Positions 1 to 64,000 of a DNA stretch of 64,000 nucleotides are shown here, piece after piece; positions within the stretch are counted from its first letter, which is position 1, and each line of letters begins with the position of its first letter. A model generated the notes under the pieces. The model was given only the letters and a program-made list of their open reading frames with translations. It did no database searches and was not told where the DNA came from. The stretch comes from a phage. The stretch is from the sequence record PV946933.1; one strand, given 5' to 3'. A program made the position numbers and the translations under genes.

Positions 1-41
1 TGATTATTAATGAAAACTCTTGGCACTATAAATTATTCAAA

Positions 42-461
42 ATGTTTAATGATGAATGGAAACGACCTAAGACACTGTGTGCATACTTTTGGTCTATTGT
101 CATTCCTACATTCTTCGTTTCTTTTTTCGGATGTACTATACTCGCAGGTCTAACTATCATCTGCGCAGAAATCATGCAGAAATGGCTTATTTTTGGTAGT
201 TTATGGACTCTTATTCCATCAGCATTTATACTTGCCATTTTGCTTGTTTTACTTATTATCGGTTCATTTGTTATTCCTGCACATTTGCGTGAAAAATATA
301 AAGATTATAAATGGAAAAAGGATTATGCTTTACATGTAGAAAATATTGATAGGGCGTATAAAGGTTTACCTCCTATTCAACCCAAGAAATCTATTATCGT
401 CGAATTTTTAAAAACGCGTAAAGCTAAAGTATGTCCTGTTATTGAATATAAGGCTAAATGA
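42..461 (+). CDS. hypothetical membrane protein (nrdC-upstream accessory region)
   Basis: 139-aa ORF with three hydrophobic segments; no recognisable motif. Confidence 0.4.
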   Translation: MFNDEWKRPKTLCAYFWSIVIPTFFVSFFGCTILAGLTIICAEIMQKWLIFGSLWTLIPSAFILAILLVLLIIGSFVIPAHLREKYKDYKWKKDYALHVENIDRAYKGLPPIQPKKSIIVEFLKTRKAKVCPVIEYKAK

Positions 462-1471
462 TGAAAACAGTAATGAAAAGCTATTTCGGTAGTCATCTTT
501 ATGGAACTTCTACTCCAGAATCTGATGTAGATTTTAAAGAAATCTTTGTTCCTCCTGCTCGTGATATTCTTATCGGAAATGTTAAAGAGCATATGAGCAA
601 AAACACTAACAACACATCATCTAAAAACACTAAAGATGATATTGACCATGAACTATACAGTCTTAAGTATTTCTTTAAATTAGCAGCAGATGGTGAAACC
701 GTAGCATTGGATATGCTCCACACTCCACCTGAACTGGTAGTTAAATCTGATTTGCCTGATGTATGGAAGTTTATTCAAGACAATCGTTCTCGTTTTTATA
801 CGACTAGCATGAAATCCTATTTAGGATATGTCCGCAAGCAAGCTTCTAAATATGGTGTTAAGGGTTCTCGTTTGGCCGCATTACGTGATGTATTGAAAGT
901 AGTTAATCAAATCCCCGATCAGTGGGTTGATTACCGAGAAGATGGAACACAAGGACAACGTCGTACTAAAGTTGAAGATATTAAGCATCGTCTTCCAGAG
1001 AACGAATTCTGCGAATGGGTATTCCATAATCATGAGAAAACAGGCCCGCAGACGTTCTATACTGTGTTGGGTCGTAAATATCAGACTACACTTTCTCTTA
1101 TTGAGCTTAAGCAGTCTTTGAATAAACTTGATGCTGAATATGGTGAACGTGCTCGTAAAGCTGAAGCGAATGAGGGTATTGACTGGAAAGCACTGAGTCA
1201 TGCTTGCCGCGGTGGACTCCAATTGTTGGAAATTTACAAAACTGGTGACTTAGTCTATCCACTCCAAGACGCTCCATTTATTCTCGACGTGAAGCTGGGT
1301 AAACATCCATTTAAAACGGTTCAAGAGTTTTTGGAAGATGTGGTCGATCAAGTAGAAGCAGCATCAATTGAAGCTTCTAAGAACGGTATGCAGCAAAAAG
1401 TAGACATGGGTTTCTGGGATGACTTCCTTGAGAGGGTGTATCTCGAAAACCACCGAAGTTATTATAAATGA
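458..1471 (+). CDS. putative nucleotidyltransferase (Pol-beta superfamily fold)
   Basis: 337-aa ORF; N-terminal FGSHLYGTSTPESDVDF fits the minimal NTase motif hG[GS]x9-13Dh[DE]h; start overlaps upstream stop. Confidence 0.55.
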   Translation: MMKTVMKSYFGSHLYGTSTPESDVDFKEIFVPPARDILIGNVKEHMSKNTNNTSSKNTKDDIDHELYSLKYFFKLAADGETVALDMLHTPPELVVKSDLPDVWKFIQDNRSRFYTTSMKSYLGYVRKQASKYGVKGSRLAALRDVLKVVNQIPDQWVDYREDGTQGQRRTKVEDIKHRLPENEFCEWVFHNHEKTGPQTFYTVLGRKYQTTLSLIELKQSLNKLDAEYGERARKAEANEGIDWKALSHACRGGLQLLEIYKTGDLVYPLQDAPFILDVKLGKHPFKTVQEFLEDVVDQVEAASIEASKNGMQQKVDMGFWDDFLERVYLENHRSYYK

Positions 1472-1473
1472 TA

Positions 1474-1497
1474 GGGAGCCTTCGGGCTCCCTTTTTT
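1474..1497 (+). terminator. rho-independent terminator
   Basis: GGGAGCC-TTCG-GGCTCCC then TTTTTT. Confidence 0.7.
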
Positions 1498-1521
1498 ATT
1501 TCAAAAATTTTTCACAAAACG

Positions 1522-1551
1522 GTTTACAAGCATAAAGCTTTATGGTACTAT
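1522..1551 (+). promoter_or_regulatory. sigma70-type phage early promoter
   Basis: -35 GTTTAC, 18-nt spacer, extended -10 TGGTACTAT; AT-rich upstream; conserved leader to GGAG. Confidence 0.6.
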
Positions 1552-1585
1552 ACAACTATCAACTGATACAGATTTGGAGAATAAA

Positions 1586-2554
1586 ATGAAAACTGTAACT
1601 ATCAATAAGGGTATCTACTTCGGTAAAGAAATCTCTGGAACTTTTGAGCTCTTAGGCGAATGGTTCCCAGATAATGCTCCAGTAGATGCACAAGGAGATG
1701 GTAAAGTTTTTGTTGAAATTGACGGTAAACGTCGCGGTGTTTGGGTTTACAAATCAGATATTTCATATGATGGTGTAAAAGTTGAAGAAGTTAAAGAATC
1801 ATATGAAGATATGAAAACCCGCATTAATAAAAGATTTAATGTTATGGGAATGATGACGAATGGTATTATTAATGGAAATATTCGTTCATTAATTATCTCT
1901 GGCGCAGCAGGTATTGGTAAAACGTATTCTTTAGATAAAGCTTTAAATAAAGCAAATGATAATGGATACATTGAATATAAAAGCATTAATGGTAAAATCT
2001 CTGGTATTGGTCTTTATGAACAGCTTTGGAATAATCGTGAAGAGAATTCTGTGCTTTTGATTGATGATGTGGATGTTTTCTCTGATATGGACATTCTTAA
2101 TCTTCTGAAAGCTGCTCTGGACACTGGAGAGACCCGTAAAGTTTGCTGGAGCACTGCATCTTCTTACTTAGAAGAAAAAGGCATTGACCGTGAGTTTGAA
2201 TTTAAAGGAACGATTGTTTTTATCACAAACGTTGACATTGACCGCGAATTAGACCGTGGTACTAAACTTGCTCCACATTTACAAGCATTAGTGTCCCGCT
2301 CAGTTTATTTAGATTTGGGTGTTCACACTAATGAAGAAATTATGGTCAGGGTTGAAGATGTTATTCTTTCAACCGACATGATGCAAAAGCGCGGTCTTTC
2401 TGATGAAGAAACTTATAAAGCATTATCATGGATGAAAGTCAATGTTAATCGTTTACGCAATGTTTCACTGCGTACTGCTCTTTATCTTGCTGACTTTATT
2501 ATGACCGACAAAAACGGTTGGGAAGAAATTGCTGAGGTTACTCTTCTGAAATAA
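1586..2554 (+). CDS. P-loop NTPase (AAA-type ATPase)
   Basis: Walker A GAAGIGKT, Walker B VLLIDDVD; ATG 6 nt after GGAG (track ORF starts at upstream TTG). Confidence 0.6.
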   Translation: MKTVTINKGIYFGKEISGTFELLGEWFPDNAPVDAQGDGKVFVEIDGKRRGVWVYKSDISYDGVKVEEVKESYEDMKTRINKRFNVMGMMTNGIINGNIRSLIISGAAGIGKTYSLDKALNKANDNGYIEYKSINGKISGIGLYEQLWNNREENSVLLIDDVDVFSDMDILNLLKAALDTGETRKVCWSTASSYLEEKGIDREFEFKGTIVFITNVDIDRELDRGTKLAPHLQALVSRSVYLDLGVHTNEEIMVRVEDVILSTDMMQKRGLSDEETYKALSWMKVNVNRLRNVSLRTALYLADFIMTDKNGWEEIAEVTLLK

Positions 2555-2655
2555 TTCATAAGAGGACTTCTATGACAAAAAGGCAGTTCAGAAATAGATT
2601 ATATGGACTGCCATCAAAAAGATGACTAGAATTAAACTGGTAAATGGAGGTAGTG

Positions 2656-2958
2656 ATGTTATACTCAAAGGCTCGTGAAATTTACGAAACTAAGATTAAA
2701 GAAGCTGTATTTCAATTCGCAACGACAATGCGATGGACAAATGACTGGGAGTATTCAAAAAATCATAAGAAGCCCATGGTGACAAGAAAGGCTCATATGT
2801 TAGTGTTAATAGACCGTGAGCAGATTAAAGCCCGAGAAGCCCTCCAGAATCATAAAAAGGCTGCCTTTGAATGGTTTATGGATAACACTGCTCCTGAGAC
2901 TAAGAAAGCGGTAAGCGCATGGTTCAGTGGAAAAAATTGTGAAAGAAGTTTCTTTTAG
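2656..2958 (+). CDS. hypothetical protein
   Basis: 100 aa; GGAGG 5 nt upstream of this ATG. Confidence 0.4.
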   Translation: MLYSKAREIYETKIKEAVFQFATTMRWTNDWEYSKNHKKPMVTRKAHMLVLIDREQIKAREALQNHKKAAFEWFMDNTAPETKKAVSAWFSGKNCERSFF

Positions 2959-2960
2959 TG

Positions 2961-3013
2961 GTTTACAAGACTGTTCCTCTGTGGTACTATACAACTATCA
3001 ACTACGGAGGAAC
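2961..3013 (+). promoter_or_regulatory. early promoter with SD-pairing inverted repeat
   Basis: GTTTAC ... TGTGGTACTAT; GTTCCTC (2973-2979) complementary to GAGGAAC (3007-3013) covering the SD. Confidence 0.55.
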
Positions 3014-3018
3014 ACAAA

Positions 3019-3546
3019 ATGAACGCTAAAGATATTTTCAACTTGGTAAATTACAACGATGGTAAATTTAAATCTGAAGCACAAAGTAAGTTCTTTAATG
3101 ACATCTCAATCGGAGGTGAAATCACAGTTGATGGAGGACAAATTTACAAATCCCGCTGGAATTGGATCGTTATTATTGATGAGATCGGTATTGTAGAAAT
3201 TTACAAGAATACGAATAAAAATCGTACATTACACTGGTCTCGTGATACTAACGAACAGTACAAAAAGGATAAAGCATCTAAATTATCTCGTGTAACTCAA
3301 GAAGATATTGAGTTCATCAAGAAAGATATTTTAATGTATGATAATTTAATTGCTGAAGAGCAAGCTGTTATTGATAAATTTGATGAGATTAAAGCTTCTC
3401 GTGAAATTCCTGATTTTATGAAAGAATCAGTAAATGAACGATACACTCTCATTTCAGAGCGTATTGAAACTTACAAAAAGCAAAGAGCTGAACGCCAAAA
3501 TACTCTTCGGAAGTTTGAAGAACGGTTAAAGACGGTACTCGCATAA
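3019..3546 (+). CDS. hypothetical protein with C-terminal coiled coil
   Basis: 175-aa ORF behind early promoter and SD; charged heptad-like C-terminus. Confidence 0.5.
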   Translation: MNAKDIFNLVNYNDGKFKSEAQSKFFNDISIGGEITVDGGQIYKSRWNWIVIIDEIGIVEIYKNTNKNRTLHWSRDTNEQYKKDKASKLSRVTQEDIEFIKKDILMYDNLIAEEQAVIDKFDEIKASREIPDFMKESVNERYTLISERIETYKKQRAERQNTLRKFEERLKTVLA

Positions 3547-3601
3547 CCGCTTTATACCAAGGATGGTATAATAGTTCTAAGCCCTTTTAATTGAGATTAT
3601 T

Positions 3602-4003
3602 ATGAAACGGTTGATAATTAAAAGATTGAATTTATTGATATGTTGTTTATGTGTAGTAGTTGCATACGGTTATTACGCAATTAATGATTATATGCATTAT
3701 AAAGATTATGATGTTACTGTAGTTAATACTATTACAGGAACACAAGGAAAGGGGTCTAGTTTATCGTTTATTGCTGTATATGAACTCAAAGACGGTTATA
3801 GATTTAGTGAATATATTTCCCCAGAGATGTATTCTTCAATAGAAAAAGGTGATAATATTACTGTAAGTTTACGTCCTTTCGACGTAAAACAGACATGGTT
3901 TGATAATATTGTTTGGTTCTTTGGAATGGCATTAGTTCAATCTATATGTGGTACTTATATAGTCTGTTCAATCTTATTCCACGTAATTAGTAAAATTGAG
4001 TGA
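3602..4003 (+). CDS. hypothetical membrane protein
   Basis: 133 aa; hydrophobic helices at N- and C-termini. Confidence 0.45.
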   Translation: MKRLIIKRLNLLICCLCVVVAYGYYAINDYMHYKDYDVTVVNTITGTQGKGSSLSFIAVYELKDGYRFSEYISPEMYSSIEKGDNITVSLRPFDVKQTWFDNIVWFFGMALVQSICGTYIVCSILFHVISKIE

Positions 4004-4066
4004 GGAAAATATGTCAGTAGTAATTAATAATGTCAATGCAGTAATTAAATCTTTAGTTAATAAAAA

Positions 4067-4900
4067 ATGATGAATGAATGGACTGTATTTCGTCGTGGAG
4101 AGCCAGATAAATTTTTTCATAGATTTAACCCAACTTTGGATTTGAATGTTATTGACAGAGATGTTCATGCCGAAATTTTAGATAAGTTTAAAGTTGATAT
4201 TGGCTTTGGATTAGAAAAACATTTACAGCGAACAAGCGGATCTGGAATGAGTTTATCTAATCGCATTATGAAAGCCCTTAATAAAATTGGAGCGTTGTCT
4301 CGCATTAATGCGAGTGAAATCCTTCGTAATTATAATAAAGGATATGACCTTTATGGTCGACTAATGCCGAAGTTATCATTTGACCAAATGATTGCAGATT
4401 TGTGGGAAAATCAGCGACGATTATTAGCATTAGGCGCTCGATTAGCTAAAGGTCTAGATAAACAAATGATTTTTAAGACCAATAATACAGAAGACCTTAA
4501 ATGCTTTAAATTTAGTATTCGTGGAGATGATTATTACATCAGAGCTCACTCTACAGATTATGTTAATATGGGGCATCATCTCTGTTTAGCTTTTGAAGTT
4601 TTAAAAGAAGCTGGAACGTTAGAATATTCATCTGGTGCTAAATGCCCGATTGGTTCAAATTGTATTTTGATTTATCGCCCGGATGAATCCAGTTCAACTA
4701 AATTGCCTACGAAACCTGTACCAGTTCGTAGTAATGAAAAACATTCTGAACAAATTGATTATTTTAATAAGCAAATTGAAGAGCTGAATATTTCTATTCA
4801 ACAGTATGACGATGAAATTTTCAGACTATCTGGATTGAGTAGTAAAGCTAAATCTGAGCGTGAAAAGTTAATTAAAATTGTTGATTTACTTAAATCTTAA
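4067..4900 (+). CDS. hypothetical protein with C-terminal coiled coil
   Basis: 277-aa ORF, tightly packed with neighbours. Confidence 0.5.
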   Translation: MMNEWTVFRRGEPDKFFHRFNPTLDLNVIDRDVHAEILDKFKVDIGFGLEKHLQRTSGSGMSLSNRIMKALNKIGALSRINASEILRNYNKGYDLYGRLMPKLSFDQMIADLWENQRRLLALGARLAKGLDKQMIFKTNNTEDLKCFKFSIRGDDYYIRAHSTDYVNMGHHLCLAFEVLKEAGTLEYSSGAKCPIGSNCILIYRPDESSSTKLPTKPVPVRSNEKHSEQIDYFNKQIEELNISIQQYDDEIFRLSGLSSKAKSEREKLIKIVDLLKS

Positions 4901-4908
4901 GGAACACC

Positions 4909-5937
4909 ATGAAAACTCGTTCTCAAATTGAAGATATGGTTCGTACTGCCAGTGATACTCGTAATGTTATGACATTTTTGTGTGAAAATAATTTAGACCC
5001 TGATAAAGTTAATCGTGCTATTCATCACTTTAAATATCTGAACAGCAGCGAATGGGTGCGTAATTTTAGCGAAGCGGGGTATATTACACAAATGACGGCT
5101 CGTGAGCAGCTCACCGATTTCTGTAAAACTATTGATTATAAAAATCCTCTATTTGTTCAAGGCGTTGGTCAAAGTAAGGTCGATTTATCATCTGGATTTT
5201 TCAATCCAAATCATTATCGTATTGAATGGAGATTTATTGCTCTGTTCCGTAGACAATTAAAGCAAATTTTATCAACTGCGAGTCGATTAAAAGGTTCTGA
5301 TATTAACTTAAAGAATCTGAAATTTGATGGTTATACTCTTCAGATGGAAGTAAGACCATTAAAAGAAAATAATAGAACTGCACGAATTAGCTTTAAACCT
5401 AATACAAAAAATTCTCTTTCAATTTGCGAATGCCTTAAATCGCAGTTGACAGAAGCATTTAAGTATATGGATGTTGTTGCCGCTGTTCAGTCTAAGATTT
5501 TACCTCGTTTTGAGCGATTTAAATTAGACACAACAACATATGAACTTGATATGATCGTTTCATTTAAATACGATTTTTTGAGAAAGGACGAAGTCCCGCA
5601 AGAGAAAAAGCAGGAAGTGCAAGATAACTTAAATTTAAATTTATCCAATTACTCATCAAACGATCCTAAATTTTGGATGTATAGCTCAGGTAATGAAGAT
5701 GCATGGAAATTCAATAAAGTGAATTTTCTTCCTGTTGAAAATCCGAGTCTTAAACCTGTTGAAAAATGGCATGCAGATGCGATTGAGAAGTCTCTTAAAG
5801 CAGTAGATGATGAACTCGTTAAAGCAACTAATGAAATGTTAGAAGTTGAAAAGGCGCTAGAAAAAGCTCAAGAAAAAGTCAAAAATCTCACGAAGCAACG
5901 TTCTAAACTGAACAATGCACTAAATGCACTGAACTAG
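4909..5937 (+). CDS. hypothetical protein (MKTR N-terminus / C-terminal coiled-coil family)
   Basis: 342 aa; starts MKTRSQI; C-terminal ~60 aa strongly coiled-coil-like. Confidence 0.55.
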   Translation: MKTRSQIEDMVRTASDTRNVMTFLCENNLDPDKVNRAIHHFKYLNSSEWVRNFSEAGYITQMTAREQLTDFCKTIDYKNPLFVQGVGQSKVDLSSGFFNPNHYRIEWRFIALFRRQLKQILSTASRLKGSDINLKNLKFDGYTLQMEVRPLKENNRTARISFKPNTKNSLSICECLKSQLTEAFKYMDVVAAVQSKILPRFERFKLDTTTYELDMIVSFKYDFLRKDEVPQEKKQEVQDNLNLNLSNYSSNDPKFWMYSSGNEDAWKFNKVNFLPVENPSLKPVEKWHADAIEKSLKAVDDELVKATNEMLEVEKALEKAQEKVKNLTKQRSKLNNALNALN

Positions 5938-5966
5938 TTTACTTTGCCACAAGGATGTGGTATAAT
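5937..5966 (+). promoter_or_regulatory. early promoter
   Basis: GTTTAC-N18-TGTGGTATAAT; near-identical 30-nt copy at 52074-52103. Confidence 0.6.
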
Positions 5967-5994
5967 GTTCTTACTTTCTACTGAGGAGATTAAT

Positions 5995-6996
5995 ATGACT
6001 CGTAACGAATATATCAAATCATTCAATAGCGTTATTGATGATAAAGCTATACCGATGTTTGGTCAAAATAGCGTTATTTCTATTATCAATCAATGGCTCA
6101 ATAGTGTTGACGCAAGTATTGTTTCTTCTGTTAAATTTATTCATGAAATTCGTAAAATTTCTAGCCGTGTAGATAAAGATGTTATCAAGAAAACCTTTAA
6201 AGAGTCTCGTCTTCTTTCATATTTGGTTAATCGGGATATTCTTGGTAATTTTGGGAAAGAAATTAAACGAACCAAAGATGTAGTAGGATATAATTGGTTC
6301 GGTGATGTTAATTCTTATCATCTTAATAATAAAGAAGACCCTGAGAATATTTTTACTCGTCGTTGGATTAGTAATTTCAGGCTTTTCAAAGGACAGATTC
6401 TAAAATCAGCTTCTAAATTATGTTATGGCGATTATCGTCAAATTCATCCTTTGGCTTCTGATATGATCATCATAAAAGAATATGAACTTGATAAAAATAA
6501 AGTAGCTATTTTTGTGAATTATGGATTTTTTACACCAGAAACTAACCAAAAGAACATTAATAAATTTTTCTCAATTGCTAGCACTATAACTCGTCAATTA
6601 GAAACCGCATTACTTTGTATGGAAACAGTAGAAAATATTCATACGTATCCTTTTAAGAATATATGCGGTTGGGAAGGATATAAAATTGTAGTTAGTCTTC
6701 GTGAAGTGAAATGTGCTTATTCATTAACTGATAAAGAAATTTATCAACAAAAATGTGAGGAAATTGTGAATACTCCTAAAGAAGAAACTACACTTGAGGA
6801 ACTAATGGATAATCTTGACGATTCGCCTGAACCAGTAGAAATTCGTCCAGAAGTTATTGCACTAGAAAAAGCTTATAAAGAAGCTCTAGAAATTTCTAAT
6901 AAAGCGCAGAAAGAATATGAGCAGGCTAAAAGGATTTGGGAAGAATCTGTTAATCGTCTGGATCGTCTTGAACAAGCTTTACAGTTAATTAAGTAA
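5995..6996 (+). CDS. hypothetical protein (MTR N-terminus / C-terminal coiled-coil family)
   Basis: ATG after GAGGAG downstream of promoter GTTTAC-N18-TATAAT; track ORF starts at TTG inside the promoter. Confidence 0.5.
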   Translation: MTRNEYIKSFNSVIDDKAIPMFGQNSVISIINQWLNSVDASIVSSVKFIHEIRKISSRVDKDVIKKTFKESRLLSYLVNRDILGNFGKEIKRTKDVVGYNWFGDVNSYHLNNKEDPENIFTRRWISNFRLFKGQILKSASKLCYGDYRQIHPLASDMIIIKEYELDKNKVAIFVNYGFFTPETNQKNINKFFSIASTITRQLETALLCMETVENIHTYPFKNICGWEGYKIVVSLREVKCAYSLTDKEIYQQKCEEIVNTPKEETTLEELMDNLDDSPEPVEIRPEVIALEKAYKEALEISNKAQKEYEQAKRIWEESVNRLDRLEQALQLIK

Positions 6997-7048
6997 TTTA
7001 AAGCCAAGGATGGCTCGGAGTATAAATCATTAACCAAGTGAGAAGAAC

Positions 7049-7978
7049 ATGAAAACTCGTAAACATTATATTGATTATTTTGACAGTCTTATTACTAAAC
7101 ATCGTAATTATCAGATCGGACACAGAGCAGTAATCAATAATATTCTTCGTGATTTCCTTCAATATGTTGGCCAGGAAAATCATATCTGTAAAGATACTCA
7201 AAACGCCTATTCTCATTCATTAGGCAATTTGCTTCAATGGTTTAAACGTTCTCGTCTGTTATCTTCTACTGTAGCTCGTGATAACATTGAAAACTTTATG
7301 AAGCCGAGCTTCATTAAATCTACGACATCTATAACCGATTTGGTTGAATTTACTATTGTTAACGATGTTAAAAAGACCCATTTGGCTGATTGGTTATCTA
7401 CCATTCCTGAAACTAAATTTGCTGATAAATTCGCCTGTCAATTCAATGACCAAGTGAATATGCTTTTTAAGCATGCTCGCAAACTGTTTACCGCGGGTGA
7501 TGACCGTACAAATACAGTTCATGTTAAGGACTGGGTTATTGCTGATGAAGTAACACACAAGCCAGGTGGTTCATCAGTATTAATTAATATCCAGGTTCCT
7601 TATTATTACTCACGTAATCTCGGCACCATGACAGCTAGAGAAATTAATAAGCACAACAAAACTATTCGTTCGTTGTCTTATAAACTCCGCATGATGCTAA
7701 AAATTATGGATGTAGTGGAAATGTATGATGAAACCGAAGATAATGGTTCAATGCTGTACAGTTCACGCATTCTAATTAAACTGAAGAACCCTAATACGTA
7801 TAAGCCAGTTGTAAAAGAACCTAAAGTAGAAAAGGTTGATAACTTGAGCGAAGAACGTGAATATCTCAATGCTCGTTTGATTGAAGTTGAAGCCCAGATT
7901 GCCGAACACACTAAATTGTTAAAAGCTCTTAATGCAAAAGCAAATGGTTTACGTAATGCTATTGAGGTATTGAAATGA
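7049..7978 (+). CDS. hypothetical protein (MKTR N-terminus / C-terminal coiled-coil family)
   Basis: 309 aa; starts MKTRKHY; C-terminal coiled coil. Confidence 0.55.
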   Translation: MKTRKHYIDYFDSLITKHRNYQIGHRAVINNILRDFLQYVGQENHICKDTQNAYSHSLGNLLQWFKRSRLLSSTVARDNIENFMKPSFIKSTTSITDLVEFTIVNDVKKTHLADWLSTIPETKFADKFACQFNDQVNMLFKHARKLFTAGDDRTNTVHVKDWVIADEVTHKPGGSSVLINIQVPYYYSRNLGTMTAREINKHNKTIRSLSYKLRMMLKIMDVVEMYDETEDNGSMLYSSRILIKLKNPNTYKPVVKEPKVEKVDNLSEEREYLNARLIEVEAQIAEHTKLLKALNAKANGLRNAIEVLK

Positions 7979-8292
7979 AAAAGCGCTTATTAGAAGATAT
8001 TGCAGCTTCAAGTAATTCCAGTCTAATTAAAATTATTATGGCTGGTGAAGAAGACGATCTAGAAATGCGTGGAAAGATTCATGGTTGTGACGATCTAGAC
8101 TTTAAACCTCCTGCTTGGGATGCCATTATGGCTATGGTTGAACGTCGCGAAAGGGCTTCTAAAAACGTTCCTAATTGTCCTGAATGCGGTACTGAACAGG
8201 TTCAATTAGTCCATTGGCAGACTAGTAATCTTCGTTATAAATGCCGTCATTGCAAACACCGATTTAACCGAGAAGAAAATGACAAAGCGTAA
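7975..8292 (+). CDS. small zinc-ribbon protein
   Basis: 105 aa; C-terminal CPECG...CRHCKH. Confidence 0.45.
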
Positions 8293-8521
8293 AGAATATA
8301 TGGAGACTGCTGAAAAGGCAGTCCGTGAATTAGCAATAGCGTATTATAATGAACACGGTAAATTTCCTGATAGATATAGCGTGCTTAAATCTGCTTTAAC
8401 TCGTTCATATAAAAATATGCTATCAGAAGTAAGTGATATTATATACAAACATAAAGAACAAACGGGCCAAAGTCTTGATTACGACGAGACTTTTAAACAA
8501 GTACTAGGAATTAAGGAATAA
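8279..8521 (+). CDS. hypothetical protein
   Basis: 80-aa ORF immediately upstream of nrdC. Confidence 0.45.
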
Positions 8522-8522
8522 C

Positions 8523-8786
8523 ATGTTTAAAGTATATGGTTATGATAGCAACATCCACAAATGCGTGTATTGCGATAATGCAAAACGTCTCTTGACTGTG
8601 AAGAAACAGCCGTTTGAATTTATCAACATTATGCCAGAAAAAGGTGTTTTTGATGATGAGAAAATCGCTGAGCTTCTGACTAAACTGGGTCGTGATACTC
8701 AAATTGGTTTGACGATGCCTCAGGTATTTGCTCCTGATGGAAGTCATATTGGTGGATTTGACCAATTGCGGGAATACTTTAAATGA
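8523..8786 (+). CDS. nrdC: glutaredoxin (T4 NrdC-type thioredoxin)
   Basis: 87 aa, CVYC redox motif; sequence recognised as T4 nrdC. Confidence 0.9.
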   Translation: MFKVYGYDSNIHKCVYCDNAKRLLTVKKQPFEFINIMPEKGVFDDEKIAELLTKLGRDTQIGLTMPQVFAPDGSHIGGFDQLREYFK

Positions 8787-8998
8787 TGCTTGAAGGAACT
8801 GATTATATCCATGACTACCGCGGAAGCGCGGTATATGTAGGTGATGAGGTTGCAGTTTATTACGGGTATGGAACTTTGATGACAGCAAATGTTATTCAAA
8901 TTAAAAATGGCCGCGCTAAACTCGAAGTTTATTATTCTAACGGTGAAAAGTCTATTTCTAAATGGAAATATGGCGATTGTATGGTCAAACTGGGGTAA
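8783..8998 (+). CDS. hypothetical protein
   Basis: 71-aa ORF, start overlaps nrdC stop. Confidence 0.4.
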   Translation: MMLEGTDYIHDYRGSAVYVGDEVAVYYGYGTLMTANVIQIKNGRAKLEVYYSNGEKSISKWKYGDCMVKLG

Positions 8999-9000
8999 AT

Positions 9001-9309
9001 ATGATTTACGATGTTGATGCAGTTCTGAGTGAAATCATTGAAGACCATGATGCATTTTCAGAAAACTATGATTTCGATTTTTCCGATTATCTTAAACCTA
9101 TCGAAATAGAAGACTGGGTGCAAGACGGCAAATGTCAATATCGGCAGTGTGTTTATTTTAGCCCAAAACATAATGTACATGTTTCCGTAAATGAATGCCG
9201 TTCAGGTTCTTACCATTCTGACTGGTATTATGCAGTTCCGACTGTTGAACTAGTCGAGCCCCGTGAACGTGTAGTAACTCAGACAATACGAGAATGGATT
9301 ACGCTATAA
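9001..9309 (+). CDS. hypothetical protein
   Basis: 102 aa from ATG at 9001; track ORF starts at an internal upstream ATG. Confidence 0.4.
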   Translation: MIYDVDAVLSEIIEDHDAFSENYDFDFSDYLKPIEIEDWVQDGKCQYRQCVYFSPKHNVHVSVNECRSGSYHSDWYYAVPTVELVEPRERVVTQTIREWITL

Positions 9310-9432
9310 AACCTTGGTGGGCGGCTAGATGGGAAACAGTAGAGCCAGAGCCGGAAGAACCGGTTTACACTGATGAAGAAACAGTATATAATGAACCTAC
9401 AATAAATGACTTAATTGATATGGAGATGGGAC

Positions 9433-9879
9433 ATGATTACAGTAGATAAGTGGTTTAGAATTAATCGTGCTGATAAAGGGCTGTGTAATTATTGGTCGGA
9501 ACTTAGTGCAGGTACTGTCTTTAAAGTTCGTGAACTTGCAAAAGAATGCGAAGATGACATAGAACCTGATACTGGAATTATTGAAATTGAACTTTCTGAC
9601 GGAAAGGTTATTAATATCTACGATAAGCCAATTACGTATTGGTGCTTGTGGAATACTGAATCAGTAGAAAATGGCGAAATTGAAGAAGTTGTAGAACGAG
9701 TTGATCAAGCTATTCATAAACCTAAAGCCGCTTTTCAAGGTGAACGCATTTCATATGCATTAGCTAAATTAGCTGCACAAGAAAATAACGATGGTTATGA
9801 AGGAAATTTGATGCAAGCTGCGGCAGAATATATTGAATGGCTTGAAACTCAAATTTCTTTTTCTGACCGAGCGTTTTAA
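9433..9879 (+). CDS. hypothetical protein (at the T4 pin position between nrdC and 49)
   Basis: 148 aa from first ATG; track ORF begins at TTG. Confidence 0.4.
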   Translation: MITVDKWFRINRADKGLCNYWSELSAGTVFKVRELAKECEDDIEPDTGIIEIELSDGKVINIYDKPITYWCLWNTESVENGEIEEVVERVDQAIHKPKAAFQGERISYALAKLAAQENNDGYEGNLMQAAAEYIEWLETQISFSDRAF

Positions 9880-10055
9880 TGAAAACTGAATTGGTTTATA
9901 CTGAAAAGTTAAATGGTGGTAAGGTTTGGAAACTTTTTATTAAAGGAAGTCCTACCGACTCTAATATGACCACTTGTGTAGGAACTTGTTCTCGTCCTAC
10001 TAAAAAGATGATTCGGCAATATAAGCGATTGCATCGAATGTTTTACAATACTTGA
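9879..10055 (+). CDS. hypothetical small protein
   Basis: 58-aa ORF (MKTELVYTEK...), ATG overlaps upstream stop; below track size cut-off. Confidence 0.3.
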   Translation: MKTELVYTEKLNGGKVWKLFIKGSPTDSNMTTCVGTCSRPTKKMIRQYKRLHRMFYNT

Positions 10056-10096
10056 AAATAATAAATACCCTTATCTATTTAAGGTAAGGGTTTATT
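10056..10096 (+). promoter_or_regulatory. gene 49 late-promoter-like box plus SD-sequestering hairpin
   Basis: ATAAATA at 10061-10067; inverted repeat ACCCTTA/TAAGGGT (10067-10091) covers the SD before ATG 10097. Confidence 0.45.
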
Positions 10097-10570
10097 ATGT
10101 TATTGACTGGCAAATTATACAAAGAAGAAAAACAAAAATTTTATAATGCACAAAACGGTAAATGCTTAATTTGCCAACGAGAACTAAATCCTGATGTTCA
10201 AGCTAATCACCTTGACCATGACCATGAATTAAATGGACCGAAAGCTGGAAAGGTACGTGGGTTGCTTTGTAATCTCTGCAATGCTGCAGAAGGTCAAATG
10301 AAACATAAATTTAATCGTTCTGGTTTAAAGGGACAAGGTGTTGATTATCTTGAATGGTTAGAAAATTTACTTACTTATTTAAAATCCGATTACACCCAAA
10401 ATAATATTCACCCTAACTTTGTTGGAGATAAATCAAAGGAATTTTCTCGTTTGGGAAAAGAGGAAATGATGGCTGAGATGCTTCAAAGAGGATTTGAATA
10501 TAATGAATCTGACACCAAAACACAATTAATAGCTTCATTTAAGAAGCAGCTTAGAAAGAGTTTAAAATGA
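10097..10570 (+). CDS. 49: endonuclease VII (Holliday junction resolvase)
   Basis: 157 aa; sequence recognised as T4 gp49. Confidence 0.92.
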   Translation: MLLTGKLYKEEKQKFYNAQNGKCLICQRELNPDVQANHLDHDHELNGPKAGKVRGLLCNLCNAAEGQMKHKFNRSGLKGQGVDYLEWLENLLTYLKSDYTQNNIHPNFVGDKSKEFSRLGKEEMMAEMLQRGFEYNESDTKTQLIASFKKQLRKSLK

Positions 10571-12384
10571 CAATTGAAAAAGAAATTGAAGGATTGATTC
10601 ATAAAACTAATAAAGACCTTTTAAACGAGAATGCTAATAAAGATTCTCGTGTTTTTCCAACTCAACGGGACCTTATGGCTGGTATTGTGTCTAAACACAT
10701 TGCCAAAAATATGGTCCCGTCTTTTATTATGAAAGCGCATGAAAGCGGAATTATCCATTTCCACGATATTGATTATTCCCCTGCTCTTCCATTTACTAAT
10801 TGTTGTTTAGTAGATTTAAAAGGAATGCTTGAGAACGGATTTAAGCTCGGTAATGCACAGATTGAAACTCCTAAATCAATCGGCGTTGCTACTGCAATTA
10901 TGGCACAAATTACTGCGCAGGTTGCTTCTCATCAATATGGTGGAACGACTTTTGCGAATGTAGATAAAGTACTTTCTCCTTATGTTAAACGCACCTATGC
11001 AAAACATATTGAGGATGCAGAAAAATGGCAAATCGCTGATGCGTTGAATTATGCCCAATCTAAAACAGAAAAAGACGTATACGATGCATTCCAAGCTTAT
11101 GAATATGAAGTAAATACTCTCTTTAGTTCAAACGGACAAACGCCTTTTGTAACAATTACATTTGGTACGGGAACTGACTGGACTGAACGGATGATTCAGA
11201 AAGCAATTCTGAAAAATCGTATTAAAGGTCTCGGTCGTGATGGGATAACTCCTATTTTCCCTAAACTTGTTATGTTCGTTGAAGAAGGTGTTAATCTTTA
11301 TAAAGACGATCCGAACTATGATATTAAGCAGCTTGCTCTAGAGTGTGCAAGCAAAAGAATGTATCCTGACATCATTTCGGCTAAGAACAATAAAGCTATC
11401 ACAGGTTCATCTATTCCTGTTTCTCCAATGGGTTGCCGTAGTTTCTTGAGCGTATGGAAAGATTCGACTGGTAATGAAATTCTTGATGGACGTAATAATC
11501 TTGGCGTTGTAACACTGAATCTTCCTCGCATTGCGTTAGATTCTTATATTGGAACACAATTCAATGAACAGAAATTTGCCGAATTGTTCAATGAACGAAT
11601 GGATTTATGTTTTGAAGCATTGATGTGTAGAATAAGTTCCTTAAAAGGAGTTAAAGCGACTGTTGCTCCTATTCTTTATCAAGAAGGTGCATTCGGGGTT
11701 CGTCTTAAACCTGATGACGATATAATTGAGTTATTTAAAAACGGTAGAAGTTCAGTGTCCCTAGGATACATTGGTATTCACGAATTGAATATTCTTGTCG
11801 GTCGTGATATTGGACAAGAAATTTTAACTAAAATGAATGCTCGTCTTAAGCAGTGGACTGAAAGAACCGGATTTGCTTTTAGTTTGTATTCTACTCCTGC
11901 TGAAAACCTGTGCTATCGCTTCTGTAAACTTGATACCGAAAAATATGGAAGTGTAAAGGATGTTACTGATAAAGGCTGGTACACTAACAGTTTCCACGTT
12001 TCAGTAGAAGAAAATATTACTCCGTTTGAAAAGATTTCTCGCGAAGCCCCGTATCATTTCATTGCAACAGGTGGTCACATTTCTTATGTTGAACTTCCTG
12101 ATATGAAAAATAACCTAAAAGGTCTTGAGGCTGTATGGGATTATGCTGCACAACATTTAGATTATTTTGGTGTTAATATGCCAGTAGATAAATGTTTTAC
12201 ATGCGGAAGTACCCATGAAATGACTCCTACTGAAAACGGATTTGTTTGTTCTATTTGTGGAGAAACTGATCCTAAAAAGATGAACACCATAAGAAGAACT
12301 TGCGGTTATTTGGGAAATCCGAACGAGCGCGGATTTAATCTTGGCAAAAATAAAGAAATCATGCATAGGGTTAAACACCAATGA
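10567..12384 (+). CDS. nrdD: anaerobic ribonucleoside-triphosphate reductase
   Basis: 605 aa uninterrupted; C-terminal glycyl-radical motif RRTCGYLG; recognised as T4 NrdD. Confidence 0.95.
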   Translation: MTIEKEIEGLIHKTNKDLLNENANKDSRVFPTQRDLMAGIVSKHIAKNMVPSFIMKAHESGIIHFHDIDYSPALPFTNCCLVDLKGMLENGFKLGNAQIETPKSIGVATAIMAQITAQVASHQYGGTTFANVDKVLSPYVKRTYAKHIEDAEKWQIADALNYAQSKTEKDVYDAFQAYEYEVNTLFSSNGQTPFVTITFGTGTDWTERMIQKAILKNRIKGLGRDGITPIFPKLVMFVEEGVNLYKDDPNYDIKQLALECASKRMYPDIISAKNNKAITGSSIPVSPMGCRSFLSVWKDSTGNEILDGRNNLGVVTLNLPRIALDSYIGTQFNEQKFAELFNERMDLCFEALMCRISSLKGVKATVAPILYQEGAFGVRLKPDDDIIELFKNGRSSVSLGYIGIHELNILVGRDIGQEILTKMNARLKQWTERTGFAFSLYSTPAENLCYRFCKLDTEKYGSVKDVTDKGWYTNSFHVSVEENITPFEKISREAPYHFIATGGHISYVELPDMKNNLKGLEAVWDYAAQHLDYFGVNMPVDKCFTCGSTHEMTPTENGFVCSICGETDPKKMNTIRRTCGYLGNPNERGFNLGKNKEIMHRVKHQ

Positions 12385-12851
12385 ATTACGATAGATTTTA
12401 TCCCTGCGATTTTGTAAATGGCCCTGGATGCAGGGTCGTTCTTTTCGTTACGGGGTGTTTGCATAAATGTGAAGGGTGTTATAATAAATCAACATGGAAT
12501 GCTAGAAATGGCGTTCCATTCACTGGTGAAACACTAGAACAATTAATTGAATGTTTGAATAATGATTATATAGAAGGATTAACTATAACTGGAGGAGACC
12601 CTCTTTATCCTGATAACCGAGATGCTGTTCATTGCATTGTTCAAACGGTAAAAAATCTTTATCCAAATAAAAGCATTTGGTTGTGGACAGGGTACAAGTT
12701 TGAAGATATTAAACAACTAGAAATGCTTAAATATGTTGATGTTATTATTGATGGGAAGTATGAGAAAAATCTTCCGACCAAAAAGCTGTGGCGAGGTTCA
12801 GATAATCAGCGACTTTGGTCAAATACCGATGGGGTGTGGAAACATGATTAA
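12381..12851 (+). CDS. nrdG: anaerobic RNR activating enzyme (radical SAM)
   Basis: 156 aa; Cys cluster CLHKCEGCYN; coupled to nrdD. Confidence 0.9.
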   Translation: MNYDRFYPCDFVNGPGCRVVLFVTGCLHKCEGCYNKSTWNARNGVPFTGETLEQLIECLNNDYIEGLTITGGDPLYPDNRDAVHCIVQTVKNLYPNKSIWLWTGYKFEDIKQLEMLKYVDVIIDGKYEKNLPTKKLWRGSDNQRLWSNTDGVWKHD

Positions 12852-12965
12852 ACTGAATTATATTATTGATACTATAAATGATATGATTTTTCATTTTGGT
12901 CCAGAATTTTATTCGCAGTATAGTTTAGTACTTATCAATGCTTGGTTAATCAATTAAGGGTAAAT

Positions 12966-13181
12966 ATGTATAAATTTCGTAAAGGTTTAGCTGATTTTCT
13001 TACAACTGTAACGTTCTTTTTGTTTATGGCAGTTGGAGCTATTTTCCTTATTCCTTTTATTGCTATATTTTTCGTGATTAGCTTAATTTCTCCAGAAAAA
13101 GGCTTATCTTCTAGTGAGTTCAATGAGCGTCTGGATAAAATTACTAACAAACTGAATGCTGTTCTTGATAAAAAGGCTTAA
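12966..13181 (+). CDS. small membrane protein
   Basis: 71 aa from ATG after AAGGG; long hydrophobic stretch. Confidence 0.45.
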   Translation: MYKFRKGLADFLTTVTFFLFMAVGAIFLIPFIAIFFVISLISPEKGLSSSEFNERLDKITNKLNAVLDKKA

Positions 13182-13183
13182 TT

Positions 13184-13495
13184 GTGATTAGTTTTGAGCG
13201 GTATGTGGTAGAGAGTTGGAAGGGTTTTGATATGTTCGGTAATGACTATTATTTCTATGAATGTAGTCTAAATCCTAGTTTTTGGGCTGGACGAGAACGA
13301 GAACTTGAAGAAATTAATAACCGTGCTGAATTGTTAGGTGAATTACCTACGGTTTATTTTACCTTTGATGCATCTGGATTTGTTATCCAGGTTTATTTTC
13401 CTGAAGAAAATTCTGGCGATGATTCTGTTAACCCGCCATACTGGGCTTATCAAGGAATTATTTCTCGTGGAACAAAACTCGAACTTAAAGAATAA
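13184..13495 (+). CDS. hypothetical protein
   Basis: 103-aa ORF with GTG start just after upstream stop. Confidence 0.4.
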   Translation: MISFERYVVESWKGFDMFGNDYYFYECSLNPSFWAGRERELEEINNRAELLGELPTVYFTFDASGFVIQVYFPEENSGDDSVNPPYWAYQGIISRGTKLELKE

Positions 13496-13790
13496 GATTG
13501 AAGTCTATGGAATTCCAGATGAAGTAGGTCGTTGTCCTGGATGTCAATCAGTTACAAAACTTCTAAAGGAGCTCAATGCTCCTTTTACTTTCTATAAAGT
13601 TCTTACAAATAATGGTAAGATTGAGTATGATCGCCCACTGATTGTATCTCTTGCTAAACGTGCTGGATTCACATCTCTTAACATTCGTTATCCAGTCATT
13701 TTCATCAATGATTCTAGACAAAAGAACATTAAACACTTCAAAGAAACTCTCATTTCACTTGGATATGATAGAGATATCATAGAAGACTAA
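13467..13790 (+). CDS. thioredoxin-fold protein (CPGC motif)
   Basis: IEVYGIPDEVGRCPGCQS; no in-frame ATG near the domain, candidate GTG start at 13467 with AAGGA 10 nt upstream; overlaps end of upstream ORF. Confidence 0.5.
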   Translation: MEQNSNLKNKIEVYGIPDEVGRCPGCQSVTKLLKELNAPFTFYKVLTNNGKIEYDRPLIVSLAKRAGFTSLNIRYPVIFINDSRQKNIKHFKETLISLGYDRDIIED

Positions 13791-13793
13791 GAC

Positions 13794-13815
13794 GGGCCCT
13801 CTGGGCCTTTCTTTC
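13794..13815 (+). terminator. terminator-like hairpin
   Basis: GGGCCC-TCT-GGGCC followed by T-rich tract. Confidence 0.5.
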
Positions 13816-13888
13816 TCATATTCTGTATATTACCATTCTAAGCTATCGTTCCCTTCTTATCATTCCCTAAAATAATTTTCACAAAGTT

Positions 13889-13918
13889 GTTTACAAGAAG
13901 TTTAAACTGTGGTATTAT
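13889..13918 (+). promoter_or_regulatory. early promoter
   Basis: GTTTAC-N18-TGTGGTATTAT with AT-rich upstream. Confidence 0.55.
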
Positions 13919-13948
13919 TAACATATAAATTGCCTTTGAGGATTTAAT

Positions 13949-14131
13949 ATGGTTGTGGTTGATAAAGAAATTAAAAAGGGACAATATTATTTTATTAATG
14001 GTAATGTTGTTCGTGTTACTTATGTAAACGGTTTTGAAGTTTATTATCTTATACTCAAGTTACATAAACAGATGATTTGTGACCGTGCTGTATTTAGTTC
14101 AGTTGCTAAGGAAATTAAACTCCATGGGTAA
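13949..14131 (+). CDS. hypothetical protein
   Basis: 60-aa ORF downstream of early promoter. Confidence 0.35.
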   Translation: MVVVDKEIKKGQYYFINGNVVRVTYVNGFEVYYLILKLHKQMICDRAVFSSVAKEIKLHG

Positions 14132-14417
14132 AACGTATCGTCGTAAAGATTTAAAAGTGCGTGATTATGACTATTTCGGAAAGCGTAAAGCTCCTGATGG
14201 TGTAAGTCATAAAGATATGGTTGAAAACATTTTTCGCTCAGATAAATGGCGTAGAATGAAAGGCATTGATTCAGAAGTTAAAGATGAGTTAAATCGTCAA
14301 TTACGTGGTGAAGTAAGAAAGTTGAAAAAATCAGTTTACATTGACGATGATTTTGATTACAATACTTCTCAACGAGTTGCTAAGCGTAAATCAAACGAGT
14401 GCTATCGTTACAGCTGA
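14124..14417 (+). CDS. hypothetical basic protein
   Basis: 97 aa from ATG 14124. Confidence 0.4.
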   Translation: MGKTYRRKDLKVRDYDYFGKRKAPDGVSHKDMVENIFRSDKWRRMKGIDSEVKDELNRQLRGEVRKLKKSVYIDDDFDYNTSQRVAKRKSNECYRYS

Positions 14418-14424
14418 GGAAAAT

Positions 14425-14556
14425 ATGAATATCAAACGCATGCTTTTTAAACAAGGATTATACACTTTAAATGTTGCTCCAAAAGGCGATACGACCAAGT
14501 GGTTAGTAAATGACTGGATTAAATTCATTGATGAAAACGGTAACTGGAAAATTTAA
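14425..14556 (+). CDS. hypothetical small protein
   Basis: 43 aa; GAGGA 4 nt upstream of ATG. Confidence 0.35.
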   Translation: MNIKRMLFKQGLYTLNVAPKGDTTKWLVNDWIKFIDENGNWKI

Positions 14557-14757
14557 ATGAATCCTGAATCTAAATTATCGCAACGAATTGCCGAAGCTCG
14601 TCGTCAGTTCTTTGAAAATATGATAGCCCAAGGTATTGATGACGAAGTTTTTCTGAACTGGTTTTGGAATCACAAATATTCAAGCTGTTCAGGGGCAATA
14701 TTAATATCAGCCGCAATGATGTATGAAGGCTGGAAAGGTGCCAAACAGTTTAGCTAA
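14557..14757 (+). CDS. hypothetical protein
   Basis: 66 aa, followed by terminator hairpin. Confidence 0.45.
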   Translation: MNPESKLSQRIAEARRQFFENMIAQGIDDEVFLNWFWNHKYSSCSGAILISAAMMYEGWKGAKQFS

Positions 14758-14775
14758 GGGCTTCGGCCCTTTTTG
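14758..14775 (+). terminator. rho-independent terminator
   Basis: GGGC-TTCG-GCCC then TTTTT. Confidence 0.6.
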
Positions 14776-14809
14776 GATAATAAAATTTTAACGCAATTGA
14801 GGATAATGT

Positions 14810-15136
14810 ATGACTATTCAAATTAAAAACGCCATCAATTCTTATGCATATGATAAAGTAGTTTCTCTGCTAGAAAAAGGCGATATTGTAACTCCTCAAA
14901 TTTTGGATAAATGGGAAAAAGAGCTTCATCAGACGATGAAACAGAATGATCAGAAGATTGGACGAAATACTGTCCGTGAATTGATGGTTCAATATATCTT
15001 GTCAGAATTTGATGTTAAAGCTTTTGGTGTAGAATCTAAAGCTTATCAAAAGCATGAAATTTCTGATAAAACTATTCGTCGTATGAAAAATCAACGCAAG
15101 AAAAAATTTGCTGACCTGAAAATTACTAAGGTATAA
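14810..15136 (+). CDS. hypothetical protein
   Basis: 108-aa ORF. Confidence 0.45.
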   Translation: MTIQIKNAINSYAYDKVVSLLEKGDIVTPQILDKWEKELHQTMKQNDQKIGRNTVRELMVQYILSEFDVKAFGVESKAYQKHEISDKTIRRMKNQRKKKFADLKITKV

Positions 15137-15138
15137 TT

Positions 15139-15354
15139 ATGAACGAAGCTCTTATTAACGATTTACGTCTTGCCGGATATGAAGTAAATACAAACGGCAT
15201 TGGTTTAACTCAAATTGAAGGAAACGGATTCATCCTTGAGTATGAATTTAGCCAATGGTGGTTATATGCCAATTACGGTAAACTGATTGAATATGTTGAC
15301 CAATTTGATTCACTAGATGCAGCTCTTGAAGCGGCTAAGTTGATGAATGTATGA
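15139..15354 (+). CDS. hypothetical protein
   Basis: 71-aa ORF. Confidence 0.45.
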   Translation: MNEALINDLRLAGYEVNTNGIGLTQIEGNGFILEYEFSQWWLYANYGKLIEYVDQFDSLDAALEAAKLMNV

Positions 15355-15620
15355 AATTTATTAATATTTCTATTACTATTGAAAATTATGGAATTTTCTA
15401 TGTTGACCAATATATGAAAATTTCATTTTTCCCAAATAAGACTGGTGTTGGATATTGGGAAAGCCATGTTTCTGAATTAAATGAAAGCGAATATGTTAGC
15501 ACACATGAAAAGTTTTTAGACTTTTTATATCATGCTGATTTAACTAGTCATTACATAGATATTCATGAATTTAAAAAGATGATGGAGAAAGTGTTCCAAG
15601 CATACTGTTTACTTAGATAA
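15351..15620 (+). CDS. hypothetical protein
   Basis: 89-aa ORF. Confidence 0.4.
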   Translation: MKFINISITIENYGIFYVDQYMKISFFPNKTGVGYWESHVSELNESEYVSTHEKFLDFLYHADLTSHYIDIHEFKKMMEKVFQAYCLLR

Positions 15621-15633
15621 CTGATATCCTCTA

Positions 15634-15669
15634 TGCTTTAAGATAGATCTTCAAATATTATGATATAAT
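15634..15669 (+). promoter_or_regulatory. candidate MotA-dependent middle promoter upstream of gene 55
   Basis: MotA-box-like TGCTTTA followed ~15 nt later by TATTAT/TATAAT. Confidence 0.35.
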
Positions 15670-15698
15670 AGATCTATGAATTGAGCTAAGAGGTGAAA

Positions 15699-16256
15699 AT
15701 GTCAGAAACTAAGCCTAAATATAATTACGTAAACAATAAAGAGCTTTTACAAGCTATTATTGATTGGAAAACAGAATTAGCAAATAATAAAGACCCAAAT
15801 AAAGTAGTTCGTCAGAATGATACTATCGGATTAGCCATTATGCTTATTGCAGAAGGCTTATCTAAACGTTTCAACTTTTCAGGATACACCCAGTCTTGGA
15901 AACAAGAAATGATTGCAGATGGTATAGAAGCTTCTATTAAGGGGCTTCATAATTTTGACGAAACGAAATATAAAAACCCACATGCATATATAACTCAAGC
16001 TTGTTTTAATGCATTCGTCCAACGTATTAAAAAAGAGCGTAAGGAAGTTGCAAAGAAATATAGTTACTTCGTTCACAATGTCTATGACAGTCGTGACGAC
16101 GATATGGTTGCGTTAGTAGATGAAACTTTTATTCAAGACATCTACGATAAAATGACGCATTACGAAGAATCAACCTATAGAACACCGGGGGCTGAAAAGA
16201 AAAGTGTTGTAGACGATTCTCCTAGTTTGGATTTTTTATATGAGGCTAACGATTAA
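15699..16256 (+). CDS. 55: late-transcription sigma factor gp55
   Basis: 185 aa from [13 protein letters not shown]...; recognised as T4 gp55; AAGAGG upstream. Confidence 0.92.
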
Positions 16257-16458
16257 CCTCTCCGGATTCTTGGAAGAAATACCTGAAGTTGAAGCTATTC
16301 CCTATTTACTTAAAATGTATCTCAGGGAAGTTTTAGCTCTTGACATTGATATTGATCCAGAAAATCCGTATGATACCGCTTTTAAATCTAATGGTGTAGA
16401 ATTAAACTATCGGTATCATTTAACAGATGATGATTTTTATTTTATATTAGAGAAATAA
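16240..16458 (+). CDS. hypothetical protein
   Basis: 72-aa ORF overlapping 3' end of gene 55. Confidence 0.4.
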
Positions 16459-16459
16459 T

Positions 16460-16777
16460 ATGACTGATAAACCCGAAATTAATGATGAAGTGGAAAAGCT
16501 TATTTCTTCTATTGAAGAAAAGAACCGTCTTGAAGCAGAAAGAAAAGCAAATAAGTTATTGTCTAAAAATAAACGCGAACTGAACCGTCTTTATAAGCAC
16601 GCTCAGATTGCAGCTGAAAACAATAATTTTGCTCAATACGAATATGCTATCAAGAAAAGTCGGGATATTCTAAAACAGCCATATAACGATGAACTCATTA
16701 GTATTCTTTGGAAGACTACTAGATCGCAGATTGAGGATATGATTGATGCTTACACACGTAAAATTCAAGCGTCTTAA
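16460..16777 (+). CDS. hypothetical protein
   Basis: 105-aa ORF. Confidence 0.45.
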   Translation: MTDKPEINDEVEKLISSIEEKNRLEAERKANKLLSKNKRELNRLYKHAQIAAENNNFAQYEYAIKKSRDILKQPYNDELISILWKTTRSQIEDMIDAYTRKIQAS

Positions 16778-16949
16778 AATTAATGCAGGATTTACTGAAT
16801 CTTTGAACGGTCATCTTTGTGTGAAAATTTCTGAAAAAGAATACCATGATAGTTCAATTAAAGAAGTTAATCCTCCTATTGTAAGAGCAGACCCTAATAT
16901 GAAAGTGTGGGTTGATTCTTATCAAGTCAAAAAATGGTGGCAATTGTGA
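16746..16949 (+). CDS. hypothetical protein
   Basis: 67 aa from ATG; overlaps upstream ORF. Confidence 0.3.
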   Translation: MLTHVKFKRLKINAGFTESLNGHLCVKISEKEYHDSSIKEVNPPIVRADPNMKVWVDSYQVKKWWQL

Positions 16950-16952
16950 AAG

Positions 16953-17126
16953 ATGAACACCCAGACTTCCGAAATAGATTATAATAAAATTCGTTCCTCT
17001 AAAGTAGAAATGATGAGACGCTTTAAAGAGGCTCACGATAAAGCTAAAGCAGAAGGAACTATAACATATAAGCGCATAAAATTTAGAAGCTCTAACGAGC
17101 CTTTGTATGGCGTATTATGCGGATAG
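16953..17126 (+). CDS. hypothetical small protein
   Basis: 57-aa ORF ending in hairpin before alpha-gt; below track cut-off. Confidence 0.35.
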   Translation: MNTQTSEIDYNKIRSSKVEMMRRFKEAHDKAKAEGTITYKRIKFRSSNEPLYGVLCG

Positions 17127-17145
17127 GAGCTTCGGCTCCTATATT
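17125..17145 (+). terminator. UUCG-loop hairpin (weak terminator or RNA stability element)
   Basis: GGAGC-TTCG-GCTCC; poor T-tract. Confidence 0.35.
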
Positions 17146-17192
17146 GCTTTATAAATTTTTGGTAAAATAAACCAAAACAATGAGGATATTAA

Positions 17193-18395
17193 ATGAAAGT
17201 ATGTATTTTTATGGCTCGAGGTCTTGAAGGTTGCGGTGTAACTAAATTTTCTCTTGAGCAGCGTGATTGGTTTATTAAAAATGGTCATGAAGTAACTTTG
17301 GTTTATGCTAAAGATAAATCATTTACTCGTAATTGCGCGCATGATTATAAATCATTTTCAATTCCGGTTTTATTGGCAAAAGAATACGATAAAACGCTTA
17401 AGCTGGTAAATGATTGTGATATTCTAGTTATCAATTCAGTTCCTGCTACTTCAGTCGAAGAAGACACAATTAATAACTATAAAAAAATTATTGATAACAT
17501 TAAACCTTCGGTTCGTGTTGTAGTTTATCAGCATGACCATTCTTCTCTTTCTTTGCGTCGAAATTTGGGATTAGAAGAAACTGTTCGTCGAGCTGATGTT
17601 ATTTTTAGCCATTCTGATAATGGTGACTTTAATAAAGTTTTGATGAAAGAATGGTATCCGGAAACTGTTTCTCTGTTTGATGATATTGAAGAAGCACCGA
17701 CCGTATATAACTTTCAGCCTCCTATGGATATTGCGAAGGTTCGATCAACCTACTGGAAAGATGTTTCTGAAATTAACATGAATATCAACCGTTGGATTGG
17801 TCGTACTACTACATGGAAAGGCTTTTATCAGATGTTTGATTTTCATGAAAAACATCTTAAACCTGCAGGACTAAGTACTATTATGGAAGGTCTGGAACGT
17901 TCTCCAGCGTTCATTCCTATTAAAGAAAAAGGAATTCCATACGAGTATTATCGTCTTCATCAAGTAGACCAAATTAAAATTGCTCCTAATTTGCCGACGC
18001 AAATTCTTGACCGTTATGTAAATAGCGAAATGCTTGAACGCATGAGTAAATCCGGATTTGGTTATCAGCTGAGTAAGTTGGACAAAAAATATCTACAGCG
18101 TTCTTTAGAATACACTCATCTCGAGCTTGGTGCATGTGGAACAATTCCAGTATTTTGGAAATCTACTGGCGAAAATTTAAAATTCCGTGTTGATAATACT
18201 CCATTAATTTCACACGATAGCGGTATCGTTTGGTTTGATGAAAATGACATGGAATCAACATTTGAACGTATTAAAGAACTGTCATCTGACCGAGCTCTTT
18301 ATGATCGCGAACGCGAAAAAGCTTATGAATTTTTGTATCAGCATCAAGATTCAAGCTTCTGCTTTAAAGAACAGTTTGACATTATTACAAAATAA
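17193..18395 (+). CDS. agt: DNA alpha-glucosyltransferase
   Basis: 400 aa; recognised as T4 alpha-gt; GAGGA upstream. Confidence 0.9.
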   Translation: MKVCIFMARGLEGCGVTKFSLEQRDWFIKNGHEVTLVYAKDKSFTRNCAHDYKSFSIPVLLAKEYDKTLKLVNDCDILVINSVPATSVEEDTINNYKKIIDNIKPSVRVVVYQHDHSSLSLRRNLGLEETVRRADVIFSHSDNGDFNKVLMKEWYPETVSLFDDIEEAPTVYNFQPPMDIAKVRSTYWKDVSEINMNINRWIGRTTTWKGFYQMFDFHEKHLKPAGLSTIMEGLERSPAFIPIKEKGIPYEYYRLHQVDQIKIAPNLPTQILDRYVNSEMLERMSKSGFGYQLSKLDKKYLQRSLEYTHLELGACGTIPVFWKSTGENLKFRVDNTPLISHDSGIVWFDENDMESTFERIKELSSDRALYDREREKAYEFLYQHQDSSFCFKEQFDIITK

Positions 18396-18412
18396 AGGGC
18401 TTCGGCCCTTTA
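18396..18412 (+). terminator. terminator-like hairpin after alpha-gt
   Basis: GGGC-TTCG-GCCC then TTT. Confidence 0.5.
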
Positions 18413-18434
18413 GCTTTATACGGAGTTTGATATA

Positions 18435-18575
18435 ATGATATTTCTTGGATATGTGATACTTTTTCTAGCGTTTTATCTATTCACTAGAGCATGTTGGATT
18501 GGGTTCTTTAGCACTCCAGATGGATTTATTTCAATAATTTTATTTTGCATTTCAATGACGGTTCTTGATATATGA
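18435..18575 (+). CDS. small hydrophobic peptide
   Basis: 46-aa ORF, stop overlaps gene 47 start. Confidence 0.35.
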   Translation: MIFLGYVILFLAFYLFTRACWIGFFSTPDGFISIILFCISMTVLDI

Positions 18576-19591
18576 AAATTTTAAATTTAGGTGATTGGCA
18601 TTTAGGCGTTAAAGCTGATGATGAGTGGGTTCAATCAATCCAGTTGGATGGAATTAAACAGGCGATAGAATATTCTAAGAAAAATGGAATTACTACATGG
18701 ATTCAATACGGCGATATTTTTGATGTGCGAAAAGCAATCACGCATAAAACTATGGAGTTCGCCCGTGAAATAGTTCAAATGCTTGATGATGCTGGTATTA
18801 CCCTGCATACTGTTGTAGGAAACCATGATATGCACTTTAAAAATACTTTAACTCCAAATGCTTCTACTGAGCTTTTGGCTAAATATCCTAATGTTAAAGT
18901 ATATGATAAGCCTACTACAGTAGATTTTGACGGGTGCTTAATTGATTTAATTCCTTGGATGTGTGAAGAAAATACCGGTGAAATTCTTGAACATATTAAA
19001 ACTTCATCTGCTTCTTTTTGTGTTGGTCACTGGGAACTGAATGGATTTTATTTTTATAAAGGAATGAAATCTCACGGCCTTGAACCTGATTTCCTTAAGA
19101 CTTATAAAGAAGTGTGGTCTGGTCACTTCCATACTATCTCTGAGGCTGCTAACGTCAGATATATTGGGACACCATGGACACTAACTGCAGGTGACGAGAA
19201 TGACCCTCGTGGGTTTTGGATGTTTGATACAGAAACAGAACGAATGGAATTTATTCCAAACAACACTACCTGGCATCGTCGAATTCAATATCCATTTAAG
19301 GGAAAAATTGACTATAAAGATTTTACAAATCTGTCAGTACGTGTTATAGTAACTGAGGTAGACAAAAATCTAACGAAGTTCGAATCTGAACTAGAAAAAG
19401 TTGTGCATTCATTACGAGTTGTGTCAAAGATTGATAACTCTGTCGAGTCAGATGATAGTGAAGAAGTTGAAGTTCAATCTCTTCAGACATTGATGGAAGA
19501 ATACATTAATGCAATTCCAGACATCACTGATTCTGATCGCGAAGCACTTATTCAATATGCAAATCAGCTATATGTAGAGGCAACACAATGA
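18572..19591 (+). CDS. 47: recombination endonuclease subunit gp47 (Mre11/SbcD-like)
   Basis: 339 aa; phosphoesterase motifs GDWHLG, GNHD; recognised as T4 gp47. Confidence 0.92.
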   Translation: MKILNLGDWHLGVKADDEWVQSIQLDGIKQAIEYSKKNGITTWIQYGDIFDVRKAITHKTMEFAREIVQMLDDAGITLHTVVGNHDMHFKNTLTPNASTELLAKYPNVKVYDKPTTVDFDGCLIDLIPWMCEENTGEILEHIKTSSASFCVGHWELNGFYFYKGMKSHGLEPDFLKTYKEVWSGHFHTISEAANVRYIGTPWTLTAGDENDPRGFWMFDTETERMEFIPNNTTWHRRIQYPFKGKIDYKDFTNLSVRVIVTEVDKNLTKFESELEKVVHSLRVVSKIDNSVESDDSEEVEVQSLQTLMEEYINAIPDITDSDREALIQYANQLYVEATQ

Positions 19592-19851
19592 CTTTTGATG
19601 AATTTAAAAATGATATGATGAGTCAGCATTTTGAATGCGAAGTAAAAGATGATATTGGTCATAAAGAAATTATTGAATACTGGTTTGAACCACTAGAGGT
19701 TGAAGATAATTGTATTAAAAAGGTCACGGTCTGCACTGACTGGGCTGTATCTTTTAACTTCAACATTTTAGATAATGACACACCTAAATCATTACAAGAT
19801 ATGGCTGTATCTTGTATTAAGGATGCATACTGTGAAGTTTTCGACATTTGA
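19588..19851 (+). CDS. hypothetical protein
   Basis: 87-aa ORF coupled to gene 47 stop. Confidence 0.45.
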   Translation: MTFDEFKNDMMSQHFECEVKDDIGHKEIIEYWFEPLEVEDNCIKKVTVCTDWAVSFNFNILDNDTPKSLQDMAVSCIKDAYCEVFDI

Positions 19852-20038
19852 CATTAACGATGAATTCATAGCAAATATTGAATACACCGAAGAAGATTCT
19901 AGATATGTTGGAATAATTTATATCACATCAAAAGCAGCACAAGGTGTTGTTTGCATGGCTGAATTTGATGAATACTTTTTAGATTATGATGATATGATAG
20001 AATGGTCTAAAAGATACGTTAAAAGGAATCTTTTGTGA
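19823..20038 (+). CDS. hypothetical protein
   Basis: 71 aa from ATG 19823; overlaps upstream ORF. Confidence 0.35.
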   Translation: MHTVKFSTFDINDEFIANIEYTEEDSRYVGIIYITSKAAQGVVCMAEFDEYFLDYDDMIEWSKRYVKRNLL

Positions 20039-21717
20039 AGAATTTTAAACTAAACCGAGTTAGGTATCAAAATATAATGTCAGTAGGCGGAAATCCTATT
20101 GACATTCAACTAGATAAGGTTCAAAAAACTCTTATTACTGGACGAAATGGCGGTGGTAAGTCTACTATGTTAGAAGCCATCACATTTGGGCTTTTTGGCA
20201 AGCCATTTCGTGATGTAAAGAAAGGTCAATTAATAAACAGCACAAATAAGAAAGAACTTTTAGTTGAACTGTGGATGGAATATGATGAGAAAAAGTACTA
20301 TATCAAAAGAGGACAAAAACCAAACGTTTTCGAAATCACCGTTAACGGTACACGTCTTAATGAATCTGCCAGCAGTAAAGATTTCCAAGCAGAATTTGAA
20401 CAGCTTATCGGAATGTCATATGCCAGTTTCAAGCAGATTGTTGTCCTTGGTACAGCAGGGTATACCCCTTTCATGGGTTTGTCGACCCCTGCGCGAAGAA
20501 AGCTTGTGGAAGACCTGCTTGAGGTAGGAACATTAGCTGAAATGGATAAGCTTAATAAAGCACTAATACGTGAATTAAATTCACAAAACCAAGTGCTTGA
20601 TGTTAAAAAAGATAGTATTATCCAACAAATTAAAATATATAATGATAACGTTGAACGCCAGAAAAAATTAACTGGTGATAACCTTACTCGTCTGCAGAAT
20701 ATGTATGATGATTTGGCGAAAGAAGCTAGAACGTTAAAATCGGAAATAGAAGAAGCTAATGAAAGATTAGTTAATATTGTTTTGGATGAAGACCCGACTG
20801 ATGCATTTAATAAAATCGGTCAAGAAGCATTTTTAATTAAATCAAAAATTGACTCGTATAATAAAGTCATTAATATGTATCACGAAGGTGGATTATGTCC
20901 AACCTGTTTGTCACAATTAAGTTCCGGTGATAAAGTTGTTTCTAAAATTAAAGATAAAGTTTCTGAATGTACGCATTCATTTGAACAGCTTTCAACGCAT
21001 CGTGATAATTTAAAAGTTCTTGTTGATGAATACCGAGATAATATTAAAACCCAGCAGACGTTGGCGAATGATATTCGCAATAAAAAGCAATCCTTAATCA
21101 CGACGGTAGATAAAGCTAAAAAAGTTAAAGCAGCTATAGAAAAAGCATCATCCGAGTTTATTGACCATGCTGATGAAATAGCACTGCTTCAAGAAGAACT
21201 TGATAAAATTGTTAAGACAAAAACTAATTTAGTAATGGAAAAATACCATAGAGGAATTTTGACTGACATGCTCAAAGATTCTGGTATTAAAGGTGCTATT
21301 ATTAAAAAGTACATTCCATTATTTAATAAGCAGATTAACCATTATCTTAAAATAATGGAAGCGGATTATGTGTTTACATTAGATGAAGAATTTAATGAGA
21401 CAATTAAATCCCGTGGTCGTGAAGATTTTAGTTATGCTTCATTTAGTGAAGGTGAAAAAGCACGAATCGATATTGCTCTTTTATTTACTTGGCGTGATAT
21501 TGCTTCTATCGTATCTGGTGTTAGTATTAGTACATTAATTCTTGATGAAGTGTTTGATGGGTCATTTGATGCCGAAGGTATTAAAGGTGTAGCGAATATT
21601 ATAAATTCAATGAAAAATACTAATGTTTTTATAATTTCGCATAAAGACCATGACCCGCAAGAATATGGTCAGCATCTTCAAATGAAGAAAGTTGGTCGAT
21701 TTACTGTAATGGTTTAA
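20035..21717 (+). CDS. 46: recombination endonuclease subunit gp46 (Rad50/SbcC-like ATPase)
   Basis: 560 aa, GTG start; Walker A GRNGGGKST, central coiled coil with CPTC hook; recognised as T4 gp46. Confidence 0.92.
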   Translation: MKNFKLNRVRYQNIMSVGGNPIDIQLDKVQKTLITGRNGGGKSTMLEAITFGLFGKPFRDVKKGQLINSTNKKELLVELWMEYDEKKYYIKRGQKPNVFEITVNGTRLNESASSKDFQAEFEQLIGMSYASFKQIVVLGTAGYTPFMGLSTPARRKLVEDLLEVGTLAEMDKLNKALIRELNSQNQVLDVKKDSIIQQIKIYNDNVERQKKLTGDNLTRLQNMYDDLAKEARTLKSEIEEANERLVNIVLDEDPTDAFNKIGQEAFLIKSKIDSYNKVINMYHEGGLCPTCLSQLSSGDKVVSKIKDKVSECTHSFEQLSTHRDNLKVLVDEYRDNIKTQQTLANDIRNKKQSLITTVDKAKKVKAAIEKASSEFIDHADEIALLQEELDKIVKTKTNLVMEKYHRGILTDMLKDSGIKGAIIKKYIPLFNKQINHYLKIMEADYVFTLDEEFNETIKSRGREDFSYASFSEGEKARIDIALLFTWRDIASIVSGVSISTLILDEVFDGSFDAEGIKGVANIINSMKNTNVFIISHKDHDPQEYGQHLQMKKVGRFTVMV

Positions 21718-21772
21718 TTTATAAGAGATTATGCTTTAATTTATTAGAGTATAATCTCTATGGAGGAAAAAC

Positions 21773-21961
21773 ATGGAATATTCAACTGGACAGCATCTAT
21801 TAACTATTCCTGAAATAAAACGATATATTCTGAGAAATAATTTTTCTAATGAAGAGCATATAGTTACTGAATCTATGCTTAAGAATGCATTTAAAGCAGA
21901 ATATACGAAAATAATGTCCAACAGAAATGAAGCTTGGACTGTTATTGATTATTATGACTAA
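21773..21961 (+). CDS. hypothetical protein
   Basis: 62-aa ORF with GGAGG upstream. Confidence 0.4.
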   Translation: MEYSTGQHLLTIPEIKRYILRNNFSNEEHIVTESMLKNAFKAEYTKIMSNRNEAWTVIDYYD

Positions 21962-21970
21962 AGGTGTATT

Positions 21971-22360
21971 ATGACTAAAATTACTGTGAATTATACTGTT
22001 GATGTAAAAGATATTCAGCCAAAACACGTGCGTTCTGAATCAAATCCACAAAACCAAAATAAAATTCGTCGAGCATGGGTTTTGTCTCTTTCTGATAATG
22101 CGATGGAAGTTATTCAGAGCAAAATTAAATCTGCACCTGCTCGTCATGCGTATTATGAAGCTATCGATCGTGAAGTGAGTGATAAATGGATTGAACTGAT
22201 GCGCAAACATACGGCAGAATCTCTAAATGCTGGTGCTAAATTTATTATGACTTCATGCGGTGAACGCCTTGAAGATAATTATTGCGGTAATGCAGATGAA
22301 CGTCTAATTGTTGCTGCTCAAATTGTTGCGGAAACAATTGCTGCTGATTTTAATCGTTAA
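21971..22360 (+). CDS. rpbA: RNA polymerase-binding protein RpbA
   Basis: 129 aa in T4 rpbA position between 46 and 45. Confidence 0.8.
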
Positions 22361-22361
22361 T

Positions 22362-22386
22362 TGCTTTATTAAATTAGTTATAAAAT
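22362..22386 (+). promoter_or_regulatory. candidate MotA-dependent middle promoter upstream of gene 45
   Basis: TGCTTTA at 22362-22368 followed by TATAAA-type -10. Confidence 0.35.
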
Positions 22387-22415
22387 TAAATCTCATTTGA
22401 ATTGAAGGAAATTAC

Positions 22416-23102
22416 ATGAAACTGTCTAAAGATACTACTGCTCTGCTCAAAAATTTCGCTACTATTAACTCCGGTATTATGCTTAAATCCGGTCAATTTA
22501 TTATGACTCGCGCGGTTAATGGTACAACTTATGCAGAAGCAAATATTTCTGACACTATTGATTTTGATGTAGCAATTTACGATTTGAACGGTTTTCTCGG
22601 TATTCTGTCTCTAGTTAATGATGATGCAGAAATTTCCCAGTCAGAAGATGGTAATATTAAAATTGCTGATGCCCGTTCAACAATTTTTTGGCCAGCAGCC
22701 GATCCGAGTACAGTAGTTGCTCCTAATAAACCAATTCCATTCCCGGTAGCATCTGTTGTTACTGAAATTAAAGCTGAAGACCTTCAACAGCTGTTGCGTG
22801 TATCTCGTGGTCTGCAGATTGATACAATCGCTATCACAGTAAAAGAAGGTAAAATCGTAATTAACGGTTTTAATAAAGTAGAAGATTCTGCTTTGACCCG
22901 TGTTAAATATTCTTTGACTCTTGGTGATTATGATGGTGAAAATACATTTAATTTCATTATCAATATGGCAAATATGAAAATGCAACCAGGAAATTATAAA
23001 CTTCTGCTCTGGGCAAAAGGTAAACAAGGCGCTGCTAAATTTGAAGGTGAACACGCGAATTATGTAGTAGCTCTTGAAGCTGATTCTACCCACGACTTTT
23101 AA
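22416..23102 (+). CDS. 45: sliding clamp gp45
   Basis: 228 aa; recognised as T4 gp45. Confidence 0.93.
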   Translation: MKLSKDTTALLKNFATINSGIMLKSGQFIMTRAVNGTTYAEANISDTIDFDVAIYDLNGFLGILSLVNDDAEISQSEDGNIKIADARSTIFWPAADPSTVVAPNKPIPFPVASVVTEIKAEDLQQLLRVSRGLQIDTIAITVKEGKIVINGFNKVEDSALTRVKYSLTLGDYDGENTFNFIINMANMKMQPGNYKLLLWAKGKQGAAKFEGEHANYVVALEADSTHDF

Positions 23103-23105
23103 TAG

Positions 23106-23122
23106 AGGGCTTCGGCCCTTTA
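23106..23122 (+). terminator. terminator-like hairpin after gene 45
   Basis: GGGC-TTCG-GCCC then TTT. Confidence 0.5.
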
Positions 23123-23153
23123 TAATTTACACTAAAACTTGAATGAGGAAATT

Positions 23154-24113
23154 ATGATTACTGTAAATGAAAAAGAACACATTCTTGAACAGAAATATCG
23201 TCCATCTACTATCGATGAATGTATTCTTCCCGCCTTTGATAAAGAAACCTTTAAATCTATTACAAGTAAAGGTAAGATTCCACATATTATTCTTCATTCT
23301 CCTTCTCCAGGAACAGGTAAAACAACCGTAGCAAAAGCATTGTGTCATGACGTAAATGCTGATATGATGTTTGTGAATGGGTCAGATTGTAAAATTGATT
23401 TCGTTCGCGGTCCTTTGACCAATTTTGCTAGTGCAGCTTCATTTGATGGTCGTCAAAAAGTAATCGTCATTGATGAATTTGACCGTTCAGGATTAGCAGA
23501 GTCTCAGCGACATCTTCGTTCCTTTATGGAAGCTTATAGTTCAAACTGCAGTATTATTATTACTGCTAACAATATTGATGGTATTATTAAACCGCTTCAG
23601 TCACGCTGCCGAGTTATTACATTCGGTCAACCGACCGATGAAGATAAAATTGAAATGATGAAGCAGATGATTCGTCGATTGACTGAAATCTGTAAGCATG
23701 AAGGAATTGCTATAGCTGATATGAAAGTTGTAGCAGCTTTGGTTAAAAAGAATTTTCCTGATTTTCGTAAAACTATTGGCGAGCTTGATAGTTATTCATC
23801 TAAAGGTGTTTTGGATGCTGGTATTTTATCACTGGTTACTAACGATCGTGGTGCTATTGATGATGTTCTTGAATCTCTCAAAAATAAAGATGTTAAACAG
23901 CTCAGAGCTTTAGCGCCAAAATATGCAGCTGATTATTCGTGGTTCGTAGGTAAACTTGCCGAAGAAATTTATTCACGTGTAACTCCGCAAAGTATTATTC
24001 GTATGTATGAAATTGTTGGTGAAAATAACCAGTATCATGGAATTGCGGCTAATACTGAATTACATTTAGCATATCTTTTCATTCAATTAGCGTGTGAAAT
24101 GCAGTGGAAGTGA
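23154..24113 (+). CDS. 44: clamp loader large subunit gp44
   Basis: 319 aa from MITVNEKEH; Walker [10 protein letters not shown]; track ORF begins at upstream TTG. Confidence 0.93.
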
Positions 24114-24114
24114 T

Positions 24115-24678
24115 ATGAGCTTATTTGAAGATGATATTCAATTAAACGAGCATCAAGTTGCTTGGTATTCAAAAGATTGGACAGCTGTCCAATCTGCTGC
24201 TGATTCTTTTAAAGAAAAAGCTGAAAATGAATTTTTTGAAATAATTGGAGCTATTAATAATAAAACTAAATGCTCTATTGCTCAAAAAGATTATTCAAAA
24301 TACATGGTTGAGAATGCATTATCACAATTTCCGGAGTGCATGCCAGCTGTATATGCTATGAATTTAATTGGATCAGGTTTAAGCGATGAAGCCCATTTTA
24401 ATTATCTGATGGCTGCTGTTCCTCGGGGTAAAAGATATGGTAAATGGGCAAAACTGGTTGAAGATTCTACTGAAGTATTGATTATTAAGTTACTTGCTAA
24501 GCGGTATCAAGTTAATACAAATGATGCAATTAACTATAAATCAATTCTTACTAAAAATGGAAAACTTCCTTTAGTATTAAAAGAACTAAAAGGTTTAGTC
24601 ACGGATGATTTTTTGAAAGAAGTGACTAAGAATGTAAAAGAACAGAAACAACTTAAAAAACTAGCATTGGAATGGTAA
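24115..24678 (+). CDS. 62: clamp loader small subunit gp62
   Basis: 187 aa from MSLFEDD, coupled to gene 44 stop. Confidence 0.9.
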
Positions 24679-24679
24679 A

Positions 24680-25048
24680 ATGATTGAAATTACTCTTAAA
24701 AAACCTGAAGATTTTCTGAAAGTTAAAGAAACTTTGACTCGTATGGGAATTGCTAATAATAAAGATAAAGTTCTGTATCAGTCCTGTCATATTCTTCAGA
24801 AAAAAGGACTATACTATATCGTTCATTTTAAAGAAATGCTTCGTATGGATGGTCGTCAAGTTGAAATGACAGAAGAAGATGAAGTTCGTCGTGATTCGAT
24901 TGCATGGCTGTTAGAAGATTGGGGACTGATTGAAATCGCTCCAGGTCAAAGAACTTTTATGAAAGATTTAACTAATAACTTCCGAGTTATTTCTTTTAAG
25001 CAAAAACATGAATGGAAACTCGTTCCCAAATATACGATTGGTAATTAA
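24680..25048 (+). CDS. regA: translational repressor RegA
   Basis: 122 aa; recognised as T4 RegA. Confidence 0.9.
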   Translation: MIEITLKKPEDFLKVKETLTRMGIANNKDKVLYQSCHILQKKGLYYIVHFKEMLRMDGRQVEMTEEDEVRRDSIAWLLEDWGLIEIAPGQRTFMKDLTNNFRVISFKQKHEWKLVPKYTIGN

Positions 25049-25052
25049 GCAA

Positions 25053-25072
25053 GGGGCTTCGGCCCCTTATTT
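25053..25072 (+). terminator. terminator-like hairpin after regA
   Basis: GGGGC-TTCG-GCCCC then TTATTT. Confidence 0.55.
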
Positions 25073-25088
25073 GGAGTATAATATATCA

Positions 25089-25126
25089 AGAGCCTAATAA
25101 CTCGGGCTATAAACTAAGGAATATCT
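25089..25126 (+). promoter_or_regulatory. gene 43 translational operator (hairpin plus SD)
   Basis: AGCC-TAATAACTCG-GGCT hairpin followed by AAGGA and ATG; recalled T4 gp43 autoregulatory operator. Confidence 0.5.
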
Positions 25127-27823
25127 ATGAAAGAATTTTATATCTCTATCGAAACAGTCGGAAATAATATTGTTGAACGTTATATTGATGAAAATGGAAA
25201 GGAACGTACTCGTGAAGTAGAATATCTTCCGACTATGTTTAGGCATTGTAAGGAAGAGTCAAAATACAAAGACATTTATGGTAAAAATTGTGCTCCTCAA
25301 AAATTTCCATCAATGAAAGATGCCCGAGATTGGATGAAACGAATGGAAGACATCGGTCTCGAAGCTCTCGGTATGAACGATTTTAAACTCGCTTATATCA
25401 GTGATACATATGGTTCAGAAATTGTTTATGACCGAAAATTTGTTCGTGTAGCTAACTGTGACATTGAGGTTACTGGTGATAAATTTCCTGACCCAATGAA
25501 AGCAGAATATGAAATTGATGCTATCACCCATTATGATTCAATTGACGACCGTTTTTACGTCTTTGATTTGTTGAATTCAATGTACGGTTCAGTATCAAAA
25601 TGGGATGCAAAGTTAGCTGCTAAGCTTGACTGTGAAGGTGGTGATGAAGTTCCTCAGGAAATTCTTGACCGAGTAATTTATATGCCATTTGATAATGAGC
25701 GTGATATGCTCATGGAATATATTAATCTCTGGGAACAGAAACGACCTGCTATTTTTACTGGTTGGAATATTGAGGGATTTGACGTTCCGTATATCATGAA
25801 TCGTGTTAAAATGGTTCTCGGTGAACGTAGTATGAAACGTTTCTCTCCAATCGGTCGAGTAAAATCTAAACTAATTCAAAATATGTACGGTAGCAAAGAA
25901 ATTTATTCTATTGATGGCGTATCTATTCTTGATTATTTAGATTTATACAAGAAGTTCGCATTTACTAATTTGCCATCGTTCTCTTTGGAATCAGTTGCTC
26001 AACATGAAACCAAAAAAGGTAAATTGCCGTACGATGGTCCTATTAATAAACTTCGTGAGACTAATCATCAACGATACATTAGTTATAACATCATTGACGT
26101 AGAATCAGTTCAAGCAATTGATAAAATTCGTGGGTTTATCGATCTAGTTTTAAGTATGTCTTATTATGCTAAAATGCCTTTTTCTGGCGTAATGAGTCCT
26201 ATTAAAACTTGGGATGCTATTATTTTTAACTCATTGAAAGGTGAACATAAGGTTATTCCTCAACAAGGTTCGCACGTTAAACAAAGTTTTCCAGGTGCAT
26301 TTGTATTTGAACCTAAAGCGATTGCTCGTCGATACATTATGAGTTTTGACTTGACGTCTCTATATCCTAGCATTATTCGTCAGGTTAACATTAGTCCTGA
26401 AACTATTCGTGGTCAGTTTAAAGTTCATCCAATTCATGAATATATCGCAGGAACAGCTCCTAAACCGAGTGATGAATATTCTTGTTCTCCGAATGGATGG
26501 ATGTATGATAAGCATCAAGAAGGTATCATTCCAAAGGAAATCGCTAAAGTATTTTTCCAGCGTAAAGATTGGAAAAAGAAAATGTTCGCCGAAGAAATGA
26601 ATGCCGAAGCTATTAAAAAGATTATTATGAAAGGTGCAGGGTCTTGTTCAACTAAACCAGAAGTTGAACGATATGTTAAGTTCAATGATGATTTCTTAAA
26701 TGAATTATCGAATTACACCGAATCTGTTCTTAATAGTCTGATCGAAGAATGTGAAAAAGCAGCTACACTTGCTAACACAAATCAGCTGAACCGTAAAATT
26801 CTTATTAACAGTCTTTATGGTGCTCTTGGTAACATTCATTTCCGCTATTATGATTTGCGAAATGCTACTGCTATCACAATTTTCGGTCAAGTTGGTATTC
26901 AGTGGATTGCTCGTAAAATTAATGAATATCTGAATAAAGTATGTGGAACTGATGGTGAAGATTTCATCGCAGCAGGTGATACTGATTCGGTATATGTTTG
27001 TGTAGATAAAGTTATTGAAAAAGTAGGTCTTGACCGCTTTAAAGAACAAAATGATTTAGTTGAATTCATGAATCAGTTTGGTAAGAAAAAGATGGAACCT
27101 ATGATTGATGTTGCATATCGTGAGTTATGTGATTATATGAATAACCGCGAGCATCTGATGCATATGGACCGTGAAGCTATTTCTTGCCCTCCACTTGGTT
27201 CAAAGGGTGTTGGTGGATTTTGGAAAGCGAAAAAACGTTATGCTCTAAACGTTTATGATATGGAAGATAAGCGATTTGCTGAACCACATCTAAAAATCAT
27301 GGGTATGGAAACTCAGCAGAGTTCAACACCAAAAGCAGTACAAGAAGCTCTCGAAGAAAGTATTCGTCGTATTCTTCAGGAAGGCGAAGAGTCTGTCCAA
27401 GAATACTACAAGAACTTTGAGAAAGAATATCGTCAACTTGACTATAAAGTTATTGCTGAAGTAAAAACTGCGAACGATATAGCGAAATATGATGATAAAG
27501 GTTGGCCAGGATTTAAATGCCCGTTCCACATTCGTGGGGTGCTAACTTATCGTCGAGCTGTTAGTGGTTTAGGTGTAGCTCCAATTTTGGATGGAAATAA
27601 GGTAATGGTTCTTCCATTACGTGAGGGAAATCCATTTGGTGACAAGTGCATTGCTTGGCCGTCGGGTACGGAACTTCCAAAAGAAATTCGTTCTGATGTA
27701 CTGTCTTGGATTGACTACTCAACTTTGTTCCAAAAATCGTTTGTTAAACCGCTTGCGGGTATGTGTGAATCGGCAGGTATGGACTATGAAGAAAAAGCTT
27801 CGTTAGACTTCCTGTTTGGCTGA
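25127..27823 (+). CDS. 43: DNA polymerase gp43 (family B)
   Basis: 898 aa; exo and pol motifs (YGDTDS); recognised as T4 gp43. Confidence 0.95.
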   Translation: MKEFYISIETVGNNIVERYIDENGKERTREVEYLPTMFRHCKEESKYKDIYGKNCAPQKFPSMKDARDWMKRMEDIGLEALGMNDFKLAYISDTYGSEIVYDRKFVRVANCDIEVTGDKFPDPMKAEYEIDAITHYDSIDDRFYVFDLLNSMYGSVSKWDAKLAAKLDCEGGDEVPQEILDRVIYMPFDNERDMLMEYINLWEQKRPAIFTGWNIEGFDVPYIMNRVKMVLGERSMKRFSPIGRVKSKLIQNMYGSKEIYSIDGVSILDYLDLYKKFAFTNLPSFSLESVAQHETKKGKLPYDGPINKLRETNHQRYISYNIIDVESVQAIDKIRGFIDLVLSMSYYAKMPFSGVMSPIKTWDAIIFNSLKGEHKVIPQQGSHVKQSFPGAFVFEPKAIARRYIMSFDLTSLYPSIIRQVNISPETIRGQFKVHPIHEYIAGTAPKPSDEYSCSPNGWMYDKHQEGIIPKEIAKVFFQRKDWKKKMFAEEMNAEAIKKIIMKGAGSCSTKPEVERYVKFNDDFLNELSNYTESVLNSLIEECEKAATLANTNQLNRKILINSLYGALGNIHFRYYDLRNATAITIFGQVGIQWIARKINEYLNKVCGTDGEDFIAAGDTDSVYVCVDKVIEKVGLDRFKEQNDLVEFMNQFGKKKMEPMIDVAYRELCDYMNNREHLMHMDREAISCPPLGSKGVGGFWKAKKRYALNVYDMEDKRFAEPHLKIMGMETQQSSTPKAVQEALEESIRRILQEGEESVQEYYKNFEKEYRQLDYKVIAEVKTANDIAKYDDKGWPGFKCPFHIRGVLTYRRAVSGLGVAPILDGNKVMVLPLREGNPFGDKCIAWPSGTELPKEIRSDVLSWIDYSTLFQKSFVKPLAGMCESAGMDYEEKASLDFLFG

Positions 27824-27836
27824 TAGAATAAATCTA

Positions 27837-27858
27837 GGGACCTCCAGGTCCCTTTTTC
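27837..27858 (+). terminator. rho-independent terminator after gene 43
   Basis: GGGACC-TCCA-GGTCCC then TTTTT. Confidence 0.65.
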
Positions 27859-27939
27859 ATACAAGTAATATAAATCTATACTTATGAAAAAGAGATGATT
27901 CTGGACCCTTTGGATTCCCTAAAATTTTTTCACAAAACT

Positions 27940-27969
27940 GTTTACATCCCTGTTCTTCCATGGTACTAT
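27940..27969 (+). promoter_or_regulatory. early promoter
   Basis: GTTTAC-N18-TGGTACTAT plus conserved leader. Confidence 0.6.
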
Positions 27970-28006
27970 ACAACTATCAACTACTGATACGGATTTGGAG
28001 AATGAA

Positions 28007-28387
28007 ATGAAAATCGCTATTTTGGTTATTGCATTGGGTCTTACTGGTTGTGTAGCTCAAGGACCGGTAGTAAATCAGTCTGATGTAGGAAAAATTGTAA
28101 ACTGTTCAAGCAAATTTTATAATCCTAATGTCAAGTGTTATAAAGAAGCTCCAAAACAGACAGTAGAACAAATGCAGGCGAATTTTGACGAAGCTATTCG
28201 TCCAGATGAATCTGCACAAGCATATCGTAATTCAGATGTGATTACGCGTGAAGAAAAAATTGAAAACTACTGCGCCATGCTTTGGGCAAATTGGGCTAAT
28301 AATTACCAATGGCGTACAGGTAAAAACGCTCCGATGGAGTATGTAGTGAATTCTTATAATTCATGTGTAAAAAATTTGACTAAGTGA
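28007..28387 (+). CDS. putative lipoprotein
   Basis: 126 aa; signal peptide with lipobox LTGC; flanked by terminator and promoter upstream. Confidence 0.5.
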   Translation: MKIAILVIALGLTGCVAQGPVVNQSDVGKIVNCSSKFYNPNVKCYKEAPKQTVEQMQANFDEAIRPDESAQAYRNSDVITREEKIENYCAMLWANWANNYQWRTGKNAPMEYVVNSYNSCVKNLTK

Positions 28388-28394
28388 GGAAAAC

Positions 28395-28646
28395 ATGGAA
28401 ACTTTAGTAGCAGGTTCAATTTTTATGGTTTTAGTTTCAGGCGTGTTGGCTATTATTATATACATGCTTCCGTGGTTCATCGCCTTGATGCGTGGGTCAA
28501 AATCGACAGTAGGAATCTTTTTCACATCTTTACTGTTTAACTGGTCAATTATCGGTTGGTTTATTACATTTATTTGGTCAATTGCCGGTGAAACTAAAAA
28601 ATCTGCACAGCAAAACCAAGTAATTATCATCAGAGAGAAGGAATGA
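28395..28646 (+). CDS. imm: superinfection immunity membrane protein Imm
   Basis: 83 aa, two TM helices; between 43 and 42 as in T4. Confidence 0.8.
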   Translation: METLVAGSIFMVLVSGVLAIIIYMLPWFIALMRGSKSTVGIFFTSLLFNWSIIGWFITFIWSIAGETKKSAQQNQVIIIREKE

Positions 28647-28792
28647 AAAGCAAAATTATAGCAGTGCTGCTTTTAATCTTGATGATTATAATAAGTATAT
28701 ACTATAGTGTAACGGTTCCTCTTATGATTCCAACGCTTATTATAGGGTGGAGTTTATTACTGTTACAAGTTAAATATGAATGTATCAATTGA
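28643..28792 (+). CDS. small hydrophobic peptide
   Basis: 49-aa ORF, ATG overlaps imm stop. Confidence 0.35.
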   Translation: MKSKIIAVLLLILMIIISIYYSVTVPLMIPTLIIGWSLLLLQVKYECIN

Positions 28793-28799
28793 GGTTTAA

Positions 28800-29540
28800 A
28801 TGATTAATGACTCTATGACAGTTGAAGAAATCCGTCTTCATTTAGGAATTGCATTAAAGGAAAAAGATTTCGTAGTTGATAAAACTGGTGTTAAAACTAT
28901 TGAAATTATTGGTGCATCATTTGTAGCAGATGAACCTTTTATTTTTGGTGCTCTTAATGATGAATACATTCAGCGTGAACTTGAATGGTATAAATCTAAA
29001 AGTTTGTTTGTTAAAGATATTCCGGGTGAAACACCGAAGATTTGGCAGCAGGTAGCATCTTCTAAAGGCGAAATTAATTCGAATTACGGTTGGGCCATCT
29101 GGTCAGAAGATAACTATGCTCAGTATGATATGTGTTTAGCTGAACTTGGTCAAAATCCTGATTCTCGCCGCGGTATCATGATTTATACTCGTCCATCCAT
29201 GCAGTTTGACTACAACAAAGATGGTATGTCAGATTTCATGTGTACGAATACAGTACAGTACCTGATTCGTGATAAGAAAATTAATGCAGTGGTTAACATG
29301 AGAAGTAATGATTGCTGGGCAGGCTATCGTAATGATTATGCATGGCAAAAATACGTACTAGATAAATTAGTATCTGATTTGAATGCAGGCGACCCATCGC
29401 GGCAATATAAAGCAGGTTCTATTATATGGAACGTTGGAAGTCTTCATGTTTACGAAAATCAGTTTTATTTAGTTGACCATTGGTGGAACACCGGTGAAAC
29501 TCATATTGCTAAAAAGGATTATACTGGAAAATGGAAGTAA
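28800..29540 (+). CDS. 42: dCMP hydroxymethylase gp42
   Basis: 246 aa; recognised as T4 gp42. Confidence 0.93.
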   Translation: MINDSMTVEEIRLHLGIALKEKDFVVDKTGVKTIEIIGASFVADEPFIFGALNDEYIQRELEWYKSKSLFVKDIPGETPKIWQQVASSKGEINSNYGWAIWSEDNYAQYDMCLAELGQNPDSRRGIMIYTRPSMQFDYNKDGMSDFMCTNTVQYLIRDKKINAVVNMRSNDCWAGYRNDYAWQKYVLDKLVSDLNAGDPSRQYKAGSIIWNVGSLHVYENQFYLVDHWWNTGETHIAKKDYTGKWK

Positions 29541-30172
29541 ATGTGCCACATGTTTATAAGTATAAACATCCTAAAACTAAAAAGTGGTATATAGGAAGTC
29601 ACGATGGTCACAACCCGAATTATGATGGTTCGGGTGTAGTTTGGCAACATGCTAAAAAGAAATATGGAATAAAATCCTTTAATAAAGAAATATTATATGA
29701 AGGACCGATGTTTAGACAAGTTGAAGAAATTATTTTAACTTGTTTAGATGCTGCTAATTGCCCGGATTCATATAATTTAAAGAATGAAGCGTGGGGAGGA
29801 AGTTTTCCAGGTAAATTAAATGGAATGTACGGTAAGAAACTATCTCCAGAAGAAAGATATAAATGTGGAAATGCCTTTCGTGGAATCAAGCGTCCTGATC
29901 ATTCTAAAAGAATGAAAGGCGAAGGTAATCCAATGTATGGTAAAAATGAACAGGCATATGGAATTATAAATCGAGCAAAGGAAAATTCTGGTAAAACTTA
30001 TGAAGAAATTTTTGGCGCAGAAAAAGCTAAAATAATTAAAGAAACGATGTCTAAAAATCGTAAAGGAAAACCTCATAATTTGATAGAAAAAATATGTCCG
30101 CATTGCGGACTAAAAGGACGTGGGCCAAATATGACAAGATACCATTTTGACAAATGTAAGGCACTTAAATGA
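29531..30172 (+). CDS. GIY-YIG family homing-endonuclease-like protein with NUMOD3-type repeats (Seg-like)
   Basis: N-terminal VYKYKHPKTKKWYIGSH (GIY-x8-YIG-like); repeated GxxxSxExRxKxSxxxKG segments; overlaps 3' end of gene 42. Confidence 0.55.
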   Translation: MEVNVPHVYKYKHPKTKKWYIGSHDGHNPNYDGSGVVWQHAKKKYGIKSFNKEILYEGPMFRQVEEIILTCLDAANCPDSYNLKNEAWGGSFPGKLNGMYGKKLSPEERYKCGNAFRGIKRPDHSKRMKGEGNPMYGKNEQAYGIINRAKENSGKTYEEIFGAEKAKIIKETMSKNRKGKPHNLIEKICPHCGLKGRGPNMTRYHFDKCKALK

Positions 30173-31011
30173 TTCAATTCGTAATTCCAAGTTATCAACG
30201 CGTAGGGGCAGTTTCTGCCCTTGATATGTTTCCATCTGATTATGAACCACATATTGTAGTACGTAAACACGAAGAAAAAGCTTATTATGACGCTTATGGG
30301 TCTAGAGCTAAAATTATAACTATTCCTGATGATGTTAATGGAATTGCTGGTACTCGTAAAGCAATTACTGATATGTATGCAGGTCAACGAATTTGGATGA
30401 TTGATGATGATACTACTATTCGTATGAGTTCAATGCGAAAGAAAGATGATCGTCGCTGCGTAGATAAAATTAATCAATTAACCCGTGAACAGTTCTATGA
30501 ATTGATTCAATACGTTGAAGATGCCATGGATTGCGGGTATTATCATGGCCATGCTCGTCTACCTATTTTTAAAATTACTTCATCTTGGGGTAATTATCGT
30601 GAAAATTCATATGGATTCACGAATACTTGGTATGACCTCGGGAAACTTACTACAGAACAAATTGGGTATGGAAAAATTGATTTATGCGAAGATATGTATG
30701 CATTTCTCAATTTAATTAATCAAGGTTATCCGCATTTGGCCTTGTTCAAATATCTGGTTGTATCTGGAAAAGCACAAGCTCCTGGCGGATGTAGTTCAAT
30801 TCGTAGTAATTCAAAACATAATAGAGCGCTCGAGCAAATCAATAGAGAGTTTCCAGAGCAAGCTCGTTGGAAAACTTCTAATATTGAAAAACGAAAATCA
30901 TTAGGTGAAGAAGACGAGCCATTAAAGGTTCTTCGTATGTGTGTTTCGCGCAAAGAAAAATCAGAAGCGTTTCATAAGTTTAGTGCTATTCATCCAATAG
31001 CAGTTGATTAA
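30169..31011 (+). CDS. GT-A fold glycosyltransferase (candidate DNA-HMC glucosyltransferase, not T4 beta-gt)
   Basis: 280 aa; IPSYQR near N-terminus and DxD-type IWMIDDDTTI; occupies the slot of beta-gt. Confidence 0.55.
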   Translation: MIQFVIPSYQRVGAVSALDMFPSDYEPHIVVRKHEEKAYYDAYGSRAKIITIPDDVNGIAGTRKAITDMYAGQRIWMIDDDTTIRMSSMRKKDDRRCVDKINQLTREQFYELIQYVEDAMDCGYYHGHARLPIFKITSSWGNYRENSYGFTNTWYDLGKLTTEQIGYGKIDLCEDMYAFLNLINQGYPHLALFKYLVVSGKAQAPGGCSSIRSNSKHNRALEQINREFPEQARWKTSNIEKRKSLGEEDEPLKVLRMCVSRKEKSEAFHKFSAIHPIAVD

Positions 31012-31088
31012 TGCCTAAATTTATTGTGTTATAATTACTTTATCTTTAACCAGTGAGGAAAATATAATGATGCCTATGGAAAAAATGA

Positions 31089-32270
31089 ATGTCTATTGCA
31101 GATTTAAAATCCCGTTTGATTAAAGCTTCCACTTCTAAAATGACTGCTGAACTGACTACATCTAAATTCTTTAATGAAAAGGATGTAATCCGTACGAAAA
31201 TCCCAATGCTTAATATCGCTATTTCTGGCGCGATTGATGGTGGTATGCAGTCTGGTTTAACTATTTTTGCAGGTCCTTCTAAACACTTTAAATCAAATAT
31301 GTCTTTGACTATGGTTGCGGCGTATTTGAACAAATATCCTGATGCGGTTTGTTTATTCTATGATAGCGAATTTGGTATCACTCCAGCTTATTTGCGATCC
31401 ATGGGAGTTGACCCGGAACGAGTAATTCATACACCAATCCAGTCAGTTGAACAACTGAAAATTGATATGGTGAATCAGCTTGAAGCTATCGAGCGCGGTG
31501 AAAAAGTTATTGTATTCATCGACTCAATCGGTAATATGGCTTCTAAGAAAGAAACGGAAGATGCCTTGAATGAAAAATCTGTGGCAGATATGACTCGTGC
31601 TAAATCACTGAAGTCATTATTCCGTATTGTTACTCCTTATTTTAGTATTAAAAACATTCCATGTGTTGCGGTTAACCATACAATTGAAACAATTGAAATG
31701 TTTAGTAAAACCGTGATGACAGGTGGTACAGGCGTAATGTATTCGGCTGATACTGTATTCATTATCGGTAAGCGCCAGATTAAAGATGGTTCCGATCTTC
31801 AGGGATATCAATTTGTTCTAAATGTAGAAAAATCTCGTACTGTCAAAGAAAAAAGTAAATTCTTTATTGATGTTAAATTTGACGGTGGTATCGATCCTTA
31901 TTCTGGATTGTTAGATATGGCTCTTGAATTAGGATTTGTAGTAAAACCTAAAAATGGCTGGTATGCTCGTGAATTTCTTGATGAAGAAACCGGCGAGATG
32001 ATTCGCGAAGAAAAATCTTGGCGTGCAAAAGATACCAATTGCACTACATTCTGGGGTCCTTTATTTAAGCATCAACCATTCCGAGATGCTATTAAACGTG
32101 CTTATCAGTTAGGTGCTATTGATAGTAATGAAATTGTTGAAGCTGAAGTCGACGAATTGATTAACTCAAAGGTTGAAAAATTTAAATCTCCAGAAAGTAA
32201 AAGTAAATCAGCTGCTGATTTAGAAACTGACCTAGAACAGTTAAGTGATATGGAAGAATTTAATGAATAA
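31089..32270 (+). CDS. uvsX: recombinase UvsX (RecA-like)
   Basis: 393 aa; recognised as T4 UvsX. Confidence 0.95.
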   Translation: MSIADLKSRLIKASTSKMTAELTTSKFFNEKDVIRTKIPMLNIAISGAIDGGMQSGLTIFAGPSKHFKSNMSLTMVAAYLNKYPDAVCLFYDSEFGITPAYLRSMGVDPERVIHTPIQSVEQLKIDMVNQLEAIERGEKVIVFIDSIGNMASKKETEDALNEKSVADMTRAKSLKSLFRIVTPYFSIKNIPCVAVNHTIETIEMFSKTVMTGGTGVMYSADTVFIIGKRQIKDGSDLQGYQFVLNVEKSRTVKEKSKFFIDVKFDGGIDPYSGLLDMALELGFVVKPKNGWYAREFLDEETGEMIREEKSWRAKDTNCTTFWGPLFKHQPFRDAIKRAYQLGAIDSNEIVEAEVDELINSKVEKFKSPESKSKSAADLETDLEQLSDMEEFNE

Positions 32271-32607
32271 AGATGATTTAGATTTAGATCTAGAAATTAT
32301 CGACGAATCCCCCTCTTCAGAGGGGGAAGAAGAAAGAAAAGAACGCCTTTTTAATGAATCTCTTAAGATAATTAAATCTGCCATGGAAAATGTTATCCAG
32401 GAGATTGTCATTAAACTAGAAGACGGTTCTACACACATTGTGTATGTGACAAAATTAGATTGGGTTGATGGAAAAGTCGTAATGGACTTTGCTGTTCTTG
32501 ACCAAGAAAGAAAAGCTGAGTTAGCTCCTCATGTAGAAAAATGTATTACAATGCAACTACAAGATGCATTTAATAAAAGGTCAAAGAAAAAATTTAAATT
32601 CTTTTAA
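32263..32607 (+). CDS. 40: gp40-like protein (head vertex assembly)
   Basis: 114 aa from ATG 32263; T4 gene 40 position between uvsX and 41. Confidence 0.55.
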   Translation: MNKDDLDLDLEIIDESPSSEGEEERKERLFNESLKIIKSAMENVIQEIVIKLEDGSTHIVYVTKLDWVDGKVVMDFAVLDQERKAELAPHVEKCITMQLQDAFNKRSKKKFKFF

Positions 32608-32616
32608 GGAGTAAGT

Positions 32617-34044
32617 GTGGTAGAAATTATTCTTTCTCATCTCATATTTGATCAAGCTTATTTTTCAAAAGTTTGGCCATATATGGATTCAGAATATTTT
32701 GAAAGTGGTCCAGCTAAAAATACGTTCAAATTAATTAAATCTCATGTTAATGAGTACCATAGCGTTCCATCTATTAATGCGTTAAATGTTGCATTAGAAA
32801 ATAGTTCATTTACTGAAACAGAATATTCTGGTGTAAAAACACTTATTTCAAAACTGGCTGATTCTCCGGAAGACCACAGTTGGTTAGTAAAAGAAACGGA
32901 AAAATATGTTCAGCAAAGGGCGATGTTTAATGCTACGTCTAAAATAATTGAAATTCAAACTAATGCTGAACTTCCTCCGGAAAAACGAAATAAGAAAATG
33001 CCGGATGTTGGTGCTATTCCTGACATCATGCGCCAAGCATTATCAATTTCATTTGATAGTTACGTTGGTCATGATTGGATGGATGACTATGAAGCACGTT
33101 GGCTATCTTATATGAATAAAGCCCGTAAGGTTCCATTTAAACTCAAAATTCTAAATAAAATTACTAAAGGCGGAGCTGAGACTGGAACACTGAACGTTTT
33201 AATGGCTGGTGTTAACGTTGGTAAGTCATTAGGATTATGTTCATTAGCAGCAGATTATTTACAGCTCGGACATAATGTTCTTTACATTTCCATGGAAATG
33301 GCAGAAGAAGTCTGTGCTAAGCGTATTGATGCTAATATGCTTGATGTTTCTCTTGATGACATTGATGATGGACATATTTCTTACGCTGAATATAAAGGAA
33401 AAATGGAAAAATGGCGTGAGAAATCTACTCTCGGTCGTTTAATCGTTAAACAGTATCCTACTGGTGGAGCAGACGCTAATACATTTCGTTCTCTTTTGAA
33501 CGAATTGAAGCTCAAGAAGAATTTTGTTCCAACAATCATTATTGTCGACTATCTAGGTATTTGTAAATCTTGCCGCATCAGAGTTTACTCAGAAAATAGT
33601 TACACAACTGTTAAAGCTATCGCAGAGGAATTGCGTGCTCTGGCTGTTGAAACCGAAACTGTTCTTTGGACTGCAGCGCAGGTTGGTAAGCAAGCTTGGG
33701 ATTCTTCTGATGTTAACATGAGCGATATTGCAGAATCCGCCGGTCTTCCAGCAACAGCTGATTTTATGCTTGCGGTCATTGAAACCGAGGAGTTAGCAGC
33801 TGCTGAACAACAACTCATTAAGCAAATCAAATCACGATATGGTGATAAGAATAAATGGAATAAGTTTTTGATGGGTGTTCAAAAAGGAAATCAAAAATGG
33901 GTAGAAATTGAGCAAGATTCTACTCCAACTGAAGTGAACGAAGTAGCAGGTTCACAGCAGATTCAGGCTGAACAGAACCGCTATCAAAGAAATGAATCGG
34001 CTCGAGCTCAGTTAGATGCTTTGGCAAATGAATTAAAATTTTAG
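32617..34044 (+). CDS. 41: replicative DNA helicase gp41 (DnaB-like)
   Basis: 475 aa, GTG start after AAGGAG; Walker A GVNVGKS; recognised as T4 gp41. Confidence 0.95.
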   Translation: MVEIILSHLIFDQAYFSKVWPYMDSEYFESGPAKNTFKLIKSHVNEYHSVPSINALNVALENSSFTETEYSGVKTLISKLADSPEDHSWLVKETEKYVQQRAMFNATSKIIEIQTNAELPPEKRNKKMPDVGAIPDIMRQALSISFDSYVGHDWMDDYEARWLSYMNKARKVPFKLKILNKITKGGAETGTLNVLMAGVNVGKSLGLCSLAADYLQLGHNVLYISMEMAEEVCAKRIDANMLDVSLDDIDDGHISYAEYKGKMEKWREKSTLGRLIVKQYPTGGADANTFRSLLNELKLKKNFVPTIIIVDYLGICKSCRIRVYSENSYTTVKAIAEELRALAVETETVLWTAAQVGKQAWDSSDVNMSDIAESAGLPATADFMLAVIETEELAAAEQQLIKQIKSRYGDKNKWNKFLMGVQKGNQKWVEIEQDSTPTEVNEVAGSQQIQAEQNRYQRNESARAQLDALANELKF

Positions 34045-34081
34045 TTTACAAGCTGACAAGACTATGGTATAGTAGTCTTGT
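34044..34081 (+). promoter_or_regulatory. early promoter embedded in stem-loop (PeSL-like)
   Basis: GTTTAC (34044-34049), -10 TGGTATAGT; 9-bp inverted repeat ACAAGACTA/TAGTCTTGT brackets the -10. Confidence 0.55.
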
Positions 34082-34102
34082 TGGTTAAATGAGGAGATTT
34101 TT

Positions 34103-34285
34103 ATGGAATTGGTAAAAGTAGTTTTTATGGGGTGGTTTAAGAATGAAAGCATGTTTACTAAAGAAATCACAATGATGAAAGATGACGTTCAATGGGCTAC
34201 TACTCAATATGCTGAAGTTAATAAAGCATTAGTTAAAGCTTTCATTGATGACAAGAAAGTATGTGAAGTGGATTGCCGAGGATAA
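34103..34285 (+). CDS. dmd: Dmd (antitoxin against host RnlA/LsoA)
   Basis: 60 aa immediately after gene 41; recognised as T4 Dmd. Confidence 0.75.
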   Translation: MELVKVVFMGWFKNESMFTKEITMMKDDVQWATTQYAEVNKALVKAFIDDKKVCEVDCRG

Positions 34286-34286
34286 T

Positions 34287-34508
34287 ATGCATATTGTTTT
34301 ATTTAAACCTACTCCGTATAATGTCAGGAAAAATACTCAATTCAAAGCACTTGTTGCAGATACGTGGGAATTGGTGTTAGATATTCCAGCAGAAGAAAGT
34401 CCTCCATTTGGTCGAGTGGAATTTATTAAATTTGCTGTGCGCCCTACAAAGCGGCAGATTCGCCAATGCAAAAGATACTTTCGTAAAATCGTCAAGTTAG
34501 AGAAATAG
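34287..34508 (+). CDS. hypothetical protein (61.4 position)
   Basis: 73 aa from ATG after GAGGA. Confidence 0.4.
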   Translation: MHIVLFKPTPYNVRKNTQFKALVADTWELVLDIPAEESPPFGRVEFIKFAVRPTKRQIRQCKRYFRKIVKLEK

Positions 34509-34531
34509 TTATTGATGCTAGTAAAATAGTA

Positions 34532-34574
34532 GTTTACAAGCTGATAGAGTTGTGTTATAGTAATTCTATCAGCT
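34532..34574 (+). promoter_or_regulatory. early promoter embedded in stem-loop (PeSL-like)
   Basis: GTTTAC, -10 TGTTATAGT; 10-bp inverted repeat AGCTGATAGA/TCTATCAGCT brackets the -10. Confidence 0.5.
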
Positions 34575-34593
34575 AATCGCGGAGAAAAGAAAA

Positions 34594-34848
34594 ATGATGC
34601 TAGTTAATAGAGAATATCAGTTTAAATCAGAAGAAGATTTGGAAAAATTCGCAAGTGGTTGTGAACTGAATAGACGCACAGCTAAAGTCATAGGATTAAA
34701 ACCCTTTACAGTTCTAGATTGTGAAGTTTCTAAATTCCGCAGAGGGTGTTCTATTAGCGGTCATGCTCTGGTTGATGGGAACACATTTTTCTTTGTTTTT
34801 AGCGTCAGAGAACTTTTATTGATTAACGAACTTGAGGAAATAAAATAG
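34594..34848 (+). CDS. hypothetical protein
   Basis: 84-aa ORF downstream of hairpin-embedded promoter. Confidence 0.45.
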   Translation: MMLVNREYQFKSEEDLEKFASGCELNRRTAKVIGLKPFTVLDCEVSKFRRGCSISGHALVDGNTFFFVFSVRELLLINELEEIK

Positions 34849-34905
34849 TTTACTTTTGTTGGAAATTGAGATACTATATAAACATAAACTACTGAGGAGA
34901 TTATC

Positions 34906-35202
34906 ATGAAAAAATTTGTTTTTGCTGCAATTTTTGCTTTGGCTTCTTGTGCTGCTCAGCCTGCTATGGCGGGTTATGATAAAGATTTGTGCGAATGGTC
35001 TATGACTGCAGATCAGACTGAGGTTGAAACTCAAATTGAAGCAGATATTATGAATATCGTTGAGCGTGATCGCCCTGAAATGAAAGCTGAAGTACAAAAA
35101 CAGCTTAAGTCTGGTGGTGGTGTAATGCAGTATAATTATGTTTTGTATTGCGATAAAAACTTCAATAATAAAAATATCATCGCTGAAGTGGTAGGTGAAT
35201 AA
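34906..35202 (+). CDS. sp: spackle periplasmic protein
   Basis: 98 aa; signal peptide; recognised as T4 Sp (61.3). Confidence 0.85.
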   Translation: MKKFVFAAIFALASCAAQPAMAGYDKDLCEWSMTADQTEVETQIEADIMNIVERDRPEMKAEVQKQLKSGGGVMQYNYVLYCDKNFNNKNIIAEVVGE

Positions 35203-35214
35203 TTAGAGGTTAAT

Positions 35215-35571
35215 ATGTATAGTTCTGAATTTTCATATTTAAAAATGGAAAAAATTTCATACGATTTTATAGATGAAAAGGTTTATTACAGCTTCCATGA
35301 ACCGCGTTTTAATAGTGAGGTTGGGTTTATTGTAGTAAAAGACAATTTCATTTTAAAAATATATTCGGCATTAAAGGATTTTCACTACGAAAATATTAAC
35401 CTAAAATTTGATAAAGAAAACGTTCGTAATTGCGCAGTAACAATTACAGGAAATAAAGATACATGCGTTATGCTATCTGATGAAATTAATGATTTGCTAA
35501 ATAATGCAGAAAAGATTACCGTTCCATCGATTGATGACCAAATTTTTAACGCTTTTATGAATAGAGGTTAA
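35215..35571 (+). CDS. hypothetical protein
   Basis: 118-aa ORF. Confidence 0.45.
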   Translation: MYSSEFSYLKMEKISYDFIDEKVYYSFHEPRFNSEVGFIVVKDNFILKIYSALKDFHYENINLKFDKENVRNCAVTITGNKDTCVMLSDEINDLLNNAEKITVPSIDDQIFNAFMNRG

Positions 35572-35572
35572 T

Positions 35573-35737
35573 ATGAAAACATATAAAGAATTTATTAAAG
35601 AAGATATGGTAGCTGGAGATTCAGGTGGTAATCCTGAAAATATCTCTACTGGAACAACGTCAGGTGCTGTAGTAAATAAAGGTCCTGAACAGATTCCTAA
35701 AAAGAAAAAAGAGGAATCTAAAGAAAAAGAAGAGTAA
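35573..35737 (+). CDS. hypothetical small lysine/glutamate-rich protein
   Basis: 54-aa ORF between flanking genes; below track cut-off. Confidence 0.4.
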   Translation: MKTYKEFIKEDMVAGDSGGNPENISTGTTSGAVVNKGPEQIPKKKKEESKEKEE

Positions 35738-35739
35738 AA

Positions 35740-36768
35740 ATGTCATCGATACCTTGGATTGATAATGAGTTTGCATACCGTGCATTAGCTCATTTACCTA
35801 AATTCACACAAGTAAATAATAGTTCAACTTTTAAATTACGGTTTAGATGCCCTGTTTGTGGAGATTCAAAAACCGACCAAAATAAAGCCCGTGGATGGTA
35901 TTACGGTGATAATAATGAAGGAAATATTCATTGCTATAACTGTAACTATCATGCACCAATCGGAATATATTTAAAGGAGTTTGAACCTGATTTATATCGT
36001 GAGTATATCTTTGAAATAAGAAAAGAAAAAGGTAAAAGTCGTCCAGTAGAAAAACCTAAAGAACTTCCTAAACAACCCGAGAAAAAAATAATTAAATCTC
36101 TTCCGTCATGCATTAGATTAGATAAACTGGCGGAAGACCATCCAATTATAAAATACGTAAAAGCTCGTTGTATTCCAAAGGATAAATGGAAATATCTTTG
36201 GTTTACAACCGAATGGCCTAAATTAGTTAATAGCATAGCGCCAGGAACATATAAAAAGGAAATACCTGAGCCTCGTCTTGTTATTCCAATTTATAATGCT
36301 AATGGAAAAGCTGAGTCTTTTCAAGGACGCGCATTAAAGAAAGATGCTCCCCAAAAATATATCACCATCAAAGCTTATCCTGAGGCAACAAAAATTTATG
36401 GTGTTGAACGAGTTAAAGATGGTGATGTATATGTTCTAGAAGGACCTATAGATTCACTTTTTATTGAAAATGGTATAGCTATTACGGGTGGTCAATTAGA
36501 CCTAGAAATTGTTCCATTTAAAGATAGACGTGTATGGGTTTTAGATAATGAACCTCGTCATCCTGATACTATTAAACGAATGACTAAATTAGTTGACGCA
36601 GGAGAAAGGGTTATGTTTTGGGATAAATCTCCCTGGAAATCAAAAGATGTTAATGATATGATTAGAAAGGAAGGTGCAACCCCTGAACAAATTATGGAAT
36701 ATATGAAAAATAATATTGCCCAAGGGTTGATGGCTAAAATGCGGCTATCTAAATATGCTAAGATTTAA
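35740..36768 (+). CDS. 61: DNA primase gp61
   Basis: 342 aa; N-terminal zinc ribbon CPVCGDS...CYNCNYH; recognised as T4 gp61. Confidence 0.93.
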   Translation: MSSIPWIDNEFAYRALAHLPKFTQVNNSSTFKLRFRCPVCGDSKTDQNKARGWYYGDNNEGNIHCYNCNYHAPIGIYLKEFEPDLYREYIFEIRKEKGKSRPVEKPKELPKQPEKKIIKSLPSCIRLDKLAEDHPIIKYVKARCIPKDKWKYLWFTTEWPKLVNSIAPGTYKKEIPEPRLVIPIYNANGKAESFQGRALKKDAPQKYITIKAYPEATKIYGVERVKDGDVYVLEGPIDSLFIENGIAITGGQLDLEIVPFKDRRVWVLDNEPRHPDTIKRMTKLVDAGERVMFWDKSPWKSKDVNDMIRKEGATPEQIMEYMKNNIAQGLMAKMRLSKYAKI

Positions 36769-36965
36769 ATTAATCCAACTAAAGCAAATGCTAAATCTAC
36801 GAATGTATCGAGAGTAATTACTGGAATACTAACGCCATGAGCAATAGCAATTGGCGATAAAATAAAGTTCCATAGTAAAATTCCTATCATAGCAGAAATA
36901 GTAAAAGCTATACGTTTTTTATTACCTTTTATGGCATTAACAAGTGCCATTAATTTTTGTACCAT
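36765..36965 (-). CDS. small two-helix membrane protein on opposite strand
   Basis: 66 aa; AAAGGAGGA 6 nt upstream of ATG on - strand; ATAAATAT late-promoter-like box upstream; tail-to-tail with gene 61. Confidence 0.45.
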   Translation of the reverse strand: MVQKLMALVNAIKGNKKRIAFTISAMIGILLWNFILSPIAIAHGVSIPVITLDTFVDLAFALVGLI

Positions 36966-36987
36966 GCGTCGTCCTCCTTTAAATTAA

Positions 36988-36995
36988 ATATTTAT
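36988..36995 (-). promoter_or_regulatory. late-promoter-like box for the opposite-strand small membrane gene
   Basis: ATAAATAT on - strand ~13 nt before AAAGGAGGA and ATG; same arrangement as upstream of holin t. Confidence 0.35.
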
Positions 36996-37014
36996 CGCAA
37001 ATTTTACAAAATTT

Positions 37015-37061
37015 GTTTACTTTCTCAGCTTGCTGTGGTATTATAAAATAAACTGCTGAGG
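37015..37061 (+). promoter_or_regulatory. early promoter with SD-pairing inverted repeat
   Basis: GTTTAC-N18-TGTGGTATTAT; TCTCAGC (37023-37029) complementary to GCTGAGG (37055-37061) at the SD. Confidence 0.55.
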
Positions 37062-37069
37062 ATAATATA

Positions 37070-37507
37070 ATGATTAATAAAATTGTACATGAAATGGCTT
37101 TAAACGGAGATTCATATAAAATATCTGCCGTAGTTGAAAATTTCATACTTAATAAAGTAAAAGAATATTTCACTGATTGTTCAGTTAGTTATCAAGAAAA
37201 AATGGTTTTAATCGACGATACTGAAAAATCAAATAATTTGTTTTGTTCGAATTTTACAACTAAGAAGCGTACTAGAAGATTTGATATTGTCATTTCTCGC
37301 AATGGTAAAAAGCATATAATTGAAATCAAACACCAAGTTGGTGGAGGTACAGCCATTGATTCGGTTGGAATATATCTGGAAGATAAAGATAAATTAAAAG
37401 AATACACAAAAACTGAAAATCCTGTGTCATTGATGATATTAGATTTTTTGCCATGCGGATATTATCCGCGTAATAAGTGGACAAAAAGAGAATCATTTAC
37501 TGATTGA
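37070..37507 (+). CDS. putative PD-(D/E)xK-fold nuclease-like protein
   Basis: 145 aa; helix with Glu (AVVENF) followed by RRFDIVISRNGKKHIIEIK (D-x13-E-x-K); own early promoter; directly upstream of dam. Confidence 0.5.
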   Translation: MINKIVHEMALNGDSYKISAVVENFILNKVKEYFTDCSVSYQEKMVLIDDTEKSNNLFCSNFTTKKRTRRFDIVISRNGKKHIIEIKHQVGGGTAIDSVGIYLEDKDKLKEYTKTENPVSLMILDFLPCGYYPRNKWTKRESFTD

Positions 37508-37624
37508 TAATCCAACCATCCAAGCAAGGTTTAATGAATATGCTAAATCACAAAACGTGTTAGTATTACTATCAAATACATATGATGAAGAATTATATAA
37601 TTCGTTTTTTGCTGCAATAAATGA

Positions 37625-38413
<789 letters not shown>

Positions 38414-38473
38414 CTGCTTATATATTCAAATGATATAATTATTTAACTTATTAATGAATTGAAAGGAAAAATA

Positions 38474-38992
38474 ATGGCTTACTTTAACGAATGTTCACAA
38501 TTGATCGAAGGCGCTGATAAAGCTCAAAATGAATACTGGGATATTCTCGGTGATGAAAAAGACCCTCTGCAGGTTATGCTTGATATGCAGAAATCTCTGC
38601 AAGTTCGTTTAGCTAAAGATAAACCTGAATATAACCGTCATCCTGATGATTTGGCTACCGCAGGTGAAGTTGTTGATTGGCTGCGTAATCAGAAAGATTA
38701 TATTGACGATGAATTCCGTGAACTTCTAACTTCTCTTGGCGGTATGAGCAATGGCGAAAAAGATGCATCTGCTGTATGGAAGCCTTGGAAAGCTCAACAT
38801 GGTGAACGCCGTGAAACTCTAATTACTGATTTGTCTCCACAAGACCAGTTGGAAATTAAATTCGAAATGATCGATATTCTTCATTTCGTTCTGAACATGT
38901 TCCAAGGTCTTGGTCTTACGGCTGAAGAAATCTTTAAACTTTATTATCTGAAAAATGCTGAAAACTTCGCTCGTCAAGACCGAGGTTATTAA
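38474..38992 (+). CDS. 56: dCTPase/dUTPase gp56
   Basis: 172 aa from MAYFNEC; recognised as T4 gp56; track ORF starts at TTG. Confidence 0.9.
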   Translation: MAYFNECSQLIEGADKAQNEYWDILGDEKDPLQVMLDMQKSLQVRLAKDKPEYNRHPDDLATAGEVVDWLRNQKDYIDDEFRELLTSLGGMSNGEKDASAVWKPWKAQHGERRETLITDLSPQDQLEIKFEMIDILHFVLNMFQGLGLTAEEIFKLYYLKNAENFARQDRGY

Positions 38993-39037
38993 TAGCTCGT
39001 TTATTTAAACGACGACTTAAAAGCCGCGAGAATTTAT

Positions 39038-39045
39038 TATAAATA
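39038..39045 (+). promoter_or_regulatory. late promoter (soc)
   Basis: exact TATAAATA 30 nt upstream of soc ATG. Confidence 0.5.
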
Positions 39046-39075
39046 ATCATGTAATTTAAATAAAAGGAGAATTAC

Positions 39076-39321
39076 ATGGCTAGTACTCGCGGTTATGTTA
39101 ATATCAAAACGTTTGAGCAGAAATTAGATGGAAATAAGAAAATTGAAGGAAAGGAAATTTCTGTAGCTTTCCCTCTTTATTCTGACGTTCACAAAATTTC
39201 TGGCGCTCATTACCAGACATTCCCTTCAGAAAAAGCAGCATATACTACTGTATATGAAGAAAATCAACGTGCTGCGTGGATTGCTGCAAACGAAGATTTG
39301 TGGAAAGTAACTGGCGGTTAA
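39076..39321 (+). CDS. soc: small outer capsid protein Soc
   Basis: 81 aa; recognised as T4 Soc; TATAAATA late promoter 30 nt upstream; terminator downstream. Confidence 0.85.
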   Translation: MASTRGYVNIKTFEQKLDGNKKIEGKEISVAFPLYSDVHKISGAHYQTFPSEKAAYTTVYEENQRAAWIAANEDLWKVTGG

Positions 39322-39329
39322 TAATTCAA

Positions 39330-39354
39330 GGACTCCTTCGGGAGTCCTTTTTTC
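39330..39354 (+). terminator. rho-independent terminator after soc
   Basis: GGACTCC-TTCG-GGAGTCC then TTTTTT. Confidence 0.7.
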
Positions 39355-39419
39355 ATTTAAACGGTTTACTTTCCAAAATGAGTATGGTATAATAGAATTA
39401 TCTTATAGAGGAGAGCGCT

Positions 39420-39626
39420 ATGTTAAATCGTTGGATTAAACCAAATGAAGATTTAGATATTATCATTTCACGACATGTAATGAAGAAATATGAACTACAG
39501 CCATGGTCTACAGAAGTTGTTGTACATTCATTTATGATGTACGCAGATGGTTCTGTCGAATTTAATGCAGAGATTCGATATGATTATGGTGAGAAGCAAG
39601 TTGAATTCAAGAGAGGCTTTTTGTAA
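39420..39626 (+). CDS. hypothetical protein
   Basis: 68-aa ORF. Confidence 0.45.
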   Translation: MLNRWIKPNEDLDIIISRHVMKKYELQPWSTEVVVHSFMMYADGSVEFNAEIRYDYGEKQVEFKRGFL

Positions 39627-39967
39627 TGTTTATCTTTAACTGGTTTAAAAATTTCTTTACGGATTTTTTCTTTACAGCTCCTGGAGAAGGTGTAGTTCCT
39701 ATTTCAAATGACTACCTTCCTTTAACTGTAGTTGAATATGTTTATATGGGAGATGGAACAGTAGAAGCGGTTACTATGACTTATGAAGAAGCCCAGGAAT
39801 ATTATAAAAATCCTTGGCGCTGGTCAACACCTACTGTATCATCTAACGCACAGAATACACAGTCTAGTTCTGATTCATATGATACTAATGTTCCTGTTCA
39901 TGTATGGGCGGGCGATTCATGTGGAAGTTCTTGTGATTCTAGTTGTTCATCTACATCTTGTGATTGA
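39626..39967 (+). CDS. hypothetical protein with Cys/Ser-rich C-terminal tail
   Basis: 113 aa; hydrophobic N-terminus; C-terminus [18 protein letters not shown]. Confidence 0.45.
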
Positions 39968-39975
39968 GGAAAATT

Positions 39976-40461
39976 ATGGAAGCGATTTTGTTTGAAATGT
40001 ATATTAGCAGTAATAGTATGTCGTTTGCTAAAGACGTTCCAATTACTGTAGCAGTAATGATTGATAAGGGTTATTGTGACCCAATGTATCTCGTAGAAAA
40101 TTTCGTTTCAATGCCAGTTCCAGAAGATGCTGAAATAAAACTTAAAAAGATTGGTATCATTGAAACTGTACCAAATATTCCATTTAGAGCAATTGAAGCA
40201 TTTACTAAATCCGAATACATTAATGTTAGCGCAGAACAATATAATGATAAGCCTTTATCTTTTTATTCGTACGATTCACTATATAGTTGGAAAATAGATA
40301 AAGGAAATAAATTTATAATTGCAAGTGAAGATGCGTTATCATACTTTATTTCTTCTGTATGGAATAGTTTACATCCAAATTTGCTAAAAATTCATGAATT
40401 TGATGATGCTCCTACTGTTGTTTTGGGTAAAGTAAATGAAAGTTCTGAAGAAAATGCTTGA
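39976..40461 (+). CDS. mrh: Mrh-like protein
   Basis: 161 aa from ATG after GAGGA; size and position match T4 mrh; identity not verified. Confidence 0.45.
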
Positions 40462-40639
40462 ATGGTTCAGTAGACCAAACTCAATGTATATTGACGATGG
40501 TTGGGTTGAACAGGCAAATAAAGAAATGCAGAATGAATCAGAAGAATGGATGAAATCAATGATTAGTGCTGAGAAAGAAAAGAAATTAGAACGCTCAGCG
40601 CTTAAATTGATGAGAGACATCTATGGGGATAAATCATGA
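40436..40639 (+). CDS. hypothetical protein
   Basis: 67-aa ORF overlapping mrh-like 3' end. Confidence 0.35.
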
Positions 40640-40800
40640 ACAGAGATATAACGTTAGAAGAGGCCAAGGCTAAAGCAAATGAAGCATTGGATTTGCTTCT
40701 TAAAATTGGCAGTAAAATGATGGAAGAAAATGAGAAATATATCCAGGAAAACAAAATTCCTGACGGTCCATTAGTAGGCAAGAGGAAATCGAATGATTGA
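40636..40800 (+). CDS. hypothetical small protein
   Basis: 54-aa ORF with ATG/stop overlaps on both sides. Confidence 0.3.
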
Positions 40801-41275
40801 AGTAGCAAAACATTATTCAATAGAATTTATGTCTAAAGAAGGTAAATCAGTAAATACACTTGATAAAAAATGCTCATTAATTATTCCTTTAGCAGAAAAT
40901 CCGGATATTTTAATTAAAGATATAAAAGAAAGAAAATATCCAGAAAATGTTATTCTAATTATAAAGCATACTGAAGATATTTTGCAGAATACTGATTCAC
41001 CATTTTCTTCTTCTGAAGCTTTAACTATCAAAGGCTATAAAAGAGCTCATGAATATGGTCTTTTTAGCCTGTTTGAAGATGATAACGTTAAATTAGCACT
41101 TAATTTAGCAGGTCAACCTTCTAAAAGTAAAACATTCATTATTGAAGATATTAAAGATATAAATGCATTTGTTAAGATGGTCTGGGCTCATTTTGATGTT
41201 GGACTACGCTGGAGAATGTCCGAAGAAGAAAGAAAAATTATTGAAGCTAATCGTTATTTTGGTTTTTATCGCTAG
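40793..41275 (+). CDS. hypothetical protein
   Basis: 160-aa ORF. Confidence 0.45.
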
Positions 41276-41283
41276 GAATTAAT

Positions 41284-41466
41284 ATGGATTTATTTGAGAT
41301 GTTAGAAGATAATCATTCTACGAATATCCAGAATGATTCTAGTGATTATAAGAAAGAGTACCGTATAGTATTACAGAATTATGGAATTGAAGCCCCAGAT
41401 GCTCTTCTAGAAGAACTAGCTTCATACCATCTTGACCCTCCGCCCTGGGCTCCCTGGGCAAAATAA
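41284..41466 (+). CDS. hypothetical acidic protein
   Basis: 60-aa ORF. Confidence 0.4.
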   Translation: MDLFEMLEDNHSTNIQNDSSDYKKEYRIVLQNYGIEAPDALLEELASYHLDPPPWAPWAK

Positions 41467-41533
41467 TTCAAAAAGTTGTTTACTTTCCTTCCTAACAATG
41501 ATATGATAGCTTCTGAAGTATATGGAGGCTATC

Positions 41534-42157
41534 ATGATTATTAATCTTGCAGATGTTGAACAGTTATCTATAAAAGCTGAAAGTGTTGATTTTCAATATG
41601 ATATGTATAAAAAGGTCTGTGAAAAATTTACTGACTTTGAACAGTCAGTTCTTTGGCAATGTATGGAAGCCAAAAAGAATGAAGCTCTTCATCGGCAGTT
41701 GAATAAAATCGTTAAAAAGCATTTAACTGAATCACCTTATCAGTTATATCGTGGTATATCAAAATCGACAAAAGAACTCATTAAAGATTTACAAGTTGGA
41801 GAAGTGTTTTCAACGAACAGAGTAGATTCATTTACTACTAGTTTGCACACAGCATGCGGTTTTTCTTATGCTGAATATTTCACTGAAATAATATTTCGCT
41901 TAAAAACTGATAAAGCTTTTAATTACTCTGACCATATCAGCGATATTATACTTTCTTCTCCTAATACTGAGTTTAAGTATACATATGAAGATACTGATGG
42001 ATTAGATTCAGAACGTACTGATAACTTAATGATGATTGTGCGTGAACAAGAATGGATGATTCCAATTGGAAAGTATAAAATAACTTCTATTTCAAAAGAA
42101 AAATTACACGATTCATTTGGAACATTTAAAGTGTATGATATTGAGGTAGTTGAATGA
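41534..42157 (+). CDS. modB: ADP-ribosyltransferase ModB
   Basis: 207 aa from ATG after GGAGG; R-S-E ART motifs (YRG, STN/STS, EQEWMIP); paralog of next gene. Confidence 0.75.
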   Translation: MIINLADVEQLSIKAESVDFQYDMYKKVCEKFTDFEQSVLWQCMEAKKNEALHRQLNKIVKKHLTESPYQLYRGISKSTKELIKDLQVGEVFSTNRVDSFTTSLHTACGFSYAEYFTEIIFRLKTDKAFNYSDHISDIILSSPNTEFKYTYEDTDGLDSERTDNLMMIVREQEWMIPIGKYKITSISKEKLHDSFGTFKVYDIEVVE

Positions 42158-42756
42158 AATATTCAGCAATGCAATTAAAAGATTTTAAAATCAAATCAAT
42201 GGATGCATCGGTGCGTGCTTCTATTCGTGAAGAATTACTTTCTGAAGGATTTAATTTATCTGAAATTGAACTTTTAATTCATTGTATTACTAATAAGCCA
42301 GACGATCATTCTTGGTTAAATGAAATAATCAAATCTCGTTTGGAACCAAACGATAAACCTCTTTGGAGAGGTATTCCAGTTGAGACTAAGCAGGCGTTAA
42401 ATCAAGGAATTGATATTATTACATTTGATAAAGTAGTATCAGCTTCATATGATAAAAATATAGCTCTACATTTTGCTTCTGGATTAGAATACAATACACA
42501 AGTTATTTTTGAATTCAAAGCTCCTATGGTATTTAATTTTCAGGAGTATGCTATAAAAGCTCTACGTTGTAAAGAATATAGCCCAAGTTTTAAGTTTCCG
42601 GATAGCCATCGTTATCGTAATATGGAATTAGTTTCAGATGAACAGGAAGTAATGATACCAGCTGGAAGTGTATTTAGAATTGCAGATAGATATGAGTATA
42701 AAAAGTATTCAACATACACTATCTATACTCTTGACTTTGAAGGATTTAATCTATAA
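42154..42756 (+). CDS. modA: ADP-ribosyltransferase ModA
   Basis: 200 aa starting MKYSAMQLKDF; R-S-E motifs (WRG, SAS, EQEVMIP). Confidence 0.8.
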   Translation: MKYSAMQLKDFKIKSMDASVRASIREELLSEGFNLSEIELLIHCITNKPDDHSWLNEIIKSRLEPNDKPLWRGIPVETKQALNQGIDIITFDKVVSASYDKNIALHFASGLEYNTQVIFEFKAPMVFNFQEYAIKALRCKEYSPSFKFPDSHRYRNMELVSDEQEVMIPAGSVFRIADRYEYKKYSTYTIYTLDFEGFNL

Positions 42757-42812
42757 TGGAAGGACTTAGATTCATTATACCATGAAAGTTTTAAAGCATT
42801 TTTCATAAAGTT

Positions 42813-42842
42813 GTTTACAAGCTGAAGTAAAAATGATATAGT
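42813..42842 (+). promoter_or_regulatory. early promoter
   Basis: GTTTAC-N18-TGATATAGT upstream of srd-like gene. Confidence 0.5.
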
Positions 42843-42879
42843 ATATAATATAAGTAGTTAACCCGTCCGTGAGAAAAAT

Positions 42880-43626
42880 ATGAAACTGTCTAAAAATCAA
42901 ATTCGTAAAATTACACGTCGTTTAGAGCATACTCAGGCATCTGCTAAAAGACGTTCTAAAGATTTTAACTTAGACTTCAATTACATTAAGAACATTTTAG
43001 ATCAGAAAGTTTGCGCTTACTCGGGAGAACCTTTTGATAATCGTATTGAAGGAGAGAAATTATCATTAGAACGTTTTGATAATAACGTTGGATACATTAA
43101 AGGGAATGTTATTGCAGTAAAGAAAAAGTATAATACATTTCGTTCTGATTATACTTTAGAAGAGTTGATTGAAAAGCGTGATTTGTTTGCTTTACGAATT
43201 GGTCGTTCATCTGCGAAAAAAGTTCATAAACTAAATTTAGATGAAAAGAAATGGGCTAAAATCAAAAAGACTTATAATCAAATTAAAGCTATACAGAAAA
43301 AACGCGAAAACCGAATTGAGCACATTTCTCAGCTTTCTAAATCAAAACAAACTTCTGACGTTAAGCTAACGATTATAGCACTTAAAGCTCGTATTGATGG
43401 TTCTCGTATAGCAGAAGGCGCTGAAGTTGTTAAATTGAACGTTCTTCTTAAAGGCTCGGATTGGAAAACCGTGAAAAAGTTGTCAGAAGCAGAAATGCAA
43501 TATGATATGTGTGATAAAATTATTCAAGGTGTAGAGCGGTATCAAAACTTGTCTTTTATTGATAAACTTAAACTGAAAAGAGGATACCCGCTAAATTGTT
43601 CAATTTTTAAACTTATCCGAGGATAA
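42880..43626 (+). CDS. srd: Srd-like protein
   Basis: 248-aa basic protein in T4 srd position between modA and dda. Confidence 0.55.
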   Translation: MKLSKNQIRKITRRLEHTQASAKRRSKDFNLDFNYIKNILDQKVCAYSGEPFDNRIEGEKLSLERFDNNVGYIKGNVIAVKKKYNTFRSDYTLEELIEKRDLFALRIGRSSAKKVHKLNLDEKKWAKIKKTYNQIKAIQKKRENRIEHISQLSKSKQTSDVKLTIIALKARIDGSRIAEGAEVVKLNVLLKGSDWKTVKKLSEAEMQYDMCDKIIQGVERYQNLSFIDKLKLKRGYPLNCSIFKLIRG

Positions 43627-43627
43627 T

Positions 43628-43939
43628 ATGTTTTATGTATATGCGATAGTGTATAGAGATAAAGATGGATTTGCGGTGCCTGTTCCTCTTGATGAACACC
43701 GCCCTGCTGTATTTTTTGAAAGGGAGATTGCTGATAAAGTATTTACAACTCTTAAAGAGCAGTATCGACTAGCTTTAGGTATGGGAATTCCGAGATTAGT
43801 TGAGACTCCACGCAAGTTTTGGTTTAATAAAATAGAAGTTAAACATGTTAAGCCTGATGTAGACACACAAAGATTATATCGGCGAATTTTAGATACTGGG
43901 CGTATTGTTAGTATACCAATTGCAGGGAATTTACGATGA
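43628..43939 (+). CDS. hypothetical protein
   Basis: 103-aa ORF. Confidence 0.45.
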   Translation: MFYVYAIVYRDKDGFAVPVPLDEHRPAVFFEREIADKVFTTLKEQYRLALGMGIPRLVETPRKFWFNKIEVKHVKPDVDTQRLYRRILDTGRIVSIPIAGNLR

Positions 43940-45255
43940 CATTTGATGATTTGACTGAAGGCCAGAAAAATGCCTTTAACATCGTTATGAGGGCTATCAA
44001 AGAAAAGAAACATCATGTAACTATTAATGGACCTGCTGGTACTGGTAAGACTACTCTTACTAAGTTCATCATTGAAGCCTTAATATCTACGGGCGAAACT
44101 GGCATTATTTTAGCAGCTCCTACTCATGCAGCTAAAAAGATTCTTTCAAAACTGTCAGGGAAAGAAGCGAGTACTATTCACAGTATTCTTAAAATTAACC
44201 CAGTAACATACGAAGAAAACGTTCTTTTTGAGCAAAAAGAAGTACCGGATTTGGCTAAATGCAGAGTATTAATCTGCGACGAAGTATCAATGTATGATAG
44301 AAAGCTATTTAAAATTCTGCTTTCAACTATTCCACCTTGGTGTACTATAATTGGAATAGGCGATAATAAGCAAATTAGACCTGTTGACCCAGGAGAAAAC
44401 ACTGCTTATATCAGTCCATTCTTTACGCACAAAGATTTTTATCAGTGTGAACTCACTGAAGTTAAACGCAGTAATGCTCCTATTATTGATGTAGCTACTG
44501 ATGTTCGCAACGGTAAGTGGATTTATGATAAAGTTGTTGACGGGCATGGAGTACGTGGATTTACTGGTGATACCGCTTTACGCGATTTTATGGTAAATTA
44601 TTTTTCAATCGTAAAATCACTAGATGATTTGTTTGAAAATCGTGTAATGGCATTTACGAATAAATCTGTTGACAAGTTAAATAGCATTATTCGTAAAAAG
44701 ATTTTTGAAACTGATAAAGATTTTATTGTCGGTGAAATTATTGTAATGCAGGAACCATTAATTAAAACATATAAAATTGATGGAAAGCCTGTGTCAGAAA
44801 TTATTTTTAATAACGGACAATTAGTTCGTATTATAGAAGCAGAATATACATCGACGTTTGTTAAAGCTCGTGGTGTTTCTGGGGAATATCTAATTCGTCA
44901 TTGGGATTTAACAGTAGAAACTTACGGCGATGATGAATATTATCGTGAAAAGATTAAAATAATTTCATCTGATGAAGAGCTGTATAAGTTTAACTTATTT
45001 TTAGGTAAAACGGCAGAAACTTATAAAAATTGGAATAAAGGTGGAAAAGCTCCGTGGAGCGATTTTTGGGATGCTAAATCACAGTTTAGTAAAGTGAAAG
45101 CACTTCCCGCATCAACATTCCATAAAGCTCAGGGTATGTCTGTAGACCGTGCTTTTATCTATACACCTTGCATTCATTATGCAGATGCTGAACTAGCTCA
45201 GCAGCTTCTTTATGTTGGTGTCACTCGTGGTCGTTATGATGTGTTTTATGTGTGA
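43936..45255 (+). CDS. dda: DNA helicase Dda (SF1)
   Basis: 439 aa; Walker A GPAGTGKTT; recognised as T4 Dda. Confidence 0.93.
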   Translation: MTFDDLTEGQKNAFNIVMRAIKEKKHHVTINGPAGTGKTTLTKFIIEALISTGETGIILAAPTHAAKKILSKLSGKEASTIHSILKINPVTYEENVLFEQKEVPDLAKCRVLICDEVSMYDRKLFKILLSTIPPWCTIIGIGDNKQIRPVDPGENTAYISPFFTHKDFYQCELTEVKRSNAPIIDVATDVRNGKWIYDKVVDGHGVRGFTGDTALRDFMVNYFSIVKSLDDLFENRVMAFTNKSVDKLNSIIRKKIFETDKDFIVGEIIVMQEPLIKTYKIDGKPVSEIIFNNGQLVRIIEAEYTSTFVKARGVSGEYLIRHWDLTVETYGDDEYYREKIKIISSDEELYKFNLFLGKTAETYKNWNKGGKAPWSDFWDAKSQFSKVKALPASTFHKAQGMSVDRAFIYTPCIHYADAELAQQLLYVGVTRGRYDVFYV

Positions 45256-45261
45256 GGATAT

Positions 45262-45522
45262 ATGATTAACATCAATTCAAAATATTTAAATCGTCTAATA
45301 GATGGTATAAAGAAGCATACTGATAAGCAAGATAATCTCAGTGTTATGGTAACAGGAGCTGAGCTCCTTTATAAGCTTAATCTTATAAGTGATACTATAC
45401 TAGCAATTAAACGAATTGAAAAACAATCATATCACAGTAATACAGATACGGTAATTACGCTAGATGAAAGTGTCTGTAAGCTGCTGATTAAATTTGAGGA
45501 AGCTATTTGTGGAAATAACTAA
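45262..45522 (+). CDS. hypothetical protein
   Basis: 86-aa ORF. Confidence 0.4.
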   Translation: MININSKYLNRLIDGIKKHTDKQDNLSVMVTGAELLYKLNLISDTILAIKRIEKQSYHSNTDTVITLDESVCKLLIKFEEAICGNN

Positions 45523-45754
45523 AGACCAGTTTTATCTGCTTCAAGATAAAGTGAGTGAAATTTATGAAATAGCTTATAGTAAAAATCGCAAAAACGTGAA
45601 AATTGAATCGGGAAAGTTAATGCTTCAATTGGAAGAAATTGAACGAGATTTGATTGCATTAGAATTCTTTTGCGGTGAAGTGAAAACTGTTACAATCAGT
45701 GATTATGTTTTAGGTGAAATTAGCCATCTTTATAAGGCGGTTATTAATGATTGA
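45509..45754 (+). CDS. hypothetical protein (paralog of next ORF)
   Basis: 81 aa from candidate GTG after GAGGAAG; C-terminal similarity to 45747-45989. Confidence 0.35.
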   Translation: MEITKDQFYLLQDKVSEIYEIAYSKNRKNVKIESGKLMLQLEEIERDLIALEFFCGEVKTVTISDYVLGEISHLYKAVIND

Positions 45755-45989
45755 ATTAAGTTTGCATCAGTTTAAATCTCTTATGGCAAATGTTAAAGCT
45801 GTCATTCAAGAAAATCCAGGACCTGATAATGTTACTATTCGCGAAAAAGCTTTAAAGATAGTATACAGTCTTGAAGAGATACAAAAAGATATTGAATCTA
45901 TGGCAAAATTTATTGATGAGCCCATTAATAAAGTTTATATCCAAGATTATACTGTAGGTCAAATTCGCGATTTAGCGAGGAAAATTTAA
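45747..45989 (+). CDS. hypothetical protein (paralog of previous ORF)
   Basis: 80 aa from ATG 45747; shared LEEI...V.I.DY.(L/V)G(E/Q)I pattern. Confidence 0.4.
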   Translation: MIELSLHQFKSLMANVKAVIQENPGPDNVTIREKALKIVYSLEEIQKDIESMAKFIDEPINKVYIQDYTVGQIRDLARKI

Positions 45990-46672
45990 TGTTTGATTTT
46001 ATTATAGATTTTGAAACAATGGGAAGCGGTGAAAAGGCAGCTGTTATTGATTTGGCTGTTATTGCCTTTGACCCTAATCCAGAAGTAGTTGAATCATTTG
46101 ATGAATTAGTTTCACGCGGCATTAAAATCAAGTTTGATTTAAAAAGTCAAAAAGGACATCGTCTTTTTACTAAAAGCACTATCGAATGGTGGAAAAATCA
46201 GTCTCCTGAAGCTCGAAAAAATATTGCACCGTCGGATGAAGATGTAAGCACTATCGATGGTATTGTAAAATTTAATGATTACATCAATGCACATAACATC
46301 GATCCTTGGAAATCTCAAGGATGGTGCCGTGGGATGTCGTTTGATTTTCCAATTTTAGTCGATCTCATTCGCGATATTCAACGTTTTAACGGCGTTTCTG
46401 AGAATGAACTTGACACATTTAAGTTAGAACCATGTAAATTCTGGAATCAGCGTGATATTCGTACCAGAATTGAAGCACTTCTGCTTGTTCGTGATATGAC
46501 CACGTGTCCTCTTCCAAAGGGAACTTTAGATGGATTCGTTGCGCATGATTCTATTCATGACTGTGCGAAAGACATCCTGATGATGAAGTATGCTTTGCGA
46601 TATGCTATGGGTCTTGAAGATGCTCCGTCAGAGGAAGAGTGCGATCCTCTATCTCTTCCAACAAAACGATAA
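45989..46672 (+). CDS. dexA: exonuclease A (DexA)
   Basis: 227 aa; recognised as T4 DexA. Confidence 0.85.
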   Translation: MFDFIIDFETMGSGEKAAVIDLAVIAFDPNPEVVESFDELVSRGIKIKFDLKSQKGHRLFTKSTIEWWKNQSPEARKNIAPSDEDVSTIDGIVKFNDYINAHNIDPWKSQGWCRGMSFDFPILVDLIRDIQRFNGVSENELDTFKLEPCKFWNQRDIRTRIEALLLVRDMTTCPLPKGTLDGFVAHDSIHDCAKDILMMKYALRYAMGLEDAPSEEECDPLSLPTKR

Positions 46673-46678
46673 AAAGTT

Positions 46679-46708
46679 GTTTACTTCCTCGGTTAGTTGT
46701 GGTATTAT
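46679..46708 (+). promoter_or_regulatory. early promoter
   Basis: GTTTAC-N18-TGTGGTATTAT. Confidence 0.55.
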
Positions 46709-46735
46709 AACACCATAGCTACTGAGGATAATAAA

Positions 46736-47236
46736 ATGAAAATTTATCGTGTTGAATCATCGTTTAGTATTCTTGATTATGAAGATGCTATAACAATACG
46801 TCGAAATCTTTGTGTTCAAATAACACCGTACAGGAGTATAATAGATTCATGGAGCGAAGAGTGGCTATTACACGTAGGTTATGACAGACCTAATTTTATG
46901 CATCATAGCGATAATAATAAAAGAATTCCTTTACCACACGAAGATAAACTATTAGTTAAAAACGCTAATATAGTAATTAATACTAAGTTCAAGAAAGATT
47001 ATGTTGGAGTAGAATATCATATTCCAGGATGGTTTATAGCTCTTTATCATTTTGCTTTCGCTAGTGAATATGATATGATGAGATGGTTCACACGAGAAGA
47101 GCGGGAAGAATTATCTTCTAAAGGATTTTATCTCGCTGTATACGAAGTTCCTGAAGATGAAGTTATCATTGGCGGGCACCAAGTAATGTTCCGCAAATCG
47201 CATGCTGAACTCATAGATTTTATTGAAATGAGATAA
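46736..47236 (+). CDS. motB: MotB-like protein
   Basis: 166 aa from ATG after GAGGA; T4 motB position; identity not verified. Confidence 0.45.
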   Translation: MKIYRVESSFSILDYEDAITIRRNLCVQITPYRSIIDSWSEEWLLHVGYDRPNFMHHSDNNKRIPLPHEDKLLVKNANIVINTKFKKDYVGVEYHIPGWFIALYHFAFASEYDMMRWFTREEREELSSKGFYLAVYEVPEDEVIIGGHQVMFRKSHAELIDFIEMR

Positions 47237-47238
47237 TT

Positions 47239-47781
47239 ATGAAATTTAATTATACTCCTGAATACATACCAAATCCGGTAGCTAAACTGATTGATTTTGA
47301 TGTTGTAAGCACTTATGTATGCCCTGTTAAACCACTGGAAATTAAGGAACCTACTATGACTACCGCTATTGAAATCGGCAAAACCTACAAACTGGTTGAA
47401 ACTGAAATTAAAACCAATGCCTTGATTTCCGGCTATAAAACTTTGACTGATGTTTTTGGCGAAGGCGAATTTACTGTTGAAGACTTTGAAAAAAGTAAAT
47501 GGTTTACTAAATCTTATATTGTCCACGGTCGTCGTTTAGACAATAACAAAATAGAGAAAATCCTGGTTTATGAAGCAGAGTTCATCCTGTTCCAAGAAGT
47601 TGAAGAACAAGACCCTACTGACCTTCTAACTCATGCTGTAGCTATCAAGACTCCATTTATTTCGGTCTGTGGCTGGGTAACAGACCAGTGGATTGAAGAT
47701 GGTGTTGAACTTCTGAACGTTGTTCATGCAGGTGATTTTAGTGTAGTACCTCGTAGTGCGGTGGTAGCTATTTTAAATTAA
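47239..47781 (+). CDS. hypothetical protein (shares C-terminal domain with 47857-48354)
   Basis: 180 aa; C-terminal TDQWIEDGVELLNVV. Confidence 0.5.
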   Translation: MKFNYTPEYIPNPVAKLIDFDVVSTYVCPVKPLEIKEPTMTTAIEIGKTYKLVETEIKTNALISGYKTLTDVFGEGEFTVEDFEKSKWFTKSYIVHGRRLDNNKIEKILVYEAEFILFQEVEEQDPTDLLTHAVAIKTPFISVCGWVTDQWIEDGVELLNVVHAGDFSVVPRSAVVAILN

Positions 47782-47783
47782 TA

Positions 47784-47820
47784 GTTTACAAACTCTTGGG
47801 ACCAGAGTATAATGGTCCCT
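47784..47820 (+). promoter_or_regulatory. early promoter embedded in stem-loop (PeSL-like)
   Basis: GTTTAC, -10 GAGTATAAT; inverted repeat GGGACCA/TGGTCCC (47798-47804, 47814-47820) brackets the -10. Confidence 0.45.
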
Positions 47821-47856
47821 GGAGTATAAAATCTTTTTAACAAGTGAGAGATAACT

Positions 47857-48354
47857 ATGATTATTAATATTGGTGAAATTGCTCGTGTATCTGATAAATC
47901 CCGTTCTAAAGCAGCAGGAAAATTGGTTGAAATTGTAAGCATTCAGCTTAAACGTGGTGTTAAAGACGAAGATTCTGAAGTAAAAGTGCGTATCATTCCT
48001 AAAGATGGAAAGTCTAAACCTCAGTTTGGCTATGTTCGTGCGAAATTTCTTGAATCTGCGTTTTTGAAAGCTGTTCCTGCTAAAGGAATTGAAACGATTG
48101 ATACTTCGCATGTAGGTGTAGACTTTAAGTGGAAACTCGGTCAGGCTATTAAGTTCATTGCTCCTTATGAATTCGAATTTACTGAAGATGAGGAAGGGGT
48201 TGTTCAAAAACACCGTACTCGTGCTATGTGCGCATACATTACCGATCAGTGGGTAGAAGATGGCGTTAAGTTGTACAACGCAGTATTTTTAGGAACATAC
48301 AAAGTCATTCCCGAAAGTTGGATTAAACACTATAGCAAAGCCCGCTATGCATAA
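47857..48354 (+). CDS. hypothetical protein (shares C-terminal domain with 47239-47781)
   Basis: 165 aa; C-terminal TDQWVEDGVKLYNAV. Confidence 0.5.
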   Translation: MIINIGEIARVSDKSRSKAAGKLVEIVSIQLKRGVKDEDSEVKVRIIPKDGKSKPQFGYVRAKFLESAFLKAVPAKGIETIDTSHVGVDFKWKLGQAIKFIAPYEFEFTEDEEGVVQKHRTRAMCAYITDQWVEDGVKLYNAVFLGTYKVIPESWIKHYSKARYA

Positions 48355-48383
48355 AATTTAAAATTTTTCATAAAACTATATAC

Positions 48384-48426
48384 ATCAGTAGTTGATTATG
48401 GTACTATATCAATATCAACTACTGAT
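48384..48426 (+). promoter_or_regulatory. -10 element inside 13-bp perfect inverted repeat
   Basis: ATCAGTAGTTGAT (48384-48396) and ATCAACTACTGAT (48414-48426) flank TATGGTACTAT; no canonical GTTTAC -35. Confidence 0.45.
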
Positions 48427-48451
48427 ACAGAAAAACAACTTGGAGAATAAA

Positions 48452-48721
48452 ATGGAAAACTTAATTATCATCGAACAATCTTTCAACGATTATGGTACGG
48501 CTTATGGTTATCGTGCGATAATGGAAGATTCTCGTGGATGTGTTATCGATATTGCTGAATGTAAAGATTTACTGCAGCTTTTGAAGATTGTTCGTAAAAA
48601 TTGGGATTGTGAAAACATTAAAGTTCGTGTTGTAACGGAAGAAGAAACTGTTTTTCATGATGTAAAATTTGCCAAAGGTGCTGCTACTCTTCTGAAACGC
48701 ATCACTCCAATGTTCAATTAA
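48452..48721 (+). CDS. hypothetical protein
   Basis: 89 aa from ATG after GGAG in conserved leader. Confidence 0.45.
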   Translation: MENLIIIEQSFNDYGTAYGYRAIMEDSRGCVIDIAECKDLLQLLKIVRKNWDCENIKVRVVTEEETVFHDVKFAKGAATLLKRITPMFN

Positions 48722-48734
48722 TGAGGAAATTGTA

Positions 48735-48950
48735 ATGAAACGTAAAATTGTTCAGAACTGCACTAATGACGAATTTGAAGATGTATTATTCGATCCAGAT
48801 TTGGTAGTAGTTCAAAAGGAACACACCATTAAGTTTACCCACTTGACTTCGGTTTATGTGTATGAAAAGGTTGGTGATAAACAACCAATTTATGGTGTAT
48901 TTCGTGAAATTACTGAAGATGGCACAACTTACTGGAAGGAAATTTATTAA
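48735..48950 (+). CDS. hypothetical protein (T4 cef-sized)
   Basis: 71-aa ORF. Confidence 0.45.
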
Positions 48951-49369
48951 TGGCTATTAAATTTGAAGTTAATAAATGGTATCAATTTAAAAATAAACAA
49001 GCTCAAGAAAATTTTATTAAAGACCATACTGATAACGGAATCTATGCACGACGTTTAGGTATAGAACCTTTTAAAATTTTAGATGTTGACTATTACGGGC
49101 GTCCTACTAAAATTGTGACATCTACTGGCACAATTGGATATTCAACATGTGGTACAGTCATTGACGAAAACTTTATCTGGCTTTCTACTAACGAAGCTGA
49201 GTTCTTTGATGAAGTGGAAAATCCATATCAGGCATCTGAAGAGCAAGAGCAGGAAGAGCAAGAACAAATAGAAGATTTCACAGAATTCCCTGTCATGAAA
49301 GTTACTATTGAAAATAATGAACAGGCATGGTCTTTGTATCAGATGTTGAAAGCACATTTTAAGGAATAA
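48950..49369 (+). CDS. hypothetical protein with acidic Glu/Gln-rich stretch
   Basis: 139-aa ORF. Confidence 0.45.
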
Positions 49370-49371
49370 TT

Positions 49372-49548
49372 ATGCCAATGTATGATTATAAATGCCAATC
49401 CGAAGATTGCGGGCATGAATATGAAAAAATTAAAAAGATTTCTGAACGAGAAAATGATGTTTGCCCTAAATGTCATCGTTTGTCTACTCGTCGGCCTTCT
49501 GCTCCTAAGCATGTGAATGGTGGATTTTACGACTTACTTAAAGAGTGA
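49372..49548 (+). CDS. small zinc-ribbon protein (CxxC...CxxC)
   Basis: 58-aa ORF; YDYKCQSEDCGHEY...CPKCHR; below track cut-off. Confidence 0.4.
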   Translation: MPMYDYKCQSEDCGHEYEKIKKISERENDVCPKCHRLSTRRPSAPKHVNGGFYDLLKE

Positions 49549-49550
49549 TT

Positions 49551-49922
49551 ATGTTTAAAATTGGTAAGAAATATCGTGTTCGCGAAGGTGAAGAAAAGAA
49601 ATATCTACTTTCTTCTATTTATAGGAATGGTTCTATTAATGCCGTAATATCTACAAGCGAATTTATCGTTGAAGATATGAAAGGCCATAATGTTACAATG
49701 ATTAGTACAGCATCTGGAAATGATGGAAAAATTCTTCACAGTTTTCAGAGTAATGTTCTAATTTATGATGAAGAATTTGACTTCTTCGAAGAAGTTCCTG
49801 AAGATTTTGATTTTGAATGCACTATCACTATGAAATCTGGCGACCCTCTTTCTTTTACAGTTAAAGATGAAAGAAGTCGCTTGAGAATTATTAGTCTCCT
49901 TCAAGCCATTAAATTTGAGTGA
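49551..49922 (+). CDS. hypothetical protein
   Basis: 123 aa from ATG. Confidence 0.45.
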   Translation: MFKIGKKYRVREGEEKKYLLSSIYRNGSINAVISTSEFIVEDMKGHNVTMISTASGNDGKILHSFQSNVLIYDEEFDFFEEVPEDFDFECTITMKSGDPLSFTVKDERSRLRIISLLQAIKFE

Positions 49923-49926
49923 AATT

Positions 49927-50187
49927 ATGAAATATGTTAATCGTTCTATCGCGGCATTAGTATTAGCAGTATCTTTAGTAGGATGTACTGATGCTGATAA
50001 TGCAACCAAAGTTTTGTCTTCAAGCGGTTTTACTAATATTGAAATCACTGGATATAATTGGTTCGGTTGCTCTGAAAATGATTTCCAACATACTGGATTT
50101 CGTGCTATTGGACCTACCGGGCAGAAAGTAGAAGGAACAGTATGTTCTGGGCTGTTCTTTAAGGATTCAACTATCCGTTTTAAATAA
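49927..50187 (+). CDS. putative lipoprotein
   Basis: 86 aa from ATG; signal peptide with lipobox LVGC; terminator downstream. Confidence 0.5.
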   Translation: MKYVNRSIAALVLAVSLVGCTDADNATKVLSSSGFTNIEITGYNWFGCSENDFQHTGFRAIGPTGQKVEGTVCSGLFFKDSTIRFK

Positions 50188-50188
50188 A

Positions 50189-50205
50189 AGGCCTTCGGGC
50201 CTTTA
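50189..50205 (+). terminator. terminator-like hairpin before gene 39
   Basis: GGCC-TTCG-GGCC then TTT. Confidence 0.5.
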
Positions 50206-50256
50206 GCTTTATGATTACCGGAGTATAATATTCCCGAAACCAAACGAGGATAAGTG

Positions 50257-52074
50257 ATGATTAAGAATGAAATTAAAATTCTGAGCGATATTGAACATAT
50301 CAAAAAGCGTAGTGGCATGTATATTGGCTCTTCTGCTAATGAAATGCATGAGCGCTTTCTGTTTGGTAAATGGGAAAGTGTTCAGTATGTACCTGGTCTT
50401 GTTAAGCTTATTGATGAAATTATCGATAACTCAGTAGATGAAGGTATTCGTACTAAGTTTAAATTCGCAAATAAAATTAATGTTACCATTAAAAATAATC
50501 AGGTAACAGTTGAAGATAACGGTCGTGGTATTCCACAAGCGATGGTTAAAACACCTACGGGTGAAGAAATTCCTGGTCCTGTTGCTGCCTGGACTATTCC
50601 AAAAGCAGGCGGTAACTTTGGTGATGATAAAGAACGCGTCACTGGCGGTATGAACGGTGTTGGTTCTAGTTTAACTAACATTTTTTCTGTGATGTTTGTC
50701 GGTGAAACTGGTGATGGCCAAAATAATATTGTAGTTCGTTGTTCAAACGGCATGGAAAATAAATCATGGGAAACTATTCCTGGAAAATGGAAAGGAACTC
50801 GTGTTACTTTCATTCCCGATTTTATGTCATTTGAAACTAATGAGCTGTCTCAAGTTTATCTTGACATTACACTGGACCGTCTCCAGACACTTGCAGTAGT
50901 TTATCCTGATATTCAATTTACCTTTAATGGTAAAAAGGTTCAGGGTAATTTTAAGAAATATGCACGTCAATATGATGAGCATGCTATCGTTCAAGAACAA
51001 GAAAACTGTTCTATTGCGGTCGGTCGTTCACCGGATGGTTTTCGTCAATTAACATACGTCAATAACATTCATACTAAGAATGGTGGCCATCACATTGACT
51101 GCGTTATGGATGATATTTGTGAAGACCTTATTCCACAAATCAAACGTAAGTTCAAAATTGATGTAACTAAAGCACGTGTTAAAGAATGTTTGACTATCGT
51201 TATGTTTGTTCGTGATATGAAAAACATGCGATTTGACTCTCAAACTAAAGAGCGTCTGACTTCTCCATTTGGTGAAATTCGTAGTCATATTCAGCTTGAT
51301 GCCAAAAAGATTTCACGTGCTATTTTAAATAATGAAGCAATTTTAATGCCAATCATTGAAGCTGCCCTTGCTCGTAAATTGGCGGCAGAAAAAGCAGCAG
51401 AAACTAAAGCAGCTAAAAAGGCTTCTAAAGCTAAGGTTCATAAACATATTAAAGCGAATCTTTGTGGTAAAGATGCTGATACTACTCTTTTCTTGACTGA
51501 GGGTGATTCTGCTATTGGATATCTTATTGATGTTCGTGATAAAGAACTTCATGGTGGTTATCCATTGCGTGGTAAAGTTCTCAACAGTTGGGGTATGTCA
51601 TATGCTGATATGCTTAAAAACAAAGAACTGTTTGATATTTGCGCAATCACTGGATTAGTTCTTGGTGAAAAAGCTGAAAACTTGAATTATCATAATATTG
51701 CTATTATGACTGATGCTGACCATGATGGTCTAGGAAGCATTTATCCTTCTCTGCTCGGATTTTTTAGTAATTGGCCAGAATTGTTTGAACAAGGAAGAAT
51801 TCGCTTTGTCAAAACTCCTGTAATCATCGCTCAGGTCGGTAAAAAACAAGAATGGTTTTATACAGTCGCTGAATATGAGAGTGCTAAAGATGCTCTACCT
51901 AAACATAGCATCCGTTATATTAAGGGACTTGGCTCTTTGGAAAAATCTGAGTATCGTGAGATGATTCAAAATCCAGTATATGATGTTGTTAAACTTCCTG
52001 AGAATTGGAAGGAGCTTTTTGAAATGCTCATGGGAGATAATGCTGACCTTCGTAAAGAATGGATGAGCCAATAG
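50257..52074 (+). CDS. 39: DNA topoisomerase II large subunit gp39 (GyrB-like, uninterrupted)
   Basis: 605 aa from MIKNEIKILSDIEH; one continuous ORF covering the regions split into genes 39 and 60 in T4. Confidence 0.93.
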   Translation: MIKNEIKILSDIEHIKKRSGMYIGSSANEMHERFLFGKWESVQYVPGLVKLIDEIIDNSVDEGIRTKFKFANKINVTIKNNQVTVEDNGRGIPQAMVKTPTGEEIPGPVAAWTIPKAGGNFGDDKERVTGGMNGVGSSLTNIFSVMFVGETGDGQNNIVVRCSNGMENKSWETIPGKWKGTRVTFIPDFMSFETNELSQVYLDITLDRLQTLAVVYPDIQFTFNGKKVQGNFKKYARQYDEHAIVQEQENCSIAVGRSPDGFRQLTYVNNIHTKNGGHHIDCVMDDICEDLIPQIKRKFKIDVTKARVKECLTIVMFVRDMKNMRFDSQTKERLTSPFGEIRSHIQLDAKKISRAILNNEAILMPIIEAALARKLAAEKAAETKAAKKASKAKVHKHIKANLCGKDADTTLFLTEGDSAIGYLIDVRDKELHGGYPLRGKVLNSWGMSYADMLKNKELFDICAITGLVLGEKAENLNYHNIAIMTDADHDGLGSIYPSLLGFFSNWPELFEQGRIRFVKTPVIIAQVGKKQEWFYTVAEYESAKDALPKHSIRYIKGLGSLEKSEYREMIQNPVYDVVKLPENWKELFEMLMGDNADLRKEWMSQ

Positions 52075-52103
52075 TTTACTTTACCACAAGGATGTGGTAT
52101 AAT
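52074..52103 (+). promoter_or_regulatory. early promoter
   Basis: GTTTAC-N18-TGTGGTATAAT; copy of 5937-5966 with one mismatch. Confidence 0.6.
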
Positions 52104-52128
52104 TAATTGGGCAAATGAGGATATTGAA

Positions 52129-52332
52129 ATGAAATCATATAAAGTAAATTTAGAACTTTTTGATAAAGCAGTTCACCGAGAATATAGAATCATTCAACGC
52201 TTTTTCGATATGGGAGAAGCCGAAGAGTTTAAAAACCGCTTTAAGGATATTAGAGATAAAATTCAATCCGACACCGCAACTAAAGATGAACTACTAGAAG
52301 TTGCTGAAGTTATTAAACGCAATATGAATTAA
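52129..52332 (+). CDS. hypothetical protein (rIIA.1 position)
   Basis: 67-aa ORF downstream of promoter GTTTAC-N18-TATAAT. Confidence 0.45.
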
Positions 52333-52342
52333 TGAGGAAATT

Positions 52343-54520
52343 ATGATTATCACCACTGAAAAAGAAACAATTCTTGGTAATGGTTCTAAATCAAAAGCAT
52401 TTAGCATCACAGCATCTCCTAAAGTATTTAAAATTCTATCATCTGATTTGTATACAAACAAGATTCGCGCAGTAGTCCGTGAATTGATTACCAACATGAT
52501 TGATGCCCATGCTCTTAATGGAAATCCTGAAAAATTTATCATTCAAGTTCCAGGACGATTAGACCCACGATTTGTTTGTCGAGACTTTGGTCCAGGTATG
52601 AGTGATTTTGATATTCAAGGTGATGATAATTCTCCTGGGCTGTATAATTCATACTTTAGTTCATCTAAGGCTGAATCTAACGATTTCATTGGTGGATTTG
52701 GTTTAGGTTCTAAATCTCCGTTTAGTTATACTGATACGTTTAGTATTACTTCGTACCATAAAGGTGAAATTCGCGGTTATGTAGCTTACATGGATGGTGA
52801 CGGTCCGCAGATTAAACCTACATTCGTAAAAGAAATGGGTCCAAACGATAAAACTGGTATTGAAATCGTAGTTCCAGTTGAAGAAAAAGACTTTAGAAAC
52901 TTTGCTTATGAAGTTTCTTATATCATGCGACCATTCAAAGATTTAGCTATCATTAACGGTCTTGACCGCGAAATTGATTATTTTCCGGATTTTGATGACT
53001 ATTACGGTGTAAATCCAGAAAGATACTGGCCAGATCGTGGTGGATTGTATGCTATCTATGGCGGCATTGTTTATCCTATCGAAGGTGTTATTAGAGATCG
53101 TAACTGGTTAAGCATCCGCAATGAAGTGAATTATATTAAGTTTCCAATGGGTTCACTTGATATTGCTCCATCGCGTGAGGCTCTTTCACTAGATGATCGT
53201 ACTCGTAAAAATATTATTGAGCGTGTTAAAGAGCTCAGTGAGAAGGCATTTAATGAAGATGTAAAACGATTTAAAGAATCTACATCTCCTCGTCATACAT
53301 ACCGTGAATTGATGAAGATGGGGTATTCTGCTCGAGATTATATGATTAGTAATTCGGTCAAATTCACGACTAAAAATCTGTCATATAAGAAGATGCAGAG
53401 CATGTTTGAACCTGACAGTAAGTTATGCAATGCAGGGGTTGTGTATGAAGTAAATCTTTACCCTCGACTGAAACGCATTAAGCAAAGTCATGAAACTTCA
53501 GCCGTTGCGTCAAGCTATCGTTTGTTTGGTATTAACACAACAAAAATTAATATCGTCATTGATAATATTAAAAATCGTGTTAATATTATCCGTGGATTAG
53601 CACGTGCATTAGATGATAGTGAATTTAATAACACTTTAAATATTCATCACAATGAGCGTCTTCTGTTTATTAATCCGGAAGTAGAATCACAGATTGATTT
53701 ACTCCCTGATATTATGGCAATGTTTGAAAGTGATGAAGTTAACATTCATTATTTGTCAGAAATTGAAGCTTTAGTTAAAAGTTATATTCCAAAGGCAGTA
53801 AAAAGTACAGCTCCTCGTCCTAAAACTGCCACTGCATTTAAGTTTGAAATTAAAGACGGGCGCTGGGAAAAAGAGGAATTGTTTACGCTCACATCAGAAG
53901 CAGATGAAATTACTGGTTATGTAGCATACATGCATCGTTCTGATATTTTCTCTATGGATGGTACTACATCGCTTTGTCATCCATCTACGAATATTTTGAT
54001 TCGTATGGCTAATCTTATTGGCATTAATGAATTTTATGTTATTCGTCCACTTTTACAGAAAAAGGTAAAAGAACTCGGTCAGTGTCAATGTATTTTTGAA
54101 ACTCTGCGTGATTTATATGTAGATGCTTTTGATGATGTAGATTATGATAAGTATGTAGGTTATTCAAGTTCAGCTAAACGATATATTGATAAAATTATCA
54201 AGTATCCTGAGTTAGATTTTATGATGAAGTACTTCAGTGTAGATGAAGTTTCCGAAGAATATACTCGCCTTGGTAATATGGTTAGTTCATTGCAGGGTAT
54301 ATATTTCAACGGTGGAAAAGGTACCATCGGTCATGACATCTGGACAGTAACTAATCTTTTTGAAACACTATCATATAATGCTTCAAAAAACAGTGATAAA
54401 ATGGTTGCTGAGTTTACCAAGAAATTCCGTATTGTTTCCGATTTCATCGGTTATCGCAACTCTTTAAGTGATGATGAAGTTTCCCAAATCGCTAAAACTA
54501 TGAAGGCCCTTGCGGCCTAA
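52343..54520 (+). CDS. rIIA: rIIA protein
   Basis: 725 aa; recognised as T4 rIIA. Confidence 0.93.
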
Positions 54521-54531
54521 TAAGGAAAATT

Positions 54532-55470
54532 ATGTACAATATTAAATGCCTGACCAAAAACGAACAAGCTGAAATTGTCAAACTGTATTCAAGCGGTAAT
54601 TATACCCAACAGGAATTGGCTGATTGGCAAGGTGTATCGGTTGACACAATCCGTCGTGTTTTGAAAAATGCTGAAGAAGCTGAACGCTCCAAAGTTACCA
54701 TTAGCGGTGACATTACAGTTGAAGTTAAGAGTGATGTAGCTATTGCTCCAGTTGCTAAATCTGACATTATTTGGAATGCATCTAAAAAATTCATTTCAAT
54801 TACTGTTGACGGTGTAACTTATAACGCAACTCCTAATACTCATTCAAACTTCCAAGAAATTCTTAATCTGCTTGTAGCGGATAAGTTGGAAGAAGCAGCG
54901 CAAAAAATTAACGTTCGTCGCGCTGTTGAAAAATATATTTCTGGTGATGTTCGAATTGAAGGTGGAAGCTTGTTCTATCAAAACATTGAATTGCGGTCTG
55001 GTTTAGTTGATCGTATTCTTGATTCGATGGAAAAAGGCGAAAACTTTGAATTTTATTTTCCGTTCTTGGAAAATCTGCTGGAAAATCCAAGCCAAAAAGC
55101 GGTGTCTCGACTCTTTGATTTCTTGGTAGCAAACGATATTGAAATTACAGAAGACGGCTACTTCTATGCTTGGAAAGTAGTTCGTAGCAATTACTTTGAC
55201 TGTCACTCAAATACCTTTGATAACAGTCCTGGTAAAGTAGTTAAAATGCCACGTACTCGTGTGAATGACGATGATACACAAACTTGTTCTCGTGGTCTGC
55301 ATGTGTGTTCTAAATCTTATATTCGTCACTTTGGCAGTTCAACCAGCCGAGTTGTAAAAGTTAAAGTACATCCTCGCGATGTAGTATCAATTCCGATTGA
55401 TTACAACGATGCTAAAATGCGTACCTGCCAATACGAAGTAGTTGAAGACGTTACTGAACAATTTAAATAA
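54532..55470 (+). CDS. rIIB: rIIB protein
   Basis: 312 aa; recognised as T4 rIIB. Confidence 0.93.
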   Translation: MYNIKCLTKNEQAEIVKLYSSGNYTQQELADWQGVSVDTIRRVLKNAEEAERSKVTISGDITVEVKSDVAIAPVAKSDIIWNASKKFISITVDGVTYNATPNTHSNFQEILNLLVADKLEEAAQKINVRRAVEKYISGDVRIEGGSLFYQNIELRSGLVDRILDSMEKGENFEFYFPFLENLLENPSQKAVSRLFDFLVANDIEITEDGYFYAWKVVRSNYFDCHSNTFDNSPGKVVKMPRTRVNDDDTQTCSRGLHVCSKSYIRHFGSSTSRVVKVKVHPRDVVSIPIDYNDAKMRTCQYEVVEDVTEQFK

Positions 55471-55484
55471 GGGCTTCGGCCCTT
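55471..55484 (+). terminator. UUCG-loop hairpin after rIIB (weak)
   Basis: GGGC-TTCG-GCCC; short T-tract. Confidence 0.35.
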
Positions 55485-55498
55485 AACTAAGGAAAATT

Positions 55499-55693
55499 AT
55501 GTTAGGTTATCAAGCACGAGTAAAAGAAGAATACGATCAATTAATGCTCAAAATTAATGCGCTGAGCAAATTTTTAGAAAGCACAAAGTTTATAACGATT
55601 AATGAAGTTGAGCAAGAATTACTGCTTTCACAATTCATCTCAATGAAATCTTACGCAGATTGTTTAGAGAAAAGAATTGCACAATTCAAATAA
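55499..55693 (+). CDS. hypothetical protein
   Basis: 64-aa ORF bracketed by two terminator-like hairpins. Confidence 0.45.
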   Translation: MLGYQARVKEEYDQLMLKINALSKFLESTKFITINEVEQELLLSQFISMKSYADCLEKRIAQFK

Positions 55694-55699
55694 AATAAA

Positions 55700-55720
55700 G
55701 GGCTTCGGCCCTTTTGTTTT
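55700..55720 (+). terminator. rho-independent terminator
   Basis: GGGC-TTCG-GCCC then TTTTGTTTT. Confidence 0.6.
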
Positions 55721-55779
55721 AAGGGAAACTATGATTTATTATATTAACATCAGTGATTCCGACGTAAAAGGAAAGTTTA

Positions 55780-56337
55780 ATGCAGAAAACGAATCCGGGT
55801 TTACAGAGACTATTTCAGATTCCGACATTTACCCTATCGAACAATGACTTGACTAGTGAAATGAAGGTCAAAATTGCTGATACAGCAAGATATTCTTTAA
55901 AACAAAATCCTAATCAGGATAAAGCAGAAGTTATTGAAAGATGTCGTATCGCTGTGTACGCAGAGTTTTTTGTAGCAGATTGGCTAAGCGGGTATGTTAA
56001 CAAAGGCCAAGAGGATGTTAATGACCCGTATACATACGCATGGGATGTATTGGCGCATCCAAAATACTGTGGGCTTCGTGTAGAAGTCAAAACACATCAA
56101 ACTGACTCACGTTGGATTTCGGTAACAACCGGATGCAGCGGAGAGTATCCATACGGTTCTGGAATAAATCTAGGGCCCATTCTAAATCATCAAGTCGCTG
56201 ACTGTATAATTATATTCAACACTAAAGAAATTCATCCAGGTGTCATCCAGTACACTCCGAAGTTCATCGGTGATAGAGAAGACCTTCGTAAGGTTGTAAG
56301 AAAAAGCAACTACAACGGATGGTATCTTTCCATTTAA
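55780..56337 (+). CDS. denB: endonuclease IV (DenB)
   Basis: 185 aa in T4 denB position after rIIB. Confidence 0.75.
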   Translation: MQKTNPGLQRLFQIPTFTLSNNDLTSEMKVKIADTARYSLKQNPNQDKAEVIERCRIAVYAEFFVADWLSGYVNKGQEDVNDPYTYAWDVLAHPKYCGLRVEVKTHQTDSRWISVTTGCSGEYPYGSGINLGPILNHQVADCIIIFNTKEIHPGVIQYTPKFIGDREDLRKVVRKSNYNGWYLSI

Positions 56338-56353
56338 AAATTTTCACAAAACG

Positions 56354-56383
56354 GTTTACATACCACAAGGACTGTGGTACTAT
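56354..56383 (+). promoter_or_regulatory. early promoter
   Basis: GTTTAC-N18-TGTGGTACTAT plus conserved leader. Confidence 0.6.
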
Positions 56384-56417
56384 ACAACTATCAACTGATA
56401 CGGATTTGGAGAATAAA

Positions 56418-56624
56418 ATGTTTACTACAGCTGAATTAAAACGAGCAAAAGCTAAGAAAGGGAAAGGAAAATATAAAGCTGAATTAGTTAAAGAACTTCA
56501 GTTTGCTGAGGCTGAATTGAATTCAATGATTATTCAAAATGCTCCAGAAACTGAAATTGCTCTTAAACGTATTGCGAATAAGTGTCTTCGTGATGCAATT
56601 GTCGATCTTTTAGCGGATTATTGA
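56418..56624 (+). CDS. hypothetical protein (ndd-upstream cluster)
   Basis: 68 aa from ATG after GGAG in conserved leader. Confidence 0.4.
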   Translation: MFTTAELKRAKAKKGKGKYKAELVKELQFAEAELNSMIIQNAPETEIALKRIANKCLRDAIVDLLADY

Positions 56625-56629
56625 GTAAA

Positions 56630-56893
56630 ATGAAATTTAAATTTTATTACGCTAAACATAAAATAACTGATGAGTTTGTGTCAGTTGAATATTCTAGCGA
56701 TGATGAAGGAATGATTTATACTCGCTTGGGACTATCGCACTGGGAGTCTGACACGCCTTATTTTTCAACTCCCGAAGAAATTACACGCTTAGTTAATGGT
56801 CATATGAATGACCACTGGAATGTAATTCTTTCAGATAGTCTTAAAGCGGCTATTAATAGTAATGAAATGAAAATCGCTGAGATTGAACTATGA
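56630..56893 (+). CDS. hypothetical protein
   Basis: 87 aa from ATG. Confidence 0.4.
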   Translation: MKFKFYYAKHKITDEFVSVEYSSDDEGMIYTRLGLSHWESDTPYFSTPEEITRLVNGHMNDHWNVILSDSLKAAINSNEMKIAEIEL

Positions 56894-56976
56894 GTTCATT
56901 GTGGTGGTGTTTTATTTGGTTAATTAGTATTCCATTAATTTGTTTAACATTTACTTTTGTGATGAGGTTATTATGA
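56890..56976 (+). CDS. tiny hydrophobic peptide
   Basis: 28-aa ORF MSSLWWCFIWLISIPLICLTF..., ATG overlaps upstream stop. Confidence 0.25.
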   Translation: MSSLWWCFIWLISIPLICLTFTFVMRLL

Positions 56977-57071
56977 AAATTTTGAATTCTGTACTTATTG
57001 CTTGTGCGTGGTGGGTTGCGCAAGTTTCGGCAGTAGTGATTGGTATTCACATTTATTACGAATATTTTTAA
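56973..57071 (+). CDS. tiny hydrophobic peptide
   Basis: 32-aa ORF MKILNSVLIACAWWVAQVSAVVIGIHIYYEYF. Confidence 0.25.
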   Translation: MKILNSVLIACAWWVAQVSAVVIGIHIYYEYF

Positions 57072-57078
57072 AAAAGTT

Positions 57079-57131
57079 GTTTACAAGACTGTTCCTCTGT
57101 GGTATTATTACTCTATCAACTACGGAGGAAC
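57079..57131 (+). promoter_or_regulatory. early promoter with SD-pairing inverted repeat
   Basis: near-copy of 2961-3013: GTTTACAAGACTGTTCCTCTGTGGTATTAT ... CGGAGGAAC. Confidence 0.55.
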
Positions 57132-57136
57132 AGAAA

Positions 57137-57250
57137 ATGAAAAAGATTGTTAAAGCTATATGGAATGTAGTTATAATACTAGTAGTTTTGAGTATATTCC
57201 CAATCGTTTTAATGATTGATGTATTAAACGCTTACTTTGGATTTATGTGA
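57137..57250 (+). CDS. tiny hydrophobic peptide
   Basis: 37 aa from ATG after GGAGG in promoter leader. Confidence 0.3.
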   Translation: MKKIVKAIWNVVIILVVLSIFPIVLMIDVLNAYFGFM

Positions 57251-57257
57251 GGAAAAT

Positions 57258-57455
57258 ATGAAGCGTAAACGCAGTGCTTTTACATTTATGGAATGGTTTT
57301 TCGATAATATTTTTCCGGCTTTATTCATTTTTATGTTGATTTTCGCCTTGGGTTCAGTTGTAGTTGGAATTTATTTGATGGCAGTTGTCGGAATGGATAT
57401 TCACCAAAATGGTTTGAAATCTGTGGTTGAAACAATTTGGAATGGTGTAAAATAA
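57258..57455 (+). CDS. small membrane protein
   Basis: 65 aa from ATG after GAGGA; hydrophobic core. Confidence 0.4.
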   Translation: MKRKRSAFTFMEWFFDNIFPALFIFMLIFALGSVVVGIYLMAVVGMDIHQNGLKSVVETIWNGVK

Positions 57456-57562
57456 TGAATTTACTAAGCATTTGGTTTTATATTCTTGTATTTTACATTG
57501 GCGCAAATATCCCATATTGGATGGGATGGTCAACAACTGCATTTGGATTTTATACTCCCTGA
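57455..57562 (+). CDS. tiny hydrophobic peptide
   Basis: 35-aa ORF, ATG overlaps upstream stop. Confidence 0.3.
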   Translation: MNLLSIWFYILVFYIGANIPYWMGWSTTAFGFYTP

Positions 57563-57570
57563 GGTGAATT

Positions 57571-57786
57571 ATGAAAATTTTTAAAGATGTAAAAGTTGGT
57601 GAAATTTTCTGTTTAGATAATGGTGATCAGTTAATTCGTATTTCACCTCTTAAGAGCACTAGCGAGAAAATGACAGTTAACGCTACTTTAGCAAATAACA
57701 GTAATGAACGTTTCTGTATTGAAAATGATACTGAAACTTATACCGTAGAAGAGTTCTGGGAATTGAGCGTCGACTGCGACGATTAA
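57571..57786 (+). CDS. hypothetical protein
   Basis: 71-aa ORF. Confidence 0.4.
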   Translation: MKIFKDVKVGEIFCLDNGDQLIRISPLKSTSEKMTVNATLANNSNERFCIENDTETYTVEEFWELSVDCDD

Positions 57787-57792
57787 TTTAAC

Positions 57793-57816
57793 AGGCCGTG
57801 TGTATTCATGCGGCCT
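57793..57816 (+). terminator. RNA hairpin upstream of ndd (no T-tract)
   Basis: AGGCCG-loop-CGGCCT. Confidence 0.3.
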
Positions 57817-57846
57817 TGGAGTAGAAAATAATTAGAGGAAAATAAC

Positions 57847-58302
57847 ATGAAATATATGACTGTTACTGATTTGAATAATGCAGGCGCAACTGTTATTGGT
57901 ACAATCAAGGGCGGTGAATGGGTTTTTGGAACTCCACATAAAGACATTTTGTCTAACCCTGGATTTTACTTTTTAGTGAGCAAATTTGGTGGTCCATTTG
58001 ATAGTCCGTGTGTATCTGCGCGGTTTTATGTAGGTAATCAGCGTTCTAAGCAAGGATTCAGTGCAGTTCTAAGTCATATTCGTCAGCGTCGGTCTCAGCT
58101 TGCGCGTACTATTGCAAATAACAATGTTCCATACACAGTATTTTATCTACCTTCTTCTAAGATGAAACCTCTGACGACAGGATTTGGAAAGGGTCAGTTA
58201 GCTTTAGCGTTTACTCGTAATCATCATTCTGAGTATCAAACGCTTGAAGAAATGAACCGTATGTTGGCTGATAACTTTAAATTTGTTTTGCAGGCATATT
58301 AA
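57847..58302 (+). CDS. ndd: nucleoid disruption protein Ndd
   Basis: 151 aa; recognised as T4 Ndd. Confidence 0.88.
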
Positions 58303-58379
58303 TGAGTAATTTCCATAATGAACATGTGATGCAGTTCTATCGTAACAATCTTAAAACTAAAGGCATCTTCGGACGCTAG
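58302..58379 (+). CDS. stp: Stp peptide
   Basis: 25-aa [28 protein letters not shown], recognised as T4 Stp; ATG overlaps ndd stop. Confidence 0.75.
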
Positions 58380-58389
58380 TGAGGAAAAT

Positions 58390-58545
58390 ATGAATATCGC
58401 AAAATTATTAGGAGTTATTTCATTTATTTGTTGGATAGTAGCATGTGTTTTAACTATCTGTATTGATGTCAGCAGCGTGTTTTCGCAAGCTTTAGCTCAG
58501 GGTATGTGTGCATATTTAACATTTGCGTTGTTATCTAATGATTAA
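58390..58545 (+). CDS. ac: acridine-sensitivity membrane protein Ac
   Basis: 51-aa hydrophobic ORF after GAGGA, matching T4 ac size and position. Confidence 0.65.
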   Translation: MNIAKLLGVISFICWIVACVLTICIDVSSVFSQALAQGMCAYLTFALLSND

Positions 58546-58678
58546 GAAAATCTTGGGCTACTCGGTAGCCCTTGCTGCTTTATTGGTAGCACTATATTAT
58601 GGAGTAATGTTCGGATTAATTCAAGTCGTGCTTTTCATTTCTGATGTTATTATGGCACTACATTCACTAGTATGGTAA
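58538..58678 (+). CDS. small hydrophobic peptide (52.1 position)
   Basis: 46-aa ORF between ac and gene 52. Confidence 0.3.
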   Translation: MIKKILGYSVALAALLVALYYGVMFGLIQVVLFISDVIMALHSLVW

Positions 58679-58682
58679 ATTT

Positions 58683-60011
58683 ATGCAACTGAATAATCGC
58701 GATTTAAAAAGTATCATTGATAATGAAGCATTGGCTTATGCTATGTACACGGTTGAAAATCGTGCTATTCCAAATATGATTGATGGATTTAAGCCAGTTC
58801 AACGATTTGTTATCGCTCGAGCTCTTGATTTGGCACGGGGAAATAAAGATAAGTTTCACAAACTCGCTTCTATTGCAGGTGGTGTAGCTGACCTTGGATA
58901 TCATCATGGCGAAAACTCTGCACAAGATGCGGGGGCTTTGATGGCTAACACTTGGAATAATAACTTTCCTTTGTTAGATGGTCAAGGAAACTTTGGTTCT
59001 CGTACCGTTCAAAAAGCAGCGGCAAGCCGTTATATTTTTGCTCGTGTAAGTAAAAATTTCTATAACGTATATAAAGATACTGAATATGCTCCGGTACATC
59101 AAGATAAAGAACACATTCCTCCTGCTTTCTATTTGCCTATTATTCCTACTGTTCTTCTTAATGGTGTTTCCGGTATTGCAACTGGTTATGCAACTTACAT
59201 TCTTCCTCATAGCGTTTCTTCTGTTAAGAAAGCTGTATTACAAGCTCTTCAAGGAAAGAAAGTAACTAAACCAAAGGTAGAATTCCCAGAATTTCGTGGT
59301 GAAGTCGTTGAAATTGACGGTCAATATGAAATTCGTGGAACGTACAAGTTTACTTCACGAACTCAAATGAATATCACTGAGATTCCATATAAGTATGATC
59401 GTGAAACTTATGTGGGTAAAATCTTAGACCCGCTTGAAGATAAGGGCTTCATTACATGGGATGATGCTTGCGGTGAGCATGGTTTTGGCTTCAAAGTTAA
59501 ATTCCGCAAAGAATATTCTTTGAGCGATAACGAAGAAGAACGCCATGCAAAAATTATGAAAGACTTTGGGTTGATTGAGCGTCGTTCCCAAAATATTACA
59601 GTCATCAACGAGAAAGGAAAGTTACAAGTTTACGATAACGTAGTTGATTTAATTAAAGACTTCGTTGAAGTTCGTAAAACTTATGTCCAAAAGCGAATTG
59701 ATAACAAAATCAAAGAAACTGAATCAGCATTTCGTTTAGCCTTTGCCAAGGCACATTTCATTAAGAAAGTAATTTCAGGTGAAATTGTTGTGCAGGGTAA
59801 AACTCGTAAAGAACTGACCGAAGAACTTTCTAAAATTGAGATGTATTCTTCTTATGTCGATAAACTAGTCGGAATGAATATTTTTCATATGACTTCCGAC
59901 GAAGCAAAGAAACTTGCTGAAGAAGCTAAAGCTAAGAAAGAAGAAAACGAATATTGGAAAACTACTGATGTAGTTACCGAATACACTAAAGATTTAGAGG
60001 AAATCAAATGA
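58683..60011 (+). CDS. 52: DNA topoisomerase II medium subunit gp52 (GyrA-like)
   Basis: 442 aa; recognised as T4 gp52. Confidence 0.93.
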   Translation: MQLNNRDLKSIIDNEALAYAMYTVENRAIPNMIDGFKPVQRFVIARALDLARGNKDKFHKLASIAGGVADLGYHHGENSAQDAGALMANTWNNNFPLLDGQGNFGSRTVQKAAASRYIFARVSKNFYNVYKDTEYAPVHQDKEHIPPAFYLPIIPTVLLNGVSGIATGYATYILPHSVSSVKKAVLQALQGKKVTKPKVEFPEFRGEVVEIDGQYEIRGTYKFTSRTQMNITEIPYKYDRETYVGKILDPLEDKGFITWDDACGEHGFGFKVKFRKEYSLSDNEEERHAKIMKDFGLIERRSQNITVINEKGKLQVYDNVVDLIKDFVEVRKTYVQKRIDNKIKETESAFRLAFAKAHFIKKVISGEIVVQGKTRKELTEELSKIEMYSSYVDKLVGMNIFHMTSDEAKKLAEEAKAKKEENEYWKTTDVVTEYTKDLEEIK

Positions 60012-60157
60012 GTCCATTCATTGGTATTACAAGCGCGGCGTTAGTATCTGGTAGCATTTTACTAGCAGGGGTAGGTGTTGTTCCAGCTGTAGCAGGAGGT
60101 CTTCTTGCGTTCGGCATTCAACGTGTTATCATGACAGTTATCACAGTCATGCAGTAA
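60008..60157 (+). CDS. small hydrophobic peptide (motA.1 position)
   Basis: 49-aa ORF, ATG overlaps gene 52 stop; followed by terminator. Confidence 0.3.
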   Translation: MSPFIGITSAALVSGSILLAGVGVVPAVAGGLLAFGIQRVIMTVITVMQ

Positions 60158-60162
60158 TTTTA

Positions 60163-60192
60163 GGGAGAGCCGAGGCTCTCCCTTTTTATTTT
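60163..60192 (+). terminator. rho-independent terminator before motA promoter
   Basis: GGGAGAGCC-GAG-GCTCTCCC then TTTTTATTTT. Confidence 0.7.
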
Positions 60193-60211
60193 AAAATTTT
60201 TTCACAAAACG

Positions 60212-60241
60212 GTTTACAACCAAAGCATACTGTGGTACTAT
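60212..60241 (+). promoter_or_regulatory. early promoter (motA)
   Basis: GTTTAC-N18-TGTGGTACTAT plus conserved leader. Confidence 0.6.
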
Positions 60242-60282
60242 ACAACTATCAACTACTGATACAGAATTACGGAGATTAGAAA

Positions 60283-60918
60283 ATGTCTAAAGTAACTTAC
60301 ATCATCAAAGCTTCTAACGATGTTCTGAATGAAAAAACTGCTGCGATTTTAATTACCATTGCTAAGAAAGATTTCATTACAGCTGCAGAAGTTCGTGAGG
60401 TGCATCCAGATTTAGGTAATGCAGTAGTTAATAGTAATATTGGGGTATTGATTAAAAAAGGCCTGGTAGAGAAATCTGGTGATGGATTAATCATTACTGG
60501 TGAAGCTCAGGATATTATTTCAAATGCAGCAACTTTATACGCACAGGAAAATGCTCCTGAACTGTTGAAAAAACGAGCAACACGTAAAGCTCGCGAAATT
60601 ACTTCTGATATGGAAGAAGATAAAGACTTCATGTTAAAACTTTTAGATGAAAATGGATTTGTTCTTAAAAAGATTGAAACTTATCGTAGTAACTATCTCG
60701 CTATTTTAGAAAAACGCACTCACGGAATTCGTAATTTTGAAATTAACAACAATGGAAATATGCGAATTTTTGGATACAAAATGATGGAACATCATATTCA
60801 GAAATTTACTGATATCGGAATGTCATGTAAAATCGCTAAAAACGGTAATGTGTATCTTGACATTAAACGCTCAGCAGAAAACATTGAAGCTGTAATCACC
60901 GTAGCATCTGAACTGTGA
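60283..60918 (+). CDS. motA: middle-transcription activator MotA
   Basis: 211 aa; recognised as T4 MotA. Confidence 0.9.
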   Translation: MSKVTYIIKASNDVLNEKTAAILITIAKKDFITAAEVREVHPDLGNAVVNSNIGVLIKKGLVEKSGDGLIITGEAQDIISNAATLYAQENAPELLKKRATRKAREITSDMEEDKDFMLKLLDENGFVLKKIETYRSNYLAILEKRTHGIRNFEINNNGNMRIFGYKMMEHHIQKFTDIGMSCKIAKNGNVYLDIKRSAENIEAVITVASEL

Positions 60919-60928
60919 GGAATAAATA

Positions 60929-61258
60929 ATGAACAAGTTAGAAATTGTTAATGAACTTCGTCGTTGTGCAGAACCTACTCAAGAAGGATGGGACATCTGG
61001 TATCATGGAGCTTATCTTGGAACTATTGTAAAGATTAAGACTGGTAAATACATGATTATTCGTGAAAGTAAAGATGCACCAGTAGGTATTCGCAATAATT
61101 TCATGGCAGCTATAAGTTCCTTTACGGATTCAGCTTACGAAATTTACCTTGCTGATTATAAAGAATTCCAAGAATCTCAACCAGTTATTCGCTCAATTGG
61201 TGTTAACAAAGCTCAACAGAAAACTTTGTGGCAACGTATTAAAGGATGGTTTAAATGA
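60929..61258 (+). CDS. hypothetical protein
   Basis: 109-aa ORF. Confidence 0.45.
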
Positions 61259-61716
61259 ATCCATTTATTAATCGTTTAAAAATGCTGAATGTTCCTTTAT
61301 CTCGTGAGACTCCAGAAAGTCTTGTTCAAAAATTTAAAGCGCATGGTTATAAATGCACAGAAGAAGATATTCTGAAAGAAGTTCCGGAAATTTGTTGGCA
61401 AACCGCATACTGGGATGAAAACCAAAAGTACCAACGACGGATTGTTTGCGCAGCCAACCGTTTTAAATTAAAAGATGGACGAACTCTTATTATTCCGGGT
61501 GCTCGTCATTATTCTAAAGATATGGCCGAAGTTTTAGATGTAGTTAAACTCCAATTAGTTACTCAGCAAGTTTGTGATGATGACCAAGGGTTTATTGACC
61601 AATATAGTAATTATTGGACACGTGAAGAAGCAATGATTATTGCAACTTACGCTGGACAAGTACGTATTGAACGCGGTGGTAGTGAAAAAGAACTTTACTC
61701 TGAGGACCTTTATTAA
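61255..61716 (+). CDS. hypothetical protein
   Basis: 153-aa ORF. Confidence 0.45.
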
Positions 61717-62012
61717 TGAATATTAAAAAGTTTCAAATTGATGGAATTACTAATCAAATTCAAGCATTGGAATATGCCAATAAAATGATGTCAACTAATT
61801 GGGGAATTTATGCCAATGAACCAGCATTTCAGTTTTGTGATATGGAATTAACTAAAAAGCTTGTAGGAAAAGATTATGTATGTCCATTTAGTTCTCCAGT
61901 AAATGGAATGCTAAAACCCGCTTTACGCGATCTTTATATTGCGATGAACGAAGAGATGATAAAAGAACTAAAACGTCAACTGAAGGTGATTCAATTTGGC
62001 CAGGGAAATTAA
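61716..62012 (+). CDS. hypothetical protein
   Basis: 98-aa ORF. Confidence 0.45.
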   Translation: MNIKKFQIDGITNQIQALEYANKMMSTNWGIYANEPAFQFCDMELTKKLVGKDYVCPFSSPVNGMLKPALRDLYIAMNEEMIKELKRQLKVIQFGQGN

Positions 62013-62214
62013 TTCAAAATCCGATTATTTTAATTCTCTCAATGATAAAGATAAAAATCTAATACGGCATTTTATCGTTGAGATGGGATATACTGATACA
62101 CGTGATTTAAGAGAACATATATTTGAATGTGGTGTAGCTAAAAAGTTTTCATTCACATGCAAATGTTTAAGAGAGGTAATTCAGCATTATGAACAATTTA
62201 GTCGCAAAACATAA
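61996..62214 (+). CDS. hypothetical protein (TTG start, uncertain)
   Basis: 72-aa ORF with only a TTG start, overlapping previous ORF. Confidence 0.3.
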   Translation: MAREINSKSDYFNSLNDKDKNLIRHFIVEMGYTDTRDLREHIFECGVAKKFSFTCKCLREVIQHYEQFSRKT

Positions 62215-62297
62215 TTTTAATAAAGCTTCTGTCCATAAGGATAAAAAGAAAGCGTTTAAAGAATCTAATCGCAAACAGAAACATAAGGGGAAGGTCT

Positions 62298-62576
62298 ATG
62301 ATTATTGATTCTCAATCTGTGGTTCAATATACAATCAAAATTGACATTCTAGAAAAGCTATATAAGTTTCTACCAAATTTATACCACTCAATTGTCGATG
62401 AATTAGTTGAAGAACTACATCTTGAAAATAATGATTTCTTGGTTGGAACTTATAAAGATAACTCAAAGGCGGGATATTTTTACGTAATTCCAGCTCCAGG
62501 AAAAAGTATTGATGATGTATTAAAAACTATAATGATTTATGTCCATGATTACGAAATTGAAGATTATTTCGAATGA
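62298..62576 (+). CDS. arn: anti-restriction nuclease Arn
   Basis: 92 aa in T4 arn position upstream of asiA. Confidence 0.8.
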   Translation: MIIDSQSVVQYTIKIDILEKLYKFLPNLYHSIVDELVEELHLENNDFLVGTYKDNSKAGYFYVIPAPGKSIDDVLKTIMIYVHDYEIEDYFE

Positions 62577-62725
62577 GTCATAATCTTGAAAAGGTAATCG
62601 AGCATAATGTAGCTCAGGAACGCGAGTCGTTCAAGGAATTCGTAGAAAAAATTTTTGAAGAAAATAACACAGACCAGTTTACAAATCAAGTGTCTGATGA
62701 TATTATAATAAAGTCAACTAATTGA
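62573..62725 (+). CDS. hypothetical small acidic protein
   Basis: 50-aa ORF, ATG overlaps arn stop. Confidence 0.3.
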   Translation: MSHNLEKVIEHNVAQERESFKEFVEKIFEENNTDQFTNQVSDDIIIKSTN

Positions 62726-62737
62726 GTGGTATAGTTA

Positions 62738-63010
62738 ATGAATAAAAACATTGATACAGTTCGTGAAATTATTACTGTTGCGTCTATTTTGATTAAATTT
62801 TCCAGAGAAGATATTGTTGAGAATCGTGCTAATTTTATTGCATTTCTGAATGAGATTGGAGTAACGCATGAAGGTAGAAAGTTAAATCAGAATTCATTCC
62901 GTAAAATTGTTTCTGAATTAACCCAAGAAGATAAGAAAACCCTCATCGACGAATTCAACGAGGGTTTTGAAGGTGTATATCGATATCTAGAGATGTATAC
63001 AAACAAATAA
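62738..63010 (+). CDS. asiA: anti-sigma70 factor AsiA
   Basis: 90 aa; recognised as T4 AsiA. Confidence 0.9.
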   Translation: MNKNIDTVREIITVASILIKFSREDIVENRANFIAFLNEIGVTHEGRKLNQNSFRKIVSELTQEDKKTLIDEFNEGFEGVYRYLEMYTNK

Positions 63011-63667
63011 TTATTTAGCCCTTCCTAATATTCTGGCCGCCTGAGAACATATTGATTCAAGGCGGTCATTACTTATATGATCATTTCTATACCAGTACAT
63101 GGTTATTGTTCCAGCATAGATATTATCCAAATTAAAATATGGACAACTGTACATGTAGTTTATTTCGGGAGTAGGCTTTTTAGTTGGTAAAAAAGCAAAT
63201 TTTGAGTTGGAATAATAATGACGTCCATTTAAATGAACTGTATATTCATCCATAGTTTTATCAACAGGATATCCTCCAAGTGATTTTTCGCTTATTGTTG
63301 AAGGTAATTTTCCTTCATATGCTATAATATCAACAAAATAGTTTAAGTTTTTAGGGCGGAAAGAATACACCGCACTAAAGTCTGCCTCAGATGATATGTG
63401 AACTATCTGGAGTTGTTCCAGGGCGACAGATTCAAAGCGTGCATTTCTTTCCTTTTCAATAATTTCACTGTATGTTTCATACTTTGATTGCTTATAGTAC
63501 TCAAAGAAACTATCTCCCCTATACCAAACAATCGCCATCATAAATAAAAGAATTACGACAGCTACTCGGGAAGCAAGAACCTTCCCGGTAGCGTTATCTT
63601 TGAACAAGCGATCTAGAACACCCAACAGAATATCAGAGGGCGAAAATGATATTCTAGGTGCTGCCAT
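63011..63667 (-). CDS. t: holin T
   Basis: 218 aa on - strand; recognised as T4 holin; AAAGGAGGG and late-promoter-like box upstream on - strand. Confidence 0.92.
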   Translation of the reverse strand: MAAPRISFSPSDILLGVLDRLFKDNATGKVLASRVAVVILLFMMAIVWYRGDSFFEYYKQSKYETYSEIIEKERNARFESVALEQLQIVHISSEADFSAVYSFRPKNLNYFVDIIAYEGKLPSTISEKSLGGYPVDKTMDEYTVHLNGRHYYSNSKFAFLPTKKPTPEINYMYSCPYFNLDNIYAGTITMYWYRNDHISNDRLESICSQAARILGRAK

Positions 63668-63684
63668 AGACCCTCCTTTTAAGG

Positions 63685-63692
63685 ATATTTAT
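63685..63692 (-). promoter_or_regulatory. late-promoter-like box for holin t
   Basis: ATAAATAT on - strand between gene 38 stop and AAAGGAGGG/ATG of t. Confidence 0.4.
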
Positions 63693-63697
63693 TCAAA

Positions 63698-64000
63698 TTA
63701 TACTCTTGGACCATATATTGCTCCAACGTTTTGCCATGTCGGTGTAGACCCTATGACGGCATAACCAGCAGCACCACCGTTATATTCTGTACCGTTCCCA
63801 TGAATATTACATCTACCTCCTGCTGAGCCAACTTCACCGCCATTCCCGCCTGTATATACCCAAAGAGACCCCTCACCGACAGATCCTGCACCCGGAGCGG
63901 AAATGGTGCCAGCGGTTGCACCAGCACCCATATGAGAGGAAGACCCGCCAGCACCGAATGGGCGACCACCACCACCACCAAATGATAGTCTACCGTAGTT
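63698..64000 (-). CDS. 38: gp38 tail-fibre adhesin/assembly protein, C-terminal part (5' end beyond window)
   Basis: - strand frame open to the window edge; glycine-rich segments GGGGGRPFGAGG, GGNGG, NGGAAG; directly upstream of t. Confidence 0.65.
   Translation of the reverse strand, partial: NYGRLSFGGGGGRPFGAGGSSSHMGAGATAGTISAPGAGSVGEGSLWVYTGGNGGEVGSAGGRCNIHGNGTEYNGGAAGYAVIGSTPTWQNVGAIYGPRV

Follow-up and report, generated by a model that had tools for sequence, protein, structure and literature searches.

Dispersed early promoter-leader cassettes of a Tequatrovirus as likely recombination substrates for accessory gene modules

The near-identical promoter and leader blocks dispersed over 64 kb of a T4-type phage genome (Tequatrovirus) are likely to be immediate-early expression cassettes, which would recombine as short direct repeats and so bring about the gain, loss and replacement of modules. 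Each cassette would comprise a very strong sigma-70 promoter followed by a G-poor, unstructured leader of about 30 nt and an SD-ATG, and in the best copies the SD region is the optimal 11-nt RegB/S1 site, GGAGAAUAAAA. We propose that, as a result of this combination of a strong promoter with a RegB site in the SD, transcripts are made at once post-infection, after which RegB inactivates them. The promoter and SD/RegB blocks would be kept by selection, and the rest of the leader would be alike through descent of the cassettes from one another and through a patchwise recombination of which mosaic cassettes are the visible trace. Since the cassettes are direct repeats heading small accessory genes, they offer short homologies for recombination between co-infecting relatives or between neighbouring cassettes. 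The outcome would be the insertion, deletion and replacement of whole promoter-plus-gene modules, events whose signatures are found among relatives and whose presumed mechanism has earlier been proposed as PeSL shuffling.

The window and its early promoter cassettes

The window, i.e. the whole stretch of DNA analysed (64 kb, record PV946933.1), is from a Tequatrovirus and runs from nrdC.11 to motA in an orientation reverse to that of the T4 map. It is collinear throughout with reversed T4 between these two genes, spanning the rIIA/rIIB origin of the T4 map, and its first 8 kb are 96-97% identical to many Tequatrovirus genomes; regB is outside the window (T4 62279-62740).

A GTTTAC(A) -35 element, a 17-bp spacer and a TGn extended -10 of the form TAnnnT occur together at 19 sites, and the copies flagged by the original prediction are the most similar subset of these 19 early-promoter cassettes, all of which are on the + strand (Table 1). 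From 5' to 3' a cassette consists of an A/T-rich UP region at about -40 to -60, present as the block AAAATTTTTCACAAAAC, the GTTTAC(A) -35, the 17-bp spacer, TGn with TACTAT or TATTAT, ACAACTATCAACT, the G-poor leader, the SD and the ATG, and promoter, SD and start codon precede mostly small accessory ORFs. Judging from the sequence, the discriminator and the start site, the latter about 7 nt after the -10, would both fall within ACAACTATCAACT. The gap of 18 nt (N18) originally placed after GTTTAC was an error, as 15 nt (N15) separate GTTTAC from TGGTACTAT, which gives the canonical 17 bp from TTTACA to TACTAT. The reading of the blocks as early promoters with leaders was on the other hand sound, and their anatomy fits the T4 early-promoter class (PMC2988021, PMC1524935). 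With this class (Hinton 2010, PMC2988021; Nolan 2006, PMC1524935) the cassettes share the UP, GTTTAC at -36 to -31, the TGn extended -10, extra consensus positions and a location 5' of early genes and novel ORFs, a consensus beyond the core elements being a known property of T4 early promoters (PMC2988021). Members of this class are expected to be used by the unmodified host RNA polymerase right after infection. The flagged copies differ, however, in forming a sub-family that also shares the discriminator/initial transcribed block ACAACTATCAACT and most of the leader. The T4 records NC_000866 and AF158101 carry no promoter features.

All four copies of the promoter-leader block first recognised are present (1522-1588, 27940-28009, 56354-56420 and 60212-60285), and the two additional pairs are likewise real, 2961-3021 and 57079-57139 sharing 90% identity over 67 nt and the same spacer, and 5937-5966 and 52074-52103 being identical at 29 of 30 positions over -35, spacer and -10 with unrelated leaders. 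The genes behind the copies had also been named correctly. The 60212 copy is followed by motA, with Pfam MotA_activ and MotCF matches, the 27940 copy by the lipoprotein gene imm.1, encoding a DUF5481 protein with an LTGC lipobox, and the 56354 copy by a 68-aa ORF upstream of ndd, where the genes are small ORFs; nrdC.10 follows the 1522 copy, and its P-loop NTPase matches are weak and all sub-threshold.

A 22-nt core, TGGTACTATACAACTATCAACT, with 0.01 occurrences expected by chance (shuffles), is found exactly at 1543, 2982, 27961, 56375 and 60233 of the 64-kb window and with three mismatches at 48399. This near-exact sixth site falls within an additional family member at 48357-48454 (the 48378 cassette), which was absent from the first list. 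An upstream block, TTTCACAAAACGGTTTAC, recurs without mismatch at 1510, 56342 and 60200 and with a single mismatch at 27928. In pairwise comparisons of the four copies, UP and -35 are identical at 21-23 of 24 positions and the stretch from -10 to ATG shows 43-46 matches over 46-53 nt, and just 5-7 of 15 spacer positions are identical. Across 539 phage records, essentially all of them Tequatrovirus, the 46-nt -10-to-ATG block is found at 1814 places, and in T4 it is 100% identical before nrdC.10; in IMG/VR the core is present in only about six phage contigs. Terminator hairpins are located directly 5' of the 1522 and 60212 copies.

Table 1. Early promoter cassettes and adjoining terminators in the 64-kb window
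Feature	Coordinates	Strand	Details
Intrinsic-terminator hairpin	1473..1497	+	GGGAGCC-TTCG-GGCTCCC and T-run; ends nrdC.11; 30 nt 5' of the -35
nrdC.10 cassette	1504..1588	+	UP 1504-1521; GTTTAC 1522-1527; spacer 1528-1542; TGGTACTAT 1543-1551; leader 1552-1575; RegB-consensus SD GGAGAATAAAA 1576-1586; ATG 1586-1588
nrdC.8 cassette	2943..3021	+	Same -10 and initial transcribed block; short leader CTAC-GGAGGAACACAAA-ATG; pairs with 57079
Early promoter	5935..5997	+	-35/spacer/-10 29/30 identical to 52074
imm.1 cassette	27922..28009	+	SD GGAGAATGAAATG, one mismatch to RegB consensus
Three tandem early promoters	34014..34908	+	-35 at 34044, 34532 and 34848; small ORF after each
Early promoter	36985..37072	+	-35 at 37015
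Family member not listed before	48357..48454	+	-35 ATATAC; TGGTACTAT; leader ...CTACTGATACAGAA...; RegB-consensus GGAGAATAAAA 48442-48452; ATG 48452
Early promoter	52072..52131	+	Pairs with 5937
Cassette of 68-aa ndd-upstream ORF	56336..56420	+	RegB-consensus SD 56408-56418
Cassette paired with 2961	57061..57139	+	Identical spacer; -10/initial transcribed allele TGGTATTATTACTCTATCAA
Intrinsic-terminator hairpin	60162..60185	+	Upstream of motA cassette
motA cassette	60194..60285	+	SD GGAGATTAGAA

The RegB/S1 site

RegB, acting with ribosomal protein S1, shuts early mRNAs off by cutting their SD (PMC1702504, PMC3014915), and the optimal 11-nt T4 RegB/S1 cleavage site has been published as GGAGAAUAAAA (PMC1702504). 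Three copies end in GGAGAATAAAA (at 1576, 48442 and 56408), and exact matches to GGAGRAYARAA number three in the 64-kb window (0.41 expected), all of them in cassettes. The copies at 27996, 60270 and 3007 deviate from GGAGRAYARAA, as do the remaining cassettes at one or more positions, so the exact 11-nt consensus is found in only three cassettes. Among T4 transcripts, motA RNA is reported to be a good RegB substrate and the nrdC.8 SD to be cleaved moderately (PMC1702504). The single-stranded context required by RegB is furthermore provided, since the leader folds are no more stable than those of shuffled sequences. The cassettes thus have GGAGAAUAAAA within the SD of early genes and unstructured RNA in common with known RegB/S1 targets (Durand 2006, PMC1702504; Uzan 2010, PMC3014915); the T4 motA and nrdC.8 sites have been tested, and those of the present phage are putative.

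Breakpoints against relatives

Blastn alignments of the window with T4, SH-1, BCH953P2, PYps14T, slur14, LF73P1 and PTE-Eco15 were chained, and 11 of the 62 unique indel/replacement edges were found to fall inside the 19 cassettes, which amount to 3% of the window, as against 1.9 expected (p=2e-6). Edges are however mostly located at gene junctions in any case, and at the level of junctions 9 of the 19 belonging to cassettes compare with 31 of 100 others, which with seven comparators is only a trend (p=0.13). In the seven-member ACAACTATCAA-type family the corresponding figures are 5 of 7 junctions versus 31 of 100 others (p=0.04), and the addition of two genomes to the comparison gave few new events. 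The original notion that the cassettes coincide with module boundaries is hence borne out by the number of edges inside them, but the excess over other gene junctions is not significant. In a 161-nt survey around the 1522 copy, about a third of the related records had their break within the cassette, close to window position 1489, 1538 or 1562.

Many of the events outside cassettes are homing-endonuclease genes or an intron, represented in T4 by I-TevII, mobA, mobB, mobC, segA and segF. Of the inserts in relatives, one has a sub-threshold GIY-YIG match, one has HNH-like motifs recognised by eye and no Pfam match, and still others bear a homing-endonuclease annotation in PTE-Eco15.

Modules and mosaic cassettes

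The proposal that the cassettes act as recombination substrates finds support in inserted genes located between two cassettes and in cassettes that are mosaic between phages. At the nrdC.10 locus the cassette is interrupted in PYps14T (+493 bp), where two extra ORFs, one of them DUF4031, separate its -10/CTATCAA and GGAGAATAAAATG parts and are followed by a second promoter, and in slur14 (+722 bp), which has three successive promoters at this site. An extra ORF of 233-239 bp is situated at the ATG of the imm.1 cassette in six of the seven relatives, and the unit 34510-34841, which extends from promoter to promoter, is missing in six of the seven. SH-1, the seventh, carries at 34848 a module of 282 bp between two copies of GTTTACTTTTGTT, and the promoter with its -35 at 37015 forms the left edge of a segment of 545-1422 bp that is missing from T4, SH-1, LF73P1 and PTE-Eco15. 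Five relatives have a truncated ORF behind the 48357-48454 cassette or none at all, the breakpoint being at 48458-48466, and in PYps14T the 48378 cassette is fused to the next gene by way of GGAGAAT. Upstream of motA, a module of 322-323 bp with a 75-aa ORF is found between two cassettes in PYps14T and LF73P1. Modules flanked by two cassettes are present at 1562, 34854 and 60244.

Mosaic cassettes were observed at loci 2961, 27940, 56354 and 57079. At 56354 one promoter is combined with three different leader-plus-gene combinations across phages, the spacer at 27940 is either ATCCCTGTTCTTCCA, AAGACTGTTCCTCTG (the 2961/57079 spacer) or a hybrid, and the alleles ACAACTATCAA and TACCCTATCAA segregate at both 2961 and 57079. 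Several breakpoints, on the other hand, involve start-codon microhomology only (ATGAAAAT at 28007) and not the full cassette.

Translocation of modules between cassette loci was also considered and is rejected, since none of the inserted modules occurs at a second locus in eight genomes. Of about 505 close relatives, 137 have the motA-upstream module next to motA, with only 32 extra matching places in 976 records. The modules of this sample are accordingly fixed at their loci, so that free re-integration at any cassette is not seen and they are best described as locus-specific presence/absence polymorphisms and not as freely hopping elements.

Some further details of these loci may be recorded here. 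An intact 89-aa ORF (48452-48720) lies behind the 48378 cassette, and what T4 retains of it between motB and cef, owing to an in-frame internal deletion (ATGGAAAA|TTCGCTAAAGG), is a small ORF that has no annotation. The imm.1 gene (28002-28020) and the ndd-upstream gene (56846-56870) have GAATGAAATGAAAATCGCT in common, so that their homology spans the SD, the ATG and the first four codons (MKIA), and the T4 deletion junction 56420/56861 uses this same stretch. At 37540-37585 there is a half-cassette remnant, TCACAAAACG-TGTTAGTATTACTATCAAATACATATG, with a UP-like part and the -10/CTATCAA block and without -35 or spacer, which forms the right-hand border of the 545-bp segment that T4 lacks.

Selection on the leader and alternative explanations

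Divergence at orthologous loci was determined for the window against seven relatives in 93 locus-by-genome comparisons and amounts to 0% in the -35, 2.3% in the extended -10, 2.6% in SD..ATG, 2.8% in the UP, 3.1% in the first 60 nt of coding sequence, 5.8% in the leader and 6.0% in the spacer. The promoter and SD/RegB blocks are thus constrained and the rest of the leader is no more so than the spacer. It had originally been argued that conservation exceeds what promoter function needs, and this is in part accounted for by the RegB/S1 site GGAGAATAAAA, but since the orthologous leader diverges like the spacer (5.8% against 6.0%), additional purifying selection on the leader is unsupported.

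These values bear directly on whether the likeness of the cassettes might be purely functional, all blocks including the leader being selected for expression and the position at boundaries reflecting the need of acquired genes for a promoter. The high conservation of the -35, UP, extended -10 and SD..ATG at orthologous loci is what such an explanation would entail, and the lack of significant enrichment at the junction level and the fact that inserted modules usually bring their own promoter also speak for it. We nevertheless find it rather unlikely, because a leader that diverges like the spacer between orthologs is near-identical among paralogs, because hybrid spacers and swapped -10/initial-transcribed alleles at one and the same locus in different phages amount to exchange within cassettes, and because crossovers fall within shared blocks such as CTATCAA and GGAGAAT. 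We infer that the identity of paralogous leaders stems from common descent and patchwise exchange and not from a separate function of the leader.

Considerably less probable is the idea that the conserved leader, ATCAACTGATACGGATTT, is a specific RNA element, either bound by some factor of phage or host or acting as a structured regulator, which would define a post-transcriptional regulon beyond RegB. The block GATAC(G/A)GATTT 5' of GGAG is indeed common to the 1522, 27940 and 56354 copies, and added 5' sequence stimulates RegB/S1 cleavage in vitro (PMC1702504), but the motA and 48378 copies retain only GATACAGAA of this block, the leader tolerates an ACT indel of 3 nt as well as an A/G change, and Durand et al. 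found that no particular sequence 5' of GGAG is needed (PMC1702504). Moreover, relatives combine the same promoter with leaders that are quite different, and orthologous loci show no surplus conservation. A structured leader RNA can likewise be rejected, since seven folded leaders gave z-scores of -0.8 to +1.1 relative to shuffled controls, which makes them unstructured, and a Rfam scan of the entire window returned no family at gathering score. A DNA palindrome, TATCA-N-TGATA, was rejected as a fixed protein site as well, since its spacing is either 2 or 5 nt on account of the ACT indel. It is similarly improbable that the leader block, AUCAACU[ACU]GAUACGGAUUU, is a functional cis-element that marks a subset of immediate-early mRNAs and owes its homogeneity to selection instead of descent or conversion. 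If it were, nrdC.10, imm.1, the ndd-upstream ORF and partly motA would share a common post-transcriptional fate, for example through S1/RegB or a different factor being recruited, or through decay that depends on the 5' end.

Finally, an origin of the repeats by recent duplication or as an assembly artefact, devoid of biological meaning, as the very high identity of the shared blocks could suggest, is practically out of the question and already refuted, since the spacers differ (5-7/15), which excludes recent duplication of whole cassettes, and the same copies occupy the same loci in T4 and in hundreds of independently sequenced phages.

Other repeats and segments

A second family of dispersed repeats consists of terminator-type hairpins of the form (A/G)GGGCTTCGGCCC(C/T) and variants, at 14744-14771, 18389-18418, 23099-23128, 25046-25075, 50182-50211, 55457-55484 and 55692-55721. 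Four relatives have a 219-bp ORF inserted exactly at the copy at 25046, and the copy at 55692 has a 207-bp insert at a distance of 47 bp. A stop/SD/start junction, TGAGGAAATTnTGA, is repeated at 6756-6780, 23144-23168, 48722-48746, 52331-52376 and 58380-58404, and the edges at 48725 (PYps14T) and 58387 (BCH953P2, +148 bp ORF) coincide with copies of it, so that short translation-initiation repeats also mark module boundaries.

At 51674-51739 the window is without a 1.1-kb segment of T4 (3911-2793) that contains mobA, 60.1 and the translational-bypass region of gene 60, so that the large topoisomerase subunit (genes 39 and 60) is apparently encoded by a single uninterrupted gene, as annotated in PYps14T. 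Relative to T4 the window furthermore has no I-TevII (nrdD intron), mobC, mobB or segF, and where T4 has the segA/beta-gt region (T4 23555-25487) the window contains about 1.57 kb that does not align; the sites of T4 differences are 11102, 12381-12401, 17177-17202, 29532-31101 and 38955-39038. Further genes of GIY-YIG- or HNH-like type are found in relatives at 2548, 10570, 18575 and 20047. The segments 13166-13491 (324 bp) and 15365-15626 (260 bp) of the window are replaced or absent in several relatives, and neither is bounded by an early-promoter cassette.

Relation to known systems and significance

PeSL (promoter-early stem-loop) cassettes, for which excised mini-circles detectable by inverse PCR are a further criterion, were described in RB49/phi1 and then in the T4/PST and KVP40/nt-1 pairs, and are composed of an A/T-rich region, an early promoter, an SD and an ATG, being located at indel boundaries with crossovers between -10 and ATG (PMC2839356, PMC4122927). 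The T4/PST pair belongs to the same lineage as the window, and one of its described exchanges, the ndd.4/.5 swap, concerns the region of the 56354 copy (PMC4122927). The present cassettes agree with PeSLs (Arbiol 2010, PMC2839356; Comeau 2014, PMC4122927) in having an A/T-rich region, a sigma-70-type early promoter, an SD and a start codon, in being direct repeats of plastic regions, where they precede small accessory ORFs and lie at indel/replacement boundaries of close relatives, and in their crossovers between -10 and ATG. They differ in that the canonical stem-loop is directly upstream of just 3 of the 19 promoters (1522, 39364 and 60212), counted as strict GC-rich hairpins with a T-run, the definition of Comeau 2014 (PMC4122927) also admitting weaker and variable stems in the T4/PST group, in that the modules of our sample reside at fixed loci, and in that the surplus over other gene junctions is only a trend. 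Given this match, the cassettes are a correct rediscovery and the kind of element is already known; the additions made here are the reading of the 3' end as a RegB consensus, the block-wise divergence and a more cautious estimate of boundary specificity.

A looser analogy can be drawn to integron gene cassettes, which are likewise small promoter-dependent accessory genes gained and lost as units at repeated sites, but here there is neither an integrase nor an attC-type structured site, and each module has a promoter of its own. General homologous or microhomology recombination would most simply account for the exchange.

For T4-type phages the cassettes explain how newly acquired small genes are expressed immediately, how they are silenced by RegB minutes later and how accessory modules are swapped between relatives, all of which is already in the literature for T4 and its close relatives. 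The window provides a clean worked example, in which no extra purifying selection is seen on the leader, junctions with a cassette exceed other gene junctions in plasticity only moderately, and the modules are presence/absence polymorphisms of particular loci rather than hopping elements.

Follow-up and report, generated by a model that had tools for sequence, protein, structure and literature searches.

Here we report hairpins that span early promoters in the 64,000-nt stretch of DNA analysed in this study (hereafter, the window), which comes from a Tequatrovirus, a T4-type phage. In these hairpins, promoter sequence is paired with the Shine-Dalgarno (SD) region of the downstream gene, and RNA that reads through the promoter from upstream is predicted to fold in such a way that the SD becomes masked. 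Judged by computation only, such SD-masking promoter hairpins are conserved at the nrdC.8, ndd.4, modB, motB.2, regB, and denV genes. The complementarity of the two arms, the predicted thermodynamics, the promoter geometry, the lack of an upstream terminator, and the compensatory maintenance of pairing were established computationally. We propose that these early-promoter cassettes probably act as translational insulators, which would restrict their genes to the transcripts of their own immediate-early promoters. A literature search returned no description of SD-masking hairpins within early promoters, and an older mention is possible.

Results

A predicted hairpin joins the nrdC.8 promoter to the SD of its gene

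The nrdC.8 gene (start codon at 3019-3021) is preceded by an early promoter (Table 1) whose orthologue in phage SA20RB is annotated as a T4-type early promoter; the sequence upstream of nrdC.8 in T4 is identical. The preliminary description of this DNA had pointed out that GTTCCTC at 2973-2979, between the -35 and -10 elements, is complementary to GAGGAAC at 3007-3013, which overlaps the SD. Both sequences and their coordinates were confirmed, the size of the helix having been understated: RNAfold predicts 14 contiguous pairs rather than 7, two of them G.U, around a 15-nt loop that contains the -10 element and the start site. Because the 5' arm stops at the first base of the -10 element (position 2985), the proximal transcript, which by promoter geometry is predicted to start at about position 2997, cannot carry this arm, and the 5' arm is thus expected only in RNA initiated upstream.

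The read-through segment 2961-3050 has a predicted folding energy of -24.2 kcal/mol (z -4.70), equalled by none of 200 shuffled sequences, whereas the promoter-proximal nrdC.8 RNA is unstructured (z 0). Opening of the ribosome-binding site (RBS) was estimated to cost 15.9 kcal/mol in the read-through RNA versus 2.5 kcal/mol in the proximal RNA. This difference of 13.4 kcal/mol, together with the 13.9 kcal/mol obtained for the ndd.4 copy described below, agrees with the earlier suggestion that the SD would be sequestered in read-through transcripts and free in those of the proximal promoter. The products of nrdC.8, motB.2, modB, and ndd.4 had no match in Pfam, and Rfam 15 gave no match at the gathering threshold across the whole window.

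Table 1. Promoters, hairpin arms, and cassettes in the window
Feature	Position	Strand	Elements	Basis
nrdC.8 early promoter	2961..2990	+	-35 GTTTAC 2961-2966, 18-nt spacer, -10 TACTAT 2985-2990	pattern scan
nrdC.8 hairpin 5' arm TGTTCCTCTGTGGT	2972..2985	+	promoter spacer and extended -10	RNAfold, stem enumeration
nrdC.8 hairpin 3' arm ACTACGGAGGAACA	3001..3014	+	includes SD GGAGG 3006-3010	RNAfold
gene 49 (endonuclease VII) hairpin with embedded late-promoter-like box	10058..10098	+	identical to T4 gene 49; positive control	
promoter of 145-aa nuclease-like ORF	37015..37072	+	8-bp helix 37022-37029 with 37055-37062, ATG 37070	
modB early promoter	41478..41542	+	5' arm 41497-41514, 3' arm 41524-41542	
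motB.2 early promoter with 17-bp bipartite hairpin	46679..46738	+	5' arm 46686-46693 and 46695-46703, loop 46704-46711, 3' arm 46712-46728, ATG 46736	
ndd.4 cassette	57079..57139	+	-35 57079-57084, -10 57103-57108, 5' arm 57089-57103, 3' arm 57119-57133, ATG 57137	mapped to T4 ndd.4

Further sites in the window

The same arrangement had been described at 57091-57131, and it is present there in front of ndd.4, where the core repeat (57091-57097 with 57125-57131) lies within a helix of 15 pairs predicted by RNAfold. The segment 57079-57168 folds with -23.2 kcal/mol (z -3.47), and opening of the RBS costs 13.9 kcal/mol more in the read-through than in the proximal RNA. From the -35 element to the ATG, the nrdC.8 and ndd.4 cassettes are identical at 54 of 59 positions; the arms are identical, five differences fall in the loop, and one more, just 3' of the stem (3015/57133), gives ndd.4 its extra pair. 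Being paralogous copies of one cassette, the two sites are not independent, and the second is a duplication rather than a separate example.

Two cases of equal or greater strength, at motB.2 (46679) and modB (41478), had been missed in the preliminary description. At motB.2, the first base of the -10 element TATTAT (46703-46708) pairs within the stem, and the SD (GAGGA) lies in the 3' arm; the read-through segment folds with -29.0 kcal/mol (z -5.84), and read-through adds 10.1 kcal/mol to RBS opening relative to the proximal RNA. The modB 5' arm spans the -10 element TATGAT (41502-41507) and the first transcribed bases, ending at the predicted start site, and its 3' arm spans both the SD GGAGG (41524-41528) and the AUG (41534-41536); here the added cost is 11.1 kcal/mol, and the read-through z-score is -1.9. 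In the proximal RNAs of nrdC.8, ndd.4, modB, and motB.2, RBS opening costs 1.5-5.0 kcal/mol. The SD-masking design is also found at regB and denV in T4, and the SD of the 55.6 promoter is masked in RB69 and JS98 and unmasked in the window.

A third repeat reported earlier, TCTCAGC at 37023-37029 with GCTGAGG at 37055-37061, precedes the 145-aa nuclease-like ORF, which is missing from T4, lies within an insertion relative to it, and has Pfam matches to restriction-endonuclease families that are all below threshold. The repeat exists, but its hairpin is not above chance on energy: the 8-bp helix has one G.U pair and a 25-nt interior, the z-score is -0.03, and 98 of 200 shuffled sequences fold equally well. 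The added RBS opening cost in read-through RNA is 5.7 kcal/mol. Relatives of this gene were uninformative; a search for diverse ones in IMG/VR gave one near-identical locus, 148 of 156 records in the phage collection were 95-99% identical, and the four differences seen among records all lie outside the hairpin arms, which is not significant. The gene-49-style hairpin with a late box that had been placed at 10056-10096 is real and is that of gene 49 itself; it folds with -17.9 kcal/mol (z -2.4) and has an RBS opening energy of 15.9 kcal/mol.

Statistical evaluation of SD masking

The RBS opening energy was computed for 117 plus-strand gene starts in the window, with a median of 4.8 kcal/mol. 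In this ranking, nrdC.8 and ndd.4 came first and joint second with 19.3 and 17.4 kcal/mol, above gene 49, and the six most buried RBSs were those of nrdC.8, ndd.4, modB, motB.2, gene 49, and gene 55. The known controls soc and T4 gene e gave 9.3 and 15.7 kcal/mol, respectively. Uninterrupted stems of at least 14 bp occur five times on the plus strand of the whole window, and the nrdC.8 and ndd.4 helices are two of them; it is as full helices that these repeats stand beyond chance, since a 7-mer inverted repeat by itself would not be noteworthy.

Masking of a promoter's own SD by at least 10 kcal/mol was found at 10 of 50 promoters from the window, RB69, and JS98, versus 1.4% of 808 chimeras in which promoters and leaders had been swapped; the corresponding binomial probability of 1e-9 is a rough guide only, because orthologues and paralogous cassettes among the promoters are not all independent. 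Six promoters have a leader in common according to the pattern scan, and among 23 cassette types with the common leader TATCAACTAC the spacer matches its own SD-proximal segment (permutation p 5e-5). The plus strand folds better than the minus strand in 19 of 24 strong cases (p 0.02), and the helices include G.U pairs. Pure chance was ruled out for the repeats at 2973 and 57091 by the energy z-scores, the RBS ranking, the swap test, and the stem count, and was not ruled out for that at 37023.

Read-through transcription and terminators

The nrdC.9 gene stops 2 nt upstream of the nrdC.8 -35 element and has neither its own early-type promoter nor a U-tract terminator. No plus-strand terminator was found between the upstream promoter and the nrdC.8, ndd.4, modB, or motB.2 cassette, and thus read-through into these four cassettes must occur. 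Within 120 nt upstream of positions 2961, 57079, 41478, and 46679, a search revealed no terminator or stem-loop. Upstream terminators were seen at 0 of 4 SD-masking promoters in the window versus 7 of 16 others, which is a trend, and the depletion is not significant in the pooled set (2 of 12 SD-masking versus 10 of 38 other promoters). The possibility that the hairpins are themselves intrinsic terminators was rejected: their 3' arms are followed by CAAAAUG, GAAAAUG, or UAAUAAAAUG, with no U-tract. The modB stem alone was flagged by a loose terminator scan, with the tail AUUAUUAAUC.

Conservation and covariation among relatives

Pairing at the orthologous promoters of RB69-like and JS98-like phages is kept by compensatory change, with arms that differ in sequence. 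The motB.2 arms are UCCUCGGU/ACUGAGGA in the T4 type, UUCUCCUCUGGUU/AACCAGAGGAGAA in RB69, and UUCUCCUCAUG/CAUGAGGAGAA in JS98; the regB arms occur in three versions, CUCUUGACUG/CAGUUAAGAG, CUCUAGUUG/CAACUAGAG, and CCUGUAAGU/ACUUACAGG; and modB has three distinct pairings in the window, RB69, and JS98, each over the SD or the AUG. At motB.2, modB, and regB, the SD or the AUG is masked in all three lineages. The nrdC.8 arms in JS98-like phages are UCUCCAGUAG/CUACUGGAGG, and a swap of A-U for U-A separates the cassette TCTCCTGTAG/CTACAGGAGA from TCTCCAGTAG/CTACTGGAGA. Within types, the substitutions are G.U to A-U, G-C to G.U, and U.G to C-G; the stems are invariant, and the loops vary.

In two alignments, 89% and 94% of cells are paired, versus 29-57% after displacement of the partner by 1-3 columns; the observed pair count was reached by 0 and 2 of 500 shuffles, and double-sided changes occur at two pairs per alignment, a covariation that comes from few independent lineages and partly reflects recombinational replacement of whole cassettes instead of compensatory mutation in single steps. 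Identical cassettes precede different genes in different phages. Conservation is not universal, as the hairpin at the nrdC.8 promoter of RB69-like phages (L005/L008) ends short of the SD. Relatives of ModB sought in IMG/VR were close ones only.

Discussion

Proposed mechanism and its implications

The mechanism that we propose starts from the spacer between the -35 and -10 elements (at modB, the -10 element and the first transcribed bases), which is the reverse complement of its own gene's short leader and SD. RNA made from early promoters upstream and, at later times, from middle promoters would contain both arms and would fold into a hairpin of 12-17 bp once the SD has been transcribed; the 30S subunit would be excluded, and the gene would stay silent on that RNA. 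The RNA from its own promoter, whose 5' end would fall within the loop or where the 5' arm ends, would have only the 3' arm and a leader of about 20 nt and would be freely translated. The gene would be expressed only as long as its immediate-early promoter fires, during the first few minutes, and RegB would cut the exposed SD and remove the translatable proximal RNA. We infer hairpin formation in vivo, a resulting block of translation, and selection for the temporal or quantitative restriction of the product.

If this is true, about one-fifth of T-even early promoters would be dual elements, acting as a very strong sigma-70 promoter in DNA and as a silencing arm for their own gene in RNA. This would provide a simple cis-acting reason for the expression of RegB, ModB, MotB.2, DenV, and NrdC.8 in the first minutes only, despite later transcripts that cross their genes, and RNA-seq abundance would over-predict the translation of the masked genes. 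The proposed design bears on the shuffling of accessory genes between phages without loss of regulation, and could find further use as an insulated promoter-RBS part. A wider reading, which we offer tentatively as falling somewhat short of probable, is that T-even phages possess mobile early cassettes with a built-in insulator, in which the spacer is an anti-leader and anti-SD sequence, so that any gene placed behind one would become an autonomous, strictly immediate-early unit whatever transcription crosses it. In combination with cutting of the exposed proximal SD by RegB, such cassettes would form a two-key system in which early enzymes that may be harmful (RegB, ModB, DenV, and nuclease-like accessory genes) are confined to a pulse during the first minutes, and would help to explain the abrupt fall of many early proteins despite read-through and middle transcripts.

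Comparison with known systems

Hairpins that sequester the RBS and contain an internal late promoter are known in T4 at e, soc, 49, and I-TevI, and also at I-TevII, I-TevIII, segB, and mobE of Aeh1 (reviewed in PMC3014915, PMC2988022), and all genes known by 2010 to be under promoter-in-hairpin control were late genes (PMC2988022). The principle that had been likened to T4 genes 49 and e is indeed similar: the SD and/or AUG would be buried in upstream-initiated RNA, and an internal promoter would give an RNA that lacks the arm and leaves the RBS free. The predicted opening energies are also alike, being 14-19 kcal/mol here, with helices of 14-17 bp, versus 15.9 kcal/mol for gene 49 and 15.7 kcal/mol for gene e. 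The promoter class differs, however, since the sites described here have a sigma-70 early promoter (GTTTAC-N17/18-TAnnnT) whereas T4 e, soc, 49, and I-TevI have the gp55 late promoter TATAAATA, and here the promoter spacer doubles as the 5' arm. Because the T4 cases use late promoters, the early hairpins would represent the same principle with another promoter class and opposite timing: expression would be restricted to the first minutes rather than delayed to the late period.

A similar logic operates in the fold-back inhibition of IS10 and IS50, where external transcripts pair an upstream segment with the transposase RBS, the element's own sigma-70 promoter starts inside and gives a translatable RNA, and the transposase is thereby shielded from read-through activation. 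The phage cassettes share this layout, with a promoter start predicted between the arms and an external RNA predicted to mask the RBS. The regulated gene in the insertion sequences is a transposase, whereas here diverse early genes are involved (nrdC.8, ndd.4, modB, and motB.2), and homologous recombination, not transposition, spreads and exchanges the phage cassettes.

The PeSL cassettes of T4-type phages comprise a repeated early promoter, SD, and start codon, and are associated with hyperplastic regions and with gene gain, loss, and exchange (PMC2839356, PMC4122927). The ndd.4/.5 locus is one PeSL example, and the PeSL stem-loop, a terminator, lies just upstream of the -35 element (PMC4122927). 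The cassettes at 2961 and 57079 resemble PeSLs in being repeated, and three insertions in the window relative to T4 begin at cassettes; the hairpin described here differs in that it spans the -10 element, pairs the spacer with the SD, and has no U-tract. The PeSL stem-loop was rejected as the identity of the nrdC.8-type hairpin: the PeSL stem lies upstream of -35, and none is found there at the SD-masking promoters of the window.

Alternative explanations

The promoter-spanning hairpins might have some other RNA role, such as processing or stability between cistrons, a protective 5' or 3' stem after cleavage, or insulation of folding, the SD being reached only because the leaders are about 20 nt long. 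Non-masking promoter hairpins are about as many as SD-masking ones and equally strong: those over the -10 element of dmd, the gene at 34532, motB, and cef in the window leave the SD untouched, as do the hairpins at sp, 55.2, motB, and cef in RB69/JS98 and at ipI, ipII, and mobD.2 in T4; orthologous non-masking promoters differ in hairpin sequence, and the middle promoters P45.2 and nrdC.7 show hairpins too. Since about as many hairpins leave the SD free, SD masking is not the sole role of the promoter inverted repeats, a point on which the earlier picture of sequestered and free SDs, otherwise borne out by folding and compensatory changes, needs to be qualified, and masking could be secondary to another function. 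We nevertheless consider a purely generic role unlikely, given that the SD-masking arms are matched to the SD-proximal bases and track their changes, that masking persists in three lineages at motB.2, modB, and regB while motB, cef, and sp stay non-masking, which points to a gene-specific constraint, and that two designs are seen, one in which an 8-23 nt loop reaches the SD and one with a tight loop of the -10 hexamer. Still less probable, to the point of being hard to credit, is the absence of any selected function, with the repeats arising as by-products of cassette duplication or PeSL-type recombination, of quasipalindrome template-switch mutation, or of a DNA palindrome. Such shuffling is documented, ndd.4/.5 included (PMC4122927), the sites at 2961 and 57079 are two copies of a single cassette, identical cassettes stand before different genes in different phages, and the three insertions relative to T4 start at promoter cassettes. 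Against this, each of many unrelated arm sequences pairs with its own SD, the loops vary around invariant stems, no operator sequence is held in common, G.U pairs and the plus-strand asymmetry speak against pairing at the DNA level or templated perfecting, and own promoter/leader pairs beat swapped ones at about 1e-9 (with promoters not all independent). An operator, palindrome, or cruciform in DNA was rejected, as the arms differ at every promoter, G.U pairs occur, and folding is biased to the plus strand.

Translational coupling, in which ribosomes ending the upstream gene would melt the hairpin and translation of the masked gene would scale with that of its neighbour, seems very improbable. 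The upstream stop codon does lie close, at 13 nt (nrdC.9/nrdC.8 and dexA/motB.2) to 30 nt (modB) from where pairing begins. A terminating ribosome, however, covers about 9-10 nt past the stop codon, and in classic coupling the stop codon lies inside or against the helix; the stems found here start just outside that range and run 14-17 bp further. A different proposal is that the hairpin shields the RNA by hiding an internal GGAG/GGAU SD from RegB and the ensuing RNase E/G decay, so that polycistronic read-through RNA survives and downstream genes can be expressed, the lost translation being a side effect. The SD-masked genes do have further same-strand genes downstream, and the regB promoter, whose mRNA is a RegB target, has a hairpin. 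Several masked SDs are, however, poor RegB sites (GGAG of T4 denV is resistant in vivo, which is attributed to its 3' context), the modB helices also cover the AUG, which RegB does not need, and the known e, 49, soc, and I-TevI hairpins act through translation. As the main explanation, shielding from RegB is accordingly improbable, and it is compatible with a translational insulator.

Relation to RegB

For the translational insulator, RegB also provides a counterpoint: if RegB already inactivates SDs, structural silencing of read-through RNA seems partly redundant. RegB cleavage and the hairpins would both shorten the period of early-gene expression, but RegB acts in trans, as a nuclease requiring an unstructured site, whereas the hairpin is a cis element that would keep the ribosome and RegB alike off the read-through RNA. 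Proteomics places ModB among the early proteins (PMC9697503), and production of RegB "must be tightly regulated" (PMC3014915). In vivo, the SDs of nrdC.8, motB.2, and modB are RegB cleavage sites, and RegB is hindered by RNA structure; the RNA of modB resisted cleavage in vitro, "presumably" from structure, although it was cut in vivo (PMC1702504). If the RNA cleaved in vivo is the proximal transcript, which lacks the 5' arm, this puzzle would be resolved.

Hairpins at the nrdC.8 and ndd.4 promoters

The window belongs to a Tequatrovirus, a near relative of T4 with 97-98% identity to many coliphages, in which prereplicative transcription follows the + strand and its genes nrdC.x, 49, nrdD, 55, 43, 41, 61, modB, motB, rIIA, rIIB, ndd, and motA, in this order. 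A preliminary description claimed that inverted repeats in this stretch pair sequence upstream of the transcription start with the Shine-Dalgarno (SD) sequence of the following gene, hiding the SD in read-through RNA, which starts upstream and carries both arms, and leaving it free in proximal RNA, which starts at the gene's own promoter and lacks the 5' arm. Every sequence it named was found at its coordinates, and the complementarity at 2973 and 57091, preceding nrdC.8 and ndd.4, respectively, was confirmed as one cassette (early promoter, leader, SD, and start codon) in two copies.

The nrdC.8 repeat is real, and its helix is longer than initially noticed; the loop holds both the -10 hexamer and the point where transcription is expected to start. 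Folding of the two transcript forms agreed with the claim: read-through RNA (2961-3050) reached -24.2 kcal/mol (z -4.70), and proximal RNA (2997-3050) reached -3.6 kcal/mol (z -0.04). The cost of opening the ribosome-binding site (RBS), computed over ATG-14 to ATG+2, was 15.9 kcal/mol in read-through vs 2.5 in proximal RNA for nrdC.8, and 15.4 vs 1.5 for ndd.4. The ndd.4 site has the same arrangement but is a paralogue, not a second independent case: from the -35 box to ATG the cassettes at 2961 and 57079 are identical at 54 of 59 positions, including both arms, with five differences in the loop and a sixth immediately past the 3' end of the stem (3015/57133), which gives the ndd.4 copy one more pair. 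Judged by this identity, they are a single paralogous cassette. At 37023, ahead of a 145-aa ORF missing from T4, a helix exists but is weak, with an added opening cost of 5.7 kcal/mol and a folding energy not separable from chance (z -0.03 against shuffles). The example at 10056-10096 corresponds to the gene 49 region of T4, with identical sequence, and holds trivially.

Coordinates of promoter-associated structures and related features
Feature	Position	Details
nrdC.8 helix (+)	2972-2985 with 3001-3014	14 contiguous pairs, 2 G.U; 15-nt loop
nrdC.7 middle promoter	3553-3570	TATACCA/TGGTATA paired across spacer and -10
Gene 55 upstream structure	15621-15705	ATG 15699; three-tier, -25.9 kcal/mol, z -4.2
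P55, inside this structure	15633-41; 15664-69	MotA box ATGCTTTAA; -10 TATAAT
P45.2 middle promoter	21724-21759	16-bp stem, MotA box region AGAGATTATGCTTTAA with -10 region TTAGAGTATAATCTCT; stops 3 nt short of SD GGAGG
dmd hairpin	34044-34082	SD free
Insertion vs T4	34511-34847	goF-like 84-aa gene
goF-like gene hairpin	34539-34574	34532 gene; SD free; 15 bp, AGCTGATAGAGTTGT/GTAATTCTATCAGCT
Insertion vs T4	37002-37546	145-aa gene, sub-threshold restriction-endonuclease matches
Helix of the third flagged site	37023	8 bp, one G.U
modB cassette	41478	SD masked
motB.2 cassette	46679	SD masked
motB hairpin	47784-47830	SD free
cef hairpin	48384-48426	SD free; 13 bp perfect, ATCAGTAGTTGAT/ATCAACTACTGAT
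Insertion vs T4	56421-56860	68-aa gene
ndd.4 helix	57091 (cassette 57079)	15 pairs
Buried small-ORF starts, arn/asiA region	62037-62083; 63020-63080	14-bp stem TCTCAATGATAAAG/TTTTATCGTTGAGA ending at start codon, opening energy 11.3; GC-rich stem GCCGCCTGA...CAAGGCGGT ahead of 37-aa ORF, 13.7
T4 regB, denV (NC_000866 54001-76000)	ATG 62740; ATG 65355	early-promoter spacers mask SD

Predicted SD masking among early promoters

Searching the + strand for T4-type early promoters (GTTTAC, 16-18 nt, TAnnnT, then SD and ATG) yielded 20 sites, at four of which the SD is masked by at least 10 kcal/mol: nrdC.8, ndd.4, and two cases absent from the preliminary list, modB and motB.2. When the untranscribed part of each promoter was joined to every other leader, 1.6% of the chimeras from the window reached this threshold. 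When the window was pooled with 50 kb from RB69 and 50 kb from JS98, 10 of 50 native pairs reached it vs 1.4% of 808 chimeras (binomial ~1e-9, a rough guide only, as some of the 50 are orthologues or paralogous cassettes). The energetics are also extreme among the 117 + strand gene starts (median opening cost 4.8 kcal/mol), the most buried RBSs being those of nrdC.8 (19.3), gene 55 (17.4), ndd.4 (17.4), gene 49 (15.9), motB.2 (15.2), and modB (14.0). Three published cases taken as positive controls, namely gene 49, soc (9.3), and T4 gene e (15.7), gave comparable values.

Read-through into these cassettes is unavoidable. The gene upstream of nrdC.8, nrdC.9, stops at 2958, 2 nt ahead of the -35 box of the nrdC.8 promoter, with neither an early-type promoter of its own nor a U-tract terminator after it, and no + strand terminator was found between any of the four cassettes and the nearest early promoter upstream of it. 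motB.2 is also preceded by the published middle promoters Pdda.1 and Pdex.2 (PMC2988021). The stems themselves are not intrinsic terminators, since none is followed by a U-tract.

Comparative evidence for the hairpins

The strongest line of evidence for SD masking is comparative. The nrdC.8 arms are GUUCCUCYGUGGU/ACUACGGAGGAAC in T4-type phages, and in JS98-like phages another spacer, UCUCCAGUAG, pairs with another SD region, CUACUGGAGG; RB69-like phages instead have AGGUCUAU/AUAGACCU around the -10, not reaching the SD. The three lineages of motB.2 have three arm sequences, all paired, with added opening costs of 10.1, 18.3, and 12.6 kcal/mol, and three pairs adjoining the CCUC/GAGG core are altered on both sides between lineages. 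Within the T4 type the sole arm substitutions of motB.2 are G.U to A-U and G-C to G.U, and within the JS98 type its arms are invariant and its loop is variable. There are three different solutions for modB, in each of which the -10 and first transcribed bases pair with the SD and/or AUG. The same design occurs in the 54-76 kb region of T4 at regB (arms UUUUCCUCUUGACUG/CAGUUAAGAGGAGAA; added cost 14.1, read-through opening energy 18.8 kcal/mol), denV (added cost 9.1), and e.8 (8.8); regB promoters of T4 and two other lineages have three different, fully paired arm pairs.

Scanning IMG/VR for cassettes with the common leader TATCAACTAC identified 23 types, about 10 of which have a spacer matching their own SD-proximal bases (permutation p 5e-5), including TTCCTCCAAG/CTTGGAGGAA and the pair TCTCCTGTAG/CTACAGGAGA vs TCTCCAGTAG/CTACTGGAGA, which differ by a single A-U to U-A swap. 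Pairing holds for 89.3% and 94.4% of the cells of two alignments vs 29-57% with partners slid, and 0/500 and 2/500 shuffles did as well; this evolutionary maintenance includes two pairs per alignment changed on both sides, a covariation drawn from few independent lineages. Some arm turnover represents whole-cassette replacement, because an identical cassette precedes different genes in different phages. Six early promoters of the window (1522, 2961, 27940, 56354, 57079, and 60212) share a near-identical -10 and leader GGTACTATACAACTATCAACT(AC), and the common leader of JS98-like phages is TACTATAGACCTATCAAC; thus, promoter-leader units form repeat families within each genome.

Alternative explanations and a second class of hairpins

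SD masking is not a full account of promoter-spanning hairpins, and a generic function of such structures deserves weight. Hairpins of equal strength cover the -10 and leave the SD free at dmd, the goF-like insert gene, motB, and cef in the window. RB69 and JS98 carry such hairpins at sp, 55.2, motB, and cef, and T4 carries them at ipI, ipII, and mobD.2, with differing sequences at orthologous promoters. These hairpins stop short of the SD, and the proximal transcript has neither arm. They form a tight loop of the -10 hexamer and the masking hairpins a larger loop reaching the SD, and the choice of design is gene-specific across lineages, which argues for two classes. Recombination or mutation could also produce inverted repeats as a by-product; the helices contain G.U pairs, which are A.C mismatches in the other strand, or weak in DNA, and in 19 of 24 strong cases among the 50 promoters folding favors RNA of the + strand over that of the - strand (Wilcoxon p 0.02). 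Any RNA-level function must act on read-through transcripts, because both arms occur only there.

The geometry seems to disfavor classical translational coupling, since upstream stop codons lie 13-30 nt ahead of the first paired base, just beyond the footprint of a terminating ribosome. Alternatively, the hairpins may chiefly protect internal SDs from RegB and thereby preserve long transcripts, an effect possibly additive to translational insulation, with which it can coexist. In vivo, RegB cleaves the motB.2 and modB SDs and, moderately, that of nrdC.8, and structure inhibits this enzyme; modB RNA, although cut in vivo, is resistant in vitro, 'presumably' through structure (PMC1702504). Both modB results would follow if RegB acts in vivo on the proximal transcript, which lacks the arm, and the published RegB data fit SD masking.

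Proposed mechanism and relation to known systems

We propose that the promoter spacer also serves as an anti-SD arm: RNA started upstream would fold in vivo and hide the SD, blocking 30S binding, and RNA from the own promoter would begin in the loop and be translated. Expression would hence be bound to the activity of the immediate-early promoter, probably with a selective benefit. Folding, geometry, and covariation make this mechanism appear well supported, with a likely extension to modB, motB.2, regB, and denV; the preliminary interpretation is partly supported. ModA has been called highly toxic, and ModB belongs to the early proteins. In IS10 and IS50, read-through transcripts are subject to fold-back inhibition, which follows a matching logic. 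Tight control of RegB synthesis has been described as needed (PMC3014915).

The principle is common to T4 e, soc, 49, and I-TevI (PMC3014915), whose promoters are late, whereas the promoters here are early and the timing is reversed; a known principle would thus operate at another promoter class. In a 2010 review, every gene known under such hairpin control was a late gene (PMC2988022). No description of early-promoter SD-masking hairpins was found in the searchable literature, a scope outside which the 2003 T4 genome review falls, and no Rfam family matches the window. PeSL elements, the promoter-early stem-loop cassettes of T4-type phages, contain a counterpart of the cassettes here in their promoter, SD, and start codon; the PeSL stem-loop is an upstream terminator and hence a different element. 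PeSL elements mediate modular shuffling, with ndd.4/.5 among the loci (PMC4122927).

Middle promoters and gene insertions

SD masking also seems to hold at a middle promoter, because the structure containing P55 buries the start of gene 55, which encodes the late sigma factor, at the joint second highest opening cost in the window; CUGAUAUCCUCU (15621-32), upstream of the MotA box, is predicted to pair with the gene 55 SD AGAGG and AUG. Other stems at middle promoters and small-ORF starts are listed in the table.

All three insertions relative to T4, with one small gene apiece, start at or just past an early-promoter cassette, which seems consistent with PeSL-type, cassette-mediated gene shuffling. 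On the - strand, just upstream of the 37015 promoter, the intergenic region between gene 61 and dam contains a convincing RBS with a start codon (AAAGGAGGACGACGCATGGTACAAAAATTAATGGC...), from about 36966 downwards; this may be related to RB69 ORF029w, a small opposite-strand gene that lacks annotation in T4.

Follow-up and report, generated by a model that had tools for sequence, protein, structure and literature searches.

The DNA analysed here (the window, 64,000 nucleotides of PV946933.1) comes from a Tequatrovirus, a T4-like phage, and contains an array of genes from nrdC.8 to nrdC.3. The question raised by this locus is whether these genes are copies of one ancestor, and what such copies would do for the phage. 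One of them has a known activity: T4 nrdC.5 counteracts Dsr1, a sirtuin defence, and supplied in trans it rescues a T4 deletion mutant on cells carrying Dsr1 (Srikant, Guegler and Laub, eLife 2022, PMC9391042). The window gene at 4909-5937 (342 aa) is the orthologue of T4 nrdC.5; the two proteins are 95% identical. It is argued below that nrdC.6, nrdC.5, nrdC.4 and nrdC.3 are old, fast-diverging tandem duplicates of one Straboviridae-specific, phage-only protein, and that they probably act as a set of oligomeric inhibitors, directed at different defences.

The array is flanked by nrdC.10/nrdC.11 on one side and by nrdC, gene 49 and nrdD on the other, and all of its genes are on the + strand; the true NrdC is encoded by a separate gene at 8523-8786. 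nrdC.8 (3019-3546; 175 aa) is assigned to phrog_2274 only. nrdC.7 (3602-4003; phrog_2547), between nrdC.8 and nrdC.6, encodes a small predicted membrane protein, the translation of which has hydrophobic segments at both the N- and C-terminal ends. A heptad signal was looked for in nrdC.7 and none was found; this gene is outside the family. nrdC.6 (4067-4900; 277 aa) is assigned to phrog_2257, nrdC.5 to PF23882 (DUF7235) and phrog_2351, nrdC.4 (5995-6996; 333 aa counted from the ATG) to PF26897 and phrog_1435, and nrdC.3 (7049-7978; 309 aa) to phrog_1435. The mechanical ORF of nrdC.4 begins upstream of the ATG, at TTG 5944. A first-pass annotation had singled out nrdC.8 and nrdC.6 to nrdC.3, and the coordinates, sizes and N-termini it gave (MKTRSQI for NrdC.5, MTRNEYI for NrdC.4 and MKTRKHY for NrdC.3) agree exactly with the ORF list.

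The C-terminal tails

Coiled-coil C-termini had been ascribed to all five proteins, and the tails do have this character. In each protein the final 42-56 residues can be placed in one heptad register without a break; a tail was regarded as a coiled coil where core hydrophobics keep one register over at least four heptads, beyond chance, and this is the case in all five. Hydrophobic residues fill 15 of the 16 a/d positions in NrdC.5, 12 of 14 in both NrdC.6 and NrdC.4, 11 of 13 in NrdC.3 and 9 of 12 in NrdC.8. The observed a/d contrast was reached by 0, 1, 25, 116 and 84 of 20000 shuffles, respectively. When the C-termini of the 86 + strand ORFs with 80 aa or more are ranked for heptad character, these five take places 1, 2, 3, 5 and 6. 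In Fourier analysis of hydropathy, the signal at period 3.5 is strong for NrdC.4 (z 8.1) and NrdC.5 (z 6.8), moderate for NrdC.6 (z 3.0) and weak for NrdC.3 and NrdC.8 (z 1.6-1.7).

The coiled-coil tail of NrdC.6 covers residues 227-277 (nt 4745-4897), the heptad tail of NrdC.3 covers residues 264-309 (a/d occupancy and shuffle tests), and the heptad-like C-terminal helix of NrdC.8 covers residues 134-175 (nt 3418-3543). AlphaFold2 predicts one continuous helix at residues 284-341 of NrdC.5 (5758-5931; also supported by the heptad tests) and at residues 285-332 of NrdC.4 (6847-6990; also by periodicity). All of these segments are encoded on the + strand.

The family members may oligomerise through the coiled-coil tail, with indirect support from the long exposed helices of the models and from indels of heptad size. 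Another use of the C-terminal helix is possible, although doubtful: rather than mainly self-associating, it may be a shared docking element, for mixed bundles of paralogues or for one common host or phage partner. Such an element would fit the retention of the LxxA[LIV]xxLK end by paralogues with less than 20% overall identity. L334, A337, L341 and K342 are invariant or nearly so across the NrdC.3, NrdC.4 and NrdC.5 families, and a strict LxxA[LIV]xxLK regular expression (a pattern derived post hoc) matches just four of the 232 window ORFs, nrdC.3 to nrdC.6, all of them family members. Docking is also favoured by tail length, which differs by whole heptads only; in the merged alignment the NrdC.4 tail is exactly one heptad shorter than those of NrdC.5 and NrdC.3, and the NrdC.5 tail has a 7-residue (one-heptad) indel relative to orthologues from other genera. 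In four of the five families (NrdC.3, NrdC.4, NrdC.6 and NrdC.8) the tail is better conserved than the globular remainder; for NrdC.4, identity between genera is 64% in the tail and 46% elsewhere. However, the tail of NrdC.5 is the exception, being no better conserved than the remainder (28% vs 27%), and core leucine and alanine residues with a basic C-terminal end are usual in any coiled coil. Plasmid-borne nrdC.5 alone rescues the deletion mutant, which may lack other genes as well, and there are viable isolates from which nrdC.4 or nrdC.6 has disappeared.

Architecture of the proteins

A common build is predicted for the family: a helical N-terminal part is followed by an alpha/beta core, then by a disordered linker, and finally by a C-terminal helix, some 50 residues long, which ends in LxxA[LIV]xxLK. 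A conserved (K)TRxEY helix start opens the N-terminal subdomain in NrdC.3, NrdC.4 and NrdC.5. The core is an alpha-beta arrangement of beta-hairpins and helices, and the linker has 30-50 residues. The AlphaFold2 models of NrdC.5 (pLDDT 72) and NrdC.4 (pLDDT 79) are of moderate confidence and have the same order of elements, namely helical N-part, hairpin, helix, hairpin, helix, hairpin, linker and long helix. Foldseek matches in BFVD common to both models are A0A2S1GM98, A0A2Z4QAR2 and A0A0A0PZG4, which are uncharacterised Straboviridae proteins (E 1e-7 to 2e-5); the free placement of the tail in the models keeps the global TM-scores to BFVD matches low, at 0.2-0.5. The first-pass annotation had envisaged variable N-terminal domains attached to a common C-terminal module. 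This is not supported: there are conserved motifs outside the tail, the element order is the same, and the Foldseek matches are shared.

An origin of the alpha/beta core in a tail-terminator or tail-completion neck protein of the lambda gpU kind, or mimicry of one, with the early copies serving as decoys for sensors of conserved virion folds, is unlikely. Tail terminators (lambda gpU, SPP1 gp17-like, T5 p142 and the Mu terminator) have no sequence similarity to the NrdC proteins, which are about three times larger and have added helical and coiled-coil parts. Unlike tail terminators, the NrdC proteins are encoded in the early region, and they give no sign of being virion components. Searches for tail-protein families among the NrdC proteins gave no Pfam or PHROG match and no PDB sequence match. 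A more elaborate version, and an unlikelier one, is that a duplicated neck protein resembling a tail terminator moved to the early region, and that its paralogues assemble by their near-identical C-terminal ends into mixed coiled-coil bundles; these would be a multi-headed decoy simultaneously occupying several immune sensors that recognise folds (the TPR sensors of Dsr1/Avs7 type and relatives) before late virion proteins appear.

Family membership

Among the five proteins, BLASTP is significant for NrdC.3 against NrdC.4 only (26% over 231 aa, E 3e-7), and the low overall identity reported earlier therefore stands. Comparison of families with hhalign joins NrdC.4 to NrdC.3, its nearest paralogue (probability 97.6%, E 3e-12), and NrdC.5 to NrdC.4 (probability 67%, E 5e-5, NrdC.4 residues 68-333). 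By sequence alone the link between NrdC.5 and NrdC.4 is moderate, and the alignments behind the 67% are shallow. With tails removed, the E values are 1e-12 for NrdC.4-NrdC.3 and, over the helix/hairpin core, 1e-3 for NrdC.5-NrdC.4. The merged alignment (23 sequences from the NrdC.3, NrdC.4 and NrdC.5 families) contains invariant T3, R4, F71, K167, V190, L334 and A337; since T3 and R4 are invariant in 23 sequences, the MKTR-type start is characteristic of the family rather than accidental.

A protein was counted in the superfamily if its globular part gave a significant profile-profile or profile-sequence match, neighbouring genes serving as controls. NrdC.6 is a distant member. Its family aligns with the extended superfamily alignment (hhalign probability 91%, E 1.1e-6; E 1.2e-4 with the tail removed), and the realigned match falls on NrdC.5 residues 45-131, remote from the tail. 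The superfamily HMM retrieves just nrdC.3, nrdC.4, nrdC.5 and nrdC.6 in the window, with NrdC.6 in fourth place among the window ORFs (E 2.7e-4); 14 of 14 NrdC.6 orthologues are ranked directly below the true members. A bridging protein, P0152, matches NrdC.6 by BLASTP (E 1e-8) and the NrdC.3/4/5 profile with E 2.8e-7 in 1.84e9 proteins (hhalign probability 96%). The NrdC.6 link depends on profiles and on this one protein, which comes from a single 1.9-kb metagenomic contig.

That true paralogy is limited to nrdC.3 and nrdC.4, the likeness of nrdC.5 and nrdC.6 being convergent coiled-coil low complexity plus chance, is very improbable. Coiled coils are known to give false profile matches, comparisons of the C-terminus alone are weak (the best, NrdC.5-NrdC.3, has E 1.4e-4 and probability 52%), and Pfam keeps DUF7235 and PF26897 separate. 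Against convergence, NrdC.5-NrdC.4 and NrdC.6-superfamily still align without tails, motifs are conserved outside the tail, the NrdC.6 match lies far from the tail, and NrdC.5 and NrdC.4 have an identical predicted element order and structural neighbours in common; the neighbouring-gene controls, by comparison, reach hhalign E values of at least 0.07 against the superfamily. Homology over the full length unites NrdC.3, NrdC.4 and NrdC.5 and, at a greater distance, NrdC.6; the 7-residue indels in the tail are further evidence of it. The whole gene was duplicated.

NrdC.8 was considered as a further member and rejected. It has a heptad tail, but against the superfamily hhalign gives E 0.19 and probability 0.3%, there is no pairwise signal, and the superfamily HMM misses it; NrdC.8 is a separate protein merely sharing a coiled-coil tail. 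The earlier view of an old, diverged, tandemly duplicated family with a conserved coiled-coil C-terminus holds for nrdC.3 to nrdC.6 but does not extend to nrdC.8.

The databases hold phrog_1435/PF26897 apart from DUF7235 and phrog_2257; these are joined here as one superfamily. nrdC.5 matches PF23882 over its full length with 414 bits and E 5e-124 (the gathering score is 30 bits), and nrdC.3, nrdC.4, nrdC.6 and nrdC.8 do not match this family even at E <= 1; DUF7235 is related to nrdC.3, nrdC.4 and nrdC.6 at superfamily level only. Both nrdC.4 (E 3e-168) and nrdC.3 (E 5e-117) match phrog_1435, a group of unknown function. The PF26897 label is attached to all NrdC.4 homologues and to the NrdC.3-derived part of the protein P0056; these are precomputed labels. 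Profile search among 1.84 billion proteins recovered just 25 cluster representatives of this tiny family, which is restricted to Straboviridae.

Divergence and anti-defence function

Family genes are 27-55% identical between genera, compared with 68-87% for neighbouring genes; the true NrdC has 83-100% identity. The window nrdC.3 is 61% identical to the T4 allele; nrdC.3 has two allele types and is confined to Tequatrovirus, being missing from loci L007-L015. Within Lazarusvirus there are alleles at 36% identity. Copy number varies, with natural losses of nrdC.6 in some phages and of nrdC.4 in others. In the available portion of the T4 transposon data (HIDEN-SEQ), the array genes are non-essential, and nrdC.3, nrdC.4 and nrdC.6 have no significant fitness effect (q = 1.0), a point against an anti-defence role for these three. 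Fast divergence, allele turnover, loss and dispensability are an arms-race signature. Together with the Dsr1 phenotype, this fits the host-interaction family suggested by the first-pass annotation, although its statement that function cannot be read is out of date for nrdC.5, for which a phenotype is published (PMC9391042).

That the proteins have an accessory role in the nucleotide or DNA metabolism of the phage, with a tail for complex assembly, is suggested by the nrd gene names, the position of the locus and the 'thioredoxin' label in many GenBank records, but is scarcely credible: the names are positional, the five proteins have no match to Pfam thioredoxin, glutaredoxin or other enzyme families and no CxxC motif in their translations, the genes are fast-diverging, variably present and (within that portion of the transposon data) dispensable, unlike true NrdC, and the nrdC.5 phenotype is defence-specific (PMC9391042). 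A thioredoxin or glutaredoxin identity was accordingly rejected, there being neither a fold-family match nor a CxxC active site.

The preferred reading remains a set of duplicated defence inhibitors. nrdC.3, nrdC.4 and nrdC.6 share with T4 NrdC.5 its motifs, coiled-coil tail and fold order (the order being modelled for NrdC.4), and fall below the DUF7235 threshold; the T4 paper (PMC9391042) gives no family relationship, architecture or mechanism. As NrdC.5 is known to overcome Dsr1, nrdC.3, nrdC.4 and nrdC.6 are good candidate inhibitors of other defences. Products of two flanking genes have the same kind of role in the same non-essential early stretch: gp49.2, from gene 49.2, inhibits OLD (PMC13096335), and NrdC.1 inhibits Septu (bioRxiv 10.1101/2025.11.20.689424). 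They differ in being small, unrelated proteins, outside this family and unduplicated; their proximity supports the region as an anti-defence island.

No published account of the NrdC.5 mechanism against Dsr1 was found in the literature searched. The major capsid protein triggers EcDsr1 (PMC12803255), acting via a TPR sensor. A working analogy may be drawn with DSAD1 of an SPbeta-type phage, which inhibits DSR2, a SIR2-effector sensor of a virion protein, and which is bound to the sensor region of DSR2 in published structures (e.g. PMC10981675, PMC11087589). DSAD1 differs in that it acts on DSR2 and not Dsr1, the trigger is the tail tube and not the major capsid protein, and the phage belongs to another group. 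NrdC.5-type heads may bind directly to the immune sensor. Each copy would be produced early in infection and would oligomerise by its coiled-coil tail; its fast-evolving globular head would then bind to a host immune sensor, a different one for each copy, and block it ahead of the build-up of the late phage proteins which trigger it.

Although T4 is the reference phage, nrdC.3, nrdC.4 and nrdC.6 still carry the label 'hypothetical' or the mistaken label 'thioredoxin'. Should they be full-length paralogues of the only known antagonist of Dsr1, they are three concrete candidate inhibitors ready for testing; the first candidate targets are the many defence proteins in which the Dsr1/Avs7 sensor is coupled to other effectors. 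The family offers an architecture, of fast-evolving head and constrained coiled-coil tail, on which studies of the NrdC.5 mechanism can build. It also illustrates how an anti-defence repertoire may grow by tandem duplication and allele turnover within a conserved phage backbone.

Gene content of the nrdC.8 to nrdC.3 region

Genes nrdC.8 to nrdC.3 occupy 4,960 bases of the window (3019-7978). This stretch matches 657 phage records at identities of up to 97%; nearly all are Tequatrovirus (T4-like phages of Escherichia, Shigella and Yersinia). Names were assigned by mapping to an annotated T4 record and by the T4 gene table of a published supplement. The genes are nrdC.8 (3019-3546), nrdC.7 (3602-4003), nrdC.6 (4067-4900), nrdC.5 (4909-5937), nrdC.4 (5995-6996) and nrdC.3 (7049-7978), all on the + strand. 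The window ORFs bear out the coordinates, lengths and N-termini in the first-pass annotation, which had described nrdC.5, nrdC.4 and nrdC.3 as starting with MKTRSQI, MTRNEYI and MKTRKHY. The stretch is preceded by nrdC.11, nrdC.10 and nrdC.9 and followed by nrdC.2, nrdC.1, nrdC, gene 49 and nrdD.

The nrdC.x names are positional only. An hmmscan of the array proteins against Pfam finds DUF7235 on NrdC.5 and nothing else; neither thioredoxins nor enzyme families of any kind are matched. Homologues of nrdC.3-nrdC.11 bear the label 'thioredoxin' in a large proportion of GenBank phage entries. These homologues have neither a thioredoxin-family match nor a CxxC motif, and the labels have apparently been copied from the positional gene names. 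Among the upstream genes, nrdC.11 (458-1471) matches the RlaP nucleotidyltransferase family (E 1e-11). The product of nrdC.10 (1574-2554), a P-loop NTPase, matches STAND/AAA-type families weakly, and its conservation reaches far past T4-like phages (Vibrio, Xanthomonas, Agrobacterium and jumbo phages; 1312 records). Between these two genes is a terminator-like element on the + strand (1473-1492), in which a strong GC-rich hairpin precedes a T-run: AGGGAGCCTTCGGGCTCCCT TTTTTATTTC.

Two start sites need comment. For the nrdC.6 of T4, as for that of other Tequatrovirus phages, the start is 19 codons farther upstream (MSVVINNVNAVIKSLVNKK-MMNEW...). The window retains the upstream ATG (4011). However, one base is missing from the A-run at 4061-4066 in comparison with those phages, so this ATG is out of frame and reaches a stop at 4068-4070. 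The window ORF from the ATG at 4067 thus encodes 277 aa rather than 296 aa. The shorter A-run reflects a genuine frameshift or else a sequencing error in the homopolymer. Some gene callers start nrdC.4 10 codons farther upstream (MFLLSTEEIN-MTRNEYI); the start at 5995 is favoured because MTRNEYI is kept in other genera. At 5938-5994, a match to a sigma-70-like promoter with extended -10 (TTTACT-17-TATAAT, TG) coincides in part with a small hairpin immediately 5' of the nrdC.4 ATG. A promoter scan gave matches no better than chance.

Four tandem paralogues and a neighbour

The genes nrdC.6, nrdC.5, nrdC.4 and nrdC.3 are four tandem paralogues; NrdC.8 is a neighbour with a similar tail and no detected relationship. 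The first-pass proposal of an old, diverged duplicated family of five therefore holds for these four and not for nrdC.8. All-against-all BLASTP links a single pair, NrdC.3 and NrdC.4 (26% identity over 231 aa, E 3e-7), which PHROGs already places together in phrog_1435. NrdC.5 belongs to Pfam DUF7235 and phrog_2351, NrdC.6 to phrog_2257 and NrdC.8 to phrog_2274.

The deeper relationships emerge from profiles, which were built with orthologues from 14 related contigs and large protein collections; nrdC.8, nrdC.6, nrdC.5 and nrdC.4 are syntenic in all 14 contigs, and nrdC.3 is confined to Tequatrovirus among them. The NrdC.4 and NrdC.3 profiles align with a probability of 97.6% (E 3e-12), and those of NrdC.5 and NrdC.4 at E 5e-5 (residues 53-342 against 68-333). 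When the tails are removed, the latter alignment persists over the helix/hairpin core (E 1e-3). Profile comparison of the C-termini alone is too weak to stand as proof of tail homology. Merging the three families gives seven invariant positions (T3, R4, F71, K167, V190, L334, A337) and the motifs (K)TRxEY at the start, [AN][RK][DE]xLxxF[GC], ILxxAx[RK]L, A[LF]xxMxxVE and a C-terminal LxxA[LIV]xxLK. When 1.84 billion cluster representatives were searched exhaustively by HMMER with the merged profile, only 25 reached E <= 1e-3.

AlphaFold2 models of NrdC.5 (pLDDT 72) and NrdC.4 (pLDDT 79) agree in the order of their elements: a helical N-part, hairpin, helix, hairpin, helix, hairpin, linker and long helix. 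The linker is of low confidence, and each model ends in one long helix (284-341 and 285-332), in agreement with the C-terminal coiled coil expected from the first pass. The idea of variable N-terminal domains attached to a common module is wrong, as NrdC.5 and NrdC.4 align without their tails and have the same element order. Significant Foldseek matches in BFVD common to both models are uncharacterised Straboviridae proteins (E 1e-7 to 2e-5), namely A0A2S1GM98 (Erwinia phage Cronus), A0A2Z4QAR2 (Klebsiella phage Mineola) and A0A0A0PZG4 (Pectobacterium phage PM2); neither model has a characterised protein among its significant matches. The family profile has no match among PDB sequences.

NrdC.6 gives no signal against shallow family profiles. 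The link is made by P0152, one of the 25 representatives, which matches the merged profile at 2.8e-7 (hhalign probability 96%) and NrdC.6 by BLASTP at 1e-8. The segments in common are ENQRRLLALGARLAKG, aligned with ANRRLFLTLAARLCKG, and EIFRLSGLSSKAKSEREKLIKIVDLLKS, aligned with EVFRLSSMCAKMKAQRFKLTKAIEALNA. With P0152 left out, the NrdC.6 family still matches the extended superfamily alignment (probability 91%, E 1.1e-6), and six control genes from the neighbourhood score no better than E 0.07. The confident realignment pairs NrdC.6 63-131 with NrdC.5 45-131, far from the tail. In a superfamily HMM search nrdC.6 is fourth of the window ORFs (E 2.7e-4; next match 0.013), and all 14 NrdC.6 orthologues rank immediately behind true members. 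No relationship of NrdC.8 was detected by pairwise profiles, tail-removed or C-terminal comparisons, the superfamily alignment or the superfamily HMM.

Searching the DNA for repeats revealed no long stretch common to the array genes, only short matches such as ATGAAAACTCGT at the nrdC.5 and nrdC.3 starts. Gene conversion has therefore not occurred recently, and the duplications are old.

Heptad tails

All five proteins end in heptad-like segments, in line with the first reading, and these lie well beyond chance in register, shuffle and rank tests. In one unbroken register the a/d positions are hydrophobic at 15/16 sites in NrdC.5, 12/14 in NrdC.6, 12/14 in NrdC.4, 11/13 in NrdC.3 and 9/12 in NrdC.8; the hydrophobic share elsewhere in the tails is 17-30%. 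The observed contrast was matched by 0, 1, 25, 116 and 84 of 20000 shuffles, respectively. When the C-terminus of every + strand ORF of >= 80 aa in the window (86 in total) is ranked for heptad character, the five tails take ranks 1, 2, 3, 5 and 6. Fourier analysis of hydropathy (period 3.5) gives a strong signal for NrdC.4 and NrdC.5, a moderate one for NrdC.6 and a weak one for NrdC.3 and NrdC.8. No C-terminus in the window has a stronger 3.5-residue hydropathy periodicity (z 7.3) than that of an 80-aa + strand ORF unrelated to the array (45747-45989), which shares rank 4-5 for heptad contrast.

Indels in the tails are of exactly 7 residues: one heptad present in NrdC.5 and NrdC.3 is missing from the NrdC.4 family, and the NrdC.5 of Tequatrovirus has one more than that of other genera. 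Comparison across genera shows the final 45 residues to be better conserved than the remainder of the protein in NrdC.4 (64% vs 46% identity), NrdC.6 (63% vs 44%), NrdC.3 (79% vs 58%) and NrdC.8 (76% vs 66%); in NrdC.5 they are not (28% vs 27%). The 7-residue indels and tail conservation fit a structurally constrained coiled coil. Its role may be self-association, the formation of mixed bundles or docking on a common partner.

An apparent 33-residue 'co-deletion' in the NrdC.8 and NrdC.4 tails of one contig (L014, IMGVR_UViG_2974741249_000001, matching the 155 kb phage vB_EcoM_005) gave the appearance of co-evolving helix lengths. Its origin is an artefact in the record. Compared with L013, to which it is closely related, this contig has gaps of about 100 bp spaced 1-2 kb apart, which produces apparent 33-residue deletions in NrdC.8, NrdC.4 and NrdC.5; the gaps look like an assembly or record artefact rather than biology.

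Divergence, gene loss and a proposed role in defence inhibition

Between Tequatrovirus and other Tevenvirinae genera, family identity is 27-55%, whereas neighbouring genes are at 68-87%. Within Tequatrovirus, nrdC.3 has two allele types (61% identity). Of six loci examined from other genera, four have one member ahead of nrdC (Winklervirus, Jiaodavirus, Karamvirus and Lazarusvirus), and alleles of the single Lazarusvirus member are at 36% identity; no family member was found in the two Aeromonas and Vibrio loci. T4 transposon data class nrdC.3 to nrdC.8 all as non-essential.

Genes have also been lost and joined. Escherichia phage Pinarejo has lost nrdC.6 save the last 47 codons (5001-5141 of its locus, L022); this 'tail-only' match is a deletion remnant and not a fusion. 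Phage LYE-01 is without nrdC.4, and has one 308-aa gene, of nrdC.3 type by length, at the usual nrdC.4 and nrdC.3 site. P0056, a homologue from a 167-kb assembly, is an in-frame nrdC.5::nrdC.3 deletion fusion with nrdC.4 removed; the junction, ...WKFNKVN/MLFKHARKLF..., joins the NrdC.5 middle to the NrdC.3 C-terminal half. It exemplifies recombination between array paralogues. P0140 (173 aa) combines a different N-terminal part of ~120 residues with a tail that agrees at 53/53 residues with NrdC.5 in other Tequatrovirus phages. Its source is an 803-bp ENA contig, and a comparison with 50,697 phage records found nothing resembling the N-terminal part, so it was set aside as evidence of module swapping. 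Either a chimeric assembly or a genuine swap of modules may account for it.

One member has a published function. A T4 deletion mutant does not grow on ECOR17 or on MG1655 carrying ECOR17 dsr1, and T4 nrdC.5 in trans rescues its growth on dsr1 hosts (Srikant, Guegler, Laub, eLife 2022, PMC9391042). This published anti-Dsr1 function upholds the first-pass view of a host-interaction family, and the window NrdC.5 is 95% identical to that of T4. Searches of the literature on DUF7235 and on inhibitors of Dsr1 turned up nothing past that paper. E. coli Dsr1 is reported to be triggered by a phage major capsid protein through a TPR sensor, which is common to Avs7 and to proteins with other effectors (2026 preprint, PMC12803255). 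On the downstream side of the array, gp49.2 inhibits OLD (PMC13096335) and NrdC.1 inhibits Septu (bioRxiv 10.1101/2025.11.20.689424).

Because nrdC.5 counters Dsr1 and the neighbours gp49.2 and NrdC.1 are inhibitors, the best-supported reading is that the array is a putative battery of early, oligomeric defence inhibitors with differing specificities. The phage inhibitor DSAD1 and its target DSR2 serve as a model for the proposed steps. By analogy, the inhibitor would bind the sensor before capsid protein accumulates, and the tail would give avidity. What is new here is the superfamily relationship of nrdC.6, nrdC.5, nrdC.4 and nrdC.3, their common architecture and the constrained heptad tail. 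The array offers direct testable candidates in the best-studied phage.
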